NCBI GenBank assembly: GCA_017858055.1
Contig: JAFMCA010000007.1
Coordinates: forward strand, 3,082-67,081
Length of the DNA stretch: 64,000 nucleotides
Direction: 5' to 3'
From: Flavobacteriaceae bacterium
GTDB lineage: Bacteria; Bacteroidota; Bacteroidia; Flavobacteriales; Flavobacteriaceae
Below the pieces are notes generated by a model that saw nothing but the letters and a program-made list of their open reading frames with translations, had not been told where the DNA came from and made no database searches. Positions 1 through 64,000 of the stretch are shown here, one piece after another. Positions within the stretch are counted from its first letter, which is position 1; every line of letters begins with the position of its first letter. The translations under genes and the position numbers were made by a program.

Positions 1-212
1 ATCAGTTGAGAAATTTTCAACCCCCTGTAAGCGGTGAAGCTATAATGAAATATTTTGGGCTTACTCCCTGCAGGCAAATTGGTGTTATCAAAGAAGCCAT
101 CAAGGAAGCTATTTTAGAAGGCGAAATTCCAAACGATTTTGAAGCTGCCTATGAACGCATGAAACTGGAAGGAAAAAAACTTGACCTCATCCCCAATGAA
201 AAAACTATATAA
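1..212 (+). CDS. C-terminal end of a CCA tRNA nucleotidyltransferase / HD-domain poly(A) polymerase-family protein (5' part outside window)
   Basis: The open frame enters from the window edge (codon phase of nt 3). The tail PPVSGEAIMKYFGLTPCRQIGVIKEAIKEAILEGEIPNDFEAAYERM resembles, from memory, the C-terminal tail of Bacteroidota CCA-adding enzymes. Stop TAA is at 210-212. Confidence 0.5.
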   Translation, partial: QLRNFQPPVSGEAIMKYFGLTPCRQIGVIKEAIKEAILEGEIPNDFEAAYERMKLEGKKLDLIPNEKTI

Positions 213-1212
213 ACCTTTTCTAATTACCAGTCTGGTCTTGGTGTATCTTGTAATCGCAGCAGGATCCGTGGTTCGTATGACTGGAAGTGGAATGGGATGC
301 CCCGATTGGCCAAAATGTTTTGGGTATTTCATCCCCCCTACAGAACGAGCACAACTGGACTGGAAACCCAACCATTTCTATAAGAATGGTCAGGTGATAA
401 TAGTAGATGAAAGTTTGAGAGTTGCTGCTACCGATTTTGTTTCCTCCCTGAACTACGAGGAATCGAATTGGAAACCGTATACCAAACACGATTACGCTAT
501 TTTTAATCCAACCCATACTTGGATAGAATTTATTAATCGTTTGCTTGGAGCTCTAGCGGGTCTCGCTACTTTGATCTTGCTGATTACTGCCTTCGGAAAG
601 TTAAAAACGGATCCAATTGCTCCCATCGGTTCTGCATTTGTTGTTCTTGGCATGGGCTTTCAAGGGTGGTTAGGAAAAACTGTAGTAGATTCCAACTTGT
701 TGCCCTTCAAGATTACCATTCATATGGGGATGGCACTGCTTATCGTCTTAGTATTAATTTATCTATTGAGTAGAGAACAAAAAACGGAAGCTCAGTACAA
801 CTACATCACTCGTTTTCAGGGTCTCGCTGTAATTGCGATTATCCTCAGTCTTATTCAGATTGGTATGGGAACTCAAGTAAGACAATATGTCGATGGCCAA
901 ATGCACCAATACAATTTAACTCAAGCGTCCCAATGGCTTTTAAATCCGCCTTCGTTATTTTATTTTCACAGGAGCTTTTCGATTCTCGTTCTTTTAGTAC
1001 ATGCCTATTGGGGTTATTTATTTATTAAAACTAACCACATTCCTTCTGTGTTTAAAGGAATAGTGATCTTAGTAGGTCTCGAAATACTTACTGGAATCTG
1101 GATGGCCTATTTCGATTTCCCCTTTTCTTCTCAACCCCTACATCTTGTTTTAGCCTCACTTCTTTTTGGTGCTCAAAGTTTTTTATTATTTATCATTAAA
1201 GGAAAATCATGA
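196..1212 (+). CDS. ctaA: Heme A synthase, COX15/CtaA family
   Basis: Contains the motif GSGMGCPDWPKCFG near the N-terminus, about 8 hydrophobic helices, and conserved His in TM segments (IHMGMA, FHRSFS, VHAYW). ATG at 196 (MKKLYKPF...) is preferred over the TTG at 181 used by the ORF track. Confidence 0.75.
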   Translation: MKKLYKPFLITSLVLVYLVIAAGSVVRMTGSGMGCPDWPKCFGYFIPPTERAQLDWKPNHFYKNGQVIIVDESLRVAATDFVSSLNYEESNWKPYTKHDYAIFNPTHTWIEFINRLLGALAGLATLILLITAFGKLKTDPIAPIGSAFVVLGMGFQGWLGKTVVDSNLLPFKITIHMGMALLIVLVLIYLLSREQKTEAQYNYITRFQGLAVIAIILSLIQIGMGTQVRQYVDGQMHQYNLTQASQWLLNPPSLFYFHRSFSILVLLVHAYWGYLFIKTNHIPSVFKGIVILVGLEILTGIWMAYFDFPFSSQPLHLVLASLLFGAQSFLLFIIKGKS

Positions 1213-1733
1213 TTTACAGGTTTAGAATTATTTTAGATGTTAAAGAAGATGTCTTAAGGGATATTGAAATTGAAGATACCGCTACATTTGAGGATCTTCA
1301 CCACGCGATCACTCAAGCTTTTGGCTTTTTAGGAAATGAAATGGCCTCTTTTTACCTTTCGGACAAAGAATGGGTACAAGGGGAAGAACTTCCTCTAGAA
1401 ACCATGGAGGCTTCCCAAGAAAATTATAGAGATCAGAAATTGAATTCGATAATTTCGACCCATCAACACCATCTGATTTATGTGTATGACTTTTTAAATC
1501 TTTGGACCTTTTTTGTAGAATTGATGGAAGTTGGAGAAAACATTACAGGCATCACCTATCCAAACCTAATTCATGCACAAGGAGAAGTTCCTGAAGAAGC
1601 TCCTGAAAAAATGTTTGAAAGTGATGAAGTTACTTTTGAGGAAGAGGATAACTTTGATTTTGAAGAAGACGATGATTTTAATTTTGAAGAAGGCGATGAT
1701 GAGGAAGAGTACAACGACAGCGACTTCTACTAA
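1209..1733 (+). CDS. PRiA4b ORF-3 / MM3350-like family protein with poly-acidic C-terminal tail
   Basis: The N-terminus IYRFRIILDVKEDVLRDIEIEDTATFEDLHHAITQAFGF and the later LIYVYDFLNLWTFFVELMEV match my recollection of the PRiA4b ORF-3-like family. The tail is FEEEDNFDFEEDDDFNFEEGDDEEEYNDSDFY. An ATGA overlap (1209-1212) couples it to the ctaA stop. Confidence 0.55.
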   Translation: MIYRFRIILDVKEDVLRDIEIEDTATFEDLHHAITQAFGFLGNEMASFYLSDKEWVQGEELPLETMEASQENYRDQKLNSIISTHQHHLIYVYDFLNLWTFFVELMEVGENITGITYPNLIHAQGEVPEEAPEKMFESDEVTFEEEDNFDFEEDDDFNFEEGDDEEEYNDSDFY

Positions 1734-2791
1734 AACAAATTGTGCATGTCCACTTTTTCATAGTGGTTTCGAACAAATCTCATTGAAGCATGCATGATAT
1801 CTCCCATGGATTTACTTTCCATAAAGTCCTTGTCTTTCGTAAACTTAGAGATCTCCCCTTTCAAGCGTTCCAAATTTGCCGAAGTGGTTAATATCTCTGT
1901 CTGCATGATTTCGATTAACTTTTTTAGACGATTCCCAGAGCTAATGATCCTTCTAGAAACTATGGAACGCTCCTCAACCTTATATTGATTGATTGAATCG
2001 TGATTCAGTTTACTTCGAACTAAATCCATTAATGCTTTATTCTCTTTAAAAAATTGAGGACGATACACACTCAGTTTACCCTCAAAAGACTGTTGATCAA
2101 AATCGATCGGTCGAATTTTATAGACCACCTGATCAAAATCGTGTGTGGGAACTACCACATAATTATAAGCACGCATATCTCCTAATAGTCGAATCATACT
2201 GCGCTCATTAAATTTGACAAATTCTTTTGCAATTTGTGCCTTTTCACCATCGGTACATTGAGGCAAAAAATCTTTGATAAAAAGATCGCCGGGGATTCCG
2301 GCAATATGCTCCTCGATCAAGGTACTGTCATTGACCAGAAAATTCAAATTATAAGGAGAAAGCATATGCTCTAACTCCAACCCATAAACTCTGGAGGCAT
2401 CTGTTTTTTTGATGTAGTAGTAAGTGAAATTATCATTCAGAATATTTCGAATCTTAATTCGAAAGGGTTTGGAATTACCAAAAGTGCAGTAGTCGATCGC
2501 ATCGACGTTTAGATAGGAAATCCCTGATTCATTTCCGTCGGAATGTAAGAGGGTGTATATTTTTTTTAGGTTGTAATCTATTTCCCGCCGCTCGGTATCG
2601 GTATAGTAAACTCGAACCCAAAGGGAATCTTGATCATTTTTATCATAAACGGCAATTGAGCCAGAGAATCGCAGTAAATCCTCATAAAAAATAGGGGTCA
2701 GTATCCAACGGTCGTAAGCTTTAAGAAAGCGAGTTAAAGCTTCTGAAATTGGATAAAACGGTTTTTTTTGGGAAATTAATTTTTCTTCCAT
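1730..2791 (-). CDS. Conserved hypothetical protein, possible atypical (RIO/Kdo-like) protein-kinase fold
   Basis: A 353-aa intact ORF. Ordered kinase-like motifs are present: FTYYYIKK (beta3 Lys), GLELEHML (helix C Glu), LIEEHIAGIPG (hinge), LLGDMRAYNYVV (D-x4-N catalytic loop) and IRPIDFDQ (DFG-equivalent). The C-terminal about 90 aa are helical and charged. The function call is inference only. Confidence 0.5.
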   Translation of the reverse strand: MEEKLISQKKPFYPISEALTRFLKAYDRWILTPIFYEDLLRFSGSIAVYDKNDQDSLWVRVYYTDTERREIDYNLKKIYTLLHSDGNESGISYLNVDAIDYCTFGNSKPFRIKIRNILNDNFTYYYIKKTDASRVYGLELEHMLSPYNLNFLVNDSTLIEEHIAGIPGDLFIKDFLPQCTDGEKAQIAKEFVKFNERSMIRLLGDMRAYNYVVVPTHDFDQVVYKIRPIDFDQQSFEGKLSVYRPQFFKENKALMDLVRSKLNHDSINQYKVEERSIVSRRIISSGNRLKKLIEIMQTEILTTSANLERLKGEISKFTKDKDFMESKSMGDIMHASMRFVRNHYEKVDMHNLF

Positions 2792-2867
2792 GCCCTTATT
2801 TCTTCAAATGTACTATCTTTTTTGTAACAAAACTGGACATCAATCGTTATACAGTTAACGTTATCCA

Positions 2868-3764
2868 ATGGAAAAGACCCTACTTCAACTCGATCAATTA
2901 AGTAAACATTACGGAAAACTTAAAGCGGTAGACCAACTTTCGATCTCCATAAAAAAAGGAAACATCTACGGGCTTTTAGGCCCAAATGGAAGTGGTAAAT
3001 CAACTACTTTGGGGATGATCCTTAACGTAATCAATCCGACCAGCGGAAGCTTCCAATGGTATGAAGGTACACATACTACCCATCAGGCTTTAAAAAAAAT
3101 CGGGGCTATCATCGAACGACCAAATTTCTATCCGTACATGACCGCCCTACAAAACCTCACTCTAATCTGTAAAATCAAACAGTGCTCCACTGAGAATATC
3201 CAAGAAAAGTTGGAATTGGTTGGGCTATGGGATAGAAGGCACAGTAAATTCAAAACCTATTCTCTAGGGATGAAACAACGGCTTGCCATAGCAGCAGCAT
3301 TGGTGAACAATCCCGAGCTACTCATCTTAGATGAACCTACCAACGGACTCGATCCCGAAGGAATTCATCAAATCCGAAAATTGATCTTTAAAATTGCTGA
3401 GGGTGGAACTACAATATTATTAGCCTCTCATCTTTTGGATGAAGTTGAAAAGGTATGCAATCAAGTAATCGTTCTAAAAAATGGAGTGAAATTTTATCAA
3501 GGACCGGTGGATGCCATAAGTCAAACTTTTGGCTTTTTCGAATTGTCGTCCAAGAATCTATTAAAACTTAAAGCATTTTTAAAAGACATTCCACAAATTC
3601 AATCCATTAGAGAAGAAAAAGGAAGCTTAATCGTTTCCCTCAATGCTGAAATGGAGGCTGAAGAACTCTCTCTGAAATTAGCTGCCGCAAATATATTTGT
3701 GACTCACATGGTCAAGAAAATGCCTTCTCTAGAAGATCAGTTTTTAACCTTAACTCAATCCTAA
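2868..3764 (+). CDS. ABC transporter ATP-binding protein
   Basis: Has Walker A GPNGSGKST, signature-like YSLGMKQRL, Walker B LLILDEPTNGLD and H-loop LASHLL. Confidence 0.9.
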   Translation: MEKTLLQLDQLSKHYGKLKAVDQLSISIKKGNIYGLLGPNGSGKSTTLGMILNVINPTSGSFQWYEGTHTTHQALKKIGAIIERPNFYPYMTALQNLTLICKIKQCSTENIQEKLELVGLWDRRHSKFKTYSLGMKQRLAIAAALVNNPELLILDEPTNGLDPEGIHQIRKLIFKIAEGGTTILLASHLLDEVEKVCNQVIVLKNGVKFYQGPVDAISQTFGFFELSSKNLLKLKAFLKDIPQIQSIREEKGSLIVSLNAEMEAEELSLKLAAANIFVTHMVKKMPSLEDQFLTLTQS

Positions 3765-3766
3765 AG

Positions 3767-4606
3767 ATGCGACTTTTAAGTATTGAATTGTATAAAATTT
3801 GGCATAACAGAACCTCGAGATTTTTGATCTTAAGCTACTTCATTCTCATTTTTAGTATTTCGATTTTAAGTACCATCAACGTAGAAATTGGACCTATAAA
3901 ATTTAATTTGGCCGAACAAGGAATTTTCAATTTTCCCTATATCTGGCACTTCAATACTTTTATGATTGCTTTATTAAAAATCTTTTTTGCAATCATCATT
4001 GTAGCAATGGTAGGAAATGAATACAGCTACAATACCCTGAAACAGAATTTAATCGACGGTTTGAGCAAGGCTGATTTTTTAAAAACTAAACTTTACGCTA
4101 TACTGGCCTTCGTCCTCACTTCTACCTTACTTGTTTTTGTTGTAAGTCTTATTCTTGGTGGGATATACTCAGATTACAACGAATTTCCAATTATCTTTTC
4201 CGACTTGGAATACCTCTTCGCTTATGCAGTAAAGTTATTTGGATTTTTCACTTTTTGTCTGTTTCTATCCATCTTGATCAAACGCTCTGCTTTTGCACTC
4301 GGACTTCTCGCCTTGTGGCAGGTTGCTGAGGGTATTGCCTACGGTTTGATGAAGTGGAAATTATCTGACTTTATTCCTCAGCTCAGCGCAGAACAAGTCA
4401 TTGTCTATTTTCCGCTGAATGCCCTGAGCAACCTCATTAAAGAACCGTTCACTAGACTCTCTGCTATTCAAAATATTGCCGATCAAATTGGAGAAGGCTT
4501 TACCAAAGACTACGGAATTTCTGTTTTCAACCTGACCATTGTATTACTATGGTCCGCACTTTTTATTTGGGGCTCTTATGGTTTATTAAAGCGTCGGGAT
4601 TTATAG
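3767..4606 (+). CDS. ABC-2 type transporter permease
   Basis: It starts 3 nt after the ATPase stop and has about 6 hydrophobic helices with a large first loop. The assignment rests on context and topology. Confidence 0.7.
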   Translation: MRLLSIELYKIWHNRTSRFLILSYFILIFSISILSTINVEIGPIKFNLAEQGIFNFPYIWHFNTFMIALLKIFFAIIIVAMVGNEYSYNTLKQNLIDGLSKADFLKTKLYAILAFVLTSTLLVFVVSLILGGIYSDYNEFPIIFSDLEYLFAYAVKLFGFFTFCLFLSILIKRSAFALGLLALWQVAEGIAYGLMKWKLSDFIPQLSAEQVIVYFPLNALSNLIKEPFTRLSAIQNIADQIGEGFTKDYGISVFNLTIVLLWSALFIWGSYGLLKRRDL

Positions 4607-4648
4607 TATTCTCTTAGCTAACTGGACTGATCTCCTTTGTATATTTTG

Positions 4649-4656
4649 TAGTTTTG
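4649..4656 (+). promoter_or_regulatory. Candidate Bacteroidota -7 promoter box (TAgtTTTG) upstream of uvrB
   Basis: Exact match to TAnnTTTG lying 18 nt upstream of the uvrB ATG. No well-spaced -33 TTTG is seen; the TTTG at 4636-4639 is too close. Confidence 0.3.
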
Positions 4657-4673
4657 TCTTTTTAAGAAAAGCC

Positions 4674-6668
4674 ATGCAATTTCAACTTGTTTCTGATTTT
4701 AAACCCACTGGGGACCAGCCTCAAGCAATTCAAGAAATTGTATCTCAATTTGAGAACAACCATCCTTATGTTACCCTTCAGGGGGTAACGGGTTCTGGAA
4801 AAACATTTACCATGGCAAATGCAGTTGAAAAACTACAACGCCCTACCCTTGTTTTGGCTCATAACAAAACTTTGGCTGCTCAATTGTATTCCGAATTCAA
4901 ACAGTTTTTCCCCAACAATGCGATTGAATATTTTGTTTCCTACTACGACTATTACCAACCGGAGGCCTATATCCCTACTACAGGAACATATATTGAAAAA
5001 GATTTGTCTATAAATGATGAAATCGAAAAACTTCGCTTGAGTACCACTTCTGCACTGCTCTCTGGAAGAAGAGATGTCCTGGTTGTAGCCTCCGTTTCCT
5101 GTTTATACGGGATCGGAAACCCTGCTGAATTTGAAAAAAATGTGATTGCCTTAGAGCGAGATCAACAAATTTCTCGAACAAAACTAATGCACCGACTAGT
5201 CCAAAGTCTGTATTCCAGAACAACAGCCGAATTTAGTCGTGGGAATTTCAGAGTATTAGGGGATGTAATTGATATCTTCCCAGGTTATGCTGACAATGCT
5301 TTTAAAATTCATTTTTTTGGTGATGAAATAGAACGCATAGAATCATTTGATCCGATTGATAATACAAGACTCGAGGACTTTAATCAAATCAACCTCTATC
5401 CTGCCAATATCTTTGTTACCTCACCCGACGTAATGCAAAATGCCATTCATCAGATTCAAGAAGACATGGTCAAACAAGTGGACTATTTCAAAGAAATTGG
5501 GAAACATTTGGAAGCCAAACGCTTGCAAGAACGAACCGAGTTTGATTTGGAAATGATCCGCGAATTAGGCTATTGCTCAGGAATTGAAAACTATTCTCGA
5601 TATCTTGACGGTCGTGCTCCTGGAACACGCCCTTTTTGTCTCTTGGATTATTTTCCAAAAGATTTTCTGATGATTGTAGATGAAAGTCATGTCACCATTT
5701 CTCAAGTTCATGCCATGTATGGCGGTGACCGAAGTCGTAAAGAGAACTTGGTTGAATACGGTTTTCGTTTGCCCGCTGCCATGGACAACAGACCCTTAAA
5801 ATTTGAAGAATTCGAAGCCCTTCAAAATCAGGTGTTGTATGTGAGTGCGACTCCTGCAGACTATGAACTCGAAAAAACAGAAGGTATTTTTGTAGAACAA
5901 ATCATCCGACCTACAGGCCTATTGGATCCAGTCATTGAGGTGCGTCCAAGTCTAAATCAAATTGACGATTTGATGGAAGAAATCCAAAAACGCACCGAGC
6001 AGGACGAACGTACCTTGGTGACTACCCTTACCAAACGAATGGCAGAAGAACTTACCCAGTATTTGAGTCGAGCTCAAATCCGTTGTCGCTACATTCATAG
6101 TGATGTCGACACCCTTGAACGGGTAGAAATCATGCAGGATTTAAGAAAAGGATTGTTTGATGTTTTGATCGGTGTCAACTTGCTCAGAGAAGGTTTGGAC
6201 TTACCTGAAGTCTCCTTAGTAGCCATTTTGGATGCAGACAAAGAAGGCTTTTTAAGATCCAATCGTTCGTTAACTCAAACCGTTGGACGAGCAGCAAGAA
6301 ATATCAATGGAAAAGCGATAATGTATGCCGATACCATTACCAAAAGCATGCAAAAAACGATAGATCAAACACTGTATCGACGAGAAAAACAAACCAATTA
6401 TAACCTCGCACACAACCTCACTCCAACTCCCTTAAATAAATCACTTAACAATGCGCTGGCAAAGAATTCAGTTGCAACCCATGCGCAAGAATTGGAAGCC
6501 CGAAAAGTTGCAGAGGAAAAAAATCGTTACCTGACAAAACCTCAAATCGAGAAAAAAATAAGAACAATGCGAAAAGAGATGGAGCAAGCTGCTAAGTCTC
6601 TTGACTTCATCGAAGCTGCAAAATTTAGAGATGAAATCAAAAATCTTCAAGAGCAGTTGTCCAACTAA
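4674..6668 (+). CDS. uvrB: Excinuclease ABC subunit B
   Basis: Has Walker A GVTGSGKTF, DEAD/DESH box IVDESHVT, helicase motifs (LVTTLTKRMAEELT, GRAARN) and a C-terminal UVR domain (FIEAAKFRDEIKNLQ). Confidence 0.97.
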   Translation: MQFQLVSDFKPTGDQPQAIQEIVSQFENNHPYVTLQGVTGSGKTFTMANAVEKLQRPTLVLAHNKTLAAQLYSEFKQFFPNNAIEYFVSYYDYYQPEAYIPTTGTYIEKDLSINDEIEKLRLSTTSALLSGRRDVLVVASVSCLYGIGNPAEFEKNVIALERDQQISRTKLMHRLVQSLYSRTTAEFSRGNFRVLGDVIDIFPGYADNAFKIHFFGDEIERIESFDPIDNTRLEDFNQINLYPANIFVTSPDVMQNAIHQIQEDMVKQVDYFKEIGKHLEAKRLQERTEFDLEMIRELGYCSGIENYSRYLDGRAPGTRPFCLLDYFPKDFLMIVDESHVTISQVHAMYGGDRSRKENLVEYGFRLPAAMDNRPLKFEEFEALQNQVLYVSATPADYELEKTEGIFVEQIIRPTGLLDPVIEVRPSLNQIDDLMEEIQKRTEQDERTLVTTLTKRMAEELTQYLSRAQIRCRYIHSDVDTLERVEIMQDLRKGLFDVLIGVNLLREGLDLPEVSLVAILDADKEGFLRSNRSLTQTVGRAARNINGKAIMYADTITKSMQKTIDQTLYRREKQTNYNLAHNLTPTPLNKSLNNALAKNSVATHAQELEARKVAEEKNRYLTKPQIEKKIRTMRKEMEQAAKSLDFIEAAKFRDEIKNLQEQLSN

Positions 6669-6743
6669 CTTTAGGGGACGTTAAAAAAAGATTAAACCTA
6701 ATCACATTAATGATAGGGTTCATATTAAAACTAATTTTGAGCA

Positions 6744-8237
6744 ATGATATATCGCTCCATTTTTTTATTCTTCTTTCTGCTTGTTCAAAGTTATGGTTTT
6801 GCTCAGGAACTCAACGCTCGAGTATTGGACAGTCTCACTCAAAATCCAATTCCCTTTGCGAGTATCTATATGAAAACGGGAAATGGTGTGGTTTCCAATG
6901 AAGAAGGCACCTTTGGAATGCGCTTTGCTAGCCCCGAAATTGCTGAAGACACGCTATTTATCTCTTGTATGGGTTACGAAACATTAAAACTGTATATCCC
7001 AGCAATCCAAGACAGTATTTTTTATCTCTCCCCAAAAGCCATTGCATTGAATTCAGTTGTTCTAAGTAATAAAGAGATTGAGGTCAGTCAACTTTTAAAA
7101 GAAATTCAAAAGGATATTCCTAAAAAATATGAATTGGGGCACACCCAAAAGAAATTGTTTTTTAGAGAATTTGGTACTCAAGAGTTTAAAAAAATGGATC
7201 TTAAAGTAAAAAAGACCTCGATTAAAGAATTTAATCAAGATTTTTGGGATGAAACCCTTCAAAACCTGCCCAAAAAAAACGAATGGTATAGCGAATTTGT
7301 TGGAACACTTTACGGCAATTTCGATAAGGAAAAGCAAAAACTCAAATTGGAGAAAGCCGTCGATATTGAAGACAAAAATACAACTGCCATTTTTAAAAAT
7401 ATGGAACGTCTTATTGATACCGTTCTTCAAGAGAACATAAAAGAAGACTCCTATTTTAAAATTCGCTCGGGGATCCTCGGAGGAAAAATTGATTCGGAAA
7501 ATCTCTCATTTTCCCAAAAGGACACCTTGAGTAAAGAAGAAAAGGAGGTTAAAAAAAAGAGTGATTTTCTTTCTTTAAAAAAGAGAATTTTATCGAATCT
7601 TATTCAAAATCTCTTCAAAGATGAGGAGTTAAATTTTAACATTCTCAACAAAACTTCCAAATACCATTTTGAACTTGTGGACTATACCTACAGAGGAGAA
7701 ACAGCAGTATATGTTCTCGAGTTTGAACCCAAATCCAACGAGGATTTTAAAGGAAAATTTTATATCGATGCCGATCGAATGGCACTGATACGGTTAGAGT
7801 ATAAAAACTATAGGAATATTCGTGATTTTAGCATGTTTGGAGTTTCATTTCAAGAAAACCTCAAAGAGGTAATTATTCAATTTAAAAAAACAGTTCATGA
7901 AAAATATGCCATTGAATACCTTGAATATAGTCACGGGTATAATGGAGGGTTTGATAGACCCTTAGTCCTTACCGAAAAAAATAAAGTCGTAAAAGGGAGA
8001 AACAAACAAAACCAACTCAAATTGGATTTGAATGCTCAAAACAGTCAATTTATTAAATACCAAATCGTTGTTTTCGAAACCCTTCCAATTACTGAGGATG
8101 AATTCAATTCAATAAAAGAAATCCCTAGCGTACTCCCCACCCTCCTCTCCGAATACGATTCAACTTTTTGGGAAGGATACTCCATAATTGAGCCCGATGC
8201 CACATTAAAGGAATTTAAAATTATTCCACAGAATTAA
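6744..8237 (+). CDS. Exported CarboxypepD_reg-like domain protein, function unknown
   Basis: Has a signal peptide (FLLVQSYGFAQE) and an N-terminal beta-sandwich motif ARVLDSLTQNPIPFASIYMKTGNGVVSNEEGTF. The remaining about 400 aa are K/E-rich with no motif I recognise. Confidence 0.6.
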   Translation: MIYRSIFLFFFLLVQSYGFAQELNARVLDSLTQNPIPFASIYMKTGNGVVSNEEGTFGMRFASPEIAEDTLFISCMGYETLKLYIPAIQDSIFYLSPKAIALNSVVLSNKEIEVSQLLKEIQKDIPKKYELGHTQKKLFFREFGTQEFKKMDLKVKKTSIKEFNQDFWDETLQNLPKKNEWYSEFVGTLYGNFDKEKQKLKLEKAVDIEDKNTTAIFKNMERLIDTVLQENIKEDSYFKIRSGILGGKIDSENLSFSQKDTLSKEEKEVKKKSDFLSLKKRILSNLIQNLFKDEELNFNILNKTSKYHFELVDYTYRGETAVYVLEFEPKSNEDFKGKFYIDADRMALIRLEYKNYRNIRDFSMFGVSFQENLKEVIIQFKKTVHEKYAIEYLEYSHGYNGGFDRPLVLTEKNKVVKGRNKQNQLKLDLNAQNSQFIKYQIVVFETLPITEDEFNSIKEIPSVLPTLLSEYDSTFWEGYSIIEPDATLKEFKIIPQN

Positions 8238-8276
8238 ATTCCCATTTTATTGCTTATTTTTAGAAAAACTGTCTGA

Positions 8277-10781
8277 ATGAACAAGCTTTTTCTCATCTCC
8301 ATTGTCTTTTTAATTTCGATTGCATGCCAATCCCCCCTTACTCCTCCTACAGCGGTCCTTTTTAAAATCAACACCTTTGATATGGCCAACAATCAAATGG
8401 AAGTTACTTTTTCGATCACCAATCCCACGGAAACCCTATGGAAGGGCGGCGAATGGTCACTTCATTGGAATCAAATTTCTGGAGCATTACAACCGGAAAG
8501 TTTACCCAATAACATTCAATACACCTTAGTTAATGGTCAGCAATATTTGATTTTAGATTTTGGAAGAGGTCACGATTTAAAGCCAGGGGAAACCAAAACG
8601 TTTGATGTGCTGTTTCGTGGAATAATTAGCAGAGAAGTAATGGGACCCAACGGTTTTTTTGTACACAATGCCGAAACAAATACCAACTTGGATCTAGAAA
8701 GTACGATTGTTTGGAAAACCGCAGCAGGAATTGAAGACCTCAAAATCCCTTCTGCTGAAGACCGTTACACCCAATATGAAGGGTTGGAATTCCTTCCTAA
8801 AAAAGAGCTTCATTGGGTAATTCCTGCACCTAGGATCGAACGGTTTGACAATACTTACCGACCTTATCTAGATGCCCTAACGATCCATTTTGGTTCTTTT
8901 CAAGACCCCGATAATTTTATAATAAACCGTCTACAAGAAGGGGTTAAAACTCGAATTGCTCCAACCCTTGATGAGGATGCCACTATTAAAATCAAAGAAA
9001 ATAAAACTCTAGAAAGCGAAGCCTACCTGCTTCAAATTGACCACACCCAAATTACTATTGAAGCGCACACTTCAAAGGCCGTTTTTTACGCTTTAGAATC
9101 CCTCCATCAAATCCTATTGATCGCTGAAAGAGAAGGGAAGGGAATTCCCATACTACAAATTGAGGATGCTCCACGTTTTCAAAACCGAGGGTTTATGACC
9201 GATATAGCTCGTAACTTTTTCCCCAAGGAGAAGATTTTTCAGATACTGGACTTTATGGCCCTGTATAAACTCAATCGTTTGGATCTGAAACTTACCGATG
9301 ATGAAGGGTGGCGAATTGAAATTCCAGACTTACCAGAGCTCACTCAAGTTGGAGGTAGGAGAGGCTACACTCTAGACGAACGCGATCAATTGATCCCCAT
9401 GTATGGATCCGGCTCAGGAAACCTTCAAAACTCTGGGAGTGGGTATTTATCGGGTGAGGATTTTAAAGCTATATTACGTTATGCGAATCAACGCCATATT
9501 GAAGTGATTCCTCAAATTAGTTTTCCTTCGCACGCTCGAGCAGCAATTGTTGCGATGAAGTCCCGTTATCTTACTCTTATGGAAACGGGTGATCCAACTG
9601 CCGCGGAGGAGTATATGCTTCACGACCCAGACGATCAGAGTACCTACCGTTCTGCTCAGCTGTTTACGGATAATGTAGCTTGTATTTGTGATCCTAGTGC
9701 CTATCGTTTTTACGAAAAAGTAGTTCAAGAAATTAAAACCTATTATACTGAGGTACATTTACCCATGAACGTATTTAATATCGGTGCAGACGAATTGCCC
9801 TATGGTCCTTGGAGAAAATCTCCCAAGTGTGAAACCTACATAGCTGAAAAAAATGAAATTGAAGACCTCGACGATTTGTATAATTACAATCTTCGGTTGC
9901 TCCACAAGATCATCAATGATGTAGGTGCCCAAATGGCCGGTTGGGAAGATGTTCTGCTTATTCACAGTGAAAACGAACAGTCAGAAATCACTATCAATAC
10001 CGAGCTACTGGACTTAGAATTCACGCCCTATGTGTGGAACAACAGTTGGGGTGGCGGCAGAGAGGATATGATCTACCGTCTTGCCAATCAAGGGTTTAAA
10101 GCCATTATGAGTAATTCTTCTGCTTTTTATTTTGATATGACCGATGATCGCGATTTTGAAAATGGGGGGTTCAGTTGGTCGGGATATGTAAATTATCAAG
10201 ATGCATGGGGAACGGAACCACTCAATGTCTTTGCTAATCAAGTTAAACTTGAATCCTTGGGGATCACCGAAGCTACTGTAGCCAAAAAAGAGCAACTAAA
10301 ACCAGAGGCTCGAGAAAATTTTCTCGGGGTTCAATCCCAACTTTGGACAGAAACAGTAAATAGCGAAGTCTGGTTAGATCAACTGTTGATGCCCAATTTG
10401 CTTGTTTTTGCTCAACGGGCTTGGAGCGCAAAAGAGCCTTGGTTAAAGGAACCCACAGCAGATTTACAAAAACCTAAGCTATTAACTGCTTGGAATCGAT
10501 TTACCAATACACTAGGTCAGCGGCAATTCCCCCTATTAAATCAACTTTATGGAGGTATTCAATACGACTTGCCAAAACCCGGAGCACAAATAATTCAAGG
10601 TAAGCTTCATGTACGACAACAATTTCCTGGGCTAGAGATCCATTATTCACTTAATGGAAAAGAACCCACGGCAAAGGATCCTCAATATAAAGAAGCTGTT
10701 GTCGTGCCAGAAAATAGTACGGTAACTTTACGCGTATTTGATTCCCAAAGAAGAGGCGGGAATAGCATTCAACTAAATTAA
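8277..10781 (+). CDS. Glycoside hydrolase family 20 beta-N-acetylhexosaminidase (lipoprotein)
   Basis: Has a lipobox (LISIACQ), the GH20 catalytic-domain motif IEDAPRFQNRGFMTDIARNFF, the D-E acid pair in FNIGADELPYG, and a C-terminal hexosaminidase-type beta domain. Confidence 0.85.
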   Translation: MNKLFLISIVFLISIACQSPLTPPTAVLFKINTFDMANNQMEVTFSITNPTETLWKGGEWSLHWNQISGALQPESLPNNIQYTLVNGQQYLILDFGRGHDLKPGETKTFDVLFRGIISREVMGPNGFFVHNAETNTNLDLESTIVWKTAAGIEDLKIPSAEDRYTQYEGLEFLPKKELHWVIPAPRIERFDNTYRPYLDALTIHFGSFQDPDNFIINRLQEGVKTRIAPTLDEDATIKIKENKTLESEAYLLQIDHTQITIEAHTSKAVFYALESLHQILLIAEREGKGIPILQIEDAPRFQNRGFMTDIARNFFPKEKIFQILDFMALYKLNRLDLKLTDDEGWRIEIPDLPELTQVGGRRGYTLDERDQLIPMYGSGSGNLQNSGSGYLSGEDFKAILRYANQRHIEVIPQISFPSHARAAIVAMKSRYLTLMETGDPTAAEEYMLHDPDDQSTYRSAQLFTDNVACICDPSAYRFYEKVVQEIKTYYTEVHLPMNVFNIGADELPYGPWRKSPKCETYIAEKNEIEDLDDLYNYNLRLLHKIINDVGAQMAGWEDVLLIHSENEQSEITINTELLDLEFTPYVWNNSWGGGREDMIYRLANQGFKAIMSNSSAFYFDMTDDRDFENGGFSWSGYVNYQDAWGTEPLNVFANQVKLESLGITEATVAKKEQLKPEARENFLGVQSQLWTETVNSEVWLDQLLMPNLLVFAQRAWSAKEPWLKEPTADLQKPKLLTAWNRFTNTLGQRQFPLLNQLYGGIQYDLPKPGAQIIQGKLHVRQQFPGLEIHYSLNGKEPTAKDPQYKEAVVVPENSTVTLRVFDSQRRGGNSIQLN

Positions 10782-10788
10782 ATTTATC

Positions 10789-11883
10789 ATGGAAAACAAA
10801 CGTTTACTCTCATTAGACATCTTTAGAGGATTAACCATCATCCTTATGATAATCGTTAACGATCCCGGCTCAGGGGAACATATTTTCGCACCCCTTCGAC
10901 ATGCCGTTTGGAATGGTTTAACCCCTACAGATTATGTATTTCCCAGTTTTTTATTCATTGTTGGGGTTTCGATAGTCCTTTCGATGAACAAACAAAAAGA
11001 AAGTGGAAAAAGTCTGTCAGAGATTACAAAAAAAGTAGTGTTTAGAGCATTGAAAATTTATGCTGTTGGGATTTTCCTTTGGCTTTGGCCGGATTTTAAT
11101 TTTGAAGGCATCCGTTGGGTAGGCGTTTTACCACGTATAGCATTTGTCTATCTGGCTTGTGCCTTATTGTTTTTATACACGAGCAGAAAAACCCAATGGG
11201 TCCTTGGTCTTTTTGGAGTCTTTGCCTACTGGCTTGTCGTCGCTTATCTTCCTATTCCAGGAATTGGTTTTCCAGATTTAAGTATGCCTGATAAAAACTG
11301 GGCAAACTATATTGATAAACTTCTGCTCCCGGGTAGGTTATATAAACATACTTGGGATCCGGAGGGAATTTTAAGTACGATTCCAGCAATTGTTAGCGGC
11401 CTTATAGGCATGTGGGCAGGGTACATTCTCCTTCAAAAAGAGGAGCTAAAAAATCGCCTAAATCAACTGTTCTTTTTTGGAGTAATTCTGATTTTTTTAG
11501 GCGATGTGATGCAATGGTTTTTCCCTTTTAATAAAAGCCTTTGGAGCAGCTCATTTACCTTATTTATGGGAGGGATTGGAATGTTATCTTTGGCTGCATT
11601 AAGTTACTTTTTTGATGTGAAACAAACCCAGTTTCAATTTAAATTTGCTCATGCTTTTGGAGTGAATTCAATAACGGCATATGCACTTTCTAGCCTTCTG
11701 ACGGTAGTATTTTACAGCTCAAAATGGTGGGGGATTTCACTCAGCGGGCAGTTTATGTCCTTTTGGGAACAAATTGGGTTACCCCTTAAACTCGGCTCTT
11801 TGGTTTATGCTTTGCTTTATGTAGGTATTCTTTGGATCCCTGTACAAATTCTCTTTAAAAAGAAAATTTATATCAAACTCTAA
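10789..11883 (+). CDS. Heparan-alpha-glucosaminide N-acetyltransferase-like membrane acyltransferase (DUF1624/DUF5009 type)
   Basis: Has the N-terminal motif RLLSLDIFRGLTIILMIIVN and about 10 TM helices. It starts 8 nt after the GH20 stop. Confidence 0.7.
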   Translation: MENKRLLSLDIFRGLTIILMIIVNDPGSGEHIFAPLRHAVWNGLTPTDYVFPSFLFIVGVSIVLSMNKQKESGKSLSEITKKVVFRALKIYAVGIFLWLWPDFNFEGIRWVGVLPRIAFVYLACALLFLYTSRKTQWVLGLFGVFAYWLVVAYLPIPGIGFPDLSMPDKNWANYIDKLLLPGRLYKHTWDPEGILSTIPAIVSGLIGMWAGYILLQKEELKNRLNQLFFFGVILIFLGDVMQWFFPFNKSLWSSSFTLFMGGIGMLSLAALSYFFDVKQTQFQFKFAHAFGVNSITAYALSSLLTVVFYSSKWWGISLSGQFMSFWEQIGLPLKLGSLVYALLYVGILWIPVQILFKKKIYIKL

Positions 11884-11888
11884 AAAAA

Positions 11889-11912
11889 AATCGGCTCCCG
11901 ATGGAGCCGATT
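11889..11912. terminator. Intrinsic terminator hairpin between convergent genes (strongest for the minus-strand hsp20 gene)
   Basis: AATCGGCTCC-cgat-GGAGCCGATT forms a perfect 10-bp stem. A 9-nt A-run lies on the plus-strand 5' side, giving a U-run after the hairpin on the minus-strand transcript. Confidence 0.75.
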
Positions 11913-11938
11913 CAAACAAAAACAAATAATTGATTTAA

Positions 11939-12367
11939 TTAGCGGATTTTAATCAGCTTTTTAGGCTGTGGCTGAGCCTCTTTGTGCTTTGGTAAAAGTA
12001 CTTGAAGAACACCATCTGCATAACGTGCATCAATCTTTGTGGGGTCAACACTGTCGGGAAGGGTAAAACTGCGTCTAAAACTAGTGTAGCTAAACTCTCG
12101 ACGTGTAAATTTTCCTTTTTCATTAACTTGTTGCTCTTCCTCTTGAGAGGATGAAATCGACAAGATTCCATTTTCAACTTCAATTTCAAAGTCATCTTTT
12201 TTCTTTCCAGGTACAGCTAACTCAATTTCGAATTGAGAATCCAATTCTTTAATATTAACTGCAGGCATCGTAGATGAAAAAGAAGGGACTTTTAAATTCC
12301 AATCGCTGCCGATAAAGTCATCAATCAATGAGGGAAAAAATGGGGTTTGTTTTCTTATTAAATTCAT
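11939..12367 (-). CDS. Small heat-shock protein, Hsp20/alpha-crystallin family
   Basis: Has an alpha-crystallin domain: FEIELAVPGKKKDDFEIEVENGILSISS, FTRREFSYTSFRRSFTLPDSVD, and IDARYADGVLQVLLPK. Confidence 0.9.
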   Translation of the reverse strand: MNLIRKQTPFFPSLIDDFIGSDWNLKVPSFSSTMPAVNIKELDSQFEIELAVPGKKKDDFEIEVENGILSISSSQEEEQQVNEKGKFTRREFSYTSFRRSFTLPDSVDPTKIDARYADGVLQVLLPKHKEAQPQPKKLIKIR

Positions 12368-12383
12368 GATTTATAATTTTTAA

Positions 12384-12407
12384 GGTTAACAATTTTATTG
12401 TTTAACC
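12384..12407 (-). promoter_or_regulatory. Near-perfect inverted repeat in the hsp20 upstream/leader region (operator or RNA thermosensor candidate)
   Basis: GGTTAACAAT-ttt-ATTGTTTAACC forms 10 bp with a one-base bulge and ends 17 nt upstream of the hsp20 ATG (12367). Confidence 0.3.
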
Positions 12408-12483
12408 CTAAGCAAATTAAAGACCAGACTTAAAAATTGTCATTTTGGCGGTTATTTTTACTAATTTACTGCCTTTTTGTCAA

Positions 12484-13677
12484 TTAAGCAATTGCCTCCT
12501 GTACTTTATCCGCTGCTTCTTGAAAGGCAGTCGCAGAAAGAACATTAAGTCCTGAGGAATCAATAAGTTGTTTTGCGATGTCTGCATTGGTTCCTTGCAG
12601 ACGAACAATTATAGGGACCTGAATGGCGTCTCCAAGATTTTTATAGGCATCTACAATTCCTTGGGCTACACGATCACAACGAACAATACCCCCAAAAATA
12701 TTGATGAGTATTGCTTTTACATTGGGATCTTTTAAGATCAAGCGGAAAGCAGTTTCCACTCTAGCTGCATCTGCAGTCCCTCCAACGTCTAAGAAGTTGG
12801 CAGGCTCTCCTCCTGCTTGTTTAATTAAATCCATGGTTGCCATTGCGAGTCCAGCTCCATTAACCATACAGCCTACGTTTCCATCTAAATCAACATAATT
12901 CAATCCCACTTCTCTCGCTTCAACCTCAACTGGATTTTCTTCACTTAAATCACGTAAGAGTTCCAAATCCTTATGACGAAACAATCCATTTTCATCTAAA
13001 GTTACTTTTGCATCAACGGCTATTATCTTCTCATCAGAGGTTTTAAGAACAGGATTAATCTCGAACAAAGAAGCGTCAGAACCCACATAGGCTTTATACA
13101 ATGCACTAACAAATTTCGTCATGTCCTTGAATGCAGCGCCTGAGAGACCGAGATTAAAAGCAACCTTACGGGCCTGAAAAGGCATTAACCCTAAGGAAGG
13201 GTCCACTTCTTCAGTAAAGATCAGATGAGGAGTCGCTTCAGCAACTGCCTCAATATCCATCCCACCTTCAGTAGAATACATAATCATGTTTTTACCTGTA
13301 GCTCGATTAAGCAATACAGACATATAAAACTCATTGGGTTCAGAGGCACCAGGGTAATATACATCCTCAGCGACCAAAACCTGATTTACTTTTTTCCCTT
13401 CTGGGGGAGTTTGTGGAGTGATTAATTGCATCCCGATGATATCACCTGCAATTTGTTCTAGTTCCTTTAAATTCTTGGCAAGCTTAACACCCCCACCTTT
13501 ACCGCGTCCACCAGCGTGGATTTGAGCTTTAACAACATGCCAGCCTGTTCCGGTAGTTTCCGTTAATTGCTTGGCAGCTTCTACTGCCTCGGCAGCTGTT
13601 TTGGCTACAATGCCTCGTTGAATGGCAACTCCAAAACTGGATAGCAATTCTTTTCCTTGGTATTCGTGTAAATTCAT
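12484..13677 (-). CDS. sucC: Succinate--CoA ligase (ADP-forming) beta subunit
   Basis: Has the canonical N-terminus MNLHEYQGKELL and an ATP-grasp region (VVKAQIHAGGRGKGGGVK). The C-terminal CoA-ligase domain contains FLDVGGTA and INIFGGIVRCD. The internal ATG at 13677 is preferred over the ORF-track start at 13701. Confidence 0.95.
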   Translation of the reverse strand: MNLHEYQGKELLSSFGVAIQRGIVAKTAAEAVEAAKQLTETTGTGWHVVKAQIHAGGRGKGGGVKLAKNLKELEQIAGDIIGMQLITPQTPPEGKKVNQVLVAEDVYYPGASEPNEFYMSVLLNRATGKNMIMYSTEGGMDIEAVAEATPHLIFTEEVDPSLGLMPFQARKVAFNLGLSGAAFKDMTKFVSALYKAYVGSDASLFEINPVLKTSDEKIIAVDAKVTLDENGLFRHKDLELLRDLSEENPVEVEAREVGLNYVDLDGNVGCMVNGAGLAMATMDLIKQAGGEPANFLDVGGTADAARVETAFRLILKDPNVKAILINIFGGIVRCDRVAQGIVDAYKNLGDAIQVPIIVRLQGTNADIAKQLIDSSGLNVLSATAFQEAADKVQEAIA

Positions 13678-13799
13678 ATAGCGATCTAAAATCCAGTGCA
13701 AAAATAGCTAAACAGAAGCGGAATCTGAAAGCAGTTGCATAAAACTTTTTGTTACAAATACAACAAACCGTTGTGATTTTATGTTGTTTACACGATTTA

Positions 13800-13830
13800 T
13801 TTGCTTGAATCCTGAGGATTCCTATTTTTG
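13800..13830 (+). promoter_or_regulatory. Candidate Bacteroidota-type promoter of lysA (-33 TTTG, 19-bp spacer, -7 TAttTTTG)
   Basis: TTTG lies at 13800-13803 and TATTTTTG at 13823-13830, 20 nt upstream of the lysA ATG. The spacer contains the perfect palindrome GAATCC-tga-GGATTC (13807-13821). Confidence 0.45.
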
Positions 13831-13850
13831 CGACCTATTCTCATTACACT

Positions 13851-15074
13851 ATGAAACATTCAGATTTATTAGCCATTGCGCAACAAACCTCAGGACCAAC
13901 TTATGTTTATGATGCTTCAAAAATTGAATCGCAGTTCAAACGTCTTGAAAATGCATTTTCTGGAGTTGAAAAATTAAAAATCAATTATGCTTGTAAAGCC
14001 TTGTCTAATATTTCGATTTTAAAATACCTTAAAGCATTAGGGTCGGGTTTGGATACCGTTTCTCATCAAGAAGTGTTGCTCGGACTTAAGGCGGGCTTCA
14101 CCCCAGAGGATATTATCTTTACACCCAATGGTGTTTCTCTTGAAGAAATTGAAACAGTTGCCAAATTAGGCGTTCAAATCAATATCGATAACCTTTCCAT
14201 ACTGGAACAATTCGGAACAAAACATCCAAAAGTACCCGTTTGTATTCGCATTAATCCTCATGTTATGGCTGGGGGAAACAGTAACATTTCTGTAGGACAT
14301 ATCGATTCTAAATTTGGAATCTCAATTCACCAAATACCTCATGTTCTTCGTATTGTTGAAAACACCAACATGCACATCAATGGAGTTCACATGCATACAG
14401 GAAGTGACATTTTAGATATTGAGGTTTTTCTTTACGCTTCTGAGATTTTATTCAATACCGCACTCCAATTCAAGGACCTCTCCTTTGTTGACTTTGGCAG
14501 TGGTTTTAAAGTTCCCTATCGTCCGGGAGATATTGAAACCAACATTGAAGAGTTGGGTGAAAAACTTACGAAGCGTTTTAAAGAGTTTTGTAAGACCTAT
14601 GGAAAAACGTTGGAGTTAGCATTTGAACCGGGAAAATTTTTAGTGAGTGAAGCCGGTTATTTTCTCACCAAAGTAAATGCCGTAAAACAAACCACTTCTA
14701 CCGTTTTTGCTCAAATAGATTCTGGTTTCAACCATCTGATCCGCCCGATGCTTTACAATTCATATCACGACATCATCAACCTATCCAATCCTAATGGAAA
14801 AGAGCGTTTTTACACTGTTGTAGGTTATATCTGTGAAACAGATACGTTTGGTAGTAATAGAAAAATTGCAGAAATCTCCGAAGGGAATGTTTTAGTGTTT
14901 AAAAACGCCGGTGCGTATTGCATGACGATGTCTAGCAATTACAACTCTCGTTATCGACCAGCAGAACTCCTTTGGTATAATGGAGAAGCGCATTTGATAC
15001 GCAAACAAGAAACATTTGAGGACTTGATTCAAAATCAGGTACTCATCGACTTTAAAGAAAATATTGAAGCTTAA
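13851..15074 (+). CDS. lysA: Diaminopimelate decarboxylase
   Basis: Has the PLP-lysine motif INYACKA and the motifs HMHTGS, FGSGF and EPGKFLV. The C-terminal beta domain contains GAYCMTMSSNYNSR. Confidence 0.92.
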   Translation: MKHSDLLAIAQQTSGPTYVYDASKIESQFKRLENAFSGVEKLKINYACKALSNISILKYLKALGSGLDTVSHQEVLLGLKAGFTPEDIIFTPNGVSLEEIETVAKLGVQINIDNLSILEQFGTKHPKVPVCIRINPHVMAGGNSNISVGHIDSKFGISIHQIPHVLRIVENTNMHINGVHMHTGSDILDIEVFLYASEILFNTALQFKDLSFVDFGSGFKVPYRPGDIETNIEELGEKLTKRFKEFCKTYGKTLELAFEPGKFLVSEAGYFLTKVNAVKQTTSTVFAQIDSGFNHLIRPMLYNSYHDIINLSNPNGKERFYTVVGYICETDTFGSNRKIAEISEGNVLVFKNAGAYCMTMSSNYNSRYRPAELLWYNGEAHLIRKQETFEDLIQNQVLIDFKENIEA

Positions 15075-16015
15075 AAAAGGGGGGTTAATTGGGTAAGTTT
15101 AGCGTTATAGGTAGCAATAAATTCTTCTATAATCTCCGCTGCTGGAAGGATAGAGTCGATCTGAGCTGCCACTTGACCGATTTCCAATTCTCCTTCAACC
15201 AGGTCTCCTTCAAACATACCCTTTTTAGCACGACCTCGACCCAAGACTTGTTGTAATTTTTCTGGGCTGGCTCCTTCTGCATACAGCTGTTTGATTTTTT
15301 GATAAAAAGGATTTTTTAATAGACGAACGGGGGTTAACTCTTTCAGCGTTAGCTCAGTACTCCCTTCTTCCGCATTGAGTACTTCATGTTTAAAAAGCTC
15401 GTGGGAAGAAGCTTCTGGAGTGGCAACAAATCGAGACCCTACCTGTACCCCATCCGCTCCCAAAGCCAAGGCTGCTAACATTGCAGTCCCACTACCAATT
15501 CCTCCGGCAGCTATCAAAGGAAGGTGGATGGCTTTACGAACCAAAGGAACCAAAGTCATGGTGGTCGTTTCTTCTCTGCCGTTATGCCCCCCTGCTTCAA
15601 AACCCTCAGCAACGATTGCATCGACTCCACATGCTTGGGCTTTTAATGCAAATTTGACTGAACTGACCACATGGACTACGATACACCCTTTCGATTTTAA
15701 ATGTGCAGTCCATAATTTCGGATTTCCTGCTGCAGTGAATACAATCGGTACATTTTCCTGAATGATCACCTCCATCAACAAATCAATCTCTGGATATAGC
15801 AAAGGAACATTAACTCCAAAAGGTTTGCTGGTCGCTTTTTTACATTTTTGGATATGTTCACTTAAAACCTCAGGATACATTGAACCGGCGCCAATAAGTC
15901 CCAAACCTCCTGCGTTACTGACAGCAGATGCAAGTCGCCATCCGCTTGCCCAAACCATTCCAGCCTGAATAATCGGATAGCGAATCCCAAAAAGTTCGGT
16001 CACCCTATTGGCCAT
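15071..16015 (-). CDS. FMN-dependent NAD(P)H oxidoreductase of the nitronate monooxygenase / FabK-like family
   Basis: Has the motifs IRYPIIQAGMVWAS, GGLGLIG and GADGVQVGSRF and no signal peptide. Its ATG overlaps the upstream stop by 1 nt (TAATG at 16015). Confidence 0.8.
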   Translation of the reverse strand: MANRVTELFGIRYPIIQAGMVWASGWRLASAVSNAGGLGLIGAGSMYPEVLSEHIQKCKKATSKPFGVNVPLLYPEIDLLMEVIIQENVPIVFTAAGNPKLWTAHLKSKGCIVVHVVSSVKFALKAQACGVDAIVAEGFEAGGHNGREETTTMTLVPLVRKAIHLPLIAAGGIGSGTAMLAALALGADGVQVGSRFVATPEASSHELFKHEVLNAEEGSTELTLKELTPVRLLKNPFYQKIKQLYAEGASPEKLQQVLGRGRAKKGMFEGDLVEGELEIGQVAAQIDSILPAAEIIEEFIATYNAKLTQLTPLF

Positions 16016-16929
16016 TAAAGGAATTGGTCAACTTTCTTATAGGCCTCAATAACAGCTAGTTCTCCTGCCTTGTCAGGTTGACTATTACCGTGTTCCATAC
16101 CAAGAATTCCCTCAAATCCTCTACCGTGAATGTATTTAAAGATATTGGTGTAATTAATTTCTCCCGTAGTGGGTTCTTTTCTTCCTGGATTATCACCGAT
16201 CTGAAAATAGCCAATCTCCTCCCAACTCTTTTCAATATTCGGTATCAAATTTCCTTCCTGAATCTGCTGATGATAAATATCAAAGAGAATTTTACAAGAC
16301 GGAGAATCAACCGCTTTACAAATTTCATAGGCTTGAGGACTTTCGGATAAAAACAAGCCCGGGTGATCTCTAAAGTTTAAAGGCTCCAATACCATCACTA
16401 TACCATGAGGTTCTAAAAGAGCTGAAGCTTGCTTCAGGCTCTCAACCACATGAGCCGTCTGATACGCCATGTTTTGTCGCAAATCGACATGGCCAGGAAC
16501 CACAGTCATCCATTTCGCGTTTACTCGCTTTGCCACAGGAATTGCTTTTTTGATATAATCTAAAAACTCCTCTCGTAAGGCTTGATCACCACTTGCCAAA
16601 TTTGGTTTTTGCCAATAGATTTGATGGGCTACAAAAACTCCCATTCTCAATCCTCGCTTTGCCATTGTTTGAGCCATTTTTTCTTGCAAAGCCACCTCTC
16701 TATTCCGCATGTCATTATCCTCAAAAGCGGTAAATCCTTGATCCGCCATAAAATTTAGCTGATCAATAGGATCATTACCCACATGATTTCTAAACATTCC
16801 TAAATGAGGGGCATAGGCTAAATTAAAATTGTATTTAGCAGCGCTTTTTTGGGCTCCAAGAGCAGAAGTTGTGGAAAGCATTCCCAGTCCAGTGAGTCCT
16901 GCCAGTTGGGTAAAATTTCTTCTATTCAT
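16015..16929 (-). CDS. Tat-exported xylose-isomerase-like TIM-barrel protein (sugar phosphate isomerase/epimerase, hydroxypyruvate-isomerase-like)
   Basis: Has the twin-arginine signal MNRRNFTQLAGLTGLGMLSTTSALGA. The remainder resembles the AP_endonuc_2 / xylose isomerase-like TIM barrel family (FEDND, MVLEPLN, GMEHG). Confidence 0.8.
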   Translation of the reverse strand: MNRRNFTQLAGLTGLGMLSTTSALGAQKSAAKYNFNLAYAPHLGMFRNHVGNDPIDQLNFMADQGFTAFEDNDMRNREVALQEKMAQTMAKRGLRMGVFVAHQIYWQKPNLASGDQALREEFLDYIKKAIPVAKRVNAKWMTVVPGHVDLRQNMAYQTAHVVESLKQASALLEPHGIVMVLEPLNFRDHPGLFLSESPQAYEICKAVDSPSCKILFDIYHQQIQEGNLIPNIEKSWEEIGYFQIGDNPGRKEPTTGEINYTNIFKYIHGRGFEGILGMEHGNSQPDKAGELAVIEAYKKVDQFL

Positions 16930-16930
16930 T

Positions 16931-18274
16931 TCAAATCATTTTTGTTTTTCCTGGAGTAGGAATTGGATAATTTCCATCGGCATCTGGAAGTGATGGCGGA
17001 GTCGAGTTCCAAGTTACCTCCTCAGGCATAAGGTGTAATTCAGAGTTCAATGCTTCTTCAAAGGTGATTTTCTTTCCTGTGTACGTTGCCATTCGTCCCA
17101 AAATAGCCGTTAATGTACTTTTTGCCCCATTTTCTGCATCGGCAATGACACCCCCACTTCGAATGGAAGCAAACAAACGGTCGTGTTCAACTTGATAGGG
17201 ATTAGGATCTTCACTGTCTCTACTGGGATATTTATAAGTGCTTTCTCCATTCAAATTTGTAATTTCTCCTTTTCCTATTTCTACCGTCCCTTGTGTCCCT
17301 TGGAACACTTCGTCTACCCTTCTCATTGTTCCCGGGATATGACGACACTGGCTCGCAATTACCGCTCCATTTGCATAGGTAAATTCAACAAAGTGATGAT
17401 CGAAGATTTCCCCATGGTCTTTTCCGTTCCGTACCTGTCGTCCTCCCATACCTTGAGCTGAAATAGGATAATCTCCTATAAACCAATTCGCTACATCTAT
17501 ATTGTGTATGTGTTGCTCTAAGATGTGATCCCCACAAAGCCAGTTAAAATAATACCAGTTTCGCATTTGATATTCTAATTCAGATTGCCCTGCCTGACGC
17601 GCTTTTACCCAAACACCTGCGTCATTCCAATACACCTGTCCGCTCCGTATTTGACCAATAGCCCCCGAATCTATCCGCTGCTTTAAATCAATATACTTGG
17701 ATTGATAATGACGTTGTAACCCGACGACTACATTCAATTTTTTTGCTTTTGCAATTTTGGCAGTCTCCAAAACCTTTCGGATTCCTACTGGATCTGTAGC
17801 AACAGGTTTCTCCATAAATACGTGTTTACCATTCGCGATGGCGTATTCAAAATGGTAGGGACGGAAGCCAGGAGGGGTGGTCAAGATCACCACATCAGCA
17901 AGATCGATAGCTTTTTTGTAAGCGTCAAACCCGACAAATCGATTTTTTTCTTTTACATCAATTTTTTTCTGTCCCTCGAAGTGTTCTTGAATTCCTTTTA
18001 AGCTTCTATCAACTCGATCTGCAAAAGCATCTGCCATTGCAACCAGTTCCACATTTTCATCTGCAGTTAAAGCTTGAACCGCTGCTCCTGATCCACGACC
18101 ACCGCAGCCCACCAAAGCAAGTTTAAGTTTCTGTTCTCCATGAACATTTGCCATTCGCTCCACGCCCATAGGTACAGTTAGAAAAGCACCCGTAGCCATT
18201 GCAGTTTGCTGCACAAATTGACGGCGTGATTGATTTTGATTTTTTTGTTTGTTGTTTTTCATGATTTCTGTCAT
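16931..18274 (-). CDS. Tat-exported Gfo/Idh/MocA-family NAD(P)-dependent oxidoreductase
   Basis: Has the twin-arginine signal SRRQFVQQTAMATGAFLTVPMG, the Rossmann motif LALVGCGGRGSGAA and the EKP motif VFMEKPVA. It starts immediately after the upstream stop (0-nt gap). Confidence 0.85.
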   Translation of the reverse strand: MTEIMKNNKQKNQNQSRRQFVQQTAMATGAFLTVPMGVERMANVHGEQKLKLALVGCGGRGSGAAVQALTADENVELVAMADAFADRVDRSLKGIQEHFEGQKKIDVKEKNRFVGFDAYKKAIDLADVVILTTPPGFRPYHFEYAIANGKHVFMEKPVATDPVGIRKVLETAKIAKAKKLNVVVGLQRHYQSKYIDLKQRIDSGAIGQIRSGQVYWNDAGVWVKARQAGQSELEYQMRNWYYFNWLCGDHILEQHIHNIDVANWFIGDYPISAQGMGGRQVRNGKDHGEIFDHHFVEFTYANGAVIASQCRHIPGTMRRVDEVFQGTQGTVEIGKGEITNLNGESTYKYPSRDSEDPNPYQVEHDRLFASIRSGGVIADAENGAKSTLTAILGRMATYTGKKITFEEALNSELHLMPEEVTWNSTPPSLPDADGNYPIPTPGKTKMI

Positions 18275-19240
18275 TTATTGTATTGATTCGTATTTCCAAT
18301 ATTTTTTCTGTTCTTCTTCTGAAGGGGTTATCAGCGGACGTACCACTCGAAATCCAACAAAAGGTGCATCGGTATGCCACCACTTACTTTTTGGAATTTG
18401 TGGGTCGCGTTTTTTCCATTGTTTTGTTGAGGGGCGTCGTGCTGCTGAACGCAAACGGCTTGGACTATCCATCCATGACCCCCCACGTACCGCCTTGGGA
18501 TATACTTTATCGCCTTCCACCCACGGATCTTTAACACCGTCTTTTCGACTGCTATACTCAGTAGGTACATATTGATCCAAGGTCCACTCTGCAACATTTC
18601 CATGCATGTCATGTAATCCCCATGCATTCGGTTTTTTAGTACCTACCTCCTGATATTTATCATTACTGTTCTCTGCATACCACGCATATTCATCGAGTAG
18701 ACTTGGATCCTCCCCAAAGTGGTAAGCGGTTTCTGTGCCCGCTCTACAAGCGTATTCCCATTCGGCTTCTGTAGGCAAGCGGTAAAAATGACCCGTCATG
18801 GCAGACAGCCATTCACAGAACTTCACGGCAGCCAACTGAGTCATGCAGATGGCTGGAAAATTATCGACTCCCATTCCAAAACTCATTTCCACATAAGGTG
18901 TAGTTGCTCCAGAGACCGCATCCACGTCTATCTGTACTTCAGAATCTGAAGTTTTGGAATTTTGATTGGCATCCAATTCTCTACTCACAAAAAGATTATA
19001 AAAATCCCAAGTGACCTCATATTGACCCATCCAAAAATCACTCACAACTACCTCATGCTGTGGGCTTTCATCACCAAAGTGGCCCGGCTCTGTTTTAGGG
19101 CTCCCCATTTTAAAGGACCCTCCTGAGATAAATTGCATGGGCATGAGTTGGCTTAGTCCCTGAATTTTTTCAGTGTAATTTTGTTGGGCATTGCTCAGAA
19201 AAGCAGTAGCCAGGAGTACTATTGAAGCTAAAATTTTCAA
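18275..19240 (-). CDS. Exported formylglycine-generating-enzyme (SUMF1) fold protein lacking the catalytic Cys pair
   Basis: Has a Sec signal (LLATAFLSNAQQ) and FGE-sulfatase family motifs GGSFKMGSP, VTWDFY, RLPTEAEWEYACRAG, HGNVAEWTLD and RGGSW. The only possible start is a TTG (an in-frame stop lies 4 codons upstream). Confidence 0.85.
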   Translation of the reverse strand: MKILASIVLLATAFLSNAQQNYTEKIQGLSQLMPMQFISGGSFKMGSPKTEPGHFGDESPQHEVVVSDFWMGQYEVTWDFYNLFVSRELDANQNSKTSDSEVQIDVDAVSGATTPYVEMSFGMGVDNFPAICMTQLAAVKFCEWLSAMTGHFYRLPTEAEWEYACRAGTETAYHFGEDPSLLDEYAWYAENSNDKYQEVGTKKPNAWGLHDMHGNVAEWTLDQYVPTEYSSRKDGVKDPWVEGDKVYPKAVRGGSWMDSPSRLRSAARRPSTKQWKKRDPQIPKSKWWHTDAPFVGFRVVRPLITPSEEEQKKYWKYESIQ

Positions 19241-19620
19241 TTTAATTCTTTGTTAATTTTTAGAACTAACCACAATGTAGAAAAGAATTTACGAATCCTT
19301 AAAAAAAATTATAACTATTTAATTGATTCCAACTGATTTTAAACCTCATTGTCTTAATCTGAAGAGGCATTAAACATTTAAAGTTAGTCCCAATATGATC
19401 TTTTTTATGTTTGTTCAAAAAAAAAAACGAATTGTTTAACCCTTTTGAAACCTCAATAAATTCTGGGGTTTTGAAATATTTTAACAAAATTTTAAAAAAA
19501 AAGTGTGAGTTTATTTTGCAGCTAAAGGCTTTTTGGTACTTTTATATGTTGTGACTATTATTAAAGTAAAACCATTTTTTAATTTTCTAAACTAACTAAC
19601 AAACAATTAATACCAAGCAT

Positions 19621-22600
19621 ATGAAATTTAAACAAACATTAAACTTTGATTTGAGAGGGATTTTTTCCTTGCTTTTAATCTTTGTGATTAGCAGTGCTTT
19701 CGCTCAAAAATCAATCTCTGGTTCCGTTTCAGACGAAACGGGTCCTTTACCAGGCGTAACCATCGTCGAAAAAGGAACAACAAACGGTACCACTACCGAT
19801 TTCGATGGAAACTTTACCATCACCGTTGCTGATGATAATGCAACGCTTGTCCTCTCCTACCTTGGGTTTCTTACTCAAGAGGTAGCCGCTGGTTCAGATT
19901 CATTTGATATCACTATGGAATCTGGATCAGATGAGTTGGACGAAGTAGTTGTTACAGGTTATGGTACACAACGAAAAGCAACCTTAACGGGTTCCATCGC
20001 AACCATTGGTGGTGAAGATCTTGAAAAGTCTTCTTCACCTAACTTAGGAACAGCACTTGCTGGAAAAGTGGCCGGTTTGTATATCGATACTGGAAATGGA
20101 GCACCAGGTGCTGACAACCCAGCTATTCGTGTGCGTGGAACAAACACATTTAATAACTCCTCTGCTCTTATCGTAATTGATGGAATTCCCAACCGAGCGG
20201 GTGGTTTAGCTCGTATTAACCCAGCAGACATTGAGAGTATTTCGGTACTTAAAGATGCATCTGCGGCTATTTACGGGGCTCGAGCTGCGAATGGAGTTAT
20301 CCTTATTACCACAAAACGAGGTAAAGAAGGGAAAGCTAGAGTAAAACTTACTTCCAACTACGGTTGGCAAAACTTTACTACAGTACCTGACATGTTAACT
20401 GGTGCTGAATATATGGACCTTGTAAACTTATTAAATGTTTACAAATTACCAGTAGGGGAATGGGCAGCAGCAAATGCTGTTCGAGGACAACCTTTTACCC
20501 GTCCTAATGGAGAAGTATTAAACCCTACCTATTCTTCCGACCGGATTCAAAATACTGCTGCTGGAGCTGACCTTTGGAATTATCCTGATACAGATTGGAT
20601 GGAAGAAGTTCAAAGAAAAAACGCTCCAACCACACGTCAGAACGTTCAAATTTCTGGAGGTGATGAGAATGTAACGTATTTAGCTTCTGCTGGATTCCTT
20701 CGTCAAGAGGTAAACTTCAAAAATGCACCGAAAGGATTTACTCAATACGACTTGCGTTTAAACTTAGATGCAAAAATCAACGACTTTTTAAGTGTAGATG
20801 TTGGGCTTTACTCTAGACAAGAAGAAAACCTTACCTCTACTAACGCACCCTCTGGTGTATTCAATGATTTAGTTCGTCAATACCCTTGGTTCCCAGCTTA
20901 CTGGCCAACAGGTGAGTACGGTCCTGATATCGAAAACGGGAACAACCCTGCAATTCGAGTTACGGATGAGCCTGGTTACAACAACAGAAGTACAAACTTT
21001 GTACAAAGTAATATAGGAGTGAACTTTAAAGTTCCTGGAGTTGAAGGTTTATTGATTCGTGGAAACGTTTCTTATGACAAAATGAACTTTGATCAAAAAC
21101 TATGGCAACGTCCTTGGGAGTTGTATACTTGGGATGGAGTAAACAAAAACTCTTCAGGTTTAACAGCTGCTCAAAGAGGACCTGGTGATCCAAGTTTAAC
21201 ACAAGATCATACTACACTTACCGATATTACTGCAACGATCAACGCTTCTTATGAAAAAGATTTGGGAGATCACTACTTTAAAATACTCGGTGGGATCACA
21301 CGTGAAGAATCCGAACAAAGCTACATGAGAGCATTTAAAAGATTTTTCCTTTCCAATGACTTAGATCAGTTGAGTTTTGGTGGTCAGGATGGTCAATTCA
21401 GTCAAGGTACTGGATATGAAGTTGCTCGATTAAACTATTACGGTCGTGTAAATTACAACTTTCAAGAAAAGTATCTTTTAGAATTACTTTTCCGTTATGA
21501 CGGATCGTATTTATTCCCAGAAGAAACTCGCTACGGATTTTTCCCTGGAGTTTCTGCAGGTTGGGTATTATCTGAAGAATCATTTTTTGGCGACGGACTT
21601 GGCTTCATCGATTATTTCAAGTTGAAAGGATCCTGGGGACAATTGGGTAACGACAACGTTGCACCGTTTCAGTTCTTAGCTTCTTATGGATTCTCTGCTA
21701 CGAGTTTAGGAGATGTAATTACTACAGCATATGAAACTAAAGTACCTAACCCAAATATTACTTGGGAAACTCAAACCTCTTCCAACTTTGGATTTGATTT
21801 ACGGGCTTTAAATAACCGACTTTCTTTTGGATTTGAATTCTTTAGAAACTTGAGAGAGGATATCTTAACCTTACCAAACAAAACACTTCCTTCCTATAGT
21901 GGTATTACACCACCTGCACAAAACATAGGGGAATTTGAAAACAGAGGTTATGAAATCACTTTAGGATTAAATGGAGAGACGACTTCTGGACTTACTTACA
22001 ATATTGCATTTAATGTAAGTGATTCCAACAACAAACTTCTTTTTGTAGACGAACCTGATTTAGCAGACCGTCCATGGCAGAGAGAAACCGGTGGAGAAAT
22101 AGGAAGACCCTTGCGTTATGAATTTGCAGGAGTATTCCGTTCACAAGCTGAAATCGACTCTGAAACTTTAGACTACAGTGCTGTTGCACCACTTCTTAAG
22201 CCTGGGGATGCTCGAGTAAATGACATCAACGGAGATGGTAAAATTACTCCTGCAGATAGAACTCGTGTAGGTGGAAGTGCTTTTGCTGATACCCAATTTG
22301 GTTTCAATACAGCGATGACTTACAAAAACTTTGACTTTAATATGTACTGGAATGGTGCTGCTGGAGGTTACAACACCTACGAGTGGAGCTTTATGTCTGG
22401 AACATTAGCAAACGTTCAACGTGATGTATACACTCGAGCTTGGTCTTTAGACAACCCGAATGCACCCTACCCACGTTTAGCTGATCGTGGTGACCAGTGG
22501 TATTCAGGTCAAACAGATTACGCTTTAATTACTCGTGATTTTGTAAGGTTAAAAACACTTGAAATTGGTTATAACTTTACTGATGCTGTTACAAGTAAAA

Positions 22601-22797
22601 TCAGTGCAGAAAGCATTCGTCTTTCAGTTACTGGTACAAACTTGATCACGATAACTGACTTCCCTTTTGATCCTGAAGTTCTTCAATCAGGAGCAGATGT
22701 GAATAATACAAGAAATGCTGGTGGTGGTGCCGTGAACAACGGTGGTGCTTACCCATTACTCAAGACAATAATAACCGGAATACAAATAACCTTTTAA
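19621..22797 (+). CDS. SusC/RagA-family TonB-dependent outer-membrane transporter
   Basis: Has a signal peptide and an N-terminal CarboxypepD_reg domain (ISGSVSDETGPLPGVTIVEKGTTNGTTTDFDGNF). The plug/TonB-box region contains DEVVVTGYGTQRK and the barrel is about 1050 aa with a terminal aromatic (QITF). No STN domain is present. Confidence 0.95.
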   Translation: MKFKQTLNFDLRGIFSLLLIFVISSAFAQKSISGSVSDETGPLPGVTIVEKGTTNGTTTDFDGNFTITVADDNATLVLSYLGFLTQEVAAGSDSFDITMESGSDELDEVVVTGYGTQRKATLTGSIATIGGEDLEKSSSPNLGTALAGKVAGLYIDTGNGAPGADNPAIRVRGTNTFNNSSALIVIDGIPNRAGGLARINPADIESISVLKDASAAIYGARAANGVILITTKRGKEGKARVKLTSNYGWQNFTTVPDMLTGAEYMDLVNLLNVYKLPVGEWAAANAVRGQPFTRPNGEVLNPTYSSDRIQNTAAGADLWNYPDTDWMEEVQRKNAPTTRQNVQISGGDENVTYLASAGFLRQEVNFKNAPKGFTQYDLRLNLDAKINDFLSVDVGLYSRQEENLTSTNAPSGVFNDLVRQYPWFPAYWPTGEYGPDIENGNNPAIRVTDEPGYNNRSTNFVQSNIGVNFKVPGVEGLLIRGNVSYDKMNFDQKLWQRPWELYTWDGVNKNSSGLTAAQRGPGDPSLTQDHTTLTDITATINASYEKDLGDHYFKILGGITREESEQSYMRAFKRFFLSNDLDQLSFGGQDGQFSQGTGYEVARLNYYGRVNYNFQEKYLLELLFRYDGSYLFPEETRYGFFPGVSAGWVLSEESFFGDGLGFIDYFKLKGSWGQLGNDNVAPFQFLASYGFSATSLGDVITTAYETKVPNPNITWETQTSSNFGFDLRALNNRLSFGFEFFRNLREDILTLPNKTLPSYSGITPPAQNIGEFENRGYEITLGLNGETTSGLTYNIAFNVSDSNNKLLFVDEPDLADRPWQRETGGEIGRPLRYEFAGVFRSQAEIDSETLDYSAVAPLLKPGDARVNDINGDGKITPADRTRVGGSAFADTQFGFNTAMTYKNFDFNMYWNGAAGGYNTYEWSFMSGTLANVQRDVYTRAWSLDNPNAPYPRLADRGDQWYSGQTDYALITRDFVRLKTLEIGYNFTDAVTSKISAESIRLSVTGTNLITITDFPFDPEVLQSGADVNNTRNAGGGAVNNGGAYPLLKTIITGIQITF

Positions 22798-22803
22798 TTA
22801 AAC

Positions 22804-24687
22804 ATGATGAGAATGAAGAAGATTTTATTAAAAATTGTTGGTGGATTTATGTTTGCTTCGGCAATTATAAGTTGCCAGGATGACTTTTTAAGTACGACCC
22901 CTTTAAGCGAAATTGCTGAATCCAATGTTTGGTCCTCCTCAAAATTAGCTGAAGCAGCTGTACTTGATTTATATCAAGGTACTTGGGCTGGGACATTAAC
23001 CCGGGAAGAAACTACAGACGCATTTACAGACCAGGCGGTATTTACCCACCCTGGACGAGGTGTAGATGGCTATACTGAAGGAAAAATGAACCCTTCAGGA
23101 GGGTATATGGATATGCAATGGTTCAGTTGGACTCAGCTTTATCCGTTTATCAGAAGTGCAAATATTGCTATTCAAAAACTGACCGAAAATGAAGGAGGTC
23201 TGGAAGCTGGACTTGCTAAGCGACTTTTAGGAGAAGCTTATTTCATGAGAGGATACTTTTTCACTCAATTGATGAGACAGTATGGAGGGATTGTTCTTTT
23301 AACAGAACCTTTAACTCTTGAGAGCGAATCTGAAAATCCTAGATCTAGTTTTGATGCAACTATTAAACAAATTATCTCTGATATCGATCAGGCGATAACA
23401 ATGTTGGCCGATGCACCAGTTGATAAAGCACGAGCAAACAAATTAACTGCTCTCGCTTTAAAATCTAGAGTGTTGACTCACGCTGCTAGTGATTTACACG
23501 AGCCTTCAAAAGCTTCTAGTGTTTCTACCTTGGCATCTTTCGGAAACAAAGATTTAATAGGGTACACGAGCGGTTCGCAAGACCAACGTTGGCAAGCAGC
23601 CAAAGCAGCGTCTAAAGCACTCTTAGATGCAACTACCGGTTATAAATTAGATTATGCTGCACCTGCTAGTTTTGATGAAGCAAAACAAAACTATGAAGAC
23701 ATTTGGCTTCAAGGAGACAAGAACCAAGATTTCATCTGGGGTCGTCTTATCGAAGGATTTGGTTACGGTTCAAGAACCTATCCCGGTGGTAACGAATGGT
23801 CACAAGGACCTGGAATGGTTGCATTGTATCACGGTCCTAACGGATACCATGAGTGGGCTGGAACTACTCCTACCGAAGCTTTAGCTTCTAAGTATGCTTT
23901 AGCAGACGGTACTCCTTTTGATTGGAGTAACCCTGAGCACGCAAAAGACCCTTACGGAAATCGTGAAGCACGTTTCTATTCTACACTTCTTTTTGACGGA
24001 GCACCATGGAAACAAAGAACAAGTGATGTAGTTAAATTTGACTTGTTTAACGAATTACAAACGGGATATTACACTTTTGCTGATGGAACTATTGTAAATG
24101 GTGTTGATACACGTCAAGGTCCAATTGAAGACTGGAACGGCTCTAGAACTGGATATTATTTCAAGAAATTTGCAGATCCTTATTTACCTGCATCTTGGCC
24201 TAATAACCTTCAAAAAGTAGATGCGCCTTATTTACGTTATACCGAGGTTTTATTAAACTATGTTGAGGCAAACCTCAATTTAGGTGATGAGGCTGAAGCA
24301 AAAGCATGGTTAAACAAGCTGCGTTTCCGTAATGGACTTCCTGCTGTAACTGAATCTGGATCGGCTCTTGTTGAAATTTACAAAAGAGAACGTGATAAAG
24401 AATTGGTAAATGAGGATGCACGTTTGTTCGATATGAAACGTTGGTTAGAAGGACCTTATTCATTGAACAAGCAAGTTCAACAGACCTTAATCCAAGCAAC
24501 ACAAAAAGCTGGAAGTTCTATGACTCCTGGAAACTATAGAAAAAGTTCTGCTGATTTTGATTACAAATACACTCCTACAAACATTGTATTTGAAAATAGA
24601 ATTTGGAGAGATCACGTTTATTTCATGCCAATACCACAAAATGAAATCGACAGAGACCCCTCATTACTTCAGAATCCAGGATACTAA
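22804..24687 (+). CDS. SusD/RagB-family nutrient-binding outer-membrane lipoprotein
   Basis: It starts 6 nt after the SusC stop and has a lipobox (AIISCQDDF). Its size, TPR-like helical N-half and motifs (YFMRGYFF, RAELAF-like ERDKELVNEDARLFDMKRW) are typical of SusD. Confidence 0.9.
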   Translation: MMRMKKILLKIVGGFMFASAIISCQDDFLSTTPLSEIAESNVWSSSKLAEAAVLDLYQGTWAGTLTREETTDAFTDQAVFTHPGRGVDGYTEGKMNPSGGYMDMQWFSWTQLYPFIRSANIAIQKLTENEGGLEAGLAKRLLGEAYFMRGYFFTQLMRQYGGIVLLTEPLTLESESENPRSSFDATIKQIISDIDQAITMLADAPVDKARANKLTALALKSRVLTHAASDLHEPSKASSVSTLASFGNKDLIGYTSGSQDQRWQAAKAASKALLDATTGYKLDYAAPASFDEAKQNYEDIWLQGDKNQDFIWGRLIEGFGYGSRTYPGGNEWSQGPGMVALYHGPNGYHEWAGTTPTEALASKYALADGTPFDWSNPEHAKDPYGNREARFYSTLLFDGAPWKQRTSDVVKFDLFNELQTGYYTFADGTIVNGVDTRQGPIEDWNGSRTGYYFKKFADPYLPASWPNNLQKVDAPYLRYTEVLLNYVEANLNLGDEAEAKAWLNKLRFRNGLPAVTESGSALVEIYKRERDKELVNEDARLFDMKRWLEGPYSLNKQVQQTLIQATQKAGSSMTPGNYRKSSADFDYKYTPTNIVFENRIWRDHVYFMPIPQNEIDRDPSLLQNPGY

Positions 24688-24707
24688 TTTTTTAGTTCAC
24701 TGAATTG

Positions 24708-24740
24708 AAAAAAACCCTGTATATAATGCAGGGTTTTTTT
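24708..24740 (+). terminator. Intrinsic terminator downstream of the SusC/SusD pair
   Basis: AAAAAAA-CCCTGTAT-ata-ATGCAGGG-TTTTTTT forms an 8-bp stem with one G-U pair, followed by a 7-nt T-run. It lies inside the TTG-initiated N-terminal extension proposed by the ORF track. Confidence 0.7.
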
Positions 24741-24761
24741 ATTTTTGAAAAAACAATTTTT

Positions 24762-27700
24762 ATGAAGAAGCTCCTTTATTTACTTAGTGTAGTTGCAATT
24801 GTAGTTGGATGTAGTGCGGAAAAGAAACAATTCTCAAAGTTAAACGCTTCTCAAACGAATATTACTTTTGCAAATACCCTGTTCGAAACAAATAAAAATA
24901 ATTATTTCACCTATCCATATATGTATCTGGGAGGTGGTGTTGCAGCAGGTGATTTTAATAATGATGGACTTGAAGATTTATTCTTCACAGGGAATATGGT
25001 TCCCAATAAATTATACCTCAACAAAGGGGATTTCAAATTTGAAGACATCAGTGAAACAGCTGGTATTGCAGGAGACGATCGTTGGTATGCAGGTGTAACC
25101 TTAGTCGATATAAATAAAGATGGCTATTTAGACATCTATTGTTCTGTTTCTGGTGAAAAAGAACCTCATAACAACGTTTTATATCTCAACAATAAAGACA
25201 ATACTTTTTCTGAGGTAGCCCAAGCATACGGAATAGACGATAACGGTTATAGTATGCATTCCACTTTTTTTGATTACGATAAAGATGGAGATCTTGACTT
25301 GTACGTAGCGAACTACCCCCCTACCAGTTTTAAAGCCCCTGTAGACTATTACAAATACATGATTGAAAATCATGAAGCCATAGACTCTGACCATCTCTAT
25401 AGAAATGATGGAGAAACATTCGTTGATGTTACTGAAGAAGCTGGGATCAGTAACTTTGGTTTGAGCTTGGGTGTAGTTGCCTCTGATTTTAATAACGACG
25501 GTTATCCTGACCTTTACATTTCCAATGACTTTAACGCTCCAGACTATATGTACCTCAATAATGGGGACGGTACTTTTACAAATGATATTTTAAACTCGTT
25601 CCGTCAGACTTCCTTTTTTGGAATGGGTGTAGATGCTTCTGATTTTAATAATGACGGTTGGGTTGATTTATTTCAATTGGACATGAATGCTGCTGATAAT
25701 TTTAGATCTAAAGCTAATATGTCCTCAATGAATCCAGAGGTGTTCTATCAATCGGTCTCGCTTGGTTTACATCATCAATACATGCAAAACTCTTTGCAAA
25801 TAAATCAGGGCAATTTAAACGGGAACAGTCCCGCATTTAGTAATGTAGCTCGCTGGGGAGGGGTATCTTCTACCGATTGGAGTTGGGGAGGAATTTTTGC
25901 TGATTTTGATAACGATGGATGGAAAGATTTATACGTTACAAACGGAATCCGAAGAGATGTGAATAACAAGGATTTTTACAATGAAAATCGAGCTTTCTTT
26001 GATAAAATGGAAAATGATCCAAATTATAAAAATAAAGAGGATGAAGTGGGTCTATTATCCTACCTAGAAAGAATGCCCTCAGAAAAACTAACCAACTATT
26101 TATATCAAAACAACAGAGAAAATGGCTTTAAAAATAAAAGCATGGAATGGGGATTAGATGAAAAAACTTTCTCAAATGGTGTTGTGTATTCGGATCTAGA
26201 TAACGATGGGGATTTAGACTTGGTGGTAAATAATTTAGAAGATGTAGCGAGTGTATATCAAAACAATAGTATCAATACCAATTCTATCGGTTTTCAACTC
26301 ATTGGAAAGAACAATGAAACACCCTTAGGTACACGAATTCATATTGTAGCCGATGGACAATATCAAATGCAAGAATACAACCTCAGTAGAGGCTATTTAT
26401 CTTCCGTATCCCCTCGTCTGCATTTCGGCTTGGGAACTTCTACAAAGCTTGAAGAGGTTATCATCGAGTGGCCGGACGGGAAAAAAACTCGAGTAGAGAA
26501 TCCTCAAGTGAATGCCTATACTACTGTAGATTACAATAAACAAACTGCATTCTTTGAAAAAGAAAAATCTCTGCCCTCTCTAAAAGTTTTTCAAACAGTT
26601 GTGCAAAAAGACCCCTTTATTCATGAGGAAAATCCTTACAATGATTTTAAAGAAGAAGTATTATTACCACATAAAAATTCAACTCTTGGCCCTGCCCTTG
26701 CGGTTGGTGATTTAAACAATGATTCGAAACAGGATTATATTGTAGGAGGAGCGATAGGTCAACCCGCTTCAATGTATATTCAACAAAATGATGGAACCTT
26801 TGAAAAGGTCATGGTGCCCATATTCGAAAAAGATAAATTTTATGAAGACCTCGGAATTCAAATATTTGATGCCGATGGAGATGGCGATCAGGATCTCTAT
26901 TTCGCAAGTGGAGGGAATGAATTTAATGAGGGTTCTCAAGGATATGAAGATCGATTTTATGAAAATTTAGGAAAACTAAATTTCCGAAGAGATACGGAGG
27001 CTATTCCGGATACTCGAATCAGTGGCCTGGATGTAAGCGTCAATGATTTTGATCACGATGGGGATTTGGATTTATTTGTCGGAGGACGATTAAGTCCAAA
27101 AAAATACCCCTACCCGACTAGTTCAAGACTATTAGAAAACAGAAGTGCTGAAGGTAAGATTCAATTTGTGGATATTACAAAAGAAAAAAATCCTGAACTT
27201 GAAAACATTGGTTTAGTCACAGCTTCCGAATGGATTGATTTCGATGGAGATTCATGGGAGGATTTAATCGTTGTTGGAGAATGGATGTCTATCCGAATGT
27301 TTAAAAACAATCAGGGAACTTTTACAGAAGTAACGAATCAAATTTACCAACCCGAGCACAGGGGTTGGTGGTTCGACCTCAAAAAAGGAGATTTTGATCA
27401 GGATGGAGATATGGATTTAATTGTAGGTAATTTAGGGTTAAATTACAAATACCAAGCTTCTTTAGATAAACCCTTTAAGGTCTATTTGAATGATTTTGAT
27501 AAAAATGCAACCTATGATATTGTCCTGAGTTATCAATCCGATGACACTGAATATCCTGTGCGCGGAAGGCAGTGTTCCTCTGAGCAAATGCCTGCTATAA
27601 AAGAAAAATTCAAAAATTACAACAGCTTTGCCAGTGCTTCGTTGGAGGAAATTTATTCTGACAAAATGTTAGCCGAATCCTTAAAATATGAAATCACCGA

Positions 27701-28064
27701 TTTTTCAAGTGTGTATTTGGAAAATAACGAGGGAACTTTTACTGCAAAACCGCTTCCTGTAGAAGCTCAATATTCTAATATCAATACCATTTTAATCGAA
27801 GACGTAGATAGGGATGGTTATTTGGATGTGATTCTTGGTGGTAACCTCTATAATGCAGAGGTAGAAACCCCCAGAAATGACGCCAGTTATGGACTTTGGC
27901 TAAAAGGAGATGGAAAAGGGAACTTCGTCGCTCAACGGGCTAGAGAATCTGGATTAGTAATCTTAGGGGATGTTAGAAATATTGAAAAAATAGAAGTTGG
28001 AAAAGAAAACCACCTCCTCGTAGCAAAAAATAATGCTGCTTTACAACAAATACGAATCAATTAA
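24762..28064 (+). CDS. FG-GAP/VCBS-repeat lipoprotein with UnbV/ASPIC domain (CRTAC1-type)
   Basis: ATG at 24762 gives a lipoprotein signal (MKKLLYLLSVVAIVVGCS). It has many Ca-binding-like FG-GAP repeats (DFNNDGLEDL, DINKDGYLDI, DYDKDGDLDL, DFDNDGWKDL, DLDNDGDLDL, DADGDGDQDL, DFDHDGDLDL, DFDQDGDMDL, DVDRDGYLDV). A central UnbV/ASPIC motif is present (GYLSSVSPRLHFGLG, IIEWPDGKK). Confidence 0.85.
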   Translation: MKKLLYLLSVVAIVVGCSAEKKQFSKLNASQTNITFANTLFETNKNNYFTYPYMYLGGGVAAGDFNNDGLEDLFFTGNMVPNKLYLNKGDFKFEDISETAGIAGDDRWYAGVTLVDINKDGYLDIYCSVSGEKEPHNNVLYLNNKDNTFSEVAQAYGIDDNGYSMHSTFFDYDKDGDLDLYVANYPPTSFKAPVDYYKYMIENHEAIDSDHLYRNDGETFVDVTEEAGISNFGLSLGVVASDFNNDGYPDLYISNDFNAPDYMYLNNGDGTFTNDILNSFRQTSFFGMGVDASDFNNDGWVDLFQLDMNAADNFRSKANMSSMNPEVFYQSVSLGLHHQYMQNSLQINQGNLNGNSPAFSNVARWGGVSSTDWSWGGIFADFDNDGWKDLYVTNGIRRDVNNKDFYNENRAFFDKMENDPNYKNKEDEVGLLSYLERMPSEKLTNYLYQNNRENGFKNKSMEWGLDEKTFSNGVVYSDLDNDGDLDLVVNNLEDVASVYQNNSINTNSIGFQLIGKNNETPLGTRIHIVADGQYQMQEYNLSRGYLSSVSPRLHFGLGTSTKLEEVIIEWPDGKKTRVENPQVNAYTTVDYNKQTAFFEKEKSLPSLKVFQTVVQKDPFIHEENPYNDFKEEVLLPHKNSTLGPALAVGDLNNDSKQDYIVGGAIGQPASMYIQQNDGTFEKVMVPIFEKDKFYEDLGIQIFDADGDGDQDLYFASGGNEFNEGSQGYEDRFYENLGKLNFRRDTEAIPDTRISGLDVSVNDFDHDGDLDLFVGGRLSPKKYPYPTSSRLLENRSAEGKIQFVDITKEKNPELENIGLVTASEWIDFDGDSWEDLIVVGEWMSIRMFKNNQGTFTEVTNQIYQPEHRGWWFDLKKGDFDQDGDMDLIVGNLGLNYKYQASLDKPFKVYLNDFDKNATYDIVLSYQSDDTEYPVRGRQCSSEQMPAIKEKFKNYNSFASASLEEIYSDKMLAESLKYEITDFSSVYLENNEGTFTAKPLPVEAQYSNINTILIEDVDRDGYLDVILGGNLYNAEVETPRNDASYGLWLKGDGKGNFVAQRARESGLVILGDVRNIEKIEVGKENHLLVAKNNAALQQIRIN

Positions 28065-28444
28065 TGCGAATTTTTATTCTTGCTCTTTCTTTAGTATTAC
28101 TCCTATCGGGCTGCTTGAATTCAAAATCAAAAGATTTTAAAAATTATATCACTGGGGATTGGAGAATCGAAAATCCAACCCTACAGTCCTTTATTCGATT
28201 TGATCCCAACGGAAAAACAACCTATTTTCTTAATCGATATAGTTATGAACTGGATACTTTGGCAGAATACGGAAGTTGGCATTTGAAGGACATCTATAAA
28301 GGAGTTTCCCTAGATACTTTTGTTGTGGAAATAATAAAAAAACCTCAAAACACGGAGTTTAAGTTTCTTATACTAGAACAAAATAGAATTCGAGTCCTTG
28401 ATGAAGCAGGAGAAACCCTATTTACACGCGTTCATACCGATTAG
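28064..28444 (+). CDS. Small lipoprotein, function unknown
   Basis: Has a lipobox (LLLSGCLNS). Its ATG overlaps the upstream stop by 1 nt (TAATG at 28062-28066). No motif was recognised. Confidence 0.55.
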   Translation: MRIFILALSLVLLLSGCLNSKSKDFKNYITGDWRIENPTLQSFIRFDPNGKTTYFLNRYSYELDTLAEYGSWHLKDIYKGVSLDTFVVEIIKKPQNTEFKFLILEQNRIRVLDEAGETLFTRVHTD

Positions 28445-28839
28445 AAATTAAGTTGATTAAATACGTTCCCGTATTCATCAAAACTAAAGTAATAGGTTTT
28501 TTCGATAAGTTCTTCTTCCCCACCTAATATCGTAAAATCTATTTTTGCTACTTCGTAATCCGTATCAGAAAAAAGAGTCACTTTTTCGGGTGTAAAAGTT
28601 TCAAAGTCTCTGCTATTGAGAAGCGATTTCAACATGATTTGCATCAAAGCACGATCCAATCTTTTGACGAGCATAGCTGTCTTAAGATTGTTTTCTACCG
28701 GTATTTCGAAGGTATCCCCATTGGCTTTTTGCCATGAAAAAATATACGTTTTAGGAACGACTAAAGCTTCGTTTTCTTGAGCAAAAGAGCTATTCAAGGC
28801 AAAGCTAAAAAATAGAGCAAAACAAAATTTCTTATACAT
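28441..28839 (-). CDS. Small exported protein, function unknown
   Basis: Has a signal peptide (FALFFSFALNSSFAQE). It is convergent with the preceding gene, with overlapping stop codons (TTAG). Confidence 0.5.
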   Translation of the reverse strand: MYKKFCFALFFSFALNSSFAQENEALVVPKTYIFSWQKANGDTFEIPVENNLKTAMLVKRLDRALMQIMLKSLLNSRDFETFTPEKVTLFSDTDYEVAKIDFTILGGEEELIEKTYYFSFDEYGNVFNQLNF

Positions 28840-28914
28840 AAGGAATCAACAAATAAATTTTATTAAATTTAGATTAAATATACAATACAAATTGTATAAC
28901 GAAGAGAAGGATTA

Positions 28915-30126
28915 ATGAAGAGAAGAAAAAATTACCCGTTTTTTAGTTTACTCGTTCTACTAACTTTTTTATCCTGTTCCAAGCAGGAAGAAGCGGTAAA
29001 AACATATAACTACAATCTTAGAACCGAAATCTGGCCAGAGGGTATGGGGAAAATCTTTCCCAGCCAGGGAGAATACAATGCATTTACCATAAAAAGCATT
29101 TATGCTCGACCCGAACCCGGTTGGGTTTTTGACCGATGGGAAGGTGCAGTGAGTAGCTCGGATAATCCAACAAATATTTCTTTTTACGACGATCTCGCTA
29201 TACGAGCCGTATTCGTAAAGGATACATTTAAAGTTAGAACAATTGCTGGAGGAAAAGGAAAAGGTGGAGAATTGAACCAATTGTTTTATCCTACTGGAAT
29301 TGCACTTGATCCAGCAGGAGATTTGTATGTAAGTGACATGTATAATCATCGTATTCAAAAATGGAAGCCGGGGGCGACAGTGGGTATTACGGTAGCGGGT
29401 GGTTCTGGATATGGATATGGACCGACACAATTGGACGAGCCAGGTAAAATTGATATTGACAGCCAAGGGAACCTTTATATTGCAGACACAAGAAACCATC
29501 GGATTCAGAAATGGGAACACGGAGGATTAACTGGAACAACTGTAGCAGGAGGCAAAGGGATGGGGAACGAAACCAACCAACTCAACAGGCCTTTCGGAAT
29601 TGCTGTTGATAATTCAGGAACGATTTATATCTCCGAATTAGGGAATCATCGAGTATCAAAATGGGCTCCAGGTGAAGAAACTGGAGTTGTGATTGCAGGG
29701 GGGAACGGTGAAGGAAGTGATTCCAATCAATTGGCTTTTCCGCTTGGAATTGCTGTTGATTTAGATGGAAATTTATATGTTGCCGATACCTACAATCACA
29801 GAATTCAATTGTTTGAAAAAGGATCTCAAAAAGGAGTTACTTTGATTTCAGGTAAAGATTTTAAAACGGAATCCCAAATCAATTACTTTAGTGGAATCAG
29901 TCTGGTGAACAACTCATACTTGTATATTACCGATTACCAACAGGAACGCATACTCAAATATGATTTAAAAACGAAATCATTTGAAATCATGACGACAAAT
30001 ACTTCCGTAGAGGATAATGATAAATTATCTCAACCCTATCAAACTGCAATTGATGTGATGGGAGATATCATCATTGCCGATGCCAAAAATAATAGAATCC
30101 AAAAACGAAAAATTAGTGCTGAATGA
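28915..30126 (+). CDS. NHL-repeat beta-propeller lipoprotein with N-terminal divergent InlB B-repeat-like domain
   Basis: Has a lipobox (LTFLSCSK) and a GWVFDRWEG motif typical of the bacterial repeat (InlB B-repeat-like) domain. There are five to six NHL blades with repeated YNHRIQKW / RNHRIQKW / GNHRVSKW / YNHRIQLF / KNNRIQKR. Confidence 0.85.
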   Translation: MKRRKNYPFFSLLVLLTFLSCSKQEEAVKTYNYNLRTEIWPEGMGKIFPSQGEYNAFTIKSIYARPEPGWVFDRWEGAVSSSDNPTNISFYDDLAIRAVFVKDTFKVRTIAGGKGKGGELNQLFYPTGIALDPAGDLYVSDMYNHRIQKWKPGATVGITVAGGSGYGYGPTQLDEPGKIDIDSQGNLYIADTRNHRIQKWEHGGLTGTTVAGGKGMGNETNQLNRPFGIAVDNSGTIYISELGNHRVSKWAPGEETGVVIAGGNGEGSDSNQLAFPLGIAVDLDGNLYVADTYNHRIQLFEKGSQKGVTLISGKDFKTESQINYFSGISLVNNSYLYITDYQQERILKYDLKTKSFEIMTTNTSVEDNDKLSQPYQTAIDVMGDIIIADAKNNRIQKRKISAE

Positions 30127-32252
30127 ATAACCCCTTATCCCCTACAGCTCTCTTTTCTGGATGCTATACCTTAAAAAGAGTTGCTGCTGTTATCCCTATA
30201 TTTCTTATGATAAGTATTTTTTTTTCGTGTACCTCTGAACCACAACTCAATAGAAATAATCTTGACTTAGAAACCAGTGCCTATCTTCTTCAACACGCCA
30301 ATAACCCGATCCATTGGCAACGCTGGAATGAAAACCTTTACGGGAACTCCAACAAAGAAGAAAAATTACTCGTTGTTAGTATTGGCTATTCCAGTTGTCA
30401 TTGGTGTCATGTTATGGAAGAGGAAACCTTCGAAAATGAAGAAGTGGCTACTTTTATGAATGATAAATTTATTAGTATTAAAGTAGATCGAGAAGAAAAT
30501 CCAGAGATTGACAACATTTACATGACTGCTACTCAAATGATGACTGGTAGCGGTGGGTGGCCATTGAATGTCGTTTGTTTACCTGACGGAAGACCCGTCT
30601 ATGGTGGGACCTACCACACCAAAGATCAATGGCTTGAGGTGTTGGGAAAAATTCAAAAATTATACGAGAATGACAAAACACAACTTTATGGTTTTGCAGA
30701 AAAAGTAGAGAAAGGAATCCAAGAGGTTAACCAGTTCGAATATACCCAAGAAGCTCCTGCTTTCGAACCGGATTTGTTAACCAATGAAATGGCGTATTGG
30801 TCCAGAGAATGGGATCGTGTATATGGAGGAGAACAACAAACTCAAAAGTTTATTACTCCTGTAAAATTCAACTACATCCAACAGTATCAGTTTTTAAATC
30901 CGAACCCAGACATTGAATCCTATTGGGAACATGCACTTATAACCATTGCTAATAGTGGAATTTTTGATCAACTTGAAGGTGGATTTTTCCGATATACAGT
31001 TGATCCCAAATGGGAAATTCCCCATTTTGAAAAAATGCTCTATGATAATGCCCAGCTTTTAACCCTTTATGCAAATGCATATAAGCAATATAAAAATCCA
31101 CTTTTTAAAAAACGTGTTTACCAGACCTTTGATTTTCTGAATCAGAAGATGGAAAATTCAGAAGGTGCTTTTTATTCAGCCATCGATGCCGACAATAATG
31201 AAGGCGAAGGACGCTATTATGTTTTTGATGAGAAAGAAATCAAACGTGTTGCAGGAGAGGATTTAACACTTCTGGCTGATTATTACAAAATTGATCTGAA
31301 TAAACCCTTTGAGGAATCCTTTTTTCACCTTCAACAACACGATAGCCTTCAGACAATACTGAAAAAATATGGGCTTTCTGAGCAAGAACTCATTCAAAAG
31401 AAAGTAGAGTGGGAAAGTGCATTTGAAAACCTAAAACAGCAAAGAGAATTTCCGCTAATTGACAATAAAATCATCACCTCTTGGAATGCTCAGCTTGTAT
31501 CAGGGCTTTTGACAGCCTATGAAGCTTTTCAAGAAGATGCATTTTTAAAACAAGCGGAGGCAACCTATCGTTTTATTCAAAATCAATTGGTTGATGGAAA
31601 AAATATCCTGCATACCTTTCAGAACGGGGAAGCTAAATTAGAAGGGAATCTAGAAGATTATGCATTTACAATACAAGCAGCATTAGCATTGTATAAGAAT
31701 ACGGGCAACATTGATTATTTAAACCAAGCCGATAAGTTGACAAAAACCGCAATCCAAAAATTTGAAAATCCTGATAATCCATTTTTTACGTTTACCGAAA
31801 ATCCAGTTCTGTTTTCAAATATCATTGCTGTAGACGATAATGTTATTCCCTCAGCAAATGCGATTATGGCTGAAAACTTATGGCTTCTAGGAGAATTACT
31901 GGACACAGAGCAATACAAAGAAAAGGCTCAAAAAATGCTTGAGGGCATCTCCTCCTATTTTAGTGGTGGGAGAGGAAGCGACTACAGTCAATGGGCTCAA
32001 CTGATCAGTAAAAAAGCGTATTCTGTAAAAGAAGTCGTTATTGTTGGTACTCATGCTAAAGAACTCGCAAGAGAGTTTCAGTCCCATTACCTCCCCCATG
32101 TTGTTTTTCAAATGAGTGAAGAAGCCAGTGAATTACCTCTACTTAAAGACCGCTATTTTGAAGAGGAAACCCTGATTTATGTCTGTGAGAATAAAGTCTG
32201 TCTAAGACCGGTCAAAACAGTTACTGAAGCACTAAAACAAATCCAAGATTAA
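30123..32252 (+). CDS. Exported thioredoxin-domain protein of the DUF255 / YyaL / SPATA20-like family
   Basis: Has an N-terminal hydrophobic region with a lipobox-like FFSC and the thioredoxin-like motif [11 protein letters not shown] long (alpha/alpha)6-like C-terminal region typical of the family follows. An ATGA overlap couples it to the NHL gene stop. Confidence 0.85.
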
Positions 32253-33430
32253 CTTATTACACCCGAACCTAACAGTTCGTTATCATGATACCATGCTACA
32301 AATTGTCCAGAGGTGATTGAAGATTGAGGGGTTTCAAAAGTAACATAAAGTCCTTCATCCGTTTGAAACAATCTTGCTTTTTGCAAAGGTTGTCGGTAAC
32401 GAATTCGGGCTAGCACTTCTAAAGTTTCCCCTGTAGAAATTGACAAATCGGTTCGTATCCAATGAATTTCGGAGGGATCTACTCTAAGTGCTTCTCGAAA
32501 TAACCCGGGATGCTGCTTCCCTTGACCCACATAGATCGTATTTCTGGAAACATCCGTGTCTATGACAAATAAGGGTTCAACCTTCCCTCCCACACCTAGT
32601 CCTTTTCGCTGACCTACAGTAAAAAAATGTGCGCCGTTATGCTCTCCGACCAAAACACCATCTTCTGGATTGTATCGTTTTTTATAGGACTGCTCTTGCA
32701 CGGATTGAAATTCTTGAGCAGGAAGATACGCTGGGTGAGAAGCTGGTATTTCAATAATGGACCCCATTTTTGGTTTTAATTGTTGATGTAAAAAATCCGG
32801 CAGACTCACTTTCCCAATAAAACACAAGCCTTGAGAATCTTTCTTTTCAGCAGTTACTAAATTTTGAGTAGTTGCTATAGAACGAACCTCTGCCTTTTTT
32901 AAGTGTCCAATAGGAAAGAGAACTTTGGAGAGTTGCTCTTGTGTCACTTGACATAAAAAATAGGATTGATCCTTATTCTTATCCTCGCCTGCCAATAACT
33001 GATAGGATTTTACTTCCTCACGGTTTATTGTCTGCCCCTTTTGACAATAATGGCCTGTAGCCACAAAATCGGCTCCTAAAGAAAGTGCGATTTTTAAAAA
33101 AACATCGAATTTAATTTCTCTGTTGCACAACACATCTGGGTTGGGAGTTCTTCCTTTTGCATATTCATCGAACATATAGTCTACAATACGCTCCTTGTAT
33201 TCCTTGCTTAAATCTACAGTTTGAAAGGGAATACCCAATTTTTCTGCAACCAACATAGCATCGTTACTATCCTCCAACCAAGGGCATTCGTTAGAAAGAG
33301 TGACGGTTTCATCGTGCCAGTTTTTCATAAATAAACCAATCACTTCGTATCCTGACTCCTTTAATAAATAGGCAGCAACACTAGAGTCTACTCCACCAGA
33401 TAGTCCAACAACAACACGTTCCCTTTTCAT
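32249..33430 (-). CDS. mnmA: tRNA 2-thiouridine(34) synthase
   Basis: Has the PP-loop [12 protein letters not shown], the motif [10 protein letters not shown] and the catalytic Cys region DSQGLCFIG. Confidence 0.95.
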
Positions 33431-33480
33431 GATGCAAAGATAAGCAGTCCCTCTAAAACTTTACAGCTTATTGCCGAGGT

Positions 33481-34587
33481 TTAGTTGGATTCCTTCAAGT
33501 ATCTAAGGTAGTTTTCACTAAATATTTTGGAAAGGACCACTTTCGATAGTCCCAAACCTTTGGTGTTTTGCTTTCTCAAAACCATAGAATCTTCTGAAAC
33601 CAAATAGTGGAACAAATTTTTATATTGTTCTTCTAAACGTTCCGCTTCTTGACGGACTTCTTCAGCACTCAACTGGGATTCTTCCTCTCCAGTTCCGTAA
33701 TCCGTACCAAATAATATGCGATCTTGGTAGGTTTCAAAAAACGATTTGACTTTTTCAGAATCCTGCATAGCTAAATCTCCAAAGCGAGCTCCCACCTCAA
33801 CACTCAAATTGGGATACTTATCCAAACGCGCTGCTACAGCATCGACATTATTCGCCATACTACAAATATGTGCACCAATAATTTTTAATCCAGGATTGTT
33901 CTCGATCCAAGCATCCCGAGCAGAGATAATTTCCTCATAAGAGGGCATGGAAGGGAAATTATAGGCATGGTATTGGGGGTTGTTTTTGTAATAATTGTAA
34001 TGGGGATTATTTTCGTCTAGAAGCGGACGCCAGGCTTGTTCAGGATCTGCAATATGTGCTAAGACTGTAATTTTATTTTCCTTTAAAAAATCCCAAATAG
34101 GGTTTAAACGAGCGTCGTTTATTTGAATATAATTTCCTTCTGAGTCTTGAGTCACCATCCCAAAGTTTTTCCAAACCTTAACCATGATTGCTCCTTGATC
34201 TATGTCCTTTTTTAATTGTGCGATAATACGCTCTGCATAATCCGCTTCCTCAATCCCATCTGCTGTAAAAGTGGTACACAGATAAAAACTTTCTGGATGT
34301 AATTTTTGATGTGCGGCGTAATTATCAAAGTTTCTGACAACCGTACCCTCATTTTCTATAGCAACATCAACCAACATCGCTTTTAGATTCCAACGGTTAA
34401 AAAAATCAATCAGATAGGTTCTTGGGTATTTATAATGTGCATGGACATCAATCTTTGGAAGTTGTTTGAATTCTTCTGCTGTAACTAGCCCTTTACTCGG
34501 ACTGGGAGACTTGCATGCTGCTAGGAATAGGATTAACAAAATCAAATTCATTCGTTTAATCCCTTTGTTTGTGAAATAGATTTCCAT
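33481..34587 (-). CDS. Exported amidohydrolase-family (metal-dependent hydrolase) protein
   Basis: Has a lipobox (LFLAACKSP), the HxH metal motif IDVHAHY and a later HI..P / GTDYG pattern typical of amidohydrolase_2-like TIM barrels. The start may instead be the internal ATG at 34551. Confidence 0.65.
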   Translation of the reverse strand: MEIYFTNKGIKRMNLILLILFLAACKSPSPSKGLVTAEEFKQLPKIDVHAHYKYPRTYLIDFFNRWNLKAMLVDVAIENEGTVVRNFDNYAAHQKLHPESFYLCTTFTADGIEEADYAERIIAQLKKDIDQGAIMVKVWKNFGMVTQDSEGNYIQINDARLNPIWDFLKENKITVLAHIADPEQAWRPLLDENNPHYNYYKNNPQYHAYNFPSMPSYEEIISARDAWIENNPGLKIIGAHICSMANNVDAVAARLDKYPNLSVEVGARFGDLAMQDSEKVKSFFETYQDRILFGTDYGTGEEESQLSAEEVRQEAERLEEQYKNLFHYLVSEDSMVLRKQNTKGLGLSKVVLSKIFSENYLRYLKESN

Positions 34588-34621
34588 AAATTGTTATTTA
34601 ACTTGTTTCAATTTACGCAAA

Positions 34622-36103
34622 ATGAGCTATAGTTTTACACGATTTTTTTTTCTGCTCTTTTCTTTTCTTGGATTTCTTTCTTTGAGATCTCAATCTGAGA
34701 TTCCCTCCCCTTTTTTATTTCAATCTTCAGATAATGAACTCCAATCGGCGGTGCAATGGGCAAAGGAGAAAGCGCTTTCGTATGCTCATGACGATAGCGA
34801 TCCCGTTGGTTTTTGGTACGAAGCAGCCCTCCCCAACCGAGAGGCCTTCTGTATGCGAGACGTTTCCCACCAGTCTGTAGGAGCGGAAATCTTAGGATTG
34901 AGCAAACACAACAGTAACATGTTGCTCAAATTTGCTCAAAACATTAGTGAATCCAAAGACTATGCTTCCTACTGGGAGATTAATCGCTACAACCAACCCG
35001 CCCCCGTAGATTATGAAAGTGACCGCGATTTTTGGTACAACCTACCGGCAAATTTTGACCTAATCTTTACGATGAACAGACTTTTCGAATGGACTCAAGA
35101 TTCTACTTATATAGAACATCCAAGCTTTCAAAAATTCTGTTCCTTGAGCCTGAATGAGTATGTCGATCGTTGGGCATTAAGTCATGATGTGATTACGACA
35201 CGAGATCGATCTCTTTTTGTTCAAGATCCTAAAGCATTCCCTAAGAATCGTTTTGGGAAAAACAGGGGGATCCCAACTTATAATGAAGGGGGAAGAGGTG
35301 AAAGCCTTTTGGGAATTGATATGACCGCTTCCTATATCGCAGGATTAAAATCTTATATCGAAATTCTCAACCATTTAGGAAGAGACCAAGAGACGGAAGT
35401 GTATGCTGCAAAACTCACTGATGAACTCCATTTTTTAAATACTTTTTGGTGGGATGCTTCAAAAAAGGTCTATCGATCCATTTATTATCAAGATCAAAGT
35501 TTTGATTATTTCATGGTGGGTAAAGATCAAGCCTATTTGCATTATTTACTCTATTTCGATGTGCTTTCAAAACCTTCACAAATAAACACCATCCTCAATG
35601 AATATAGAGCTCGTCAGCAATCGCTGATTATTGAGCTAAAATCCTATCTGCCTATTTTGTTTTATGAAAAAAATGAACCCGCTACGGCTACAAAAATTAT
35701 TCTGGAGTTATGTGACGAAGCAAATACCCGGAGGGATTATCCCGAAAATTCCTTTACCGTTATTGAACATGTAACCCGAGGACTCATGGGAATCAATCCT
35801 AGTCAGGAGGCCATTGCTACCCAATCCCGATTGGAGGCTTCTCAATGGGCAAAAGTGGAGGGCGTTTCAATTTTTGGGACCCAAATAGATGTTGAACATC
35901 ACAGCAGATACAAAACTGTTTTTTCCAATAAAGGGAATCAAAAGGTTCTATGGAAAGCAATGTTTGAAGGGGAATACGATAGGGTTTGGGTTGATAACAA
36001 AATCCTCCAAACTCAAATAGAAAAACAAAACGGATCCCCCGTTTCCTTTGTCTTTATTCCCGTTAACGAATATCAAGAAGTAACTGTGGCTGTGGAAGAC
36101 TAG
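34622..36103 (+). CDS. Exported hypothetical protein (493 aa)
   Basis: An intact ORF with a signal peptide (FLGFLSLRSQS). I recognise no motif with confidence. A helical-repeat, glycosidase-like fold is only a guess. Confidence 0.5.
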   Translation: MSYSFTRFFFLLFSFLGFLSLRSQSEIPSPFLFQSSDNELQSAVQWAKEKALSYAHDDSDPVGFWYEAALPNREAFCMRDVSHQSVGAEILGLSKHNSNMLLKFAQNISESKDYASYWEINRYNQPAPVDYESDRDFWYNLPANFDLIFTMNRLFEWTQDSTYIEHPSFQKFCSLSLNEYVDRWALSHDVITTRDRSLFVQDPKAFPKNRFGKNRGIPTYNEGGRGESLLGIDMTASYIAGLKSYIEILNHLGRDQETEVYAAKLTDELHFLNTFWWDASKKVYRSIYYQDQSFDYFMVGKDQAYLHYLLYFDVLSKPSQINTILNEYRARQQSLIIELKSYLPILFYEKNEPATATKIILELCDEANTRRDYPENSFTVIEHVTRGLMGINPSQEAIATQSRLEASQWAKVEGVSIFGTQIDVEHHSRYKTVFSNKGNQKVLWKAMFEGEYDRVWVDNKILQTQIEKQNGSPVSFVFIPVNEYQEVTVAVED

Positions 36104-36108
36104 CTTTT

Positions 36109-37269
36109 CTAATAGATCGCAATTTTATGAGTACGGACACCGACGGGTACTAAACTGTCTGAGGTAATTTGAATCTTCATCTGCTGGCTATTTTGAACTG
36201 GCATATGGCATTCGATACAATCCAATTCTTTACCAACCAATGAAACAGTATGTTTGGGCTCAGCATGACACTGAATACAGCGAGCATTAAATTTGATGCT
36301 ATTCTCTCGTTCGTTTTGATGGGGATTATGACAGGTCATACAGTCCATATCCTCCGATTCCAAAAAACATTTGCTTAGGGTAAGCAGACCCACCTGATTG
36401 GAATGGACATCTGGAGCTCCAGTAGTTTGCGTATTCAAAAACTTGCGCAACTCATCCCCTGGAGTAAATGAAAATGAAGGCTGAAAAATTTGATCTCCTA
36501 CACCAGAATGGCAAAGAGCACACATATCAATTCGCTGTTGCTGTGTGAAATTGGAATACCTTACTATCTTTTTACCTGTACTGTCCAAAGGAAATTTTCG
36601 ATGGTGTTTGACGTGCTCGACAACCTCCCCATGACAGCGTTGACAATCGATCCCAAAAACGATATTGTTTTTATTGTATCGATCTATTGGGATTGGACTT
36701 TGCCAGTTTTCGGATTGTGCATAAGTAGTATGGCATTCTAAACAGCGAGGAAAAATTGATCGCTTAGCTTGAAAAACCGGAGGAAACCCTGGACTGTTCA
36801 TCCATTGTTTTGAAGGAAGATGGAAAGACCCTTGCAATTGATACAATGAATTGTCCTCCCATCCTAAAAAAGAATTACCAATTTTGGTGCCTGAGCCTAT
36901 GATAATCTCAATTGAATTAACAAGAAAGGGGGCAGCAAATGGAAATCTAGAAGCTTCTTGAGCCAAGGTTTCATTTTGAAAAGTATAACTTAAACGGGTG
37001 CTGTCCTTTAAATCAAAATAATTTTTTTCAGCTTCCAGTAGAGGAAGTAAGCGGGGCGAATTTATTTTCGAAGAGGTTAGCCAATGGGCTGTTTGGATGT
37101 GATCGGAAACCAGAGTTGCATGACACTCCTTACAACTTTCCATTCCAATATAGACGGTTTTGTTGGGATGTACACCTATCGCTTCAATGGGGGCATAGGT
37201 TTCGGTGTAGGGTGTACATGCTGATATAAAAACATAAACAACAAGACTACAGAAAAACCCAATACGCAT
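36109..37269 (-). CDS. Heptaheme c-type cytochrome lipoprotein
   Basis: Has a lipobox (VFISACTP) and seven CXXCH motifs: CKECH, CLECH, CQRCH, CALCH, CMTCH, CIQCH and CIECH. Confidence 0.8.
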   Translation of the reverse strand: MRIGFFCSLVVYVFISACTPYTETYAPIEAIGVHPNKTVYIGMESCKECHATLVSDHIQTAHWLTSSKINSPRLLPLLEAEKNYFDLKDSTRLSYTFQNETLAQEASRFPFAAPFLVNSIEIIIGSGTKIGNSFLGWEDNSLYQLQGSFHLPSKQWMNSPGFPPVFQAKRSIFPRCLECHTTYAQSENWQSPIPIDRYNKNNIVFGIDCQRCHGEVVEHVKHHRKFPLDSTGKKIVRYSNFTQQQRIDMCALCHSGVGDQIFQPSFSFTPGDELRKFLNTQTTGAPDVHSNQVGLLTLSKCFLESEDMDCMTCHNPHQNERENSIKFNARCIQCHAEPKHTVSLVGKELDCIECHMPVQNSQQMKIQITSDSLVPVGVRTHKIAIY

Positions 37270-37322
37270 TGATAGAGATTTTATAAACTAAAGGTAACGA
37301 AATCTCGATAAAAGTATTTGAT

Positions 37323-39146
37323 CTATTTACGAGCATTCTTTTGCTTCTCCGCTTCCTCCATGGCTTTTTGAAGACGGGCAGAAAACCCTCCTGCTTTTTT
37401 AGGTTTCTTTTTGTTTTCCTCAATTTTAGCATGAATTTTATCATCATCAATAATGTAATTTTTGATGACCAACATGAGTAAAATGGTTAATAGATTGGAA
37501 ACAAAATAATACAAACTCAATCCACTGGCGTAGTTGTTAAAGAAAAAGAGCATCATCAAAGGCATCAAATAAATAATGATCTTCATGTTTGGCATGCCCG
37601 GCTGTTGTGGCATCGCTTGTTGACCTGTTGTCATTTGAGTATAAAAGAAAATAGCAATGGAGGCTAAAATTGGGAACAAACTGATGTGGTCTCCGTAGAA
37701 CGGAATACTAAAACCAAGATCCAAAATTGAATCATAGGAAGATAAATCGTCAGCCCATAAAAAAGATTTGTCTCGAAGAACAAAAGCTACAGGAAAAAAG
37801 GAAAATAAAGCATAAAAAACGGGAAGCTGTAATAAAGCTGGTACGCAGCCTGACATTGGATTTGCCCCTGCTCGTGAGTACAAACTCATGGTTTCTTGCT
37901 GGCGCTTTACCGCATCGTTTTTATATTTTTCATTGATGACTTCAATATCGGGACGCAATACCTTCATCTTGATTTGAGAGACATACGACTTGTAAGTAAC
38001 TGGAGACATTGCCAATCGTACGATTACAGTCATCACAATAATTGCAATTCCATAGGAGAGAAAAGAAGATAAAAACTCAAAAAGTGGTAAAAAAATCACT
38101 CGGTTGATCCAACCAAAGATTCCCCAACCCATAGGAATAGATGTTTCTAAGTCTCCGTCAAGTTGCTTTAAAGTTTTGTAGTCTGTGGGACCGTAGTAAA
38201 ATTTTAAGTTGGTGTTTATATCTCCACCTGTATTCAGAGCATAGGCAGTGGTAAATGTTTTCGTGAATTTTTCATTTAATCCTTCCTCACTGGAACGGTC
38301 CCTAGAGGCAATTTTTGCTTCAGCAATAGGAAGCTCAGGAATTAAAATGGCGCTAAAAAAATGTTGCCGATAGGAGATCCAACGAATCCCTTGACGAGTT
38401 TCCTCGTCGCTTCCACTTAGTGATAAATAATCTACGCGATCTTCTTCGTAACCGAAAGTATATTCAGTGTATCGATTTTCATAATCAATACTCCTAGAAT
38501 TTCTAAATACATCCGTTTTCCAGATCAACTTTGGGGCTATCGCAGGATTCATAATGGATTGCATTCCAACAGTTTTAAAGGACAAGGAATAGAGATAGCC
38601 TTTTTTTGGAAAACGATATTGAAAAAGAAGGTATTGCTGAGGACCTAATGAGGCTTTCATCTCTACTTCAATTGCGTCTGCTCCCTCTCGGGTTGAGGAA
38701 CTAAAAAACATATCTCGAGTATGAATCACTCGACCATCAAAAGTTGAAATTTCAATATTAAAATCGCTATTCCCTTCATTGATCATAGGAATAGGCGCAT
38801 CCTCGTAATTCTCATACTGATTTAAAGTGAGCTTGGTAAGTTGCCCCCCTTTTGGGCTAATTTCCAAACTCATCTCATTGGTATTTAATTTTAGGGACTC
38901 TTGTTGGTTTGGAACAAATAAACTTCCTAAGTCTCCATAAGCAGCAAGAGTTTGCTGTTGGATGATGGAGTCGTTTTGTTGATTTGCATTTGTTGGAGTT
39001 GTGTTTTGTTGAAGTACCTCTTCTGAAGAAACAGGCTCTTTGGCGGATTCCTCTGCAGGGCCGTTTCTATAGAGCATCCATGTTAGGATTAAAGCAATAA
39101 GGATAAATCCAATAAATTGATAAGGATCAAATTTTTTTTCTTCCAT
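37323..39146 (-). CDS. yidC: Membrane protein insertase YidC
   Basis: Has an N-terminal TM helix, a long periplasmic P1 domain and the conserved 5-TM core (GWGIFGWINRVIF, MKVLRPDIEVINEKYK, GCVPALLQLPVFYALF). The C-tail is basic. Confidence 0.93.
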   Translation of the reverse strand: MEEKKFDPYQFIGFILIALILTWMLYRNGPAEESAKEPVSSEEVLQQNTTPTNANQQNDSIIQQQTLAAYGDLGSLFVPNQQESLKLNTNEMSLEISPKGGQLTKLTLNQYENYEDAPIPMINEGNSDFNIEISTFDGRVIHTRDMFFSSSTREGADAIEVEMKASLGPQQYLLFQYRFPKKGYLYSLSFKTVGMQSIMNPAIAPKLIWKTDVFRNSRSIDYENRYTEYTFGYEEDRVDYLSLSGSDEETRQGIRWISYRQHFFSAILIPELPIAEAKIASRDRSSEEGLNEKFTKTFTTAYALNTGGDINTNLKFYYGPTDYKTLKQLDGDLETSIPMGWGIFGWINRVIFLPLFEFLSSFLSYGIAIIVMTVIVRLAMSPVTYKSYVSQIKMKVLRPDIEVINEKYKNDAVKRQQETMSLYSRAGANPMSGCVPALLQLPVFYALFSFFPVAFVLRDKSFLWADDLSSYDSILDLGFSIPFYGDHISLFPILASIAIFFYTQMTTGQQAMPQQPGMPNMKIIIYLMPLMMLFFFNNYASGLSLYYFVSNLLTILLMLVIKNYIIDDDKIHAKIEENKKKPKKAGGFSARLQKAMEEAEKQKNARK

Positions 39147-39160
39147 AGTATTTTTCTTAC

Positions 39161-40786
<1,626 letters not shown>

Positions 40787-40847
40787 TTAGTTCGCGCTTA
40801 CCGGACTCAAATTTACAAAATCATAGCGAACTTCCGGACTTCTCATT

Positions 40848-42605
40848 CTATTCTTTTATTTCTTTAATTTCATAACCTTCATGCTGTAGAAGAAATAATC
40901 CTATATTTAGATAGGAATCATTTGCTTCTGGACGGTATAAAAACCGATTCGAGAGGTACTGTGTTTCGCCTAAATCAAATGATTGATCCAATCGATTGAC
41001 AACGGCTGTTCTAAGAATTAAATCTAAAGTCAAATCGTATCCTCGGATGGCTTCTTTATTTGGTGGCTTTCCAAAACGACTTTCAAAAGATTCTATAAAT
41101 GCTGCATTAGCTGTATACTCTAAAGGCTTAAAGCCAACTGGGTAGGTAAACCCTATTCCCCCTAAAACCTTTCGAGATAAATTTTCATTATCGTAGGCAT
41201 TACTTCGATAGGTAGTAAAAACCTGCACTTGTCTCTCGGACGTATTTTGAGCATTAAACTGAGATATCGCATTTGCTATTAGAGGGAAAGATTGTGTTTC
41301 AAGAATCACTTTATTAGGCATTGAATCGACCAATAAGGAATCGGCTAGTTCTGGTAAAATAAAATCTCCCTTCTCTGGACGTAATGTGATTGCCCATGGA
41401 AATTGCGCTTTTAATTTTCGTTCAATGCTGCGGTTTGTAGAATCTGCTACAATGACAACGTGATGGGTGGTGTCTATTACACGCTCTAAATAGGAAAACA
41501 TTTTTAGTCTGTTATCATCCAACTGAGAAACCGACTGGTAAACGTTTTTACGCAACACAACAGGATTGGAGGACAAAGGAGCAATTTTAGGAATTTCACT
41601 CAATGACTTTAAGCTTGATAGATAATTAAAATTCGAGGGGATTAAAGGGCCAAGAATAAAGTCCGTTTTATCATCCAATTCATTGGCAATTTCATTCAAC
41701 TTTGAAATTGAATTCTCAGTGTCGTAAGTATCTACTTCTATGGAAAGTCCCTTTTGTTTTGCTTTTTCCACTGCAAACAAAATTCCTGAATAAAAATCCA
41801 AGGCAATGGTATGTAAATTTCGTGCTTGGAGGAGTCTTTTGGTGTCTTCAACAGAATCCAAAATAATTTCATTCGCTTTAAAGGGAAGTAATACTGTAAA
41901 CTTGATTTCCTGTTTCTGAAATACAGAATCGATTAAATTGGCTCGTTCTACCAGAAGATCGTCTTCAATTCGAAGTTCACCACTTTGAGCACCTGGAATT
42001 TTCAATATCATCCCAGCTTGTAATCCAGTTTCTTTTAAAATCGGATTTAATGAATCTAAGGTTGCCTGAGTTACTCCTAACTTTTTTTCAATTCGATAAA
42101 ACCCTTCTTTGGGAAGAACTTTGTAATAATTGTAAAGGGAGTCTTTTTCTGGGATAGGACGTAGTTCCTTGGGCAGAGGTATTTTGAGCTTTTGACCGAT
42201 CTTCAGTCCTTCTTTTATTTCTGGATTTAAGGAGTCCAATTCAGCTATGGTCGTATTGTATTGATAGGCTAATCGCCATTTGGTTTCCTTGGGAAGCACC
42301 TCGTGTAGGGTAAAACTTACTGTGCTATTTTGAGGATTTTGAATTGGTTTTTCTGGTTGTACAACTGCTGTATTTGAGTAAATAGGGATACGTAAATTCA
42401 TTCTTCTTCGAATCCCGAATCGGGTTACTAGTGGATTGTACTCTTCAAGTTGTTCTGCAGTTATTTTGTATTGCTCCAACAGCATTTCCAGGGTCTCCCC
42501 CTTTTGAACACGATGAGAGGCAAATGAATCTGGTATTTGAGCCATTGTCCATAGTGTCCCTAAAAGGAAAATACTACAAAAATATAAGAGAAATTGTCGG
42601 CTCAT
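40848..42605 (-). CDS. LysM-repeat protein with periplasmic-binding-protein (type 1)-like C-terminal domain
   Basis: Has a signal peptide and three LysM units (HRVQKGETLEMLLEQY, HEVLPKETKWRLAYQY and YKVLPKEGFYRIEKKL, each followed by LxxxNP). A PBP-like alpha/beta region of about 350 aa follows. Confidence 0.8.
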   Translation of the reverse strand: MSRQFLLYFCSIFLLGTLWTMAQIPDSFASHRVQKGETLEMLLEQYKITAEQLEEYNPLVTRFGIRRRMNLRIPIYSNTAVVQPEKPIQNPQNSTVSFTLHEVLPKETKWRLAYQYNTTIAELDSLNPEIKEGLKIGQKLKIPLPKELRPIPEKDSLYNYYKVLPKEGFYRIEKKLGVTQATLDSLNPILKETGLQAGMILKIPGAQSGELRIEDDLLVERANLIDSVFQKQEIKFTVLLPFKANEIILDSVEDTKRLLQARNLHTIALDFYSGILFAVEKAKQKGLSIEVDTYDTENSISKLNEIANELDDKTDFILGPLIPSNFNYLSSLKSLSEIPKIAPLSSNPVVLRKNVYQSVSQLDDNRLKMFSYLERVIDTTHHVVIVADSTNRSIERKLKAQFPWAITLRPEKGDFILPELADSLLVDSMPNKVILETQSFPLIANAISQFNAQNTSERQVQVFTTYRSNAYDNENLSRKVLGGIGFTYPVGFKPLEYTANAAFIESFESRFGKPPNKEAIRGYDLTLDLILRTAVVNRLDQSFDLGETQYLSNRFLYRPEANDSYLNIGLFLLQHEGYEIKEIKE

Positions 42606-42624
42606 GCGGAAGGTATATCAAAAA

Positions 42625-44160
42625 CTATTCCCATTCAATCGTTGCGGGTGGTTTCGAGCTGATATCATAAACCACTCGGTTAACTCCTTTAACGTTATTA
42701 ATAATTTCATTGGATATTTTTTGAAGAAATGCGTAGGGCAAATCTACCCAATCTGCAGTCATTCCATCAGTAGACTGAACAGCTCGGAGTGCGACGCAGT
42801 TTTCATAGGTACGTTCGTCTCCCATGACTCCAACACTATTGATAGATAAAAACATGGCCCCTGCCTGCCAGATTTGATTGTATAAATCCCATTTTTTTAA
42901 TCCTTCTATAAAAATTGCATCTACTTCTTGAAGCATTTTAACTTTTTCTCGTGTGATTTCACCCAAAATTCGAATTGCTAATCCAGGTCCAGGAAAAGGA
43001 TGCCTCCCCAATAATTCTGAATCGATACCTAAACTTTTACCTACTCTTCTGACTTCGTCCTTAAATAACATTCGTAAGGGTTCCACCAAATCAAGTTTCA
43101 TAAAATCAGGTAATCCTCCCACATTGTGATGCGATTTGATTGTTGCAGAAGGTCCGTTTACTGAAATAGATTCAATAACATCAGGATAAATAGTCCCTTG
43201 TCCCAACCATTTTGCACCCTCTACTAAATGTGCTTCGGCATCAAAAACTTCGATAAAAGTCTTGCCGATAATTTTTCGCTTCGTTTCAGGGTCTGATACT
43301 CCGTCCAAAGCGTCTAAGAATTGATCGGATGCATCTACTCCTTTAATGTTTAGCCCCATTCCTTGATATTGATTGAGAACTTGATCAAACTCATTTTTTC
43401 TTAGCAAACCGTTGTTCACAAAAATGCAGTTTAACTGTTTTCCGATAGCCTTATGAAGCAATACGGCAGCTACTGAGGAATCTACCCCACCTGAAAGACC
43501 CAAAATCACTTGGTCATTTCCAATTTTTTCTTTCAATTCTGCAAGGGTCATGTCCACAAAAGAATCAGGGGTCCAGTCCTGTTTGACGCCCGCAATACGA
43601 ACCAAAAAGTTTTCTAAAATTTGTTTTCCATCGGTGGAGTGATACACTTCTGGGTGAAATTGAATCCCATAGGTGGGTTCTCCTTTAATTTTATAAGCTG
43701 CATTTTCTACATCTGCAGTACTCGCCAGAAGTACTGCGTCTTCAGGCAGTTTTAATATGGTGTCTGCATGACTCATCCATACCTGACTGTCTGAAGGTAC
43801 TCCTTTGAAAAAAGGATCCTCCGAGTTGACATAGCCTAAATGCGCTCTTCCATATTCCCGTTTATCAGAGAGATTCACTTGCCCTCCAAAGAAATGGGCT
43901 AAATACTGTGCTCCATAGCAGACTCCCAATAGGGGAAGTTTTCCTTTAATCTGGTCTAATTCTGGATGAGGAGCATCTTCCGCTCGAACAGAATAGGGTG
44001 ATCCCGATAAAATGACTGCTTTAAAGTCGGATAAATGTTTTGGTGGATTGTTGAACGGGTGGATTTCACAATAAATAAATAGTTCTCGAACTCGACGCGC
44101 TATTAATTGTGTGTACTGTGATCCAAAATCTAGAATGAGTACTTTTTCTTGCATGGGCAA
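42625..44160 (-). CDS. guaA: Glutamine-hydrolysing GMP synthase
   Basis: Has the GATase motifs LGVCYGAQ and GIQFHPE, the ATP-pyrophosphatase loop [11 protein letters not shown] and the C-terminal PPATIEWE. Confidence 0.97.
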
Positions 44161-44219
44161 AAATACGATTTAATACTTGTTGTAAAAACTACCCAAAGAA
44201 ATAATTCAACATATTCCTG

Positions 44220-45824
44220 TTAATATTCCAACAAGACAAAATCTGGATTTAATGGATCTAAAGCGTCTATTAATTCAGGTAGGAAATCTTTACCTAAGTC
44301 AATATAAAAAGTAGTAAAATTTAGAGTCCGCTCTTGAAGACTGTCGTTGGGGAACAATTGTTCATGAAGATAAACTAAACGCTCTACCTCATCTTTTAAA
44401 ACCCGCTTTTGGGCTTTTAATAAACGTCTTTCTAGAAAATCAATTCCTTTAAATTGTTTTGCTTGTTGCGCTTCTACTGCACCTTTAAAAGAGGCGTCTG
44501 TTTTGGCTACAAGAGTATTTAAATATTCAAACTGCTTTTTAAGCTGCTCCTTTAAAGGGGTAAGGTCCAAGTCGATATTACTGATTTGTCTTACTTTTTT
44601 ATTCAACAATGAATTACGACTCATAAATAAGTCCGCAGTTTCTAAATTCAGCTTAGCAATTTTACGACCTACTTTTTCCGAATAAAGCAAGGCTGAATTT
44701 CGAAGTAAAAGAATAGGAAAAGGCAGCTTAAAATGAGTAAATGTAGATTTTAACTGAAACCAATACGCCAGTTCACCGCCCCCTCCAATATAACAGAGGT
44801 TGGGCAAGATACATTCTTGATACAGCGGTCGGAGGATGACATTGGGTGAAAATCGTTCTGGATGAGAATCTACTAAATGCATAATTTCTTCCTCTGTAAA
44901 CGTTTGCTCTGTTCCGTTTAAGCGATACAGATTTCCACTTCTCTCAACACGAAACCTTCCCTTAGGGGTCAAATAAAAGAGATTGATTTCTCTTGGATTT
45001 ACTTGAGGTGTATAGGAAGAATCCAAATCATGTTTTAATTTTTCAATCTGAGAGGTCACTGTTTTAAATGAAGCTTCTTGAAGGAGTTCCTCTTGGATGA
45101 TCGATTTGAAAAGAGTCTTTAATTCAGGGCGGTTTGGCTCTAAAACAACTAAACCATACTCCCCAAAAAGGATATTGACTAGACGAAAAGTAGCTTCAGA
45201 AAGTGTTTGGGAACTTCGGTAAGACGCTCTTATCCATTCTTTTAATTGCTTTGCATTTTCACTATCCCCTAAATGCTGTTCAAACACATCCAAGACCGTT
45301 TGCAACTCCTCCAAAGACAATTCTCCCACTGCTCCTTCACTCTCTTGGGACCAACGGATACTTTTGTCTTGAAAACGAAAAGTGCTAATTTCTTCAAAAT
45401 CATGATCTTCACTCGCCATCCAATAGAGGGGTACAAAATTCGAATCGGGATAGGCTTTTTTTAAACTTTTACAAAGATTGATTGTGCTGATGATTTTGTA
45501 TAAAAAATACAACGGTCCAGTCATCAAACTCAACTGATGCCCTGTGGTAACGGTAAAAGTATTTTCGTTCTCTAAAAGGATTACGTTTTTGTCAACGCTT
45601 TTAGAATGGGGTATCGCTTTATACTGACCTTTTAAAGCAGCGACCAAAACTTCTCTGTAGGAAGCAGAATAACTTTCCTTCTTTAATGCGATTTGTTGCT
45701 TGAATTGATTCAACGTAGGGTACTTTTCATAAAAAGGCTTTAGTTCTTCAGACTGCTCTAAATAGGTAGTCATGAGTTTAGAAAAACGTTTGGTCTCCTT
45801 AAATGAAATAAACTTCTTTCGCAT
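44220..45824 (-). CDS. bshC: Bacillithiol biosynthesis cysteine-adding enzyme BshC
   Basis: Its length is about 530 aa. The N-terminus (ISFKETKRFSKLMTTYLEQSEELKPFYEKYPTLNQF) and central GGGGELAYW motif match my recollection of Bacteroidota BshC. Confidence 0.8.
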   Translation of the reverse strand: MRKKFISFKETKRFSKLMTTYLEQSEELKPFYEKYPTLNQFKQQIALKKESYSASYREVLVAALKGQYKAIPHSKSVDKNVILLENENTFTVTTGHQLSLMTGPLYFLYKIISTINLCKSLKKAYPDSNFVPLYWMASEDHDFEEISTFRFQDKSIRWSQESEGAVGELSLEELQTVLDVFEQHLGDSENAKQLKEWIRASYRSSQTLSEATFRLVNILFGEYGLVVLEPNRPELKTLFKSIIQEELLQEASFKTVTSQIEKLKHDLDSSYTPQVNPREINLFYLTPKGRFRVERSGNLYRLNGTEQTFTEEEIMHLVDSHPERFSPNVILRPLYQECILPNLCYIGGGGELAYWFQLKSTFTHFKLPFPILLLRNSALLYSEKVGRKIAKLNLETADLFMSRNSLLNKKVRQISNIDLDLTPLKEQLKKQFEYLNTLVAKTDASFKGAVEAQQAKQFKGIDFLERRLLKAQKRVLKDEVERLVYLHEQLFPNDSLQERTLNFTTFYIDLGKDFLPELIDALDPLNPDFVLLEY

Positions 45825-45912
45825 GCATCTGTTTGTGTAAAGATATTCGTTTTTGAGAAAAATAGAGAGAGTTCCTCAAGAAAGCGTATTTTTAAATACA
45901 AAATACAAATCC

Positions 45913-48363
45913 ATGTCACGTTTCTTTTACCTATCCCTTCTATTCCTGTCTTTTTCCGCTTTGCAATCCCAAATCCAAACTCCTGATGCGTTTTTGGGTT
46001 ATGAATTGGGTTCTCATTTCAGTCGGCATCATCAAGTGGTTTCCTACTTCCAGCACTTAGAAAAAAACAGTGCTCAATTAAAATTACACCCCTACGGCAA
46101 AACGAATGAAGGTCGTTTACTCCAATTAGCCTTTATCTCTTCTGAAAAAAATTTGGAGAATATTGAGGCAATTCGCCAAGCCCACCTACAAAACAGTGGA
46201 ATGGTTTCGGGACCAAAAAACGAGGATAAAGCTATTGTTTGGCTTAGCTATAATGTCCACGGTAATGAATCCTCTAGTACCGAAGCAGCGATGAAAACTG
46301 CCCATGCCTTGATAACCAAATACAACGATTGGTTGGAGAACACTGTAATAATTTTAGATCCTTGCATTAATCCTGACGGACGCGATCGATATGTTAATTT
46401 TTATAACCAAACCAAAAGCACTCCCAACGATACCGAACCCTTTAGTCGTGAACATCAAGAAGGTTGGCATAACGGTAGAACAAATCACTACAGTTTTGAC
46501 TTAAATCGCGATTGGGCATGGCTTACTCAGGTTGAGTCACAACAACGTGTAAAGTTATACAATCAATGGCTCCCTCACATTCATGTTGACTTTCACGAGC
46601 AAGGAATCAACAGTCCCTATTATTTTGCTCCAGCTGCTGAACCCTTACATGAAATTATAACCCCTTTTCAAAAAAGCTTTCAGGATGTTCTGGGAAAAAA
46701 TCACGCAAAATATTTTGACAAGGGAGGATGGTTTTATTTTACTAAACAGCGTTTTGATCTGCTTTATCCCAGTTATGGCGATACCTATCCTACCTATTTA
46801 GGAGCTATTGGGATGACCTATGAACAAGCTGGAGGTGGTGTCGCAGGTCTGGGCATAAAAAACGATGAAAACATTACTTTGACCTTAAAGGATCGTATTG
46901 AACATCACTACACTACAGGAATTTCGACGGTAGAAATTGCTGCACAAAACATTAGTACGCTTAATAAAAATTACCAGCTTTTTTTTGACAACAAAGACGT
47001 GAAATATAAAAATTTCATAATGCAAGGGCATCCCGATAAATTGGATGCTTTACATAAACTCCTCAACCAACACGATATTACAAGTCATCAGTTAACAAAA
47101 AATACTACCGTAAAAGGGTATGATTATCAAAAACAAGGGAACACAACTTCTAATTTTTCAGAACAGGCACTTGTAGTTTCTACAAAACAACCCAAAGGTA
47201 AAATGGTTCAGGTACTACTAGAACCCCAAACAAAACTTAATGATTCGTTGACCTATGACATTACCGCATGGTCCTTGCCTTATGCGTATGGATTGGAAGC
47301 TATGGCAACCCAAAGTGATTTGAATATTTCGGATTATACTATCGAAAAGACCACTACAAGCAAGCTCTCCGAGGCATTGTATGGCTATGCGCTTTCGTAT
47401 AACAGTTTTGAGGACAGTAGATTTTTAGCTGCTTTATTAAAAGAAAATATAGGTGTTCGTTTTAATGAAACTCCTCTAACAAATAGTGGAAAATCTTGGA
47501 CACGTGGAAGCCTTTTTATCTTAAAAGGAGATAATCAAAAGTTGCCCAATTATTTGGAGAAACTAGCCCAACTCGCATCGGATTTCAATCGTAAATTGAC
47601 CCCAATACAAACAGGTTATTCCTCCCAAGGTCCGGATTTGGGTGCCGGGGAACTCATCCTGATAAAAGCACCAAAAATTGCCATCCTCAAAAACGATAGA
47701 ACATCGAGTTATAACTACGGTGAAGTTTGGCATTATTTTGAACAGGCATTGGGCTATCCACTACTTCAGCTTGACGAAAATAGCTTAACTACTGCATTGA
47801 ATCATATCGACCAACTCATCATTCCTGATGGGTATTACTCCCAATGGGATGAAGCCAATGCAACTGACCAAGCCCTTATGGATTGGGTGAAAAAAGGAGG
47901 AAAACTTATACCCCTTGCTGGTGCTTTGAACCGTTTTGCGAATACAGATTCGTTTAAACTCAAGAGAAAGGAAACCCATGAAATGGATACTACAGAAATG
48001 TCTTTTGGTGATCAATCCAGAAATGAAATCAGTTACATCACTACAGGCAGTATTTTTGAAGCTCAAATAGATAAATCACATCCCATAAGTTTTGGACTGG
48101 ATCACTACTATTCCCTTAAACTTGATGAAACTGCTTATGAACTTATCCAAAATGGAAACAATGCCTTTACCTTGAGCAATACTGCTAAAGCGATATCTGG
48201 CTTTATTGGTTACCAAGCAATAAACAAGCAAAGGAAATCCTTACTGGTTGGTGAAGAAATGATGGGTAGAGGTAAAGTTGTTTATTTTGTTGACAATGTT
48301 CTATTTAGAGGATTTTGGTATACTGGGAAAATAGCATTTGCTAATGCTTTATTTTTTCTATAA
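45913..48363 (+). CDS. Exported M14-family zinc carboxypeptidase-like protein
   Basis: ATG at 45913 gives a signal peptide (MSRFFYLSLLFLSFSALQSQ). It has the HxxE zinc motif NVHGNESSS, the motif NPDGRD and a later DFHE. A long C-terminal extension follows. Confidence 0.8.
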   Translation: MSRFFYLSLLFLSFSALQSQIQTPDAFLGYELGSHFSRHHQVVSYFQHLEKNSAQLKLHPYGKTNEGRLLQLAFISSEKNLENIEAIRQAHLQNSGMVSGPKNEDKAIVWLSYNVHGNESSSTEAAMKTAHALITKYNDWLENTVIILDPCINPDGRDRYVNFYNQTKSTPNDTEPFSREHQEGWHNGRTNHYSFDLNRDWAWLTQVESQQRVKLYNQWLPHIHVDFHEQGINSPYYFAPAAEPLHEIITPFQKSFQDVLGKNHAKYFDKGGWFYFTKQRFDLLYPSYGDTYPTYLGAIGMTYEQAGGGVAGLGIKNDENITLTLKDRIEHHYTTGISTVEIAAQNISTLNKNYQLFFDNKDVKYKNFIMQGHPDKLDALHKLLNQHDITSHQLTKNTTVKGYDYQKQGNTTSNFSEQALVVSTKQPKGKMVQVLLEPQTKLNDSLTYDITAWSLPYAYGLEAMATQSDLNISDYTIEKTTTSKLSEALYGYALSYNSFEDSRFLAALLKENIGVRFNETPLTNSGKSWTRGSLFILKGDNQKLPNYLEKLAQLASDFNRKLTPIQTGYSSQGPDLGAGELILIKAPKIAILKNDRTSSYNYGEVWHYFEQALGYPLLQLDENSLTTALNHIDQLIIPDGYYSQWDEANATDQALMDWVKKGGKLIPLAGALNRFANTDSFKLKRKETHEMDTTEMSFGDQSRNEISYITTGSIFEAQIDKSHPISFGLDHYYSLKLDETAYELIQNGNNAFTLSNTAKAISGFIGYQAINKQRKSLLVGEEMMGRGKVVYFVDNVLFRGFWYTGKIAFANALFFL

Positions 48364-48385
48364 GTAGATCTCTCAATAATTTAAG

Positions 48386-49687
48386 CTACACTGGAGTACC
48401 GATTAAATCGTAGTCGGTAGCTTCTGTAATAAGAACTTGGAGAAACTCCCCCTGCTTTAAATAGTTCTGCGTTGCATCAATAAGAACCTCATTATCGACA
48501 TCAGGGGAGTCCATAAAAGTTCTCCCTATGTACTGATTTCCTTCTTTTCTGTCGATTAAACATCGATAGGTTTTACCCACACAGCTTTGATTGTGTTCCC
48601 AAGAAATTTGAGACTGGATTTCCATGATCGCATTGGATCGTTGCTGCTTTACTTCTTCTGGAACATCATCTTCCAACTGATGCGCATGTGTATTTTCCTC
48701 ATGACTGTATGTAAAACAACCCAAACGTTCGAATCGCATTTCTTTGACCCAATTCTTTAAGGTTTCAAAATCCGCTTCTGTTTCTCCAGGATATCCTACG
48801 ATTAATGAAGTACGTAAAACAATATTTGGGACTTGCTCGCGAAACTTTTTAAGAAGTTCGGTAGTCTTTGCCTGTGTCGTTCCCCTACGCATCGATTTGA
48901 GTATGGGATCAGCAATATGTTGCAGAGGAATATCCAAATAATTACAGATTTTATTCTCCTCACGAATCACTTCGAGTACATCCTCAGGAAATCCAGTTGG
49001 AAAAGCGTAATGCAACCGAATCCATTCAATACCATCAACTGCTACGAGTGCCTTTAACAAGTCAGCCAGTCTGCGCTTTTTGTATAGATCCAACCCATAA
49101 TAGGTAAGATCTTGTGCGATTAAGATCAATTCTTTTACCCCTTCTTTAGCCAAATACTTCGCTTGTTTGACTAGGTCTTCAATGGGGGTAGATTTGTGCT
49201 TTCCTCGCATTAAAGGGATCGCACAAAACGAGCAAGGACGGTCACAACCTTCCGCAATTTTTAAATAAGCGTAATGCTTTGGACTAGTCAGAATCCGCTC
49301 ACCCACCAACTCATGTTTATAATCCGCCTCTAAAACTTTTAACAACTGGGGTAAATCCGTAGTACCAAAATACTGATCTACTTGAGGAATCTCTTTTTCC
49401 AAGTCGGGTTTGTAGCGTTCACTCAAACAACCCGTCACATATACTTTATCTACCTTTCCAGCTTCTTTATTTTGTATTTGCTCTAAGATCGTGTTGACCG
49501 ATTCTTCTTTTGCATTATCAATAAATCCACAGGTATTAATTACAACGATATTTCCCTCTTTTTCATGCACTACTTCTTTCCCATTGGCACGAAGCTGACC
49601 CATTAGCACTTCCGAATCATAGATGTTTTTGGAACAACCTAAGGTGATGACATTTATCGTATTTTTCTTTAAAGATTTTGTTCGCAT
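48386..49687 (-). CDS. rimO: Ribosomal protein S12 methylthiotransferase
   Basis: Has the UPF0004 N-domain (INVITLGCSKN), the radical-SAM motif CDRPCSFCAIP and a C-terminal TRAM domain. Confidence 0.92.
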   Translation of the reverse strand: MRTKSLKKNTINVITLGCSKNIYDSEVLMGQLRANGKEVVHEKEGNIVVINTCGFIDNAKEESVNTILEQIQNKEAGKVDKVYVTGCLSERYKPDLEKEIPQVDQYFGTTDLPQLLKVLEADYKHELVGERILTSPKHYAYLKIAEGCDRPCSFCAIPLMRGKHKSTPIEDLVKQAKYLAKEGVKELILIAQDLTYYGLDLYKKRRLADLLKALVAVDGIEWIRLHYAFPTGFPEDVLEVIREENKICNYLDIPLQHIADPILKSMRRGTTQAKTTELLKKFREQVPNIVLRTSLIVGYPGETEADFETLKNWVKEMRFERLGCFTYSHEENTHAHQLEDDVPEEVKQQRSNAIMEIQSQISWEHNQSCVGKTYRCLIDRKEGNQYIGRTFMDSPDVDNEVLIDATQNYLKQGEFLQVLITEATDYDLIGTPV

Positions 49688-49690
49688 AGT

Positions 49691-51337
49691 TTATTGAAAA
49701 AGCGTGGGAATTTGACGTGATTTACTCAAACGCTCAAATGCGGCGCCTAATTCAAGTAAAAGTTGTTCTTTTTTTGAAGGAGCGATAAAGGTCAAGTTTT
49801 GGGGTTGACCTTCCTTGGTATATCCCATAGGGACTCCTAACGCGGGGAAATGGGCCGCAGCAGCATTTCGGGCGGAATAATTATCGATTGATAAAAATGC
49901 ATCTACAGCATACTTATTTATTATTTCTTGAAAATATAATGTTGCATTTTGCATCAGTTCTTTTTTCTGAGGTTCAAATTCAGCTTGTGAACTTTTTTCC
50001 TCTAAAATTCCTAAGAAAATATCCTGTCCATAAGGTGCATGTAAAAGCGTGTCTTGGGTGTTGAATGCAACGATGTCTTGAACAGAGTCCAATTCAATCG
50101 AAGAGTTGGCATAGGTATTTAGGTATTTTGGTAAGTCTGAACGCATGTCTACATCCAAAATTCTTCTAAAGCCTTCCATATCAATTTCAGGAGGATCGAA
50201 GGGAATGAGGATGGCTCCTGCTGATTTCATTTTTGCTAGGGCGAGCTGCATTAAACTATCCTCCTCAAACTTACGATTGATTCCCAAACGTTTTCCTTTT
50301 AAAGTAACGGTATCCAGATGATCAAATCGAATGGGTTCACTAGGGTAACTGGAACTGTCTCTGGTGTCCTCTGCTAGGAGGGCACTCATCAATATAGCAT
50401 TGTCGAGTACGTTTTTTGTCATGGGACCAGCGGTATCCAAACTACTTGATATCGGTACGATACCTCCCCGACTTAGCGCTCCAATAGTTGGTTTTAAACC
50501 CACCACACTATTTTTTCCTGAGGGAGATAAGATGGAACCTGAAGTCTCAGATCCAATAGCTGCCACGGCGTAATTTGCTGCTACGGCTACCCCACTCCCA
50601 GAACTGGAACCGCCTGTCTCCAATTGTTTTCTGCCGTAAGGATTTAGAGTCTGTCCACCCATTGCACTATAGCCAAGGGGACAACCCTGACAAAAATAAT
50701 ATGCCCACTCACTTAAATTTACTTTCCCTAAAATTAGTGCCCCTCTGCTTTTTAATTGACTTACGATAAAGGCATCCGCTACTGGGAAATTTTGAGCCAT
50801 TGCAGCAGCCCCAGCGGTCGTTGCCATAGGAACTGCATCAATATTGTCTTTTAATAAAATGGGCATACCATACACCAGATGAGAAAGTTCTGGTTTGGGT
50901 TCTTTATCTAGCAAACGAGCCTGTTTGAGCACGTCGGGATTTAGAGAAATGATCGCATTGAGAAAGGTTTCACGTTGAAATTCAAAATGATAAATTCGGT
51001 AGAGGTAAAATAAAGTTAATGACTCGTAGGTCAACACCCCTTCCTCTATGTGTTTTTGTAGAGTTGGGATATTTTGCTCAAGTATAAATGGCTTAAGCGC
51101 GTCGTGTTCGGCTTGAGAGAAAGCAGCTAGTTCCTTTTTAAAGGGAATGAACAGTGCATTGCGATCAGTGTGCTGCGACTGTATTCTTTTGTATTGCATT
51201 CGAGCAAGGGGATGGTCAGTATTGGCAAGCAATTCCTCAGATTCATCGTAAGGTTCCCAATGTTTTAACGTGGGATTGGATGACTCACAACTCAAAAACA
51301 GCAGTGAAGAAAAAAGAAGTAGAGAACAGAACCGCAT
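49691..51337 (-). CDS. Exported amidase (amidase-signature family)
   Basis: Has a lipobox (LLFLSCESS) and the AS signature GGSSSGSGVAVAANYAVAAIGSETSGSI. Confidence 0.85.
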   Translation of the reverse strand: MRFCSLLLFSSLLFLSCESSNPTLKHWEPYDESEELLANTDHPLARMQYKRIQSQHTDRNALFIPFKKELAAFSQAEHDALKPFILEQNIPTLQKHIEEGVLTYESLTLFYLYRIYHFEFQRETFLNAIISLNPDVLKQARLLDKEPKPELSHLVYGMPILLKDNIDAVPMATTAGAAAMAQNFPVADAFIVSQLKSRGALILGKVNLSEWAYYFCQGCPLGYSAMGGQTLNPYGRKQLETGGSSSGSGVAVAANYAVAAIGSETSGSILSPSGKNSVVGLKPTIGALSRGGIVPISSSLDTAGPMTKNVLDNAILMSALLAEDTRDSSSYPSEPIRFDHLDTVTLKGKRLGINRKFEEDSLMQLALAKMKSAGAILIPFDPPEIDMEGFRRILDVDMRSDLPKYLNTYANSSIELDSVQDIVAFNTQDTLLHAPYGQDIFLGILEEKSSQAEFEPQKKELMQNATLYFQEIINKYAVDAFLSIDNYSARNAAAAHFPALGVPMGYTKEGQPQNLTFIAPSKKEQLLLELGAAFERLSKSRQIPTLFQ

Positions 51338-51340
51338 AAA

Positions 51341-52327
51341 CTACTTTTTTAAAACTTTATTAAAAAATGCTATGGCCTCCTTTGCCACCTCATCGTAATT
51401 TGCTGTTGAAAGTGAAGAAGTCAAAACGTGATCATTAATTTCAGGAAAAGCTTTTTTAAATTTTAAAGAATCGGGAGTGCCCAATTGGTCAAACATTTTG
51501 AGCATGGCAGGTACTGAAACGACTTGGTCCTGAAGGCTGTCATTTTTGAAATAATATCCCATAAAAAGTGGAACTGAAACTTTCTTAAATGTTGACTTCC
51601 GCATTTTTATATCTAAAAACTTTTGCATTTGGACTGTAGCTTCCAGACGTGCTTTTGTAGTCCAATATTTTTTCTTTTCTTCGTTGTTGGTTACCATGTA
51701 ATGGTAGTTGCCTCCTTTTACAAGACGTGCGATTTGTAACCCCCAAGGTTTCGAAAGTAATTTTGCTTTGGAATCAAATACTTCAATGTTTGGACCAAAC
51801 AATCCTAGGGCACAAATTTTAGAATCATCTGCCAAAGAGAGGCTTAAGGCGCCACCATGAGAAGTACCCAGTAAAATAACCTTTTCTCCAAGTCGTTTTG
51901 CGATTTCAACCGCTTCTTTCCCAGACTCCCAAAAATCATCATTGTTAAAAGTGAGCATGGGTTCCTCCTCTTCCAATCCGTGTCCGTAAAGTCTTGGGAC
52001 ATATAAATTGGCATTAAAGGCTTGAGCTATCATTTTATGAACAGGATCCCCCTCTTTTCCAGAAGCGGTAAAACCATGGAGATACAACACACTATATTCT
52101 GTTTTTTGAGGGATGGAATCGTTAAAATACAATTTGGATTCGTTATCGAAACGAATATTTCCTTGGGCTTGTTCTTTGGATTGTATCCAATTTTGTAATG
52201 AATCTAAATCCTTGGGAACATAGGGAATCTCCTCTGAAAATTGAGGTGTTTCTACCCGTGGTCCCACAAGATAAACCGCTCCTAATAAAAGAAAAACAAC
52301 CGCAACAACTCTAAAAAATTTTAGCAT
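51341..52327 (-). CDS. Alpha/beta hydrolase
   Basis: Has the nucleophile elbow GTSHGG and an N-terminal anchor or signal (MLKFFRVVAVVFLLLGAV). The internal ATG at 52327 is preferred because the longer ORF would overlap ftsY by 56 nt. Confidence 0.7.
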   Translation of the reverse strand: MLKFFRVVAVVFLLLGAVYLVGPRVETPQFSEEIPYVPKDLDSLQNWIQSKEQAQGNIRFDNESKLYFNDSIPQKTEYSVLYLHGFTASGKEGDPVHKMIAQAFNANLYVPRLYGHGLEEEEPMLTFNNDDFWESGKEAVEIAKRLGEKVILLGTSHGGALSLSLADDSKICALGLFGPNIEVFDSKAKLLSKPWGLQIARLVKGGNYHYMVTNNEEKKKYWTTKARLEATVQMQKFLDIKMRKSTFKKVSVPLFMGYYFKNDSLQDQVVSVPAMLKMFDQLGTPDSLKFKKAFPEINDHVLTSSLSTANYDEVAKEAIAFFNKVLKK

Positions 52328-52334
52328 CCGAAAA

Positions 52335-53288
52335 TTAATTAAATAGCGTTTTGATAAAATTTTGCTTGTCGAATAGTTGGAGGTCTTCAATTCCTTCTCC
52401 TACACCAATATACTTCACCGGGATTTGAAATTGATCGGAAATTCCTAGAAGCACGCCACCTTTAGCCGTTCCATCCAACTTTGTAATGGCTAAACTACTC
52501 ACTTCTGTAGCAGCCGTAAATTGTTTGGCTTGTTCAAAAGCATTTTGTCCAGTAGATCCATCTAAAACCAAAAGAACTTCATGAGGTGCATTAGGAATAA
52601 CCTTTTCCATGACACGTTTTACCTTAGACAATTCATTCATCAAATTTACCTTATTGTGAAGCCGTCCTGCGGTATCAATAAAAACAATATCCACTTCCTG
52701 AGCTTTTGCGGACTGCAGGGTATCAAAAGCAACGGAGGCAGGATCGCTGCCCATTTCCTGACGAACTAGGGGAACATCGACACGATCTGCCCATATTTGG
52801 AGTTGATCAATGGCTCCAGCTCGAAACGTATCTGCTGCCCCAAGCATTACTTTTTTACCGGCAGTTTTAAATTGATGGGCTAATTTACCAACAGTCGTCG
52901 TTTTTCCCACACCATTTACACCGACTAACATGACCACATGAGGCGTTTCCTTAAACTCAACATGAAGTGCATCTGGATCCTTTGCTTCAGGAGAAACTAG
53001 AAGTGCCAGGATTTCTTCTTGCATCATAAGCATTAGGTCTTCTTGACCAAGATATTTATCTTTAGCCGTTCGAGCTTCTAATGCTTTTATAATTTTAAGA
53101 GTAGTGGTAACACCAACATCCGATTGAATCAGGGCATCTTCCAATTCATCGAGAAGATCCTCATCAATTTTGGTTTTCCCAACAAGGGCAGTCCCTAACT
53201 TGGATAAAAAAGATTTTTTAGTATTGGCTAGACCCTTCTCAAGTTTCTTTTGATCTTGTTTTGAAAAAAAAGCACTGAGTTTTCCCAT
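52335..53288 (-). CDS. ftsY: Signal recognition particle receptor FtsY
   Basis: Has NG-domain GTPase motifs GVNGVGKTT, DTAGRLH and TKLDGTAKGG. Confidence 0.95.
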   Translation of the reverse strand: MGKLSAFFSKQDQKKLEKGLANTKKSFLSKLGTALVGKTKIDEDLLDELEDALIQSDVGVTTTLKIIKALEARTAKDKYLGQEDLMLMMQEEILALLVSPEAKDPDALHVEFKETPHVVMLVGVNGVGKTTTVGKLAHQFKTAGKKVMLGAADTFRAGAIDQLQIWADRVDVPLVRQEMGSDPASVAFDTLQSAKAQEVDIVFIDTAGRLHNKVNLMNELSKVKRVMEKVIPNAPHEVLLVLDGSTGQNAFEQAKQFTAATEVSSLAITKLDGTAKGGVLLGISDQFQIPVKYIGVGEGIEDLQLFDKQNFIKTLFN

Positions 53289-53300
53289 GAAATAGTTATA

Positions 53301-53328
53301 TAAAAAAAGCTACCTAAAAGTAGCTTTT
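53301..53328 (-). terminator. Intrinsic terminator after the rpmB-rpmG-DUF4295 unit
   Basis: On the minus strand, AAAAGCTAC-ttttag-GTAGCTTTT is followed by further T residues. It sits between the small ORF stop (53349) and the ftsY start (53288). Confidence 0.6.
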
Positions 53329-53348
53329 ATTTTCTGAAGGAAAAACAA

Positions 53349-53501
53349 TTACTGTTTGTCCAACCAGTTACTGGCCAAATCAGGTGCAATGATAGTTTCT
53401 ACAAAACTATAAGAATCACTTCCGTTTTTCTTCACCATTTTAATCGCTTTTGTCAAACGCTTTGAGCCTGTTTGTAATGTTGCTACGGATTTCTTTGCCA
53501 T
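53349..53501 (-). CDS. DUF4295-family small protein (50 aa)
   Basis: Hand translation gives MAKKSVATLQTGSKRLTKAIKMVKKNGSDSYSFVETIIAPDLASNWLDKQ, with ATG at 53501-53499 and TAA at 53351-53349. It starts 3 nt after the rpmG stop and is below the 60-aa cutoff of the ORF track. The rpmB-rpmG-DUF4295 order is the usual Bacteroidota arrangement as I recall it. Confidence 0.75.
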   Translation of the reverse strand: MAKKSVATLQTGSKRLTKAIKMVKKNGSDSYSFVETIIAPDLASNWLDKQ

Positions 53502-53504
53502 GAC

Positions 53505-53687
53505 TTACTTAATTTCTTTATGAACCGTCATTTTTTTCAAAATCGGGTTAAATTTTTTGATTTCTAAACGCTCAGGCGTATTTTTTTTGTTTTTCGTCGT
53601 TATGTAACGAGAAGTTCCTGGTCTGCCAGAATCTTTGTGTTCTGTGCATTCCAATATTACTTGAACTCTATTTCCTTTCTTTGCCAT
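53505..53687 (-). CDS. rpmG: 50S ribosomal protein L33
   Basis: A 60-aa protein with [17 protein letters not shown] and a basic tail, typical of L33. Confidence 0.95.
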
Positions 53688-53692
53688 TGGTA

Positions 53693-53932
53693 TTAACCTT
53701 TATAGTTTCCTTTCGCGCGCGCTTCTTTAAGCACCGCAGCAATCCCTTTTCTATTAATCGTTTTCAACGTTGAAGTTGAAATGTTGAGGGTTACCCACTT
53801 ACTTTCTTCTGGGATAAAGAAACGTTTTTTAATAATATTAGCATCAAATCGACGCTTGGTACGGTTTAATGCATGAGAAACATTGTTCCCGAACATGACG
53901 CGTTTTCCAGTGATTTCACAAACTTTGGACAT
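53693..53932 (-). CDS. rpmB: 50S ribosomal protein L28
   Basis: The N-terminus [29 protein letters not shown] is typical of L28. Confidence 0.95.
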
Positions 53933-53955
53933 GGTGGTCTTTTTTTACGTGGGTG

Positions 53956-53963
53956 CAAATTTA
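53956..53963 (-). promoter_or_regulatory. Candidate -7 promoter box (TAaaTTTG) upstream of rpmB
   Basis: Exact TAnnTTTG on the minus strand, 23 nt upstream of the rpmB ATG. I found no clean -33 TTTG. Confidence 0.3.
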
Positions 53964-54012
53964 CTTTTTTTTATACAGTATTAAAAATGTTTTTAAAAAA
54001 TAAACACACTTT

Positions 54013-55254
54013 TTAAAACAATTGCTTAAAAATAAGTTCAAGTGCCTTATGAACTGCTTTCTGAACTACACGTTCTCTGTGTTTCCCAAAAAGAAATTTT
54101 TCGCTGTACACCCCCGATGGACTAGCAAGGGCAATCCATACTGTGCCAATTTCAGCGTCCGAATCTCCTTTGCTGGGTCCAGCATTACCAGTAGTTGCAA
54201 TTGCCAAGTTTGTATTGAATTTTTTTTGAGCTTGAAGTGCCATGGATTCAGCCACTTCTTGACTTACTACAGAAAATTCAGTGATCAAGGCTTCAGGAAC
54301 GCCTAATAAATCAATCTTGGATTGGGTGTGGTAGGTCACCGCACTTCCTTTAAAATATTGTGATGCCCCAGGTATTTTCGTTAAAACAGCAGCAATTTCT
54401 CCTCCAGTACAACTCTCTGCTGCAGATAAGGTCAATTGCTTTGCTATACATTGCGCTTGAATGCGCTCCTCTAAGGAAGTTTCGTCTTCATAGCCAAAAA
54501 AAATATCCTGAATCAATGGAATTAGAATCTTAAACTCTTCTTCAATTTCTGTTTCCAATTGCTTTTCATCTAATCCTTTCCCTGAAAGTCTAAGCCTCAC
54601 TTTACCCAAATTAGGAAGATACGCCAGTTTGATATGGGTGGGCAAATTGTTTTCCCAACCTTCAATTCGCTCCGCGATTGCACTCTCTCCAAGACCATAA
54701 GTTAAAGCTGTTTTGTGAAGAATATAAGGGCGTTCAAAATGATTTTGTAATGCAGGCAGAACACTCTGGGTCATAAGCGCTTTCATTTCAAAGGGCACCC
54801 CGGGAAGCGCAACAACAACTTGCCCATTTTGTTCAAACCACATCCCTGAAGCAGTCCCGTGTTCATTTTTAAAAATACGAGCTTTTGAGGGTAATAACGC
54901 TTGCTGTCGGTTTTGATCATTGATCGGGGTGGTGACGTATTTAGCAAAGATTTCTTCTATGTGTTGCAAAATATCTTGATTCATAACTAGGGAATCTTCA
55001 AAATATTCGCACAACGTATGCTTGGTAATGTCGTCTTTAGTTGGGCCTAATCCCCCCGTAATTAGGACTATTTGAGCTCTTTTTTTGGTCGAGTCCAGGG
55101 CTTCAAGAATAGCAATTTGATCATCCGATATCGAGGTGATTTGCACGATTTCAATTCCGATTTTATTTAATGCCTTGGAGAGAAATACGGAGTTGGTATT
55201 AACAATTTGACCAATGAGTATTTCATCGCCAATGGTAATTAGTTCTGCTTTCAT
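54013..55254 (-). CDS. cinA: Competence/damage-inducible protein CinA (MoCF-like domain plus nicotinamide-nucleotide amidohydrolase domain)
   Basis: Has the N-terminal ELITIGDEILIGQIVNTNS and the C-terminal PncC-type motif LSAAESCTGGEIAA. Confidence 0.9.
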   Translation of the reverse strand: MKAELITIGDEILIGQIVNTNSVFLSKALNKIGIEIVQITSISDDQIAILEALDSTKKRAQIVLITGGLGPTKDDITKHTLCEYFEDSLVMNQDILQHIEEIFAKYVTTPINDQNRQQALLPSKARIFKNEHGTASGMWFEQNGQVVVALPGVPFEMKALMTQSVLPALQNHFERPYILHKTALTYGLGESAIAERIEGWENNLPTHIKLAYLPNLGKVRLRLSGKGLDEKQLETEIEEEFKILIPLIQDIFFGYEDETSLEERIQAQCIAKQLTLSAAESCTGGEIAAVLTKIPGASQYFKGSAVTYHTQSKIDLLGVPEALITEFSVVSQEVAESMALQAQKKFNTNLAIATTGNAGPSKGDSDAEIGTVWIALASPSGVYSEKFLFGKHRERVVQKAVHKALELIFKQLF

Positions 55255-55255
55255 T

Positions 55256-55867
55256 TTATTTGATTTTTACCGTGAATGCCTCCTCGGCACCCACATACCC
55301 CTGAAGTACGTCTCCTTCATGTACAGGACCTACTCCTGCTGGCGTTCCCGTAAACACGATGTCTCCAATTTTTAGTGTGAAATATTGCGAAATATAAGCA
55401 ATCAATTCATCCATTTTCCAGAGCATTTGAGCGGTATTCCCCTGTTGTACGATACTCCCGTTTTTTTTCAAAGAAAAAGGAATGTCGTTAAGATTTTTAA
55501 ATTGTTCTTTGGGATACCATTTTCCTACCAGTGCTGAACCGTCAAAAGCCTTTGCTTTTTCCCAAGGCAAACCTTTGGACTTCAATTCGGTCTGAAGTGT
55601 TCGTGCTGTAAAATCGATTCCAAGTCCTATTTTACTGTAATATTTCGGTGCAAATTGAGGCTCGATATGTTTACCGATTCGATCAATCCGGACTAAAATT
55701 TCAACTTCATGGTGAATATCATTACTAAAATGAGGAAGAAAAAAAGGGTGCTTATTTTGGAGCATACTGGTATCGGGCTTAATAAAAAGCACGGGGTCGG
55801 TTGGACGTTCATTTTGAAGTTCATCAATATGAGCGCTGTAATTTCTTCCTACACAAATAAGCTTCAC
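55256..55867 (-). CDS. Fumarylacetoacetate hydrolase (FAH)-family protein
   Basis: Has KLICVGRNYSAHIDE, HEVEL and the C-terminal GDIVFTGTPAGVG. Confidence 0.85.
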   Translation of the reverse strand: MKLICVGRNYSAHIDELQNERPTDPVLFIKPDTSMLQNKHPFFLPHFSNDIHHEVEILVRIDRIGKHIEPQFAPKYYSKIGLGIDFTARTLQTELKSKGLPWEKAKAFDGSALVGKWYPKEQFKNLNDIPFSLKKNGSIVQQGNTAQMLWKMDELIAYISQYFTLKIGDIVFTGTPAGVGPVHEGDVLQGYVGAEEAFTVKIK

Positions 55868-55872
55868 TGCCG

Positions 55873-56646
55873 TTAAGATTTAGTGTTTAACTCTTGTAGA
55901 CGAATTTCGGTCAAGAGTTTTTTGGTGTATAATGGAAAGTCCGCATTCAATACCCAGCCAAAATATCCAGGCTCTTGGGCTAGGACATCGGTTACTTTTT
56001 TCCCTTTGTGTTTGCCAAAACCAAAACACATGGCTTCGCTTTTATCATAAACGATAAAACCTGCGAAATCGGCTGTTTTTCTTCGGGTACTGAAACTGTT
56101 TAAGAAATCAATATTGGGTTCCAGTTCGGAATACCGTTCTAATTGTGCAATAAGTACATCATGAGTTGCTTGCGTATCTGCTTGAGCCGTATGGGCATCC
56201 GTAAGATCTTGACTGCAATAAAACCTCAGTGCAGCCGACAAAGTTCGGGCCTCCATTTTATGGAATATGGTCTGTACGTCAACGGTTTTAATGTTTTTAA
56301 AATCAAAAGGAATTTCAGCACGTAGCAATTCCTCCACGAGGAGGGGAATATCAAAACGATCTGAATTGTAGCCCGCTAGATCGCAGCCTTTGATATAACT
56401 GTAAATCTCTTTAGACAATTCTTTAAAAGTTGGCTCATTCGCGACCATTTCATCTGTAATCCCATGGACATTGGAGGCTTCTAAGGGGATCGGCTGTTCT
56501 GGATTGACACGCCATTCTTTCATTTCACGTGTGCCGTTGGGATGAACTTTAAGTACAGCCATTTCGACAATTCGATCTTTAGCGATTGCAGTACCTGTAG
56601 TTTCTAAATCAAAAAAACATAAGGGTTTGGTAAGTTCTAATTTCAT
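55873..56646 (-). CDS. DEDDh 3'-5' exonuclease (DnaQ/epsilon-like)
   Basis: Has Exo I FFDLETTG, Exo II GYNSDRFDIPLL and Exo III HTAQADTQA. ATG at 56646 is preferred because the longer ORF overlaps the upstream gene. Confidence 0.85.
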   Translation of the reverse strand: MKLELTKPLCFFDLETTGTAIAKDRIVEMAVLKVHPNGTREMKEWRVNPEQPIPLEASNVHGITDEMVANEPTFKELSKEIYSYIKGCDLAGYNSDRFDIPLLVEELLRAEIPFDFKNIKTVDVQTIFHKMEARTLSAALRFYCSQDLTDAHTAQADTQATHDVLIAQLERYSELEPNIDFLNSFSTRRKTADFAGFIVYDKSEAMCFGFGKHKGKKVTDVLAQEPGYFGWVLNADFPLYTKKLLTEIRLQELNTKS

Positions 56647-56657
56647 AGTGCTTGGGT

Positions 56658-58019
56658 TTAATAAGGAAGCGTTTCGCTCCAATTTTCAAGATACTCTGCG
56701 ACGCGCTTAACAAACATACCGCCAGTAGCACCATTTATAATTCGGTGATCGTAACTGTGAGATAAAATAACTTTTCTTCTAATACCTATAAAATCACCCT
56801 TTGGGGTTTCTATGACCGCAGGCATTTTTCGAATGGCACCAATAGCTAATATTCCGACTTGAGGCTGATTGATTATCGGTGTCCCCATGAGGGAACCAAA
56901 TTGTCCAATATTGGTAAATGTATAGGTTCCTCCCTGTACCTCTTCTGGGGTTAATCGTCCTGATCGAGCTCGGACAGCAAGATCGTTTACCGCTTTTGCT
57001 AGACCTACTAAATTCAAATAATCAGCATTCTTTATTACCGGAACAATTAAATTCCCATCGGGAAGCGCAGTTGCCATTCCCAAATTAATTGCTTTTTTAA
57101 GTATAATTTTCTGCGCGTCAATACTGCTGTTCATTTCTGGAAAATCCCGCAATGCTTTTATGATGGCATGCATAAACAGAGGAGTAAAAGTCAATTTGTC
57201 ATTTTCTCTTTTTTGAAATGCCGTTTTTACCCCTTCCCTCCAATCCCAAAGATGGGTTACGTCAACTTCAATAAAAGATTGAACATGAGCGGATGTTTTT
57301 AAGCTCGAAATCATATGATCCGAGATTAGATTTTCCATACGAGTCATTTCACGAAACTGATCACTACCGCTAGATGAAATTGTAGGACTTGGAGGAGGTG
57401 TTGGAATGTCAGCAGAGGCAGGAGAGGAATGGATTGCTTGGGTTTTGGGCTGAAGTGGGGGTGAAGTTCTTTGCTCTAAATAAGACAAAATATCATTTTT
57501 AGTTAGCCGCTCGTCTTTTCCAGTTCCTGGAATCTGTTCCATTTCCTCTAAGGATAGGCCTTCTTTTTTGGCAATATTTCGAACCAAGGGAGAATAAAAT
57601 CGCTTTCCATCTCCAACATTTATTTTAGTGTATTCCTCTACTTGAGCAATGTGTTGTTCTATTTCTTCTGCGGTGGTTTGAGGGTTTGGAATGGAGGAGA
57701 TCTCTTCTTGAGTTCCATTTGTTTCTTCTTGAATCTCTTCCGGAACTTCTGCATCTTCTCCTGGAGAAATTCCCTCACCCTCTACTTCGATCACCACTAA
57801 AGTTTCTCCTACTTTCACAACCTCATTTTCACCAAAACGTTTTTCTATCAATACTCCCTCTACTTCTGAGGTAACATCGGTGTCCACTTTATCGGTAGCA
57901 ATTTCAACGATGGGATCATCTAAATAAACCGTGTCGCCCACTTCCTTTAACCATTTGGTTACGGTAGCTTCTGCAACACTCTCCCCCATTTTGGGTAATT
58001 TTAAATGATATTGTCCCAT
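56658..58019 (-). CDS. 2-oxoacid dehydrogenase complex E2 (dihydrolipoamide acyltransferase)
   Basis: Has a lipoyl domain (VEIATDKVDTDV), a subunit-binding domain (SPLVRNIAKKEGLSLEEM) and a Pro/Ser-rich linker. The catalytic motif SYDHRIINGA is present. Confidence 0.9.
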   Translation of the reverse strand: MGQYHLKLPKMGESVAEATVTKWLKEVGDTVYLDDPIVEIATDKVDTDVTSEVEGVLIEKRFGENEVVKVGETLVVIEVEGEGISPGEDAEVPEEIQEETNGTQEEISSIPNPQTTAEEIEQHIAQVEEYTKINVGDGKRFYSPLVRNIAKKEGLSLEEMEQIPGTGKDERLTKNDILSYLEQRTSPPLQPKTQAIHSSPASADIPTPPPSPTISSSGSDQFREMTRMENLISDHMISSLKTSAHVQSFIEVDVTHLWDWREGVKTAFQKRENDKLTFTPLFMHAIIKALRDFPEMNSSIDAQKIILKKAINLGMATALPDGNLIVPVIKNADYLNLVGLAKAVNDLAVRARSGRLTPEEVQGGTYTFTNIGQFGSLMGTPIINQPQVGILAIGAIRKMPAVIETPKGDFIGIRRKVILSHSYDHRIINGATGGMFVKRVAEYLENWSETLPY

Positions 58020-58035
58020 ACTAGACTTTGTTTTG

Positions 58036-58043
58036 CAAAAGTA
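58036..58043 (-). promoter_or_regulatory. Candidate -7 promoter box (TActTTTG) upstream of the E2 gene
   Basis: Exact TAnnTTTG on the minus strand, 16 nt upstream of the ATG at 58019. The nearest TTTG upstream is only 15 bp away, so its spacing is suboptimal. Confidence 0.3.
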
Positions 58044-58095
58044 TCAATTTTTAAGGTTCAAAAGGCATACTTTAAAGAGCAACCTGAATTAAAAC

Positions 58096-58722
58096 TCAGC
58101 TTTTTGTGATTGAGGCTTCAAAGGGGATTCGGGCTAATATTGACCTCCCTAAGGTAACTTCATCCGTAAATTCCAGATCATCACCCACTGGGATACCACG
58201 TGCTATTGTTGATGTTTTCACTCCGAAAGGAGCGAGTAATTTATAGATATAAAAGTTGGTGGTATCCGCTTCCATCGTTGCACTTAATGCAAAAATAATT
58301 TCGGATACGGTTTCTTTTTTTACTTTTTCCAAGAGGGATTGTATGGTTAAATCTTGGGGTCCTATCCCGTCCATAGGGGAAATGATTCCTCCAAGTACAT
58401 GATATATTCCGTTATACTGCCCAGTGTTTTCGATCGCCAGTACATCCCGAATATCCTCTACCACACACAGGAGGTCTTTATTCCTTTTCGGACTTGCACA
58501 GATCCCACAAAGCTTTGAATCAGAAAGGTTATGACACTGTTCGCAAAAAATCACTCCCTCCCTCAGGTCCGTTAGCGCTTTGCTTAACTGTTGGGTTTGC
58601 TCTTTGGGTTGTTTTAATAAATACAGTGCTAGACGCAATGCGGTTCGCTTACCGATACCTGGCAATTGGGAAATTTCCAGAACGGCATTTTCCAATAATT
58701 TTGACGAAAAATCCATTTCCAA
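58096..58722 (-). CDS. recR: Recombination protein RecR
   Basis: Has the HhH motif [13 protein letters not shown], the C4 zinc finger [16 protein letters not shown] and a Toprim domain (LCVVEDIRD). Confidence 0.95.
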
Positions 58723-58776
58723 ATTTACAAAAATTGGTTGACTCTAGTTTTGTATATTTAGTCCAGATTCCGAATT

Positions 58777-60237
58777 ATGATTACTCCTCTTTTTATACTG
58801 AGTTTAATTATTGGCTACTTTATAATCCTAATTGGAATAGCTTATTTTACAGGTAAAGAGGATTCCAATGAAAACTTTTTTAACGCAAATAGAAATTCAG
58901 CTTGGTACCTCGTAGCCTTTGGTATGGTGGGAGCTTCGCTTTCGGGGGTAACTTTTATTTCCGTGCCGGGCTGGGTACAATCCTCTCAATTCACCTACTT
59001 TCAGGTGGTCATGGGATATTTGGTGGGCTATTTTATTGTTGCTTATGTGCTCCTACCAATTTACTACAAAAACAATGTTACCTCTATCTATGAATACTTA
59101 AACACTCGATTAGGAAAAAACAGTCATCGAGCTGGGGCATTTTTCTTTTTTGTTTCCCGCGTTCTCGGTGCTTCATTCCGATTGTTTTTAGTTGCTATCG
59201 TATTGCAACAATTTATATTTGATGCCTTGGGCGTGCCTTATGAGTTAACCGTCATTCTGTCAATTGTTTTGATTTGGGTTTACACCCAAAAAGGAGGGAT
59301 TAAAACCATCGTTTTTACAGACACCTTGCAAACGGGCTTGATGATCGCTGCTGTAGTTCTTTCAATAGTTTACATCAACCAGGCATTGGATTGGTCTTTT
59401 AGTGAATTTTTAGCCTCCTCCGATTTGCTGAACTACAACCAAGTATTTGTCACCGATTCGTTATTAAGCAGAAATCATTTCCTCAAGTCCTTTATTGGGG
59501 GTGCCTTTGTAACCATTTGTATGACCGGGCTGGATCAAGATATGATGCAAAAAAACCTAAGTTGTAGAAATCTCAAAGACGCTCAAAAAAATATGGTCGT
59601 TTTTAGTTTTGTATTAGTCCTTGTCACGGCTCTATTTATGCTGCTTGGTGCCTTGCTATTTATCTATGCTCAAAGGGAAGGTATCGGAATACCCCTCATG
59701 GACGGTGCTCCAAAAACAGACTTACTGTTTCCTGAAATTGCATTAAATGGAAATTTGGGGATTGCTGTAGGTGTTACCTTTATTTTAGGGCTTATCGCAG
59801 CGGCATACAGTAGCGCCGATAGTGCACTAACCTCGCTAACCACTTCCTTTTGTGTCGATTTTTTAAAGATCGAAGAAAGACCCCAGACCATGCAAAAACA
59901 AGTAAGAAAGCGCACACATGTCGGAATGAGCCTCCTCCTCATCTTAGTCGTGATTTCGTTTAAATACATCCTTGATCGAAATGTAATCGATGGTTTGTTG
60001 ACGGTTGCGGGGTATACCTATGGTCCACTTTTAGGCTTGTTTTCCTTCGGAATTTTCACTCCCTATCAGATTAAAGAAAAGTATCTATGGGCTGTCCTTT
60101 TAACCGTCCTGGGTTTGGTAGGAGTAGTCGGAACTTTAGATTCTTCCTTCCTAGGAGGTTATGAATTGGGTTACGAGCTTTTACCCTTGAATGGGGCACT
60201 CACTTTCCTAGGGTTGGTATTGATTCGTAGAAAGTAA
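58777..60237 (+). CDS. Sodium:solute symporter family transporter
   Basis: Has about 13 TM helices and SSS-like segments ([22 protein letters not shown]). Confidence 0.8.
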
Positions 60238-60579
60238 CACCAGAGTACAAGAATTTTCCCAAGCAATTCCAGCTTTTGTCAATTTTTCCGCAAACTCCCT
60301 ATTCTCTGTACCCGGATTAAAAATAACCCGTTGAGGATTGAGCTTAAGAATAAAATCGAGATATTCCTCCTGATGGACGGGACCAAGATAAAGAGTTACA
60401 GTATGAACTGGGGGAATTTTTGCAAATGGTTTTGTCATGGAAACCTTTCCAATAAAACCTTCCCCTCTTCCCATTGCAATGACTTCAAAATTCCGTTCTT
60501 GGAGCATTTGAACTGCTCTGTAGGCATAACGTTCGGGCTTCAAAGAAGCTCCTAAAACCAGGGTTTTAAAGTTTACCAT
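60208..60579 (-). CDS. CoA-binding domain protein
   Basis: The Rossmann-like N-terminus [22 protein letters not shown] and the short length are typical of YccU/CoA_binding_2 proteins. A 7-nt overlap joins it to the fabH stop. Confidence 0.75.
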
Positions 60580-61580
60580 TGGATCATTACACTTCCCCAG
60601 GTGAACCCACTTCCAAAAGCTGCCAAAACGACCTTCGTTCCAGCAACAATCTTACCTTCTTCCCAAGCCTCTGTCAAAGCAATTGGTATAGAAGCAGCCG
60701 TAGTATTCCCGTAACGCTCTATATTGTTGTACACCTGATTTTCCGACAGCCCAAATTTTTTCTGAACAAATTGCGCAATTCTAAGATTTGCTTGATGAGG
60801 GATCAACATCCCAATTTGATTTGAGGACCAACCTGTTTTTTCCAAACCTTCTTTAATTACTTCTGAAAAGCGCACAACTGCATTCTTAAAAACAAATTGA
60901 CCGTTCATGTAGGGATAATAGGACAGGTCCTCCGGATCGTTTGTTTCTATAATTTCAGGAACCCATCGCCCAGTACTTGGACCTATTAATGAAAGTTCCT
61001 CTGCATGTTTTCCTTCGGAATGTAAATGGGAAGACAATATTCCTTCTTCCAAATTTTCTGTTCGAGTCATGACTACTGCTCCTGCACCATCACCAAAAAT
61101 AACCGATACATTCCTTCCTCGAGTAGTCATATCTAAACCACCCGAGTGGTATTCTGAACCGATAACTAAAACATTTTTGTACATGCCTGTTTTGATAAAT
61201 TGATCTGCCGTAGCTACAGCATAGACAAATCCAGAACATTGCATACGGATGTCCATAGCTGGGCAGTCTGGAATTTCCAATGCTTCTTGAACCAAAACAC
61301 CAGATCCTGGAAAATAATAATCTGGACTTAGTGTGGCAAAAAGAATAAAATCTATATCCTGAGGTTTTAAACCTGCACGTTCGATGGCTATTCGGGCCGC
61401 CTTGACACCCATTACTGAAGTGCTGTTTCCATCCCCTTTGGTGATATGCCTCCGTTCTTTTATCCCTGTTCGCTCTTGAATCCAAGCGTCAGAGGTTTCC
61501 ATTATTTTTTCTAAATCAGCGTTGGTTACCACATTTTCAGGAAGGTATTTCCCTAAACCTATGATTTTTGAATTGAACAT
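60573..61580 (-). CDS. fabH: Beta-ketoacyl-ACP synthase III
   Basis: Has the N-terminal GLGKYLPENVVTNADLEKIMETSDAWIQERTGIKER, the active-site Cys in RMQCSGFVYA, PHQANLRI, GNTTAASIP and the tail GFTWGS. Confidence 0.9.
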   Translation of the reverse strand: MFNSKIIGLGKYLPENVVTNADLEKIMETSDAWIQERTGIKERRHITKGDGNSTSVMGVKAARIAIERAGLKPQDIDFILFATLSPDYYFPGSGVLVQEALEIPDCPAMDIRMQCSGFVYAVATADQFIKTGMYKNVLVIGSEYHSGGLDMTTRGRNVSVIFGDGAGAVVMTRTENLEEGILSSHLHSEGKHAEELSLIGPSTGRWVPEIIETNDPEDLSYYPYMNGQFVFKNAVVRFSEVIKEGLEKTGWSSNQIGMLIPHQANLRIAQFVQKKFGLSENQVYNNIERYGNTTAASIPIALTEAWEEGKIVAGTKVVLAAFGSGFTWGSVMIQW

Positions 61581-61634
61581 AATATTGGTTTAATACGATG
61601 AAAGTACGGTTTTCTAGGCAGGCTTAAAAACCTA

Positions 61635-62942
61635 TTAAAGGTATTTTTTATACTCCTCTGTTTGGATTTTAGCTCCTAAATCATGTAATAAATGATATAA
61701 TCCAAAGAAGGTACGGTTGATGTAAATGAAATGTTTAGAGCCTCGGTTCCCATTCATTCTTCGCAGCTGTTCATCTTCTGCAAATGTTTTGGAAAGGTCG
61801 GTGATTGCATCCCAAAAATCAGCATCTGAAAAATCAAAAGTTGTATCGTGAAAGGGTCGAGTAAACAAGCGCATCATTTTCTGAAATAAATCAGTGAAAA
61901 AATCTTGTTCTTGCTGGGTATCCTTTGGAAGTAAAATTTCCAATTCTCTGAGGAGTTGATCAAAAACGACCTTGTTTTCAATGTTGTCTTTTTTTGATAA
62001 CTCGAAATAAGGAACATAAAAATCTTGAGGGATACTTTTGATACAACCAAAATCTATGGCGATCAGTTGGTCGTCACTATCCACCAGAAAATTTCCAGGA
62101 TGCGGATCTGCTTGAACTTTTTTTAAACTGTGAATCTGAAACATATAAAAATCCCAAAGAGTTTGTCCCAATCGATCACAAGCTGCTTGATCGTTTGTTT
62201 TTGCTGTATATTCGGACAAGTGAATTCCCTCCATCCAATCCATGGCTAATGTTCGTGAAGTTGACCATGCTTCGTAATATTGAGGGAACTTTAAATTTGG
62301 TATTTTTTCAGCTGCTTTAGATAGGAATTGACTGTTTTTGAGTTCTTGTAAATAATCTGTTTCTTCTAAGAGCTTGTCCTCGACTTCTGTAAAATAGCGA
62401 TCGGTATCTTTCCCCTTCAAATTAAACATCTTTAGGGCAATTGGTTTTACAATTGCAAGATCAGAGCGAATGCTGCTGGACACTCCCGGGTATTGAATTT
62501 TTATAGCTAAGGCTTTTCCATCCTTTGTTGCACGATGAACTTGACCAATACTAGCCGCATTTTCGGAAGTGTAAGAAAAGGTATCAAAAAGCGTTTCGGG
62601 ATCTTGACCTAAATAGGTTCGAATCGTTTTTTTTACAAGAGCCCCAGACAAAGGAGGAACGGAGAATTGTGCCAAACCAAACTGTTCTACATAGGCCTGC
62701 GGAAGAAGATTTTTTTCCATACTCAACATTTGTGCAACTTTAAGTGCACTTCCTTTGAGTTCTTTTAAACCATCGTAAATATCCCTTGCATTGTTTTGAT
62801 CCAATTTGGATTTATCGCTTACCCCCGTGAGTAATTTCTCCCCATAGTAGCGAAGATAATTTCCACCTACCTTAGCTCCAGTAGTTACTAATTTGGTGGC
62901 GCGCTCAATTTTTTTGGTGGGAATGGAATCTAAGGTCTTCAA
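61635..62942 (-). CDS. ABC1/UbiB (AarF)-family atypical kinase
   Basis: Has the motifs ASIGQVHRA, ALAIKIQYPG, ADPHPGNFLV and IAIDFG. The only available start is a TTG immediately after the TAA of the upstream TetR-like gene (TAATTG). Confidence 0.85.
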   Translation of the reverse strand: MKTLDSIPTKKIERATKLVTTGAKVGGNYLRYYGEKLLTGVSDKSKLDQNNARDIYDGLKELKGSALKVAQMLSMEKNLLPQAYVEQFGLAQFSVPPLSGALVKKTIRTYLGQDPETLFDTFSYTSENAASIGQVHRATKDGKALAIKIQYPGVSSSIRSDLAIVKPIALKMFNLKGKDTDRYFTEVEDKLLEETDYLQELKNSQFLSKAAEKIPNLKFPQYYEAWSTSRTLAMDWMEGIHLSEYTAKTNDQAACDRLGQTLWDFYMFQIHSLKKVQADPHPGNFLVDSDDQLIAIDFGCIKSIPQDFYVPYFELSKKDNIENKVVFDQLLRELEILLPKDTQQEQDFFTDLFQKMMRLFTRPFHDTTFDFSDADFWDAITDLSKTFAEDEQLRRMNGNRGSKHFIYINRTFFGLYHLLHDLGAKIQTEEYKKYL

Positions 62943-63590
62943 TTAGGCCATATTAAATTTCTCCTTCCAAAGGAATTTACCGAAATCAATCACGCTGTCA
63001 AATGGAGTGTTGTCAAATATATCAAAAGCGGTTCGGACCGATTTTTCAATCGCCATGTCCGTTTTTTCAAAGTTTTCTGAGGTATCTTCCATCCAAAACT
63101 TTAAAAGAAAAACAAGCTGTAACCATGCTGCTTCCGAAAAGATTCCCTCTGGGTGCTGTGATAATTTTGACTGTTTTAAGGCATTGCCATCCTGTATCAA
63201 TACCGTTACAAATTTTTTGAATTCAGAACGAAATGATTTGAGAGTTGCCATTTTCTCCATCGGATTTTTACCGGAATGCAAAGCGAAAAGTACGTAAGTT
63301 CGATTCAACAACATGACTTCAAAAAATGTGTAGTAAAAGGAAAGCAATTTCTCTTGAGGCATTTTAGAGGCATAGCCCTTTTCTTTTTGAATAAGGTCTA
63401 TTGCATTTTTAAAAAACTGACAGAAAATTTCATTTGCCACATGTTCCAAAGAGGAAAAATGCTTGTAGAATTCAGATTCTTCAATTTCAATTTTTTTACA
63501 AAATCGATACACAGAAGTAGGGGCTTTTTCCTTCTCTAAACTAATTTTGGTGTAGGCTTCGTAAATTTTATCTCGCATCTTCACGTTCAT
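62943..63590 (-). CDS. TetR/AcrR-like transcriptional regulator (tentative)
   Basis: A 215-aa all-helical protein with an N-terminal HTH-like segment (PTSVYRFCKKIEIEESEFYKHFSSLE). The family assignment comes from recall of similar Flavobacteriia proteins, not from a strong motif. Confidence 0.55.
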   Translation of the reverse strand: MNVKMRDKIYEAYTKISLEKEKAPTSVYRFCKKIEIEESEFYKHFSSLEHVANEIFCQFFKNAIDLIQKEKGYASKMPQEKLLSFYYTFFEVMLLNRTYVLFALHSGKNPMEKMATLKSFRSEFKKFVTVLIQDGNALKQSKLSQHPEGIFSEAAWLQLVFLLKFWMEDTSENFEKTDMAIEKSVRTAFDIFDNTPFDSVIDFGKFLWKEKFNMA

Positions 63591-63745
63591 TTTTTGTTAT
63601 CTTCAAGAGTAGGTTCAAAGGTAGCTCGTTTATTCTTTTTATCAAATAGCTAAACAAAGATATTTCAAAAACTGAAGGTGTCATCTTGTCACCCTTTTAA
63701 GTATGGTATTTTTTTTGCCTTATCCTATAAAAAACCAACATAAAA

Positions 63746-64000
63746 ATGAGTACAGGAAAAATAAATGTAGCAGTGGAAAACATCTTTCCGCTGATCAAAA
63801 AATTCTTATACAGCGATCACGAAATATTTTTGAGAGAATTAATTTCAAATGCTACTGATGCCACAACAAAGCTGACTCACCTCAGTAGTTTAGGAGAAAT
63901 CAAAGGGGATTTAGGGGATTTAACCATCGAAGTTAAGGTGGATAAAAAAGCCAAAAAGGTACATATCATTGACAAAGGAATCGGGATGACCCAAGAGGAA
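63746..64000 (+). CDS. htpG: Molecular chaperone HtpG (Hsp90), N-terminal 85 codons; continues beyond window
   Basis: Hand translation from ATG 63746 gives MSTGKINVAVENIFPLIKKFLYSDHEIFLRELISNATDA...IIDKGIGMTQEE. This is the GHKL ATPase N-terminus of HtpG. Confidence 0.92.
   Translation, partial: MSTGKINVAVENIFPLIKKFLYSDHEIFLRELISNATDATTKLTHLSSLGEIKGDLGDLTIEVKVDKKAKKVHIIDKGIGMTQEE

Follow-up and report, generated by a model that had tools for sequence, protein, structure and literature searches.

The window analysed here, a 64-kb stretch of DNA from a Flavobacteriaceae bacterium, contains adjacent genes for an FGE-fold protein, a Gfo/Idh/MocA dehydrogenase and a xylose-isomerase-like TIM barrel. 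On balance we slightly favour the view that these three constitute a periplasmic redox module, in which the FGE-fold partner is flavinylated and recycles the cofactor of the Gfo enzyme while the TIM barrel acts on the product. The FGE-fold protein probably carries a covalent flavin and relays the electrons of the dehydrogenase. The first-pass annotation had regarded the region as a candidate for an undescribed system, and this assessment stands: the exported Gfo and TIM module is conserved, and we found no description of it, or of an FGE-fold/Gfo flavin module, in the searchable literature.

Gene arrangement and export signals

Four minus-strand genes had been annotated as a tightly coupled operon, and reading the sequence confirmed both their coordinates (Table 1) and their junctions. 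The FGE-fold and Gfo genes directly abut (0 nt, caaTAAATGaca), 1 nt separates the Gfo and TIM genes (attTGAaATGaat), and the TIM and FabK genes overlap by 1 nt in cttTAATGgcc. A scan for promoter consensus sequences in the divergent intergenic region upstream of the module gave no signal above shuffled background.

Table 1. Positions of the module genes and of sequence features within the window
Feature	Position	Strand	Remarks
FGE-fold (PvdO-like) periplasmic protein	18275..19240	-	321 aa, TTG start, Sec signal
Sec-type signal peptide of FGE-fold protein, residues 1-18	19187..19240	-	from translation
Codons of the candidate ApbE flavinylation motif, D107-A-V-S-G-A-T113	18902..18922	-	gat gcg gtc tct gga gca act
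Gfo/Idh/MocA dehydrogenase with Tat signal	16931..18274	-	447 aa; Pfam, NCBIfam
Twin-arginine motif SRRQFVQ of Gfo/Idh/MocA dehydrogenase, residues 16-22	18209..18229	-	
Xylose-isomerase-like TIM barrel with Tat signal	16015..16929	-	304 aa; PF01261
Twin-arginine motif NRRNFTQ of TIM barrel, residues 2-8	16906..16926	-	
FabK (FMN-dependent enoyl-ACP reductase II), cytoplasmic	15071..16015	-	PDB 4iql
Divergent intergenic region, module to SusC, presumed promoters	19241..19620	.	380 bp

The export signals were likewise borne out. In both the oxidoreductase (SRRQFVQ) and the TIM barrel (NRRNFTQ), the twin-arginine motif that had been noted precedes a hydrophobic segment with an AxA-like site. The motifs are conserved in the orthologues: an alignment of 35 diverse family members shows no exception to the RR pair of the Gfo motif, and 151 of 168 Gfo orthologues and 59 of 68 TIM orthologues have a Tat-like motif, as opposed to just 2 of 116 FGE-fold partners. 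Both proteins thus carry the motif of Tat substrates, and their export is predicted. The translations also agree with the annotated Sec signal of the FGE-fold protein, which reads MKILASIVLLATAFLSNA/QQ from a TTG start and contains neither an RR pair nor a lipobox, and with the lack of a signal peptide in the fourth protein. Export of the partner via Sec and of Gfo and TIM via Tat fits a loading of the cofactor after export for the former and before export for the latter.

Protein families and their conserved neighborhood

HMM searches upheld the domain assignments for the oxidoreductase, the TIM barrel and the FGE-fold protein. The latter belongs to the Pfam family FGE-sulfatase (PF03781, 4.4e-42), with PvdO as its best PDB sequence match (5hha, 4e-22, 27% identity). 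The AF2 model (pLDDT 87.3) matched PvdO in Foldseek with TM scores of 0.64/0.78 and FGE structures with E about 1e-15. As a catalytic formylglycine-generating enzyme the protein was rejected: the fold is present, but the copper-binding catalytic cysteines of GGS(F/W)xCxxxxC are absent. The corresponding region (GGSWMDSPSRLRS / RGGSWMDSPSRLRS) is devoid of Cys, WMDSPSRLRS taking the place of the copper-binding pair, whereas the true FGE of locus L013 reads GGSFLCNASYCASYR there. Genuine FGEs with C..C, found in L013-L020, adjoin a sulfatase and do not carry the loop motif described below.

The window Gfo protein matches PF01408, PF22725 and PF02894 above their cut-offs, covering the N- and C-terminal domains. 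Its family, represented by 950 clusters at E<=1e-30, shows a nearly invariant GCGGRG Rossmann motif and E155-K156-P157 as well as a conserved C-terminal tail, PDxxGxYPxPxPG. E253 and H257, both conserved, align with D172/H176 of inositol dehydrogenase (HMMER alignment to 4n54). With Rossmann domain, EKP, C-terminal domain and catalytic residues the protein is, by sequence, a member of Gfo/Idh/MocA. Two more specific assignments were rejected. The model of BT_2158-type glycoside 3-dehydrogenases (NF058561) scored 46.4 bits against a cut-off of 750 and matched residues 16-228 only; for GH109, the single sequence gave no match to the alpha-N-acetylgalactosaminidase 2ixa at E<=0.001, and the family profile reached E 1e-7 over residues 42-207 only.

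The TIM barrel matches AP_endonuc_2 (PF01261, 4.7e-35, 121.9 bits against a cut-off of 31.1) and stays below the equivalog cut-offs of TIGR03234 (130 against 353 bits) and NF043033 (129 against 325 bits); its closest PDB match is 3ngf (4e-23). By sequence it is closest to hydroxypyruvate / 2-oxo-tetronate isomerases, not to known 3-keto-glycoside lyases, and we propose that it isomerises or epimerises the keto sugar produced by the dehydrogenase. The fourth gene had been counted into the module as an FMN oxidoreductase, a claim that had to be given up. It encodes FabK, a cytoplasmic enzyme of fatty-acid synthesis, which is translationally coupled by the TAATG and yet lies outside the conserved module, being linked in only 5 of the 164 loci considered below, all from close relatives. 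The match to the Bacteroidota structure was decisive for this name (4iql, FabK of P. gingivalis; 410 bits, E 5.5e-122, residues 3-308); other FabK structures gave about 1e-70 and Pfam NMO 4.1e-66. The FabK equivalog TIGR03151 stayed below its cut-off (307.2 against 453.1 bits), a model that appears tuned to Firmicutes-type FabK.

Synteny was assessed in 164 related loci. Four families recur, namely GFO (157 loci), FGE (120), TIM (70) and ApbE (46), and the next best occurs in at most 11. The FGE gene lies directly upstream of Gfo, on the same strand and within 400 nt, in 102 of 140 loci, and so is not the unexplained extra component that the first-pass annotation had taken it for. In the other 38 the upstream flank holds no partner, among them Maribacter-type loci at 64-69% identity. 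Of 76 fully flanked loci, 39 contain the TIM barrel, in every case alongside the FGE partner, which is thus the more tightly linked of the two and the closest companion of the oxidoreductase. FGE and GFO are paired, either with TIM or on their own, in Flavobacteriia, Cytophagia, Chitinophagia, Saprospiria, Balneolales and Rhodothermales, and also in loci where the partner is fused to PSCyt1, a Planctomycete-type cytochrome c domain. Of the quartet expected to be syntenic, FGE, Gfo and TIM therefore recur, whereas FabK does not; the supposed link to SusC/SusD is confined to the nearest relatives (L004-6 and L009), with MnmA, galactose genes or other genes in its place elsewhere.

These data bear on the hydrolase-independent oxidise-then-eliminate route proposed in the first-pass annotation, in which Gfo would generate a 3-keto-glycoside from glycans imported by SusC/SusD, the TIM barrel would cleave it and the FGE-fold protein would be an accessory. 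Pairs of Gfo and xylose-isomerase-like TIM proteins act in this way in BT2156-2160 and DgpA/BC, DgpA is among the PDB matches of the window Gfo, and the NCBIfam models of glycoside, disaccharide and levoglucosan 3-dehydrogenases match it weakly. Among the 164 loci, 11 have a DUF1080 3-keto-disaccharide hydrolase, once 3 nt after GFO, and SusC/SusD are divergent to the module in the window and in L009. However, the BT_2158 score of 46 against 750 concerns the N-terminal half only, the relatives of the TIM barrel are isomerases rather than lyases, and SusC/SusD are not conserved past close relatives. Moreover, the module has no glycoside hydrolase, transporter or regulator as a conserved neighbor in the 164 loci, and the 55-60% identity maintained from one Bacteroidota class to another suggests that its function is a core one and not glycan-specific. 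We therefore consider this route unlikely, though the best of the alternatives. It could coexist with an electron-transfer role of the partner, since it concerns the substrate and the TIM chemistry.

ApbE and haem c linkage and the candidate flavinylation site

ApbE (PF02424, 1.6e-62) was found in 51 of the 164 loci, compared to a naive expectation of about 1%, and two independent collections agree in this. It is found in ApbE-FGE-GFO operons, in FGE-GFO-ApbE-TIM operons (L147, L166) and in convergent and divergent arrangements; five loci (L072, L122, L138, L150, L155) have ApbE beside GFO and no partner in the flank. No ApbE gene is present within the 64-kb window. We assume one elsewhere in this genome, since marine Flavobacteriaceae have Na+-NQR. 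In addition, four partners encoded directly upstream of Gfo orthologues have one or two PSCyt1 cytochrome c domains (E-values of 1.5e-29 to 5e-08) fused to their N-terminus. In four other loci the gene immediately preceding the partner codes for a Tll0287-like c-type haem lipoprotein, and in L079 GFO directly adjoins a dihaem cytochrome c. Such links, which were not visible to the first-pass annotation, point to electron transfer.

The motif recognized by ApbE comprises seven residues, D-x-x-[S/T]-G-A-[S/T] (PMC12052999). D107-A-V-S-G-A-T113 of the window FGE-fold protein is a perfect match, with T113 as the predicted site of FMN attachment. In the AF2 model the motif lies in a coil loop (residues about 90-128, pLDDT 67-80). 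Among 110 partners D is conserved in 106, [ST]110 in 103 and [ST]113 in 109; this is the sole conserved [DE]xx[ST]xx[ST] skeleton across the FGE-fold, Gfo and TIM proteins. The strict motif was found in 18 of 123 FGE partners, compared to 2 of 1011 other neighboring ORFs and 0 of 164 GFO sequences. The window protein combines the motif with a Sec signal, which predicts export without prior folding, and so shows two features of ApbE substrates; 114 of 116 partners are likewise without Tat motif. We know of no FGE-fold protein that binds flavin.

R-P replaces G-A in most family members. This variant covers every locus with an adjacent ApbE and can be regarded as a putative ApbE substrate only. 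Mutagenesis of the ApbE motif has shown only that G-to-A and A-to-V changes halve flavinylation (PMC12052999).

The form of the motif varies with the presence of an adjacent ApbE. All 39 partners from loci with adjacent ApbE carry D-A-[IV]-T-R-P-[ST], and the canonical x-[GS]-A-[ST] occurs in 23 of 70 partners without adjacent ApbE and in 0 of 39 with it (p=1.1e-5, uncorrected for phylogeny). This split fits a dedicated ApbE for the variant motif and a housekeeping ApbE for the canonical one.

The FGE-fold protein might instead be a non-redox accessory such as a C-type-lectin-like substrate-binding or scaffolding protein, in which case the loop would be structural, the SGAT in Flavobacteriaceae fortuitous, and ApbE and the cytochromes would serve other proteins. 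The FGE fold is indeed reused non-catalytically, for example in the structural PorK (PorK/GldK) and in the T. denticola variable protein. T..Y..M.F also occurs in the aligned stretch of PorK, itself an unrelated FGE-fold protein, and part of the loop conservation could therefore be structural. It also agrees with such a role that partners with adjacent ApbE do not have the canonical G-A, and that in L040 and L042 a second neighbor beside ApbE carries a canonical motif. Against it, ApbE is linked in several arrangements across 51 of 164 loci, no other conserved neighbor has a candidate site, the cytochrome c fusions involve the partner and not some other protein, and the canonical motif is confined to partners from loci without adjacent ApbE. 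We judge a purely accessory role to be improbable.

Proposed mechanism and comparison with known systems

In the redox module that we favour, the Gfo/Idh/MocA enzyme would fold around NAD(P) in the cytoplasm, be exported by Tat and oxidise a hydroxyl of a sugar-like substrate. The FGE-fold protein would cross unfolded via Sec, and a periplasmic ApbE encoded elsewhere in the genome would put FMN on Thr113 of the DAVSGAT loop. The flavin may then accept a hydride from Gfo-bound NAD(P)H, presumably within a physical complex of the two proteins, so that the cofactor of the exported enzyme would be recycled; electrons would flow on to c-type cytochromes and into the respiratory chain. The Tat-exported TIM barrel would isomerise or epimerise the keto product, and FabK would be a co-transcribed passenger. 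Several observations speak against this reading: ApbE is missing from the window, partners next to an ApbE have R-P in place of G-A, the loop pattern is partly shared by PorK, no FGE-fold flavoprotein is known, 38 of 140 loci have no upstream partner, in five loci ApbE adjoins GFO without one, and in L040 and L042 a different neighbor also has a canonical motif.

A redox-neutral Gfo enzyme, whose bound NAD(P) is reduced and reoxidised in each cycle in the style of GFOR, with a second sugar as acceptor, or of GH109/GH4, by oxidation, elimination and reduction, would do without an external electron acceptor and need a flavin at most for the rescue of enzyme stuck in the reduced state. This is the sole established mode of periplasmic Gfo-family enzymes and has been proposed for BT2158, and GFOR and GH109 are among the distant PDB matches. 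These matches, however, cover the Rossmann half only (E about 1e-12 and 1e-7), and the conserved ApbE, the haem c fusions and the haem c neighbors would be left unexplained, making this mode quite improbable. That the genes form no functional unit and are merely packed in a compact genome is hardly credible: tight junctions alone are little proof, being common in Flavobacteriaceae and shared by the unrelated FabK, but the synteny conserved in 164 loci, with the FGE-GFO pair in many Bacteroidota and related lineages, indicates a grouping beyond chance.

More generally, and with a confidence just short of even, we suggest that the FGE fold is a new carrier of ApbE-attached FMN, that such proteins are the missing acceptors linking Tat-exported, NAD(P)-loaded Gfo enzymes to cytochromes c and the respiratory chain, and that in most lineages a dedicated ApbE paralogue reads D-A-[IV]-T-R-P-[ST]. 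If so, these acceptors would span Bacteroidota, Rhodothermota, Balneolota and lineages with Planctomycete-type cytochrome c fusions.

Among known FGE-fold proteins, SUMF1-type FGE shares with the window protein the fold, conserved Ca-site-like N/G/D residues and the RLPTEAEWEYA core. PvdO of Pseudomonas aeruginosa (5hha), the closest solved structure, is also periplasmic and without the FGE cysteines, but has no DAVSGAT loop motif and is not paired with a Gfo enzyme. It is needed for the periplasmic oxidation of dihydropyoverdine to pyoverdine, and to our knowledge no cofactor of PvdO has been identified. The ApbE-flavinylated proteins (NqrC/RnfG FMN-bind, PplA, DUF2271; PMC8238504, PMC12052999) resemble the partner in Sec export, in the position of the motif on a loop, in an apbE gene within the cluster (here in relatives) and in haem or other redox partners nearby. 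They differ in the carrier, which here has the FGE / C-type-lectin-like fold, and in the motif, which here is mostly the R-P variant; the FGE fold is absent from the flavinylated families in Meheust et al. 2021 (PMC8238504) and in a review (PMC12052999).

Of the systems with related enzymes, BT2156-BT2160 of Bacteroides thetaiotaomicron likewise clusters a periplasmic Gfo with Tat signal and a xylose-isomerase-like (IolE-like) TIM protein. It has neither an FGE-fold partner nor ApbE, and comprises a DUF1080 hydrolase, the regulator SusR and a further Gfo of cytoplasmic type; no DUF1080 hydrolase was found among the four module-region genes or the window ORFs scanned against Pfam (181-28064). 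Reoxidation of the cofactor in BT2156-BT2160 has only tentatively been ascribed to "another as yet unidentified sugar" (Liu et al. 2021, PMC8121099). GFOR of Zymomonas mobilis is also a Tat-exported periplasmic Gfo/Idh/MocA enzyme with tightly bound NADP; unlike the module described here, it uses a second sugar substrate for cofactor recycling and needs no partner, and the match is limited to the Rossmann half (E about 4e-12 with the family profile). The membrane- or cytochrome-linked glycoside 3-dehydrogenases LacABC and ThuAB and the FAD-sugar dehydrogenase-cytochrome c complexes have in common with the proposed module that a dedicated electron-transfer subunit connects the oxidation of a sugar in the periplasm to the respiratory chain. 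In these systems the catalytic subunit is a flavoprotein; in the module it is a Gfo enzyme of NAD(P) type, and the proposed flavin would reside on the separate FGE-fold subunit.

Gene cluster and surroundings in the window

Four consecutive ORFs on the minus strand of the window, whose G+C content is about 39%, have exactly the coordinates given in the first-pass annotation. The junctions are borne out by the sequence: from the first to the fourth gene, TAA is directly followed by ATG, TGA is separated from the next ATG by one base, and the remaining pair shares an overlapping TAATG. The twin-arginine sequences SRRQFVQ and NRRNFTQ were found N-terminally in the second and third proteins (Gfo and TIM). 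The first protein (hereafter the partner) begins at a TTG start and carries a lipobox-free Sec-type signal; no signal is present in the fourth. Pfam HMM searches for the four families returned FGE-sulfatase (4.4e-42), the N- and C-terminal Gfo/Idh/MocA domains, a xylose-isomerase-like TIM barrel (4.7e-35) and an NMO/FMN barrel (4.1e-66). Since coordinates, junctions, domains and signals are all as stated, the observation is confirmed. Its interpretation as an exported glycoside-processing module receives partial support: a module does exist, and its membership has to be redrawn, FabK and SusC/SusD leaving it and ApbE, found in relatives, joining it. A promoter and terminator scan gave a signal no higher than the shuffled background.

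Features and their coordinates
Sequence	Feature	Coordinates	Strand
Window	FabK	15071-16015	minus
Window	TIM barrel (TIM)	16015-16929	minus
Window	Gfo/Idh/MocA dehydrogenase (Gfo)	16931-18274	minus
Window	FGE-fold protein (partner)	18275-19240	minus
Window	SusC, SusD, 1119-aa FG-GAP/UnbV_ASPIC protein	19621-28064	plus
Window	GH20 beta-hexosaminidase, HGSNAT_cat-family membrane protein	8277-11883	plus
Window	PRiA4_ORF3-like protein, 353-aa ORF on the opposite strand	1209-2791	
Loci L040, L042	1019-aa DUF7133-HEAT-cytochrome c protein	8511-11570	plus

The fourth protein had been assigned to the exported module. Along its entire length it matches the solved enoyl-ACP reductase II of Porphyromonas gingivalis (4iql, E = 5.5e-122), further FabK structures match at about 1e-70, and by its sequence it is a cytoplasmic FabK. 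Its gene lies 3' of the TIM gene in 5 of 164 related loci, only in close relatives with a Gfo at least 77% identical, and in a relative at 83% identity GH127 and GH2 genes take its place. In the window it neighbours lysA and sucC. As a cytoplasmic FabK orthologue linked this rarely it is ruled out as a module member; it is a co-transcribed housekeeping passenger.

Elsewhere in the window, the GH20 and HGSNAT_cat-family genes are separated by 8 nt, and the pair also occurs in two relatives (L004, L007). The membrane protein resembles NagX, a putative transmembrane acetyltransferase proposed for glucosamine utilisation (PMC9007349). The PRiA4_ORF3-like gene (1.3e-18) and the 353-aa ORF, which has no Pfam match at E<=1e-5, are located between ctaA and an ABC transporter.

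Families recurring in related loci

Loci carrying Gfo orthologues were sampled from species genomes (80) and metagenomes (80) at 48-92% identity, and neighbours were scored by tblastn and all-against-all ORF clustering. The named organisms belong to Flavobacteriaceae, Cyclobacteriaceae, Chitinophagaceae, Saprospiraceae, Balneolaceae and Rhodothermales. Recurrence is limited to four families, namely Gfo (in 157 loci), the FGE-fold protein (in 120), TIM (in 70) and ApbE (in 46 according to clustering, in 51 according to tblastn); any further neighbour family is found in at most 11 loci. In 102 of the 140 loci with enough upstream DNA, the FGE-fold gene is located on the same strand as Gfo and within 400 nt upstream of it; in the other 38, Maribacter-type loci among these, the upstream partner is absent. 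Of the 76 loci that extend 5 kb or more to each side, 60 contain the partner, 39 TIM and 22 ApbE, and the partner is present every time TIM is. SusC/SusD, glycoside hydrolases, transporters and regulators showed no conservation beside the module across the surveyed loci. With respect to synteny, Gfo, the FGE-fold protein and TIM recur, and FabK and SusC/SusD do not. The survey rules out SusC/SusD and FG-GAP/ASPIC proteins as conserved partners. The FGE-fold protein, previously regarded as an unexplained extra, is instead the most informative component. FG-GAP/ASPIC proteins do accompany the module in L025, L041 and several arrangements seen in Flavobacteriaceae (L001-3, L004-6), without being general.

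The Gfo subfamily consists of proteins of about 440 aa (950 representative clusters at E<=1e-30). Little or no variation is seen in the RR pair, in GCGGRG and EKP, at the catalytic E/H positions or in a C-terminal PDxxGxYPxPxPG tail. Membership in the BT_2158 family is ruled out (46 bits against a cut-off of 750), and GH109 is excluded on scores. For TIM the best NCBIfam models are hydroxypyruvate isomerase (130 bits) and 2-oxo-tetronate isomerase (129 bits), both under cut-off; its PDB match is 3ngf, and assignment as Hyi or OtnI is ruled out on scores. No Gfo-FGE gene fusions were found among the long Gfo representatives, in which the extra part is a caspase domain or an N-terminus without an assigned domain. 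Three of the representatives (P0192, P0196, P0257) are Tat-type proteins of about 680 aa with a C-terminal caspase (Peptidase_C14, E 1.9e-18 to 5.9e-22), an unusual combination.

Some neighbours weakly point to a substrate, each restricted to certain lineages: GalK in 9 Flavobacteriaceae loci, aldose epimerase in 5, and a DUF1080 3-keto-disaccharide hydrolase in 11 loci, in one case 3 nt after Gfo. Five loci from Maribacter, Kriegella, Ulvibacterium, Pseudozobellia and relatives (L013, L016, L017, L019, L020; Gfo 64-69% identical) lack the upstream partner, and here the genes after Gfo encode a sulfatase, a genuine FGE with the Cys pair and galactokinase, a possible sign of a sulfated-galactose context in the lineages concerned. 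In five further loci (L014, L015, L097, L098, L099) an esterase-like lipoprotein lies 3' of Gfo, followed by a DUF1501 protein and a large two-CxxCH protein that may be of the DUF1549/DUF1553 type. We take this DUF1501 and two-CxxCH gene pair, seen here in Flavobacteriaceae, to be Planctomycete-style.

The FGE-fold protein as a putative ApbE substrate

The AlphaFold model of the partner, built from a diverse alignment, is confident, with a pLDDT of 87.3 and a pTM of 0.88. Among solved structures it comes closest to PvdO (TM 0.64/0.78, 27% identity), a Treponema surface protein, true FGEs and PorK. The copper-binding cysteines of FGE are absent, ruling out a catalytic FGE. Tat motifs are present in 151 of 168 Gfo and 59 of 68 TIM orthologues and in 2 of 116 partners. 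This fits cofactor loading of Gfo and TIM before export and flavinylation of the partner after it.

ApbE (PF02424, 1.6e-62) was not expected among the recurring families; its linkage in 51 of 164 loci compares with a naive expectation of about 1%. The arrangements include ApbE-FGE-GFO operons, FGE-GFO-ApbE-TIM operons (L147, L166) and convergent or divergent positions. Periplasmic ApbE moves FMN from FAD onto the Thr/Ser of D-x-x-[S/T]-G-A-[S/T] (PMC12052999), and D107-A-V-S-G-A-T113 in the FGE-fold protein of the window matches this motif perfectly. In its strict form the motif is carried by 18 of the 123 partners, by 2 of 1011 other ORFs in the neighbourhood and by none of the 164 Gfo or 69 TIM proteins. 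Across 110 partners the site reads D (106), [AG], [VILM], [ST] (103), [RGK], [PA], [ST] (109), x, [PQ], Y (109); no other [DE]xx[ST]xx[ST] skeleton is conserved in Gfo, partner or TIM. Gfo and TIM, lacking both skeleton and strict motif, are ruled out as ApbE targets.

Where ApbE is adjacent, the partner invariably shows the non-canonical T-R-P-[ST] form (39 of 39). The canonical x-[GS]-A-[ST] forms are confined to loci without adjacent ApbE, essentially Flavobacteriaceae and including the window (23 of 70 versus 0 of 39; Fisher p=1.1e-5, uncorrected for phylogeny). This pattern suggests a putative variant R-P site served by the dedicated ApbE; where the latter was lost, the site may have shifted to the canonical motif read by a housekeeping ApbE. 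A housekeeping ApbE is assumed to accompany Na+-NQR in marine Flavobacteriaceae and to lie outside the 64-kb window, in which we found neither an ApbE nor a YceI homologue. Conservation of the motif loop may be partly structural. The motif-bearing residues ~90-128 are modelled as coil (pLDDT 67-80), the motif was not found in the aligned loop of PvdO, and PorK has only T..Y..M.F in common with this stretch.

In a few loci ApbE stands beside Gfo with no partner in the flank. Three more distant loci (L150, L151, L155) have Gfo beside ApbE, then a lipoprotein with a transglutaminase-like GNCTDFHSLF core, judged by eye, and then a PIG-L-type-like deacetylase; the flanks of L150 and L155 contain no FGE-fold partner, and in L151 it is joined to a second Gfo paralogue. 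The DUF7133-HEAT-cytochrome c protein of L040 and L042, with a related ORF in L031, contains the canonical motif DEFTGAS and is encoded between ApbE and TIM. Judging from this motif, it may be a second candidate class of ApbE substrate.

Haem c proteins are found at the same loci. In L132, L153, L160 and L161, all from metagenomes, the protein encoded directly 5' of Gfo is a partner with one or two PSCyt1 cytochrome c domains, containing CxxCH, fused to its N-terminus (E = 1.5e-29, 8.5e-16, 3.8e-30 and 5e-08, respectively). A Tll0287-like c-type haem lipoprotein lies immediately 5' of the partner in L063, L115, L133 and L152 (two of the four were scanned: L133 3e-22, L063 4e-24), and in L079 a dihaem cytochrome c adjoins Gfo. 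Together, these fusions and neighbours assign the FGE-fold protein to a chain of electron carriers. A YceI-like gene (PF04264, 1.2e-05) occurs in seven loci (L025, L033, L040, L042, L086, L026, L012), mostly directly 5' of the FGE-fold gene. YceI proteins bind polyisoprenoids and quinones, and this neighbour may be another electron-transport link.

Proposed electron path and known systems

Starting from the observed anatomy, signal types, motif, fold and conserved linkage, we propose that Gfo with bound NAD(P) would oxidise a hydroxyl on a sugar-like substrate. FMN on the predicted site T113 of the partner would accept the hydride and pass electrons on to cytochromes c, and the Tat-exported TIM, nearest to hydroxypyruvate/2-oxo-tetronate isomerases, would isomerise or epimerise the keto product. 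We lean modestly towards this scheme as a whole. Points against it are the lack of an ApbE gene in the window, the merely putative R-P site, the possible structural share in loop conservation, the 38 loci with no upstream partner, the few in which ApbE adjoins Gfo and the flank holds no partner, and the canonical motif in the DUF7133-HEAT-cytochrome c neighbour of L040 and L042.

Periplasmic Gfo/Idh/MocA dehydrogenases are abundant in Bacteroidota, as the 950 clusters of this one subfamily illustrate, and also in Planctomycetota and Verrucomicrobiota. The recycling of the NAD(P) that these enzymes carry, tightly bound, into the periplasm is an acknowledged gap, to which a flavinylated partner would be a concrete and testable answer. 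It would add a new fold to the ApbE substrates, suggest a relaxed or alternative recognition motif, and could point to a redox role, open to testing, for FGE-fold proteins that lack a cofactor, PvdO for example. With respect to annotation, thousands of genes named 'formylglycine-generating enzyme required for sulfatase activity' are unrelated to sulfatase maturation.

The texts of two surveys of flavinylated proteins (PMC8238504; PMC12052999) do not mention FGE-fold or Gfo partners, nor does the available part of the supplementary tables of PMC8238504. No FGE/Gfo/ApbE link was found in the searched literature, and as far as that literature goes the module is undescribed. It has the theme of a Tat-exported Gfo with a TIM barrel in common with the Bacteroides thetaiotaomicron 3-keto-glycoside pathway (BT2156-2160), where the electron acceptor of BT2158 is 'as yet unidentified' (PMC8121099). 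In its proposed dedicated electron-transfer subunit the module resembles those periplasmic sugar dehydrogenases that possess one, and in its proposed working the ApbE-dependent extracytosolic electron-transfer systems.
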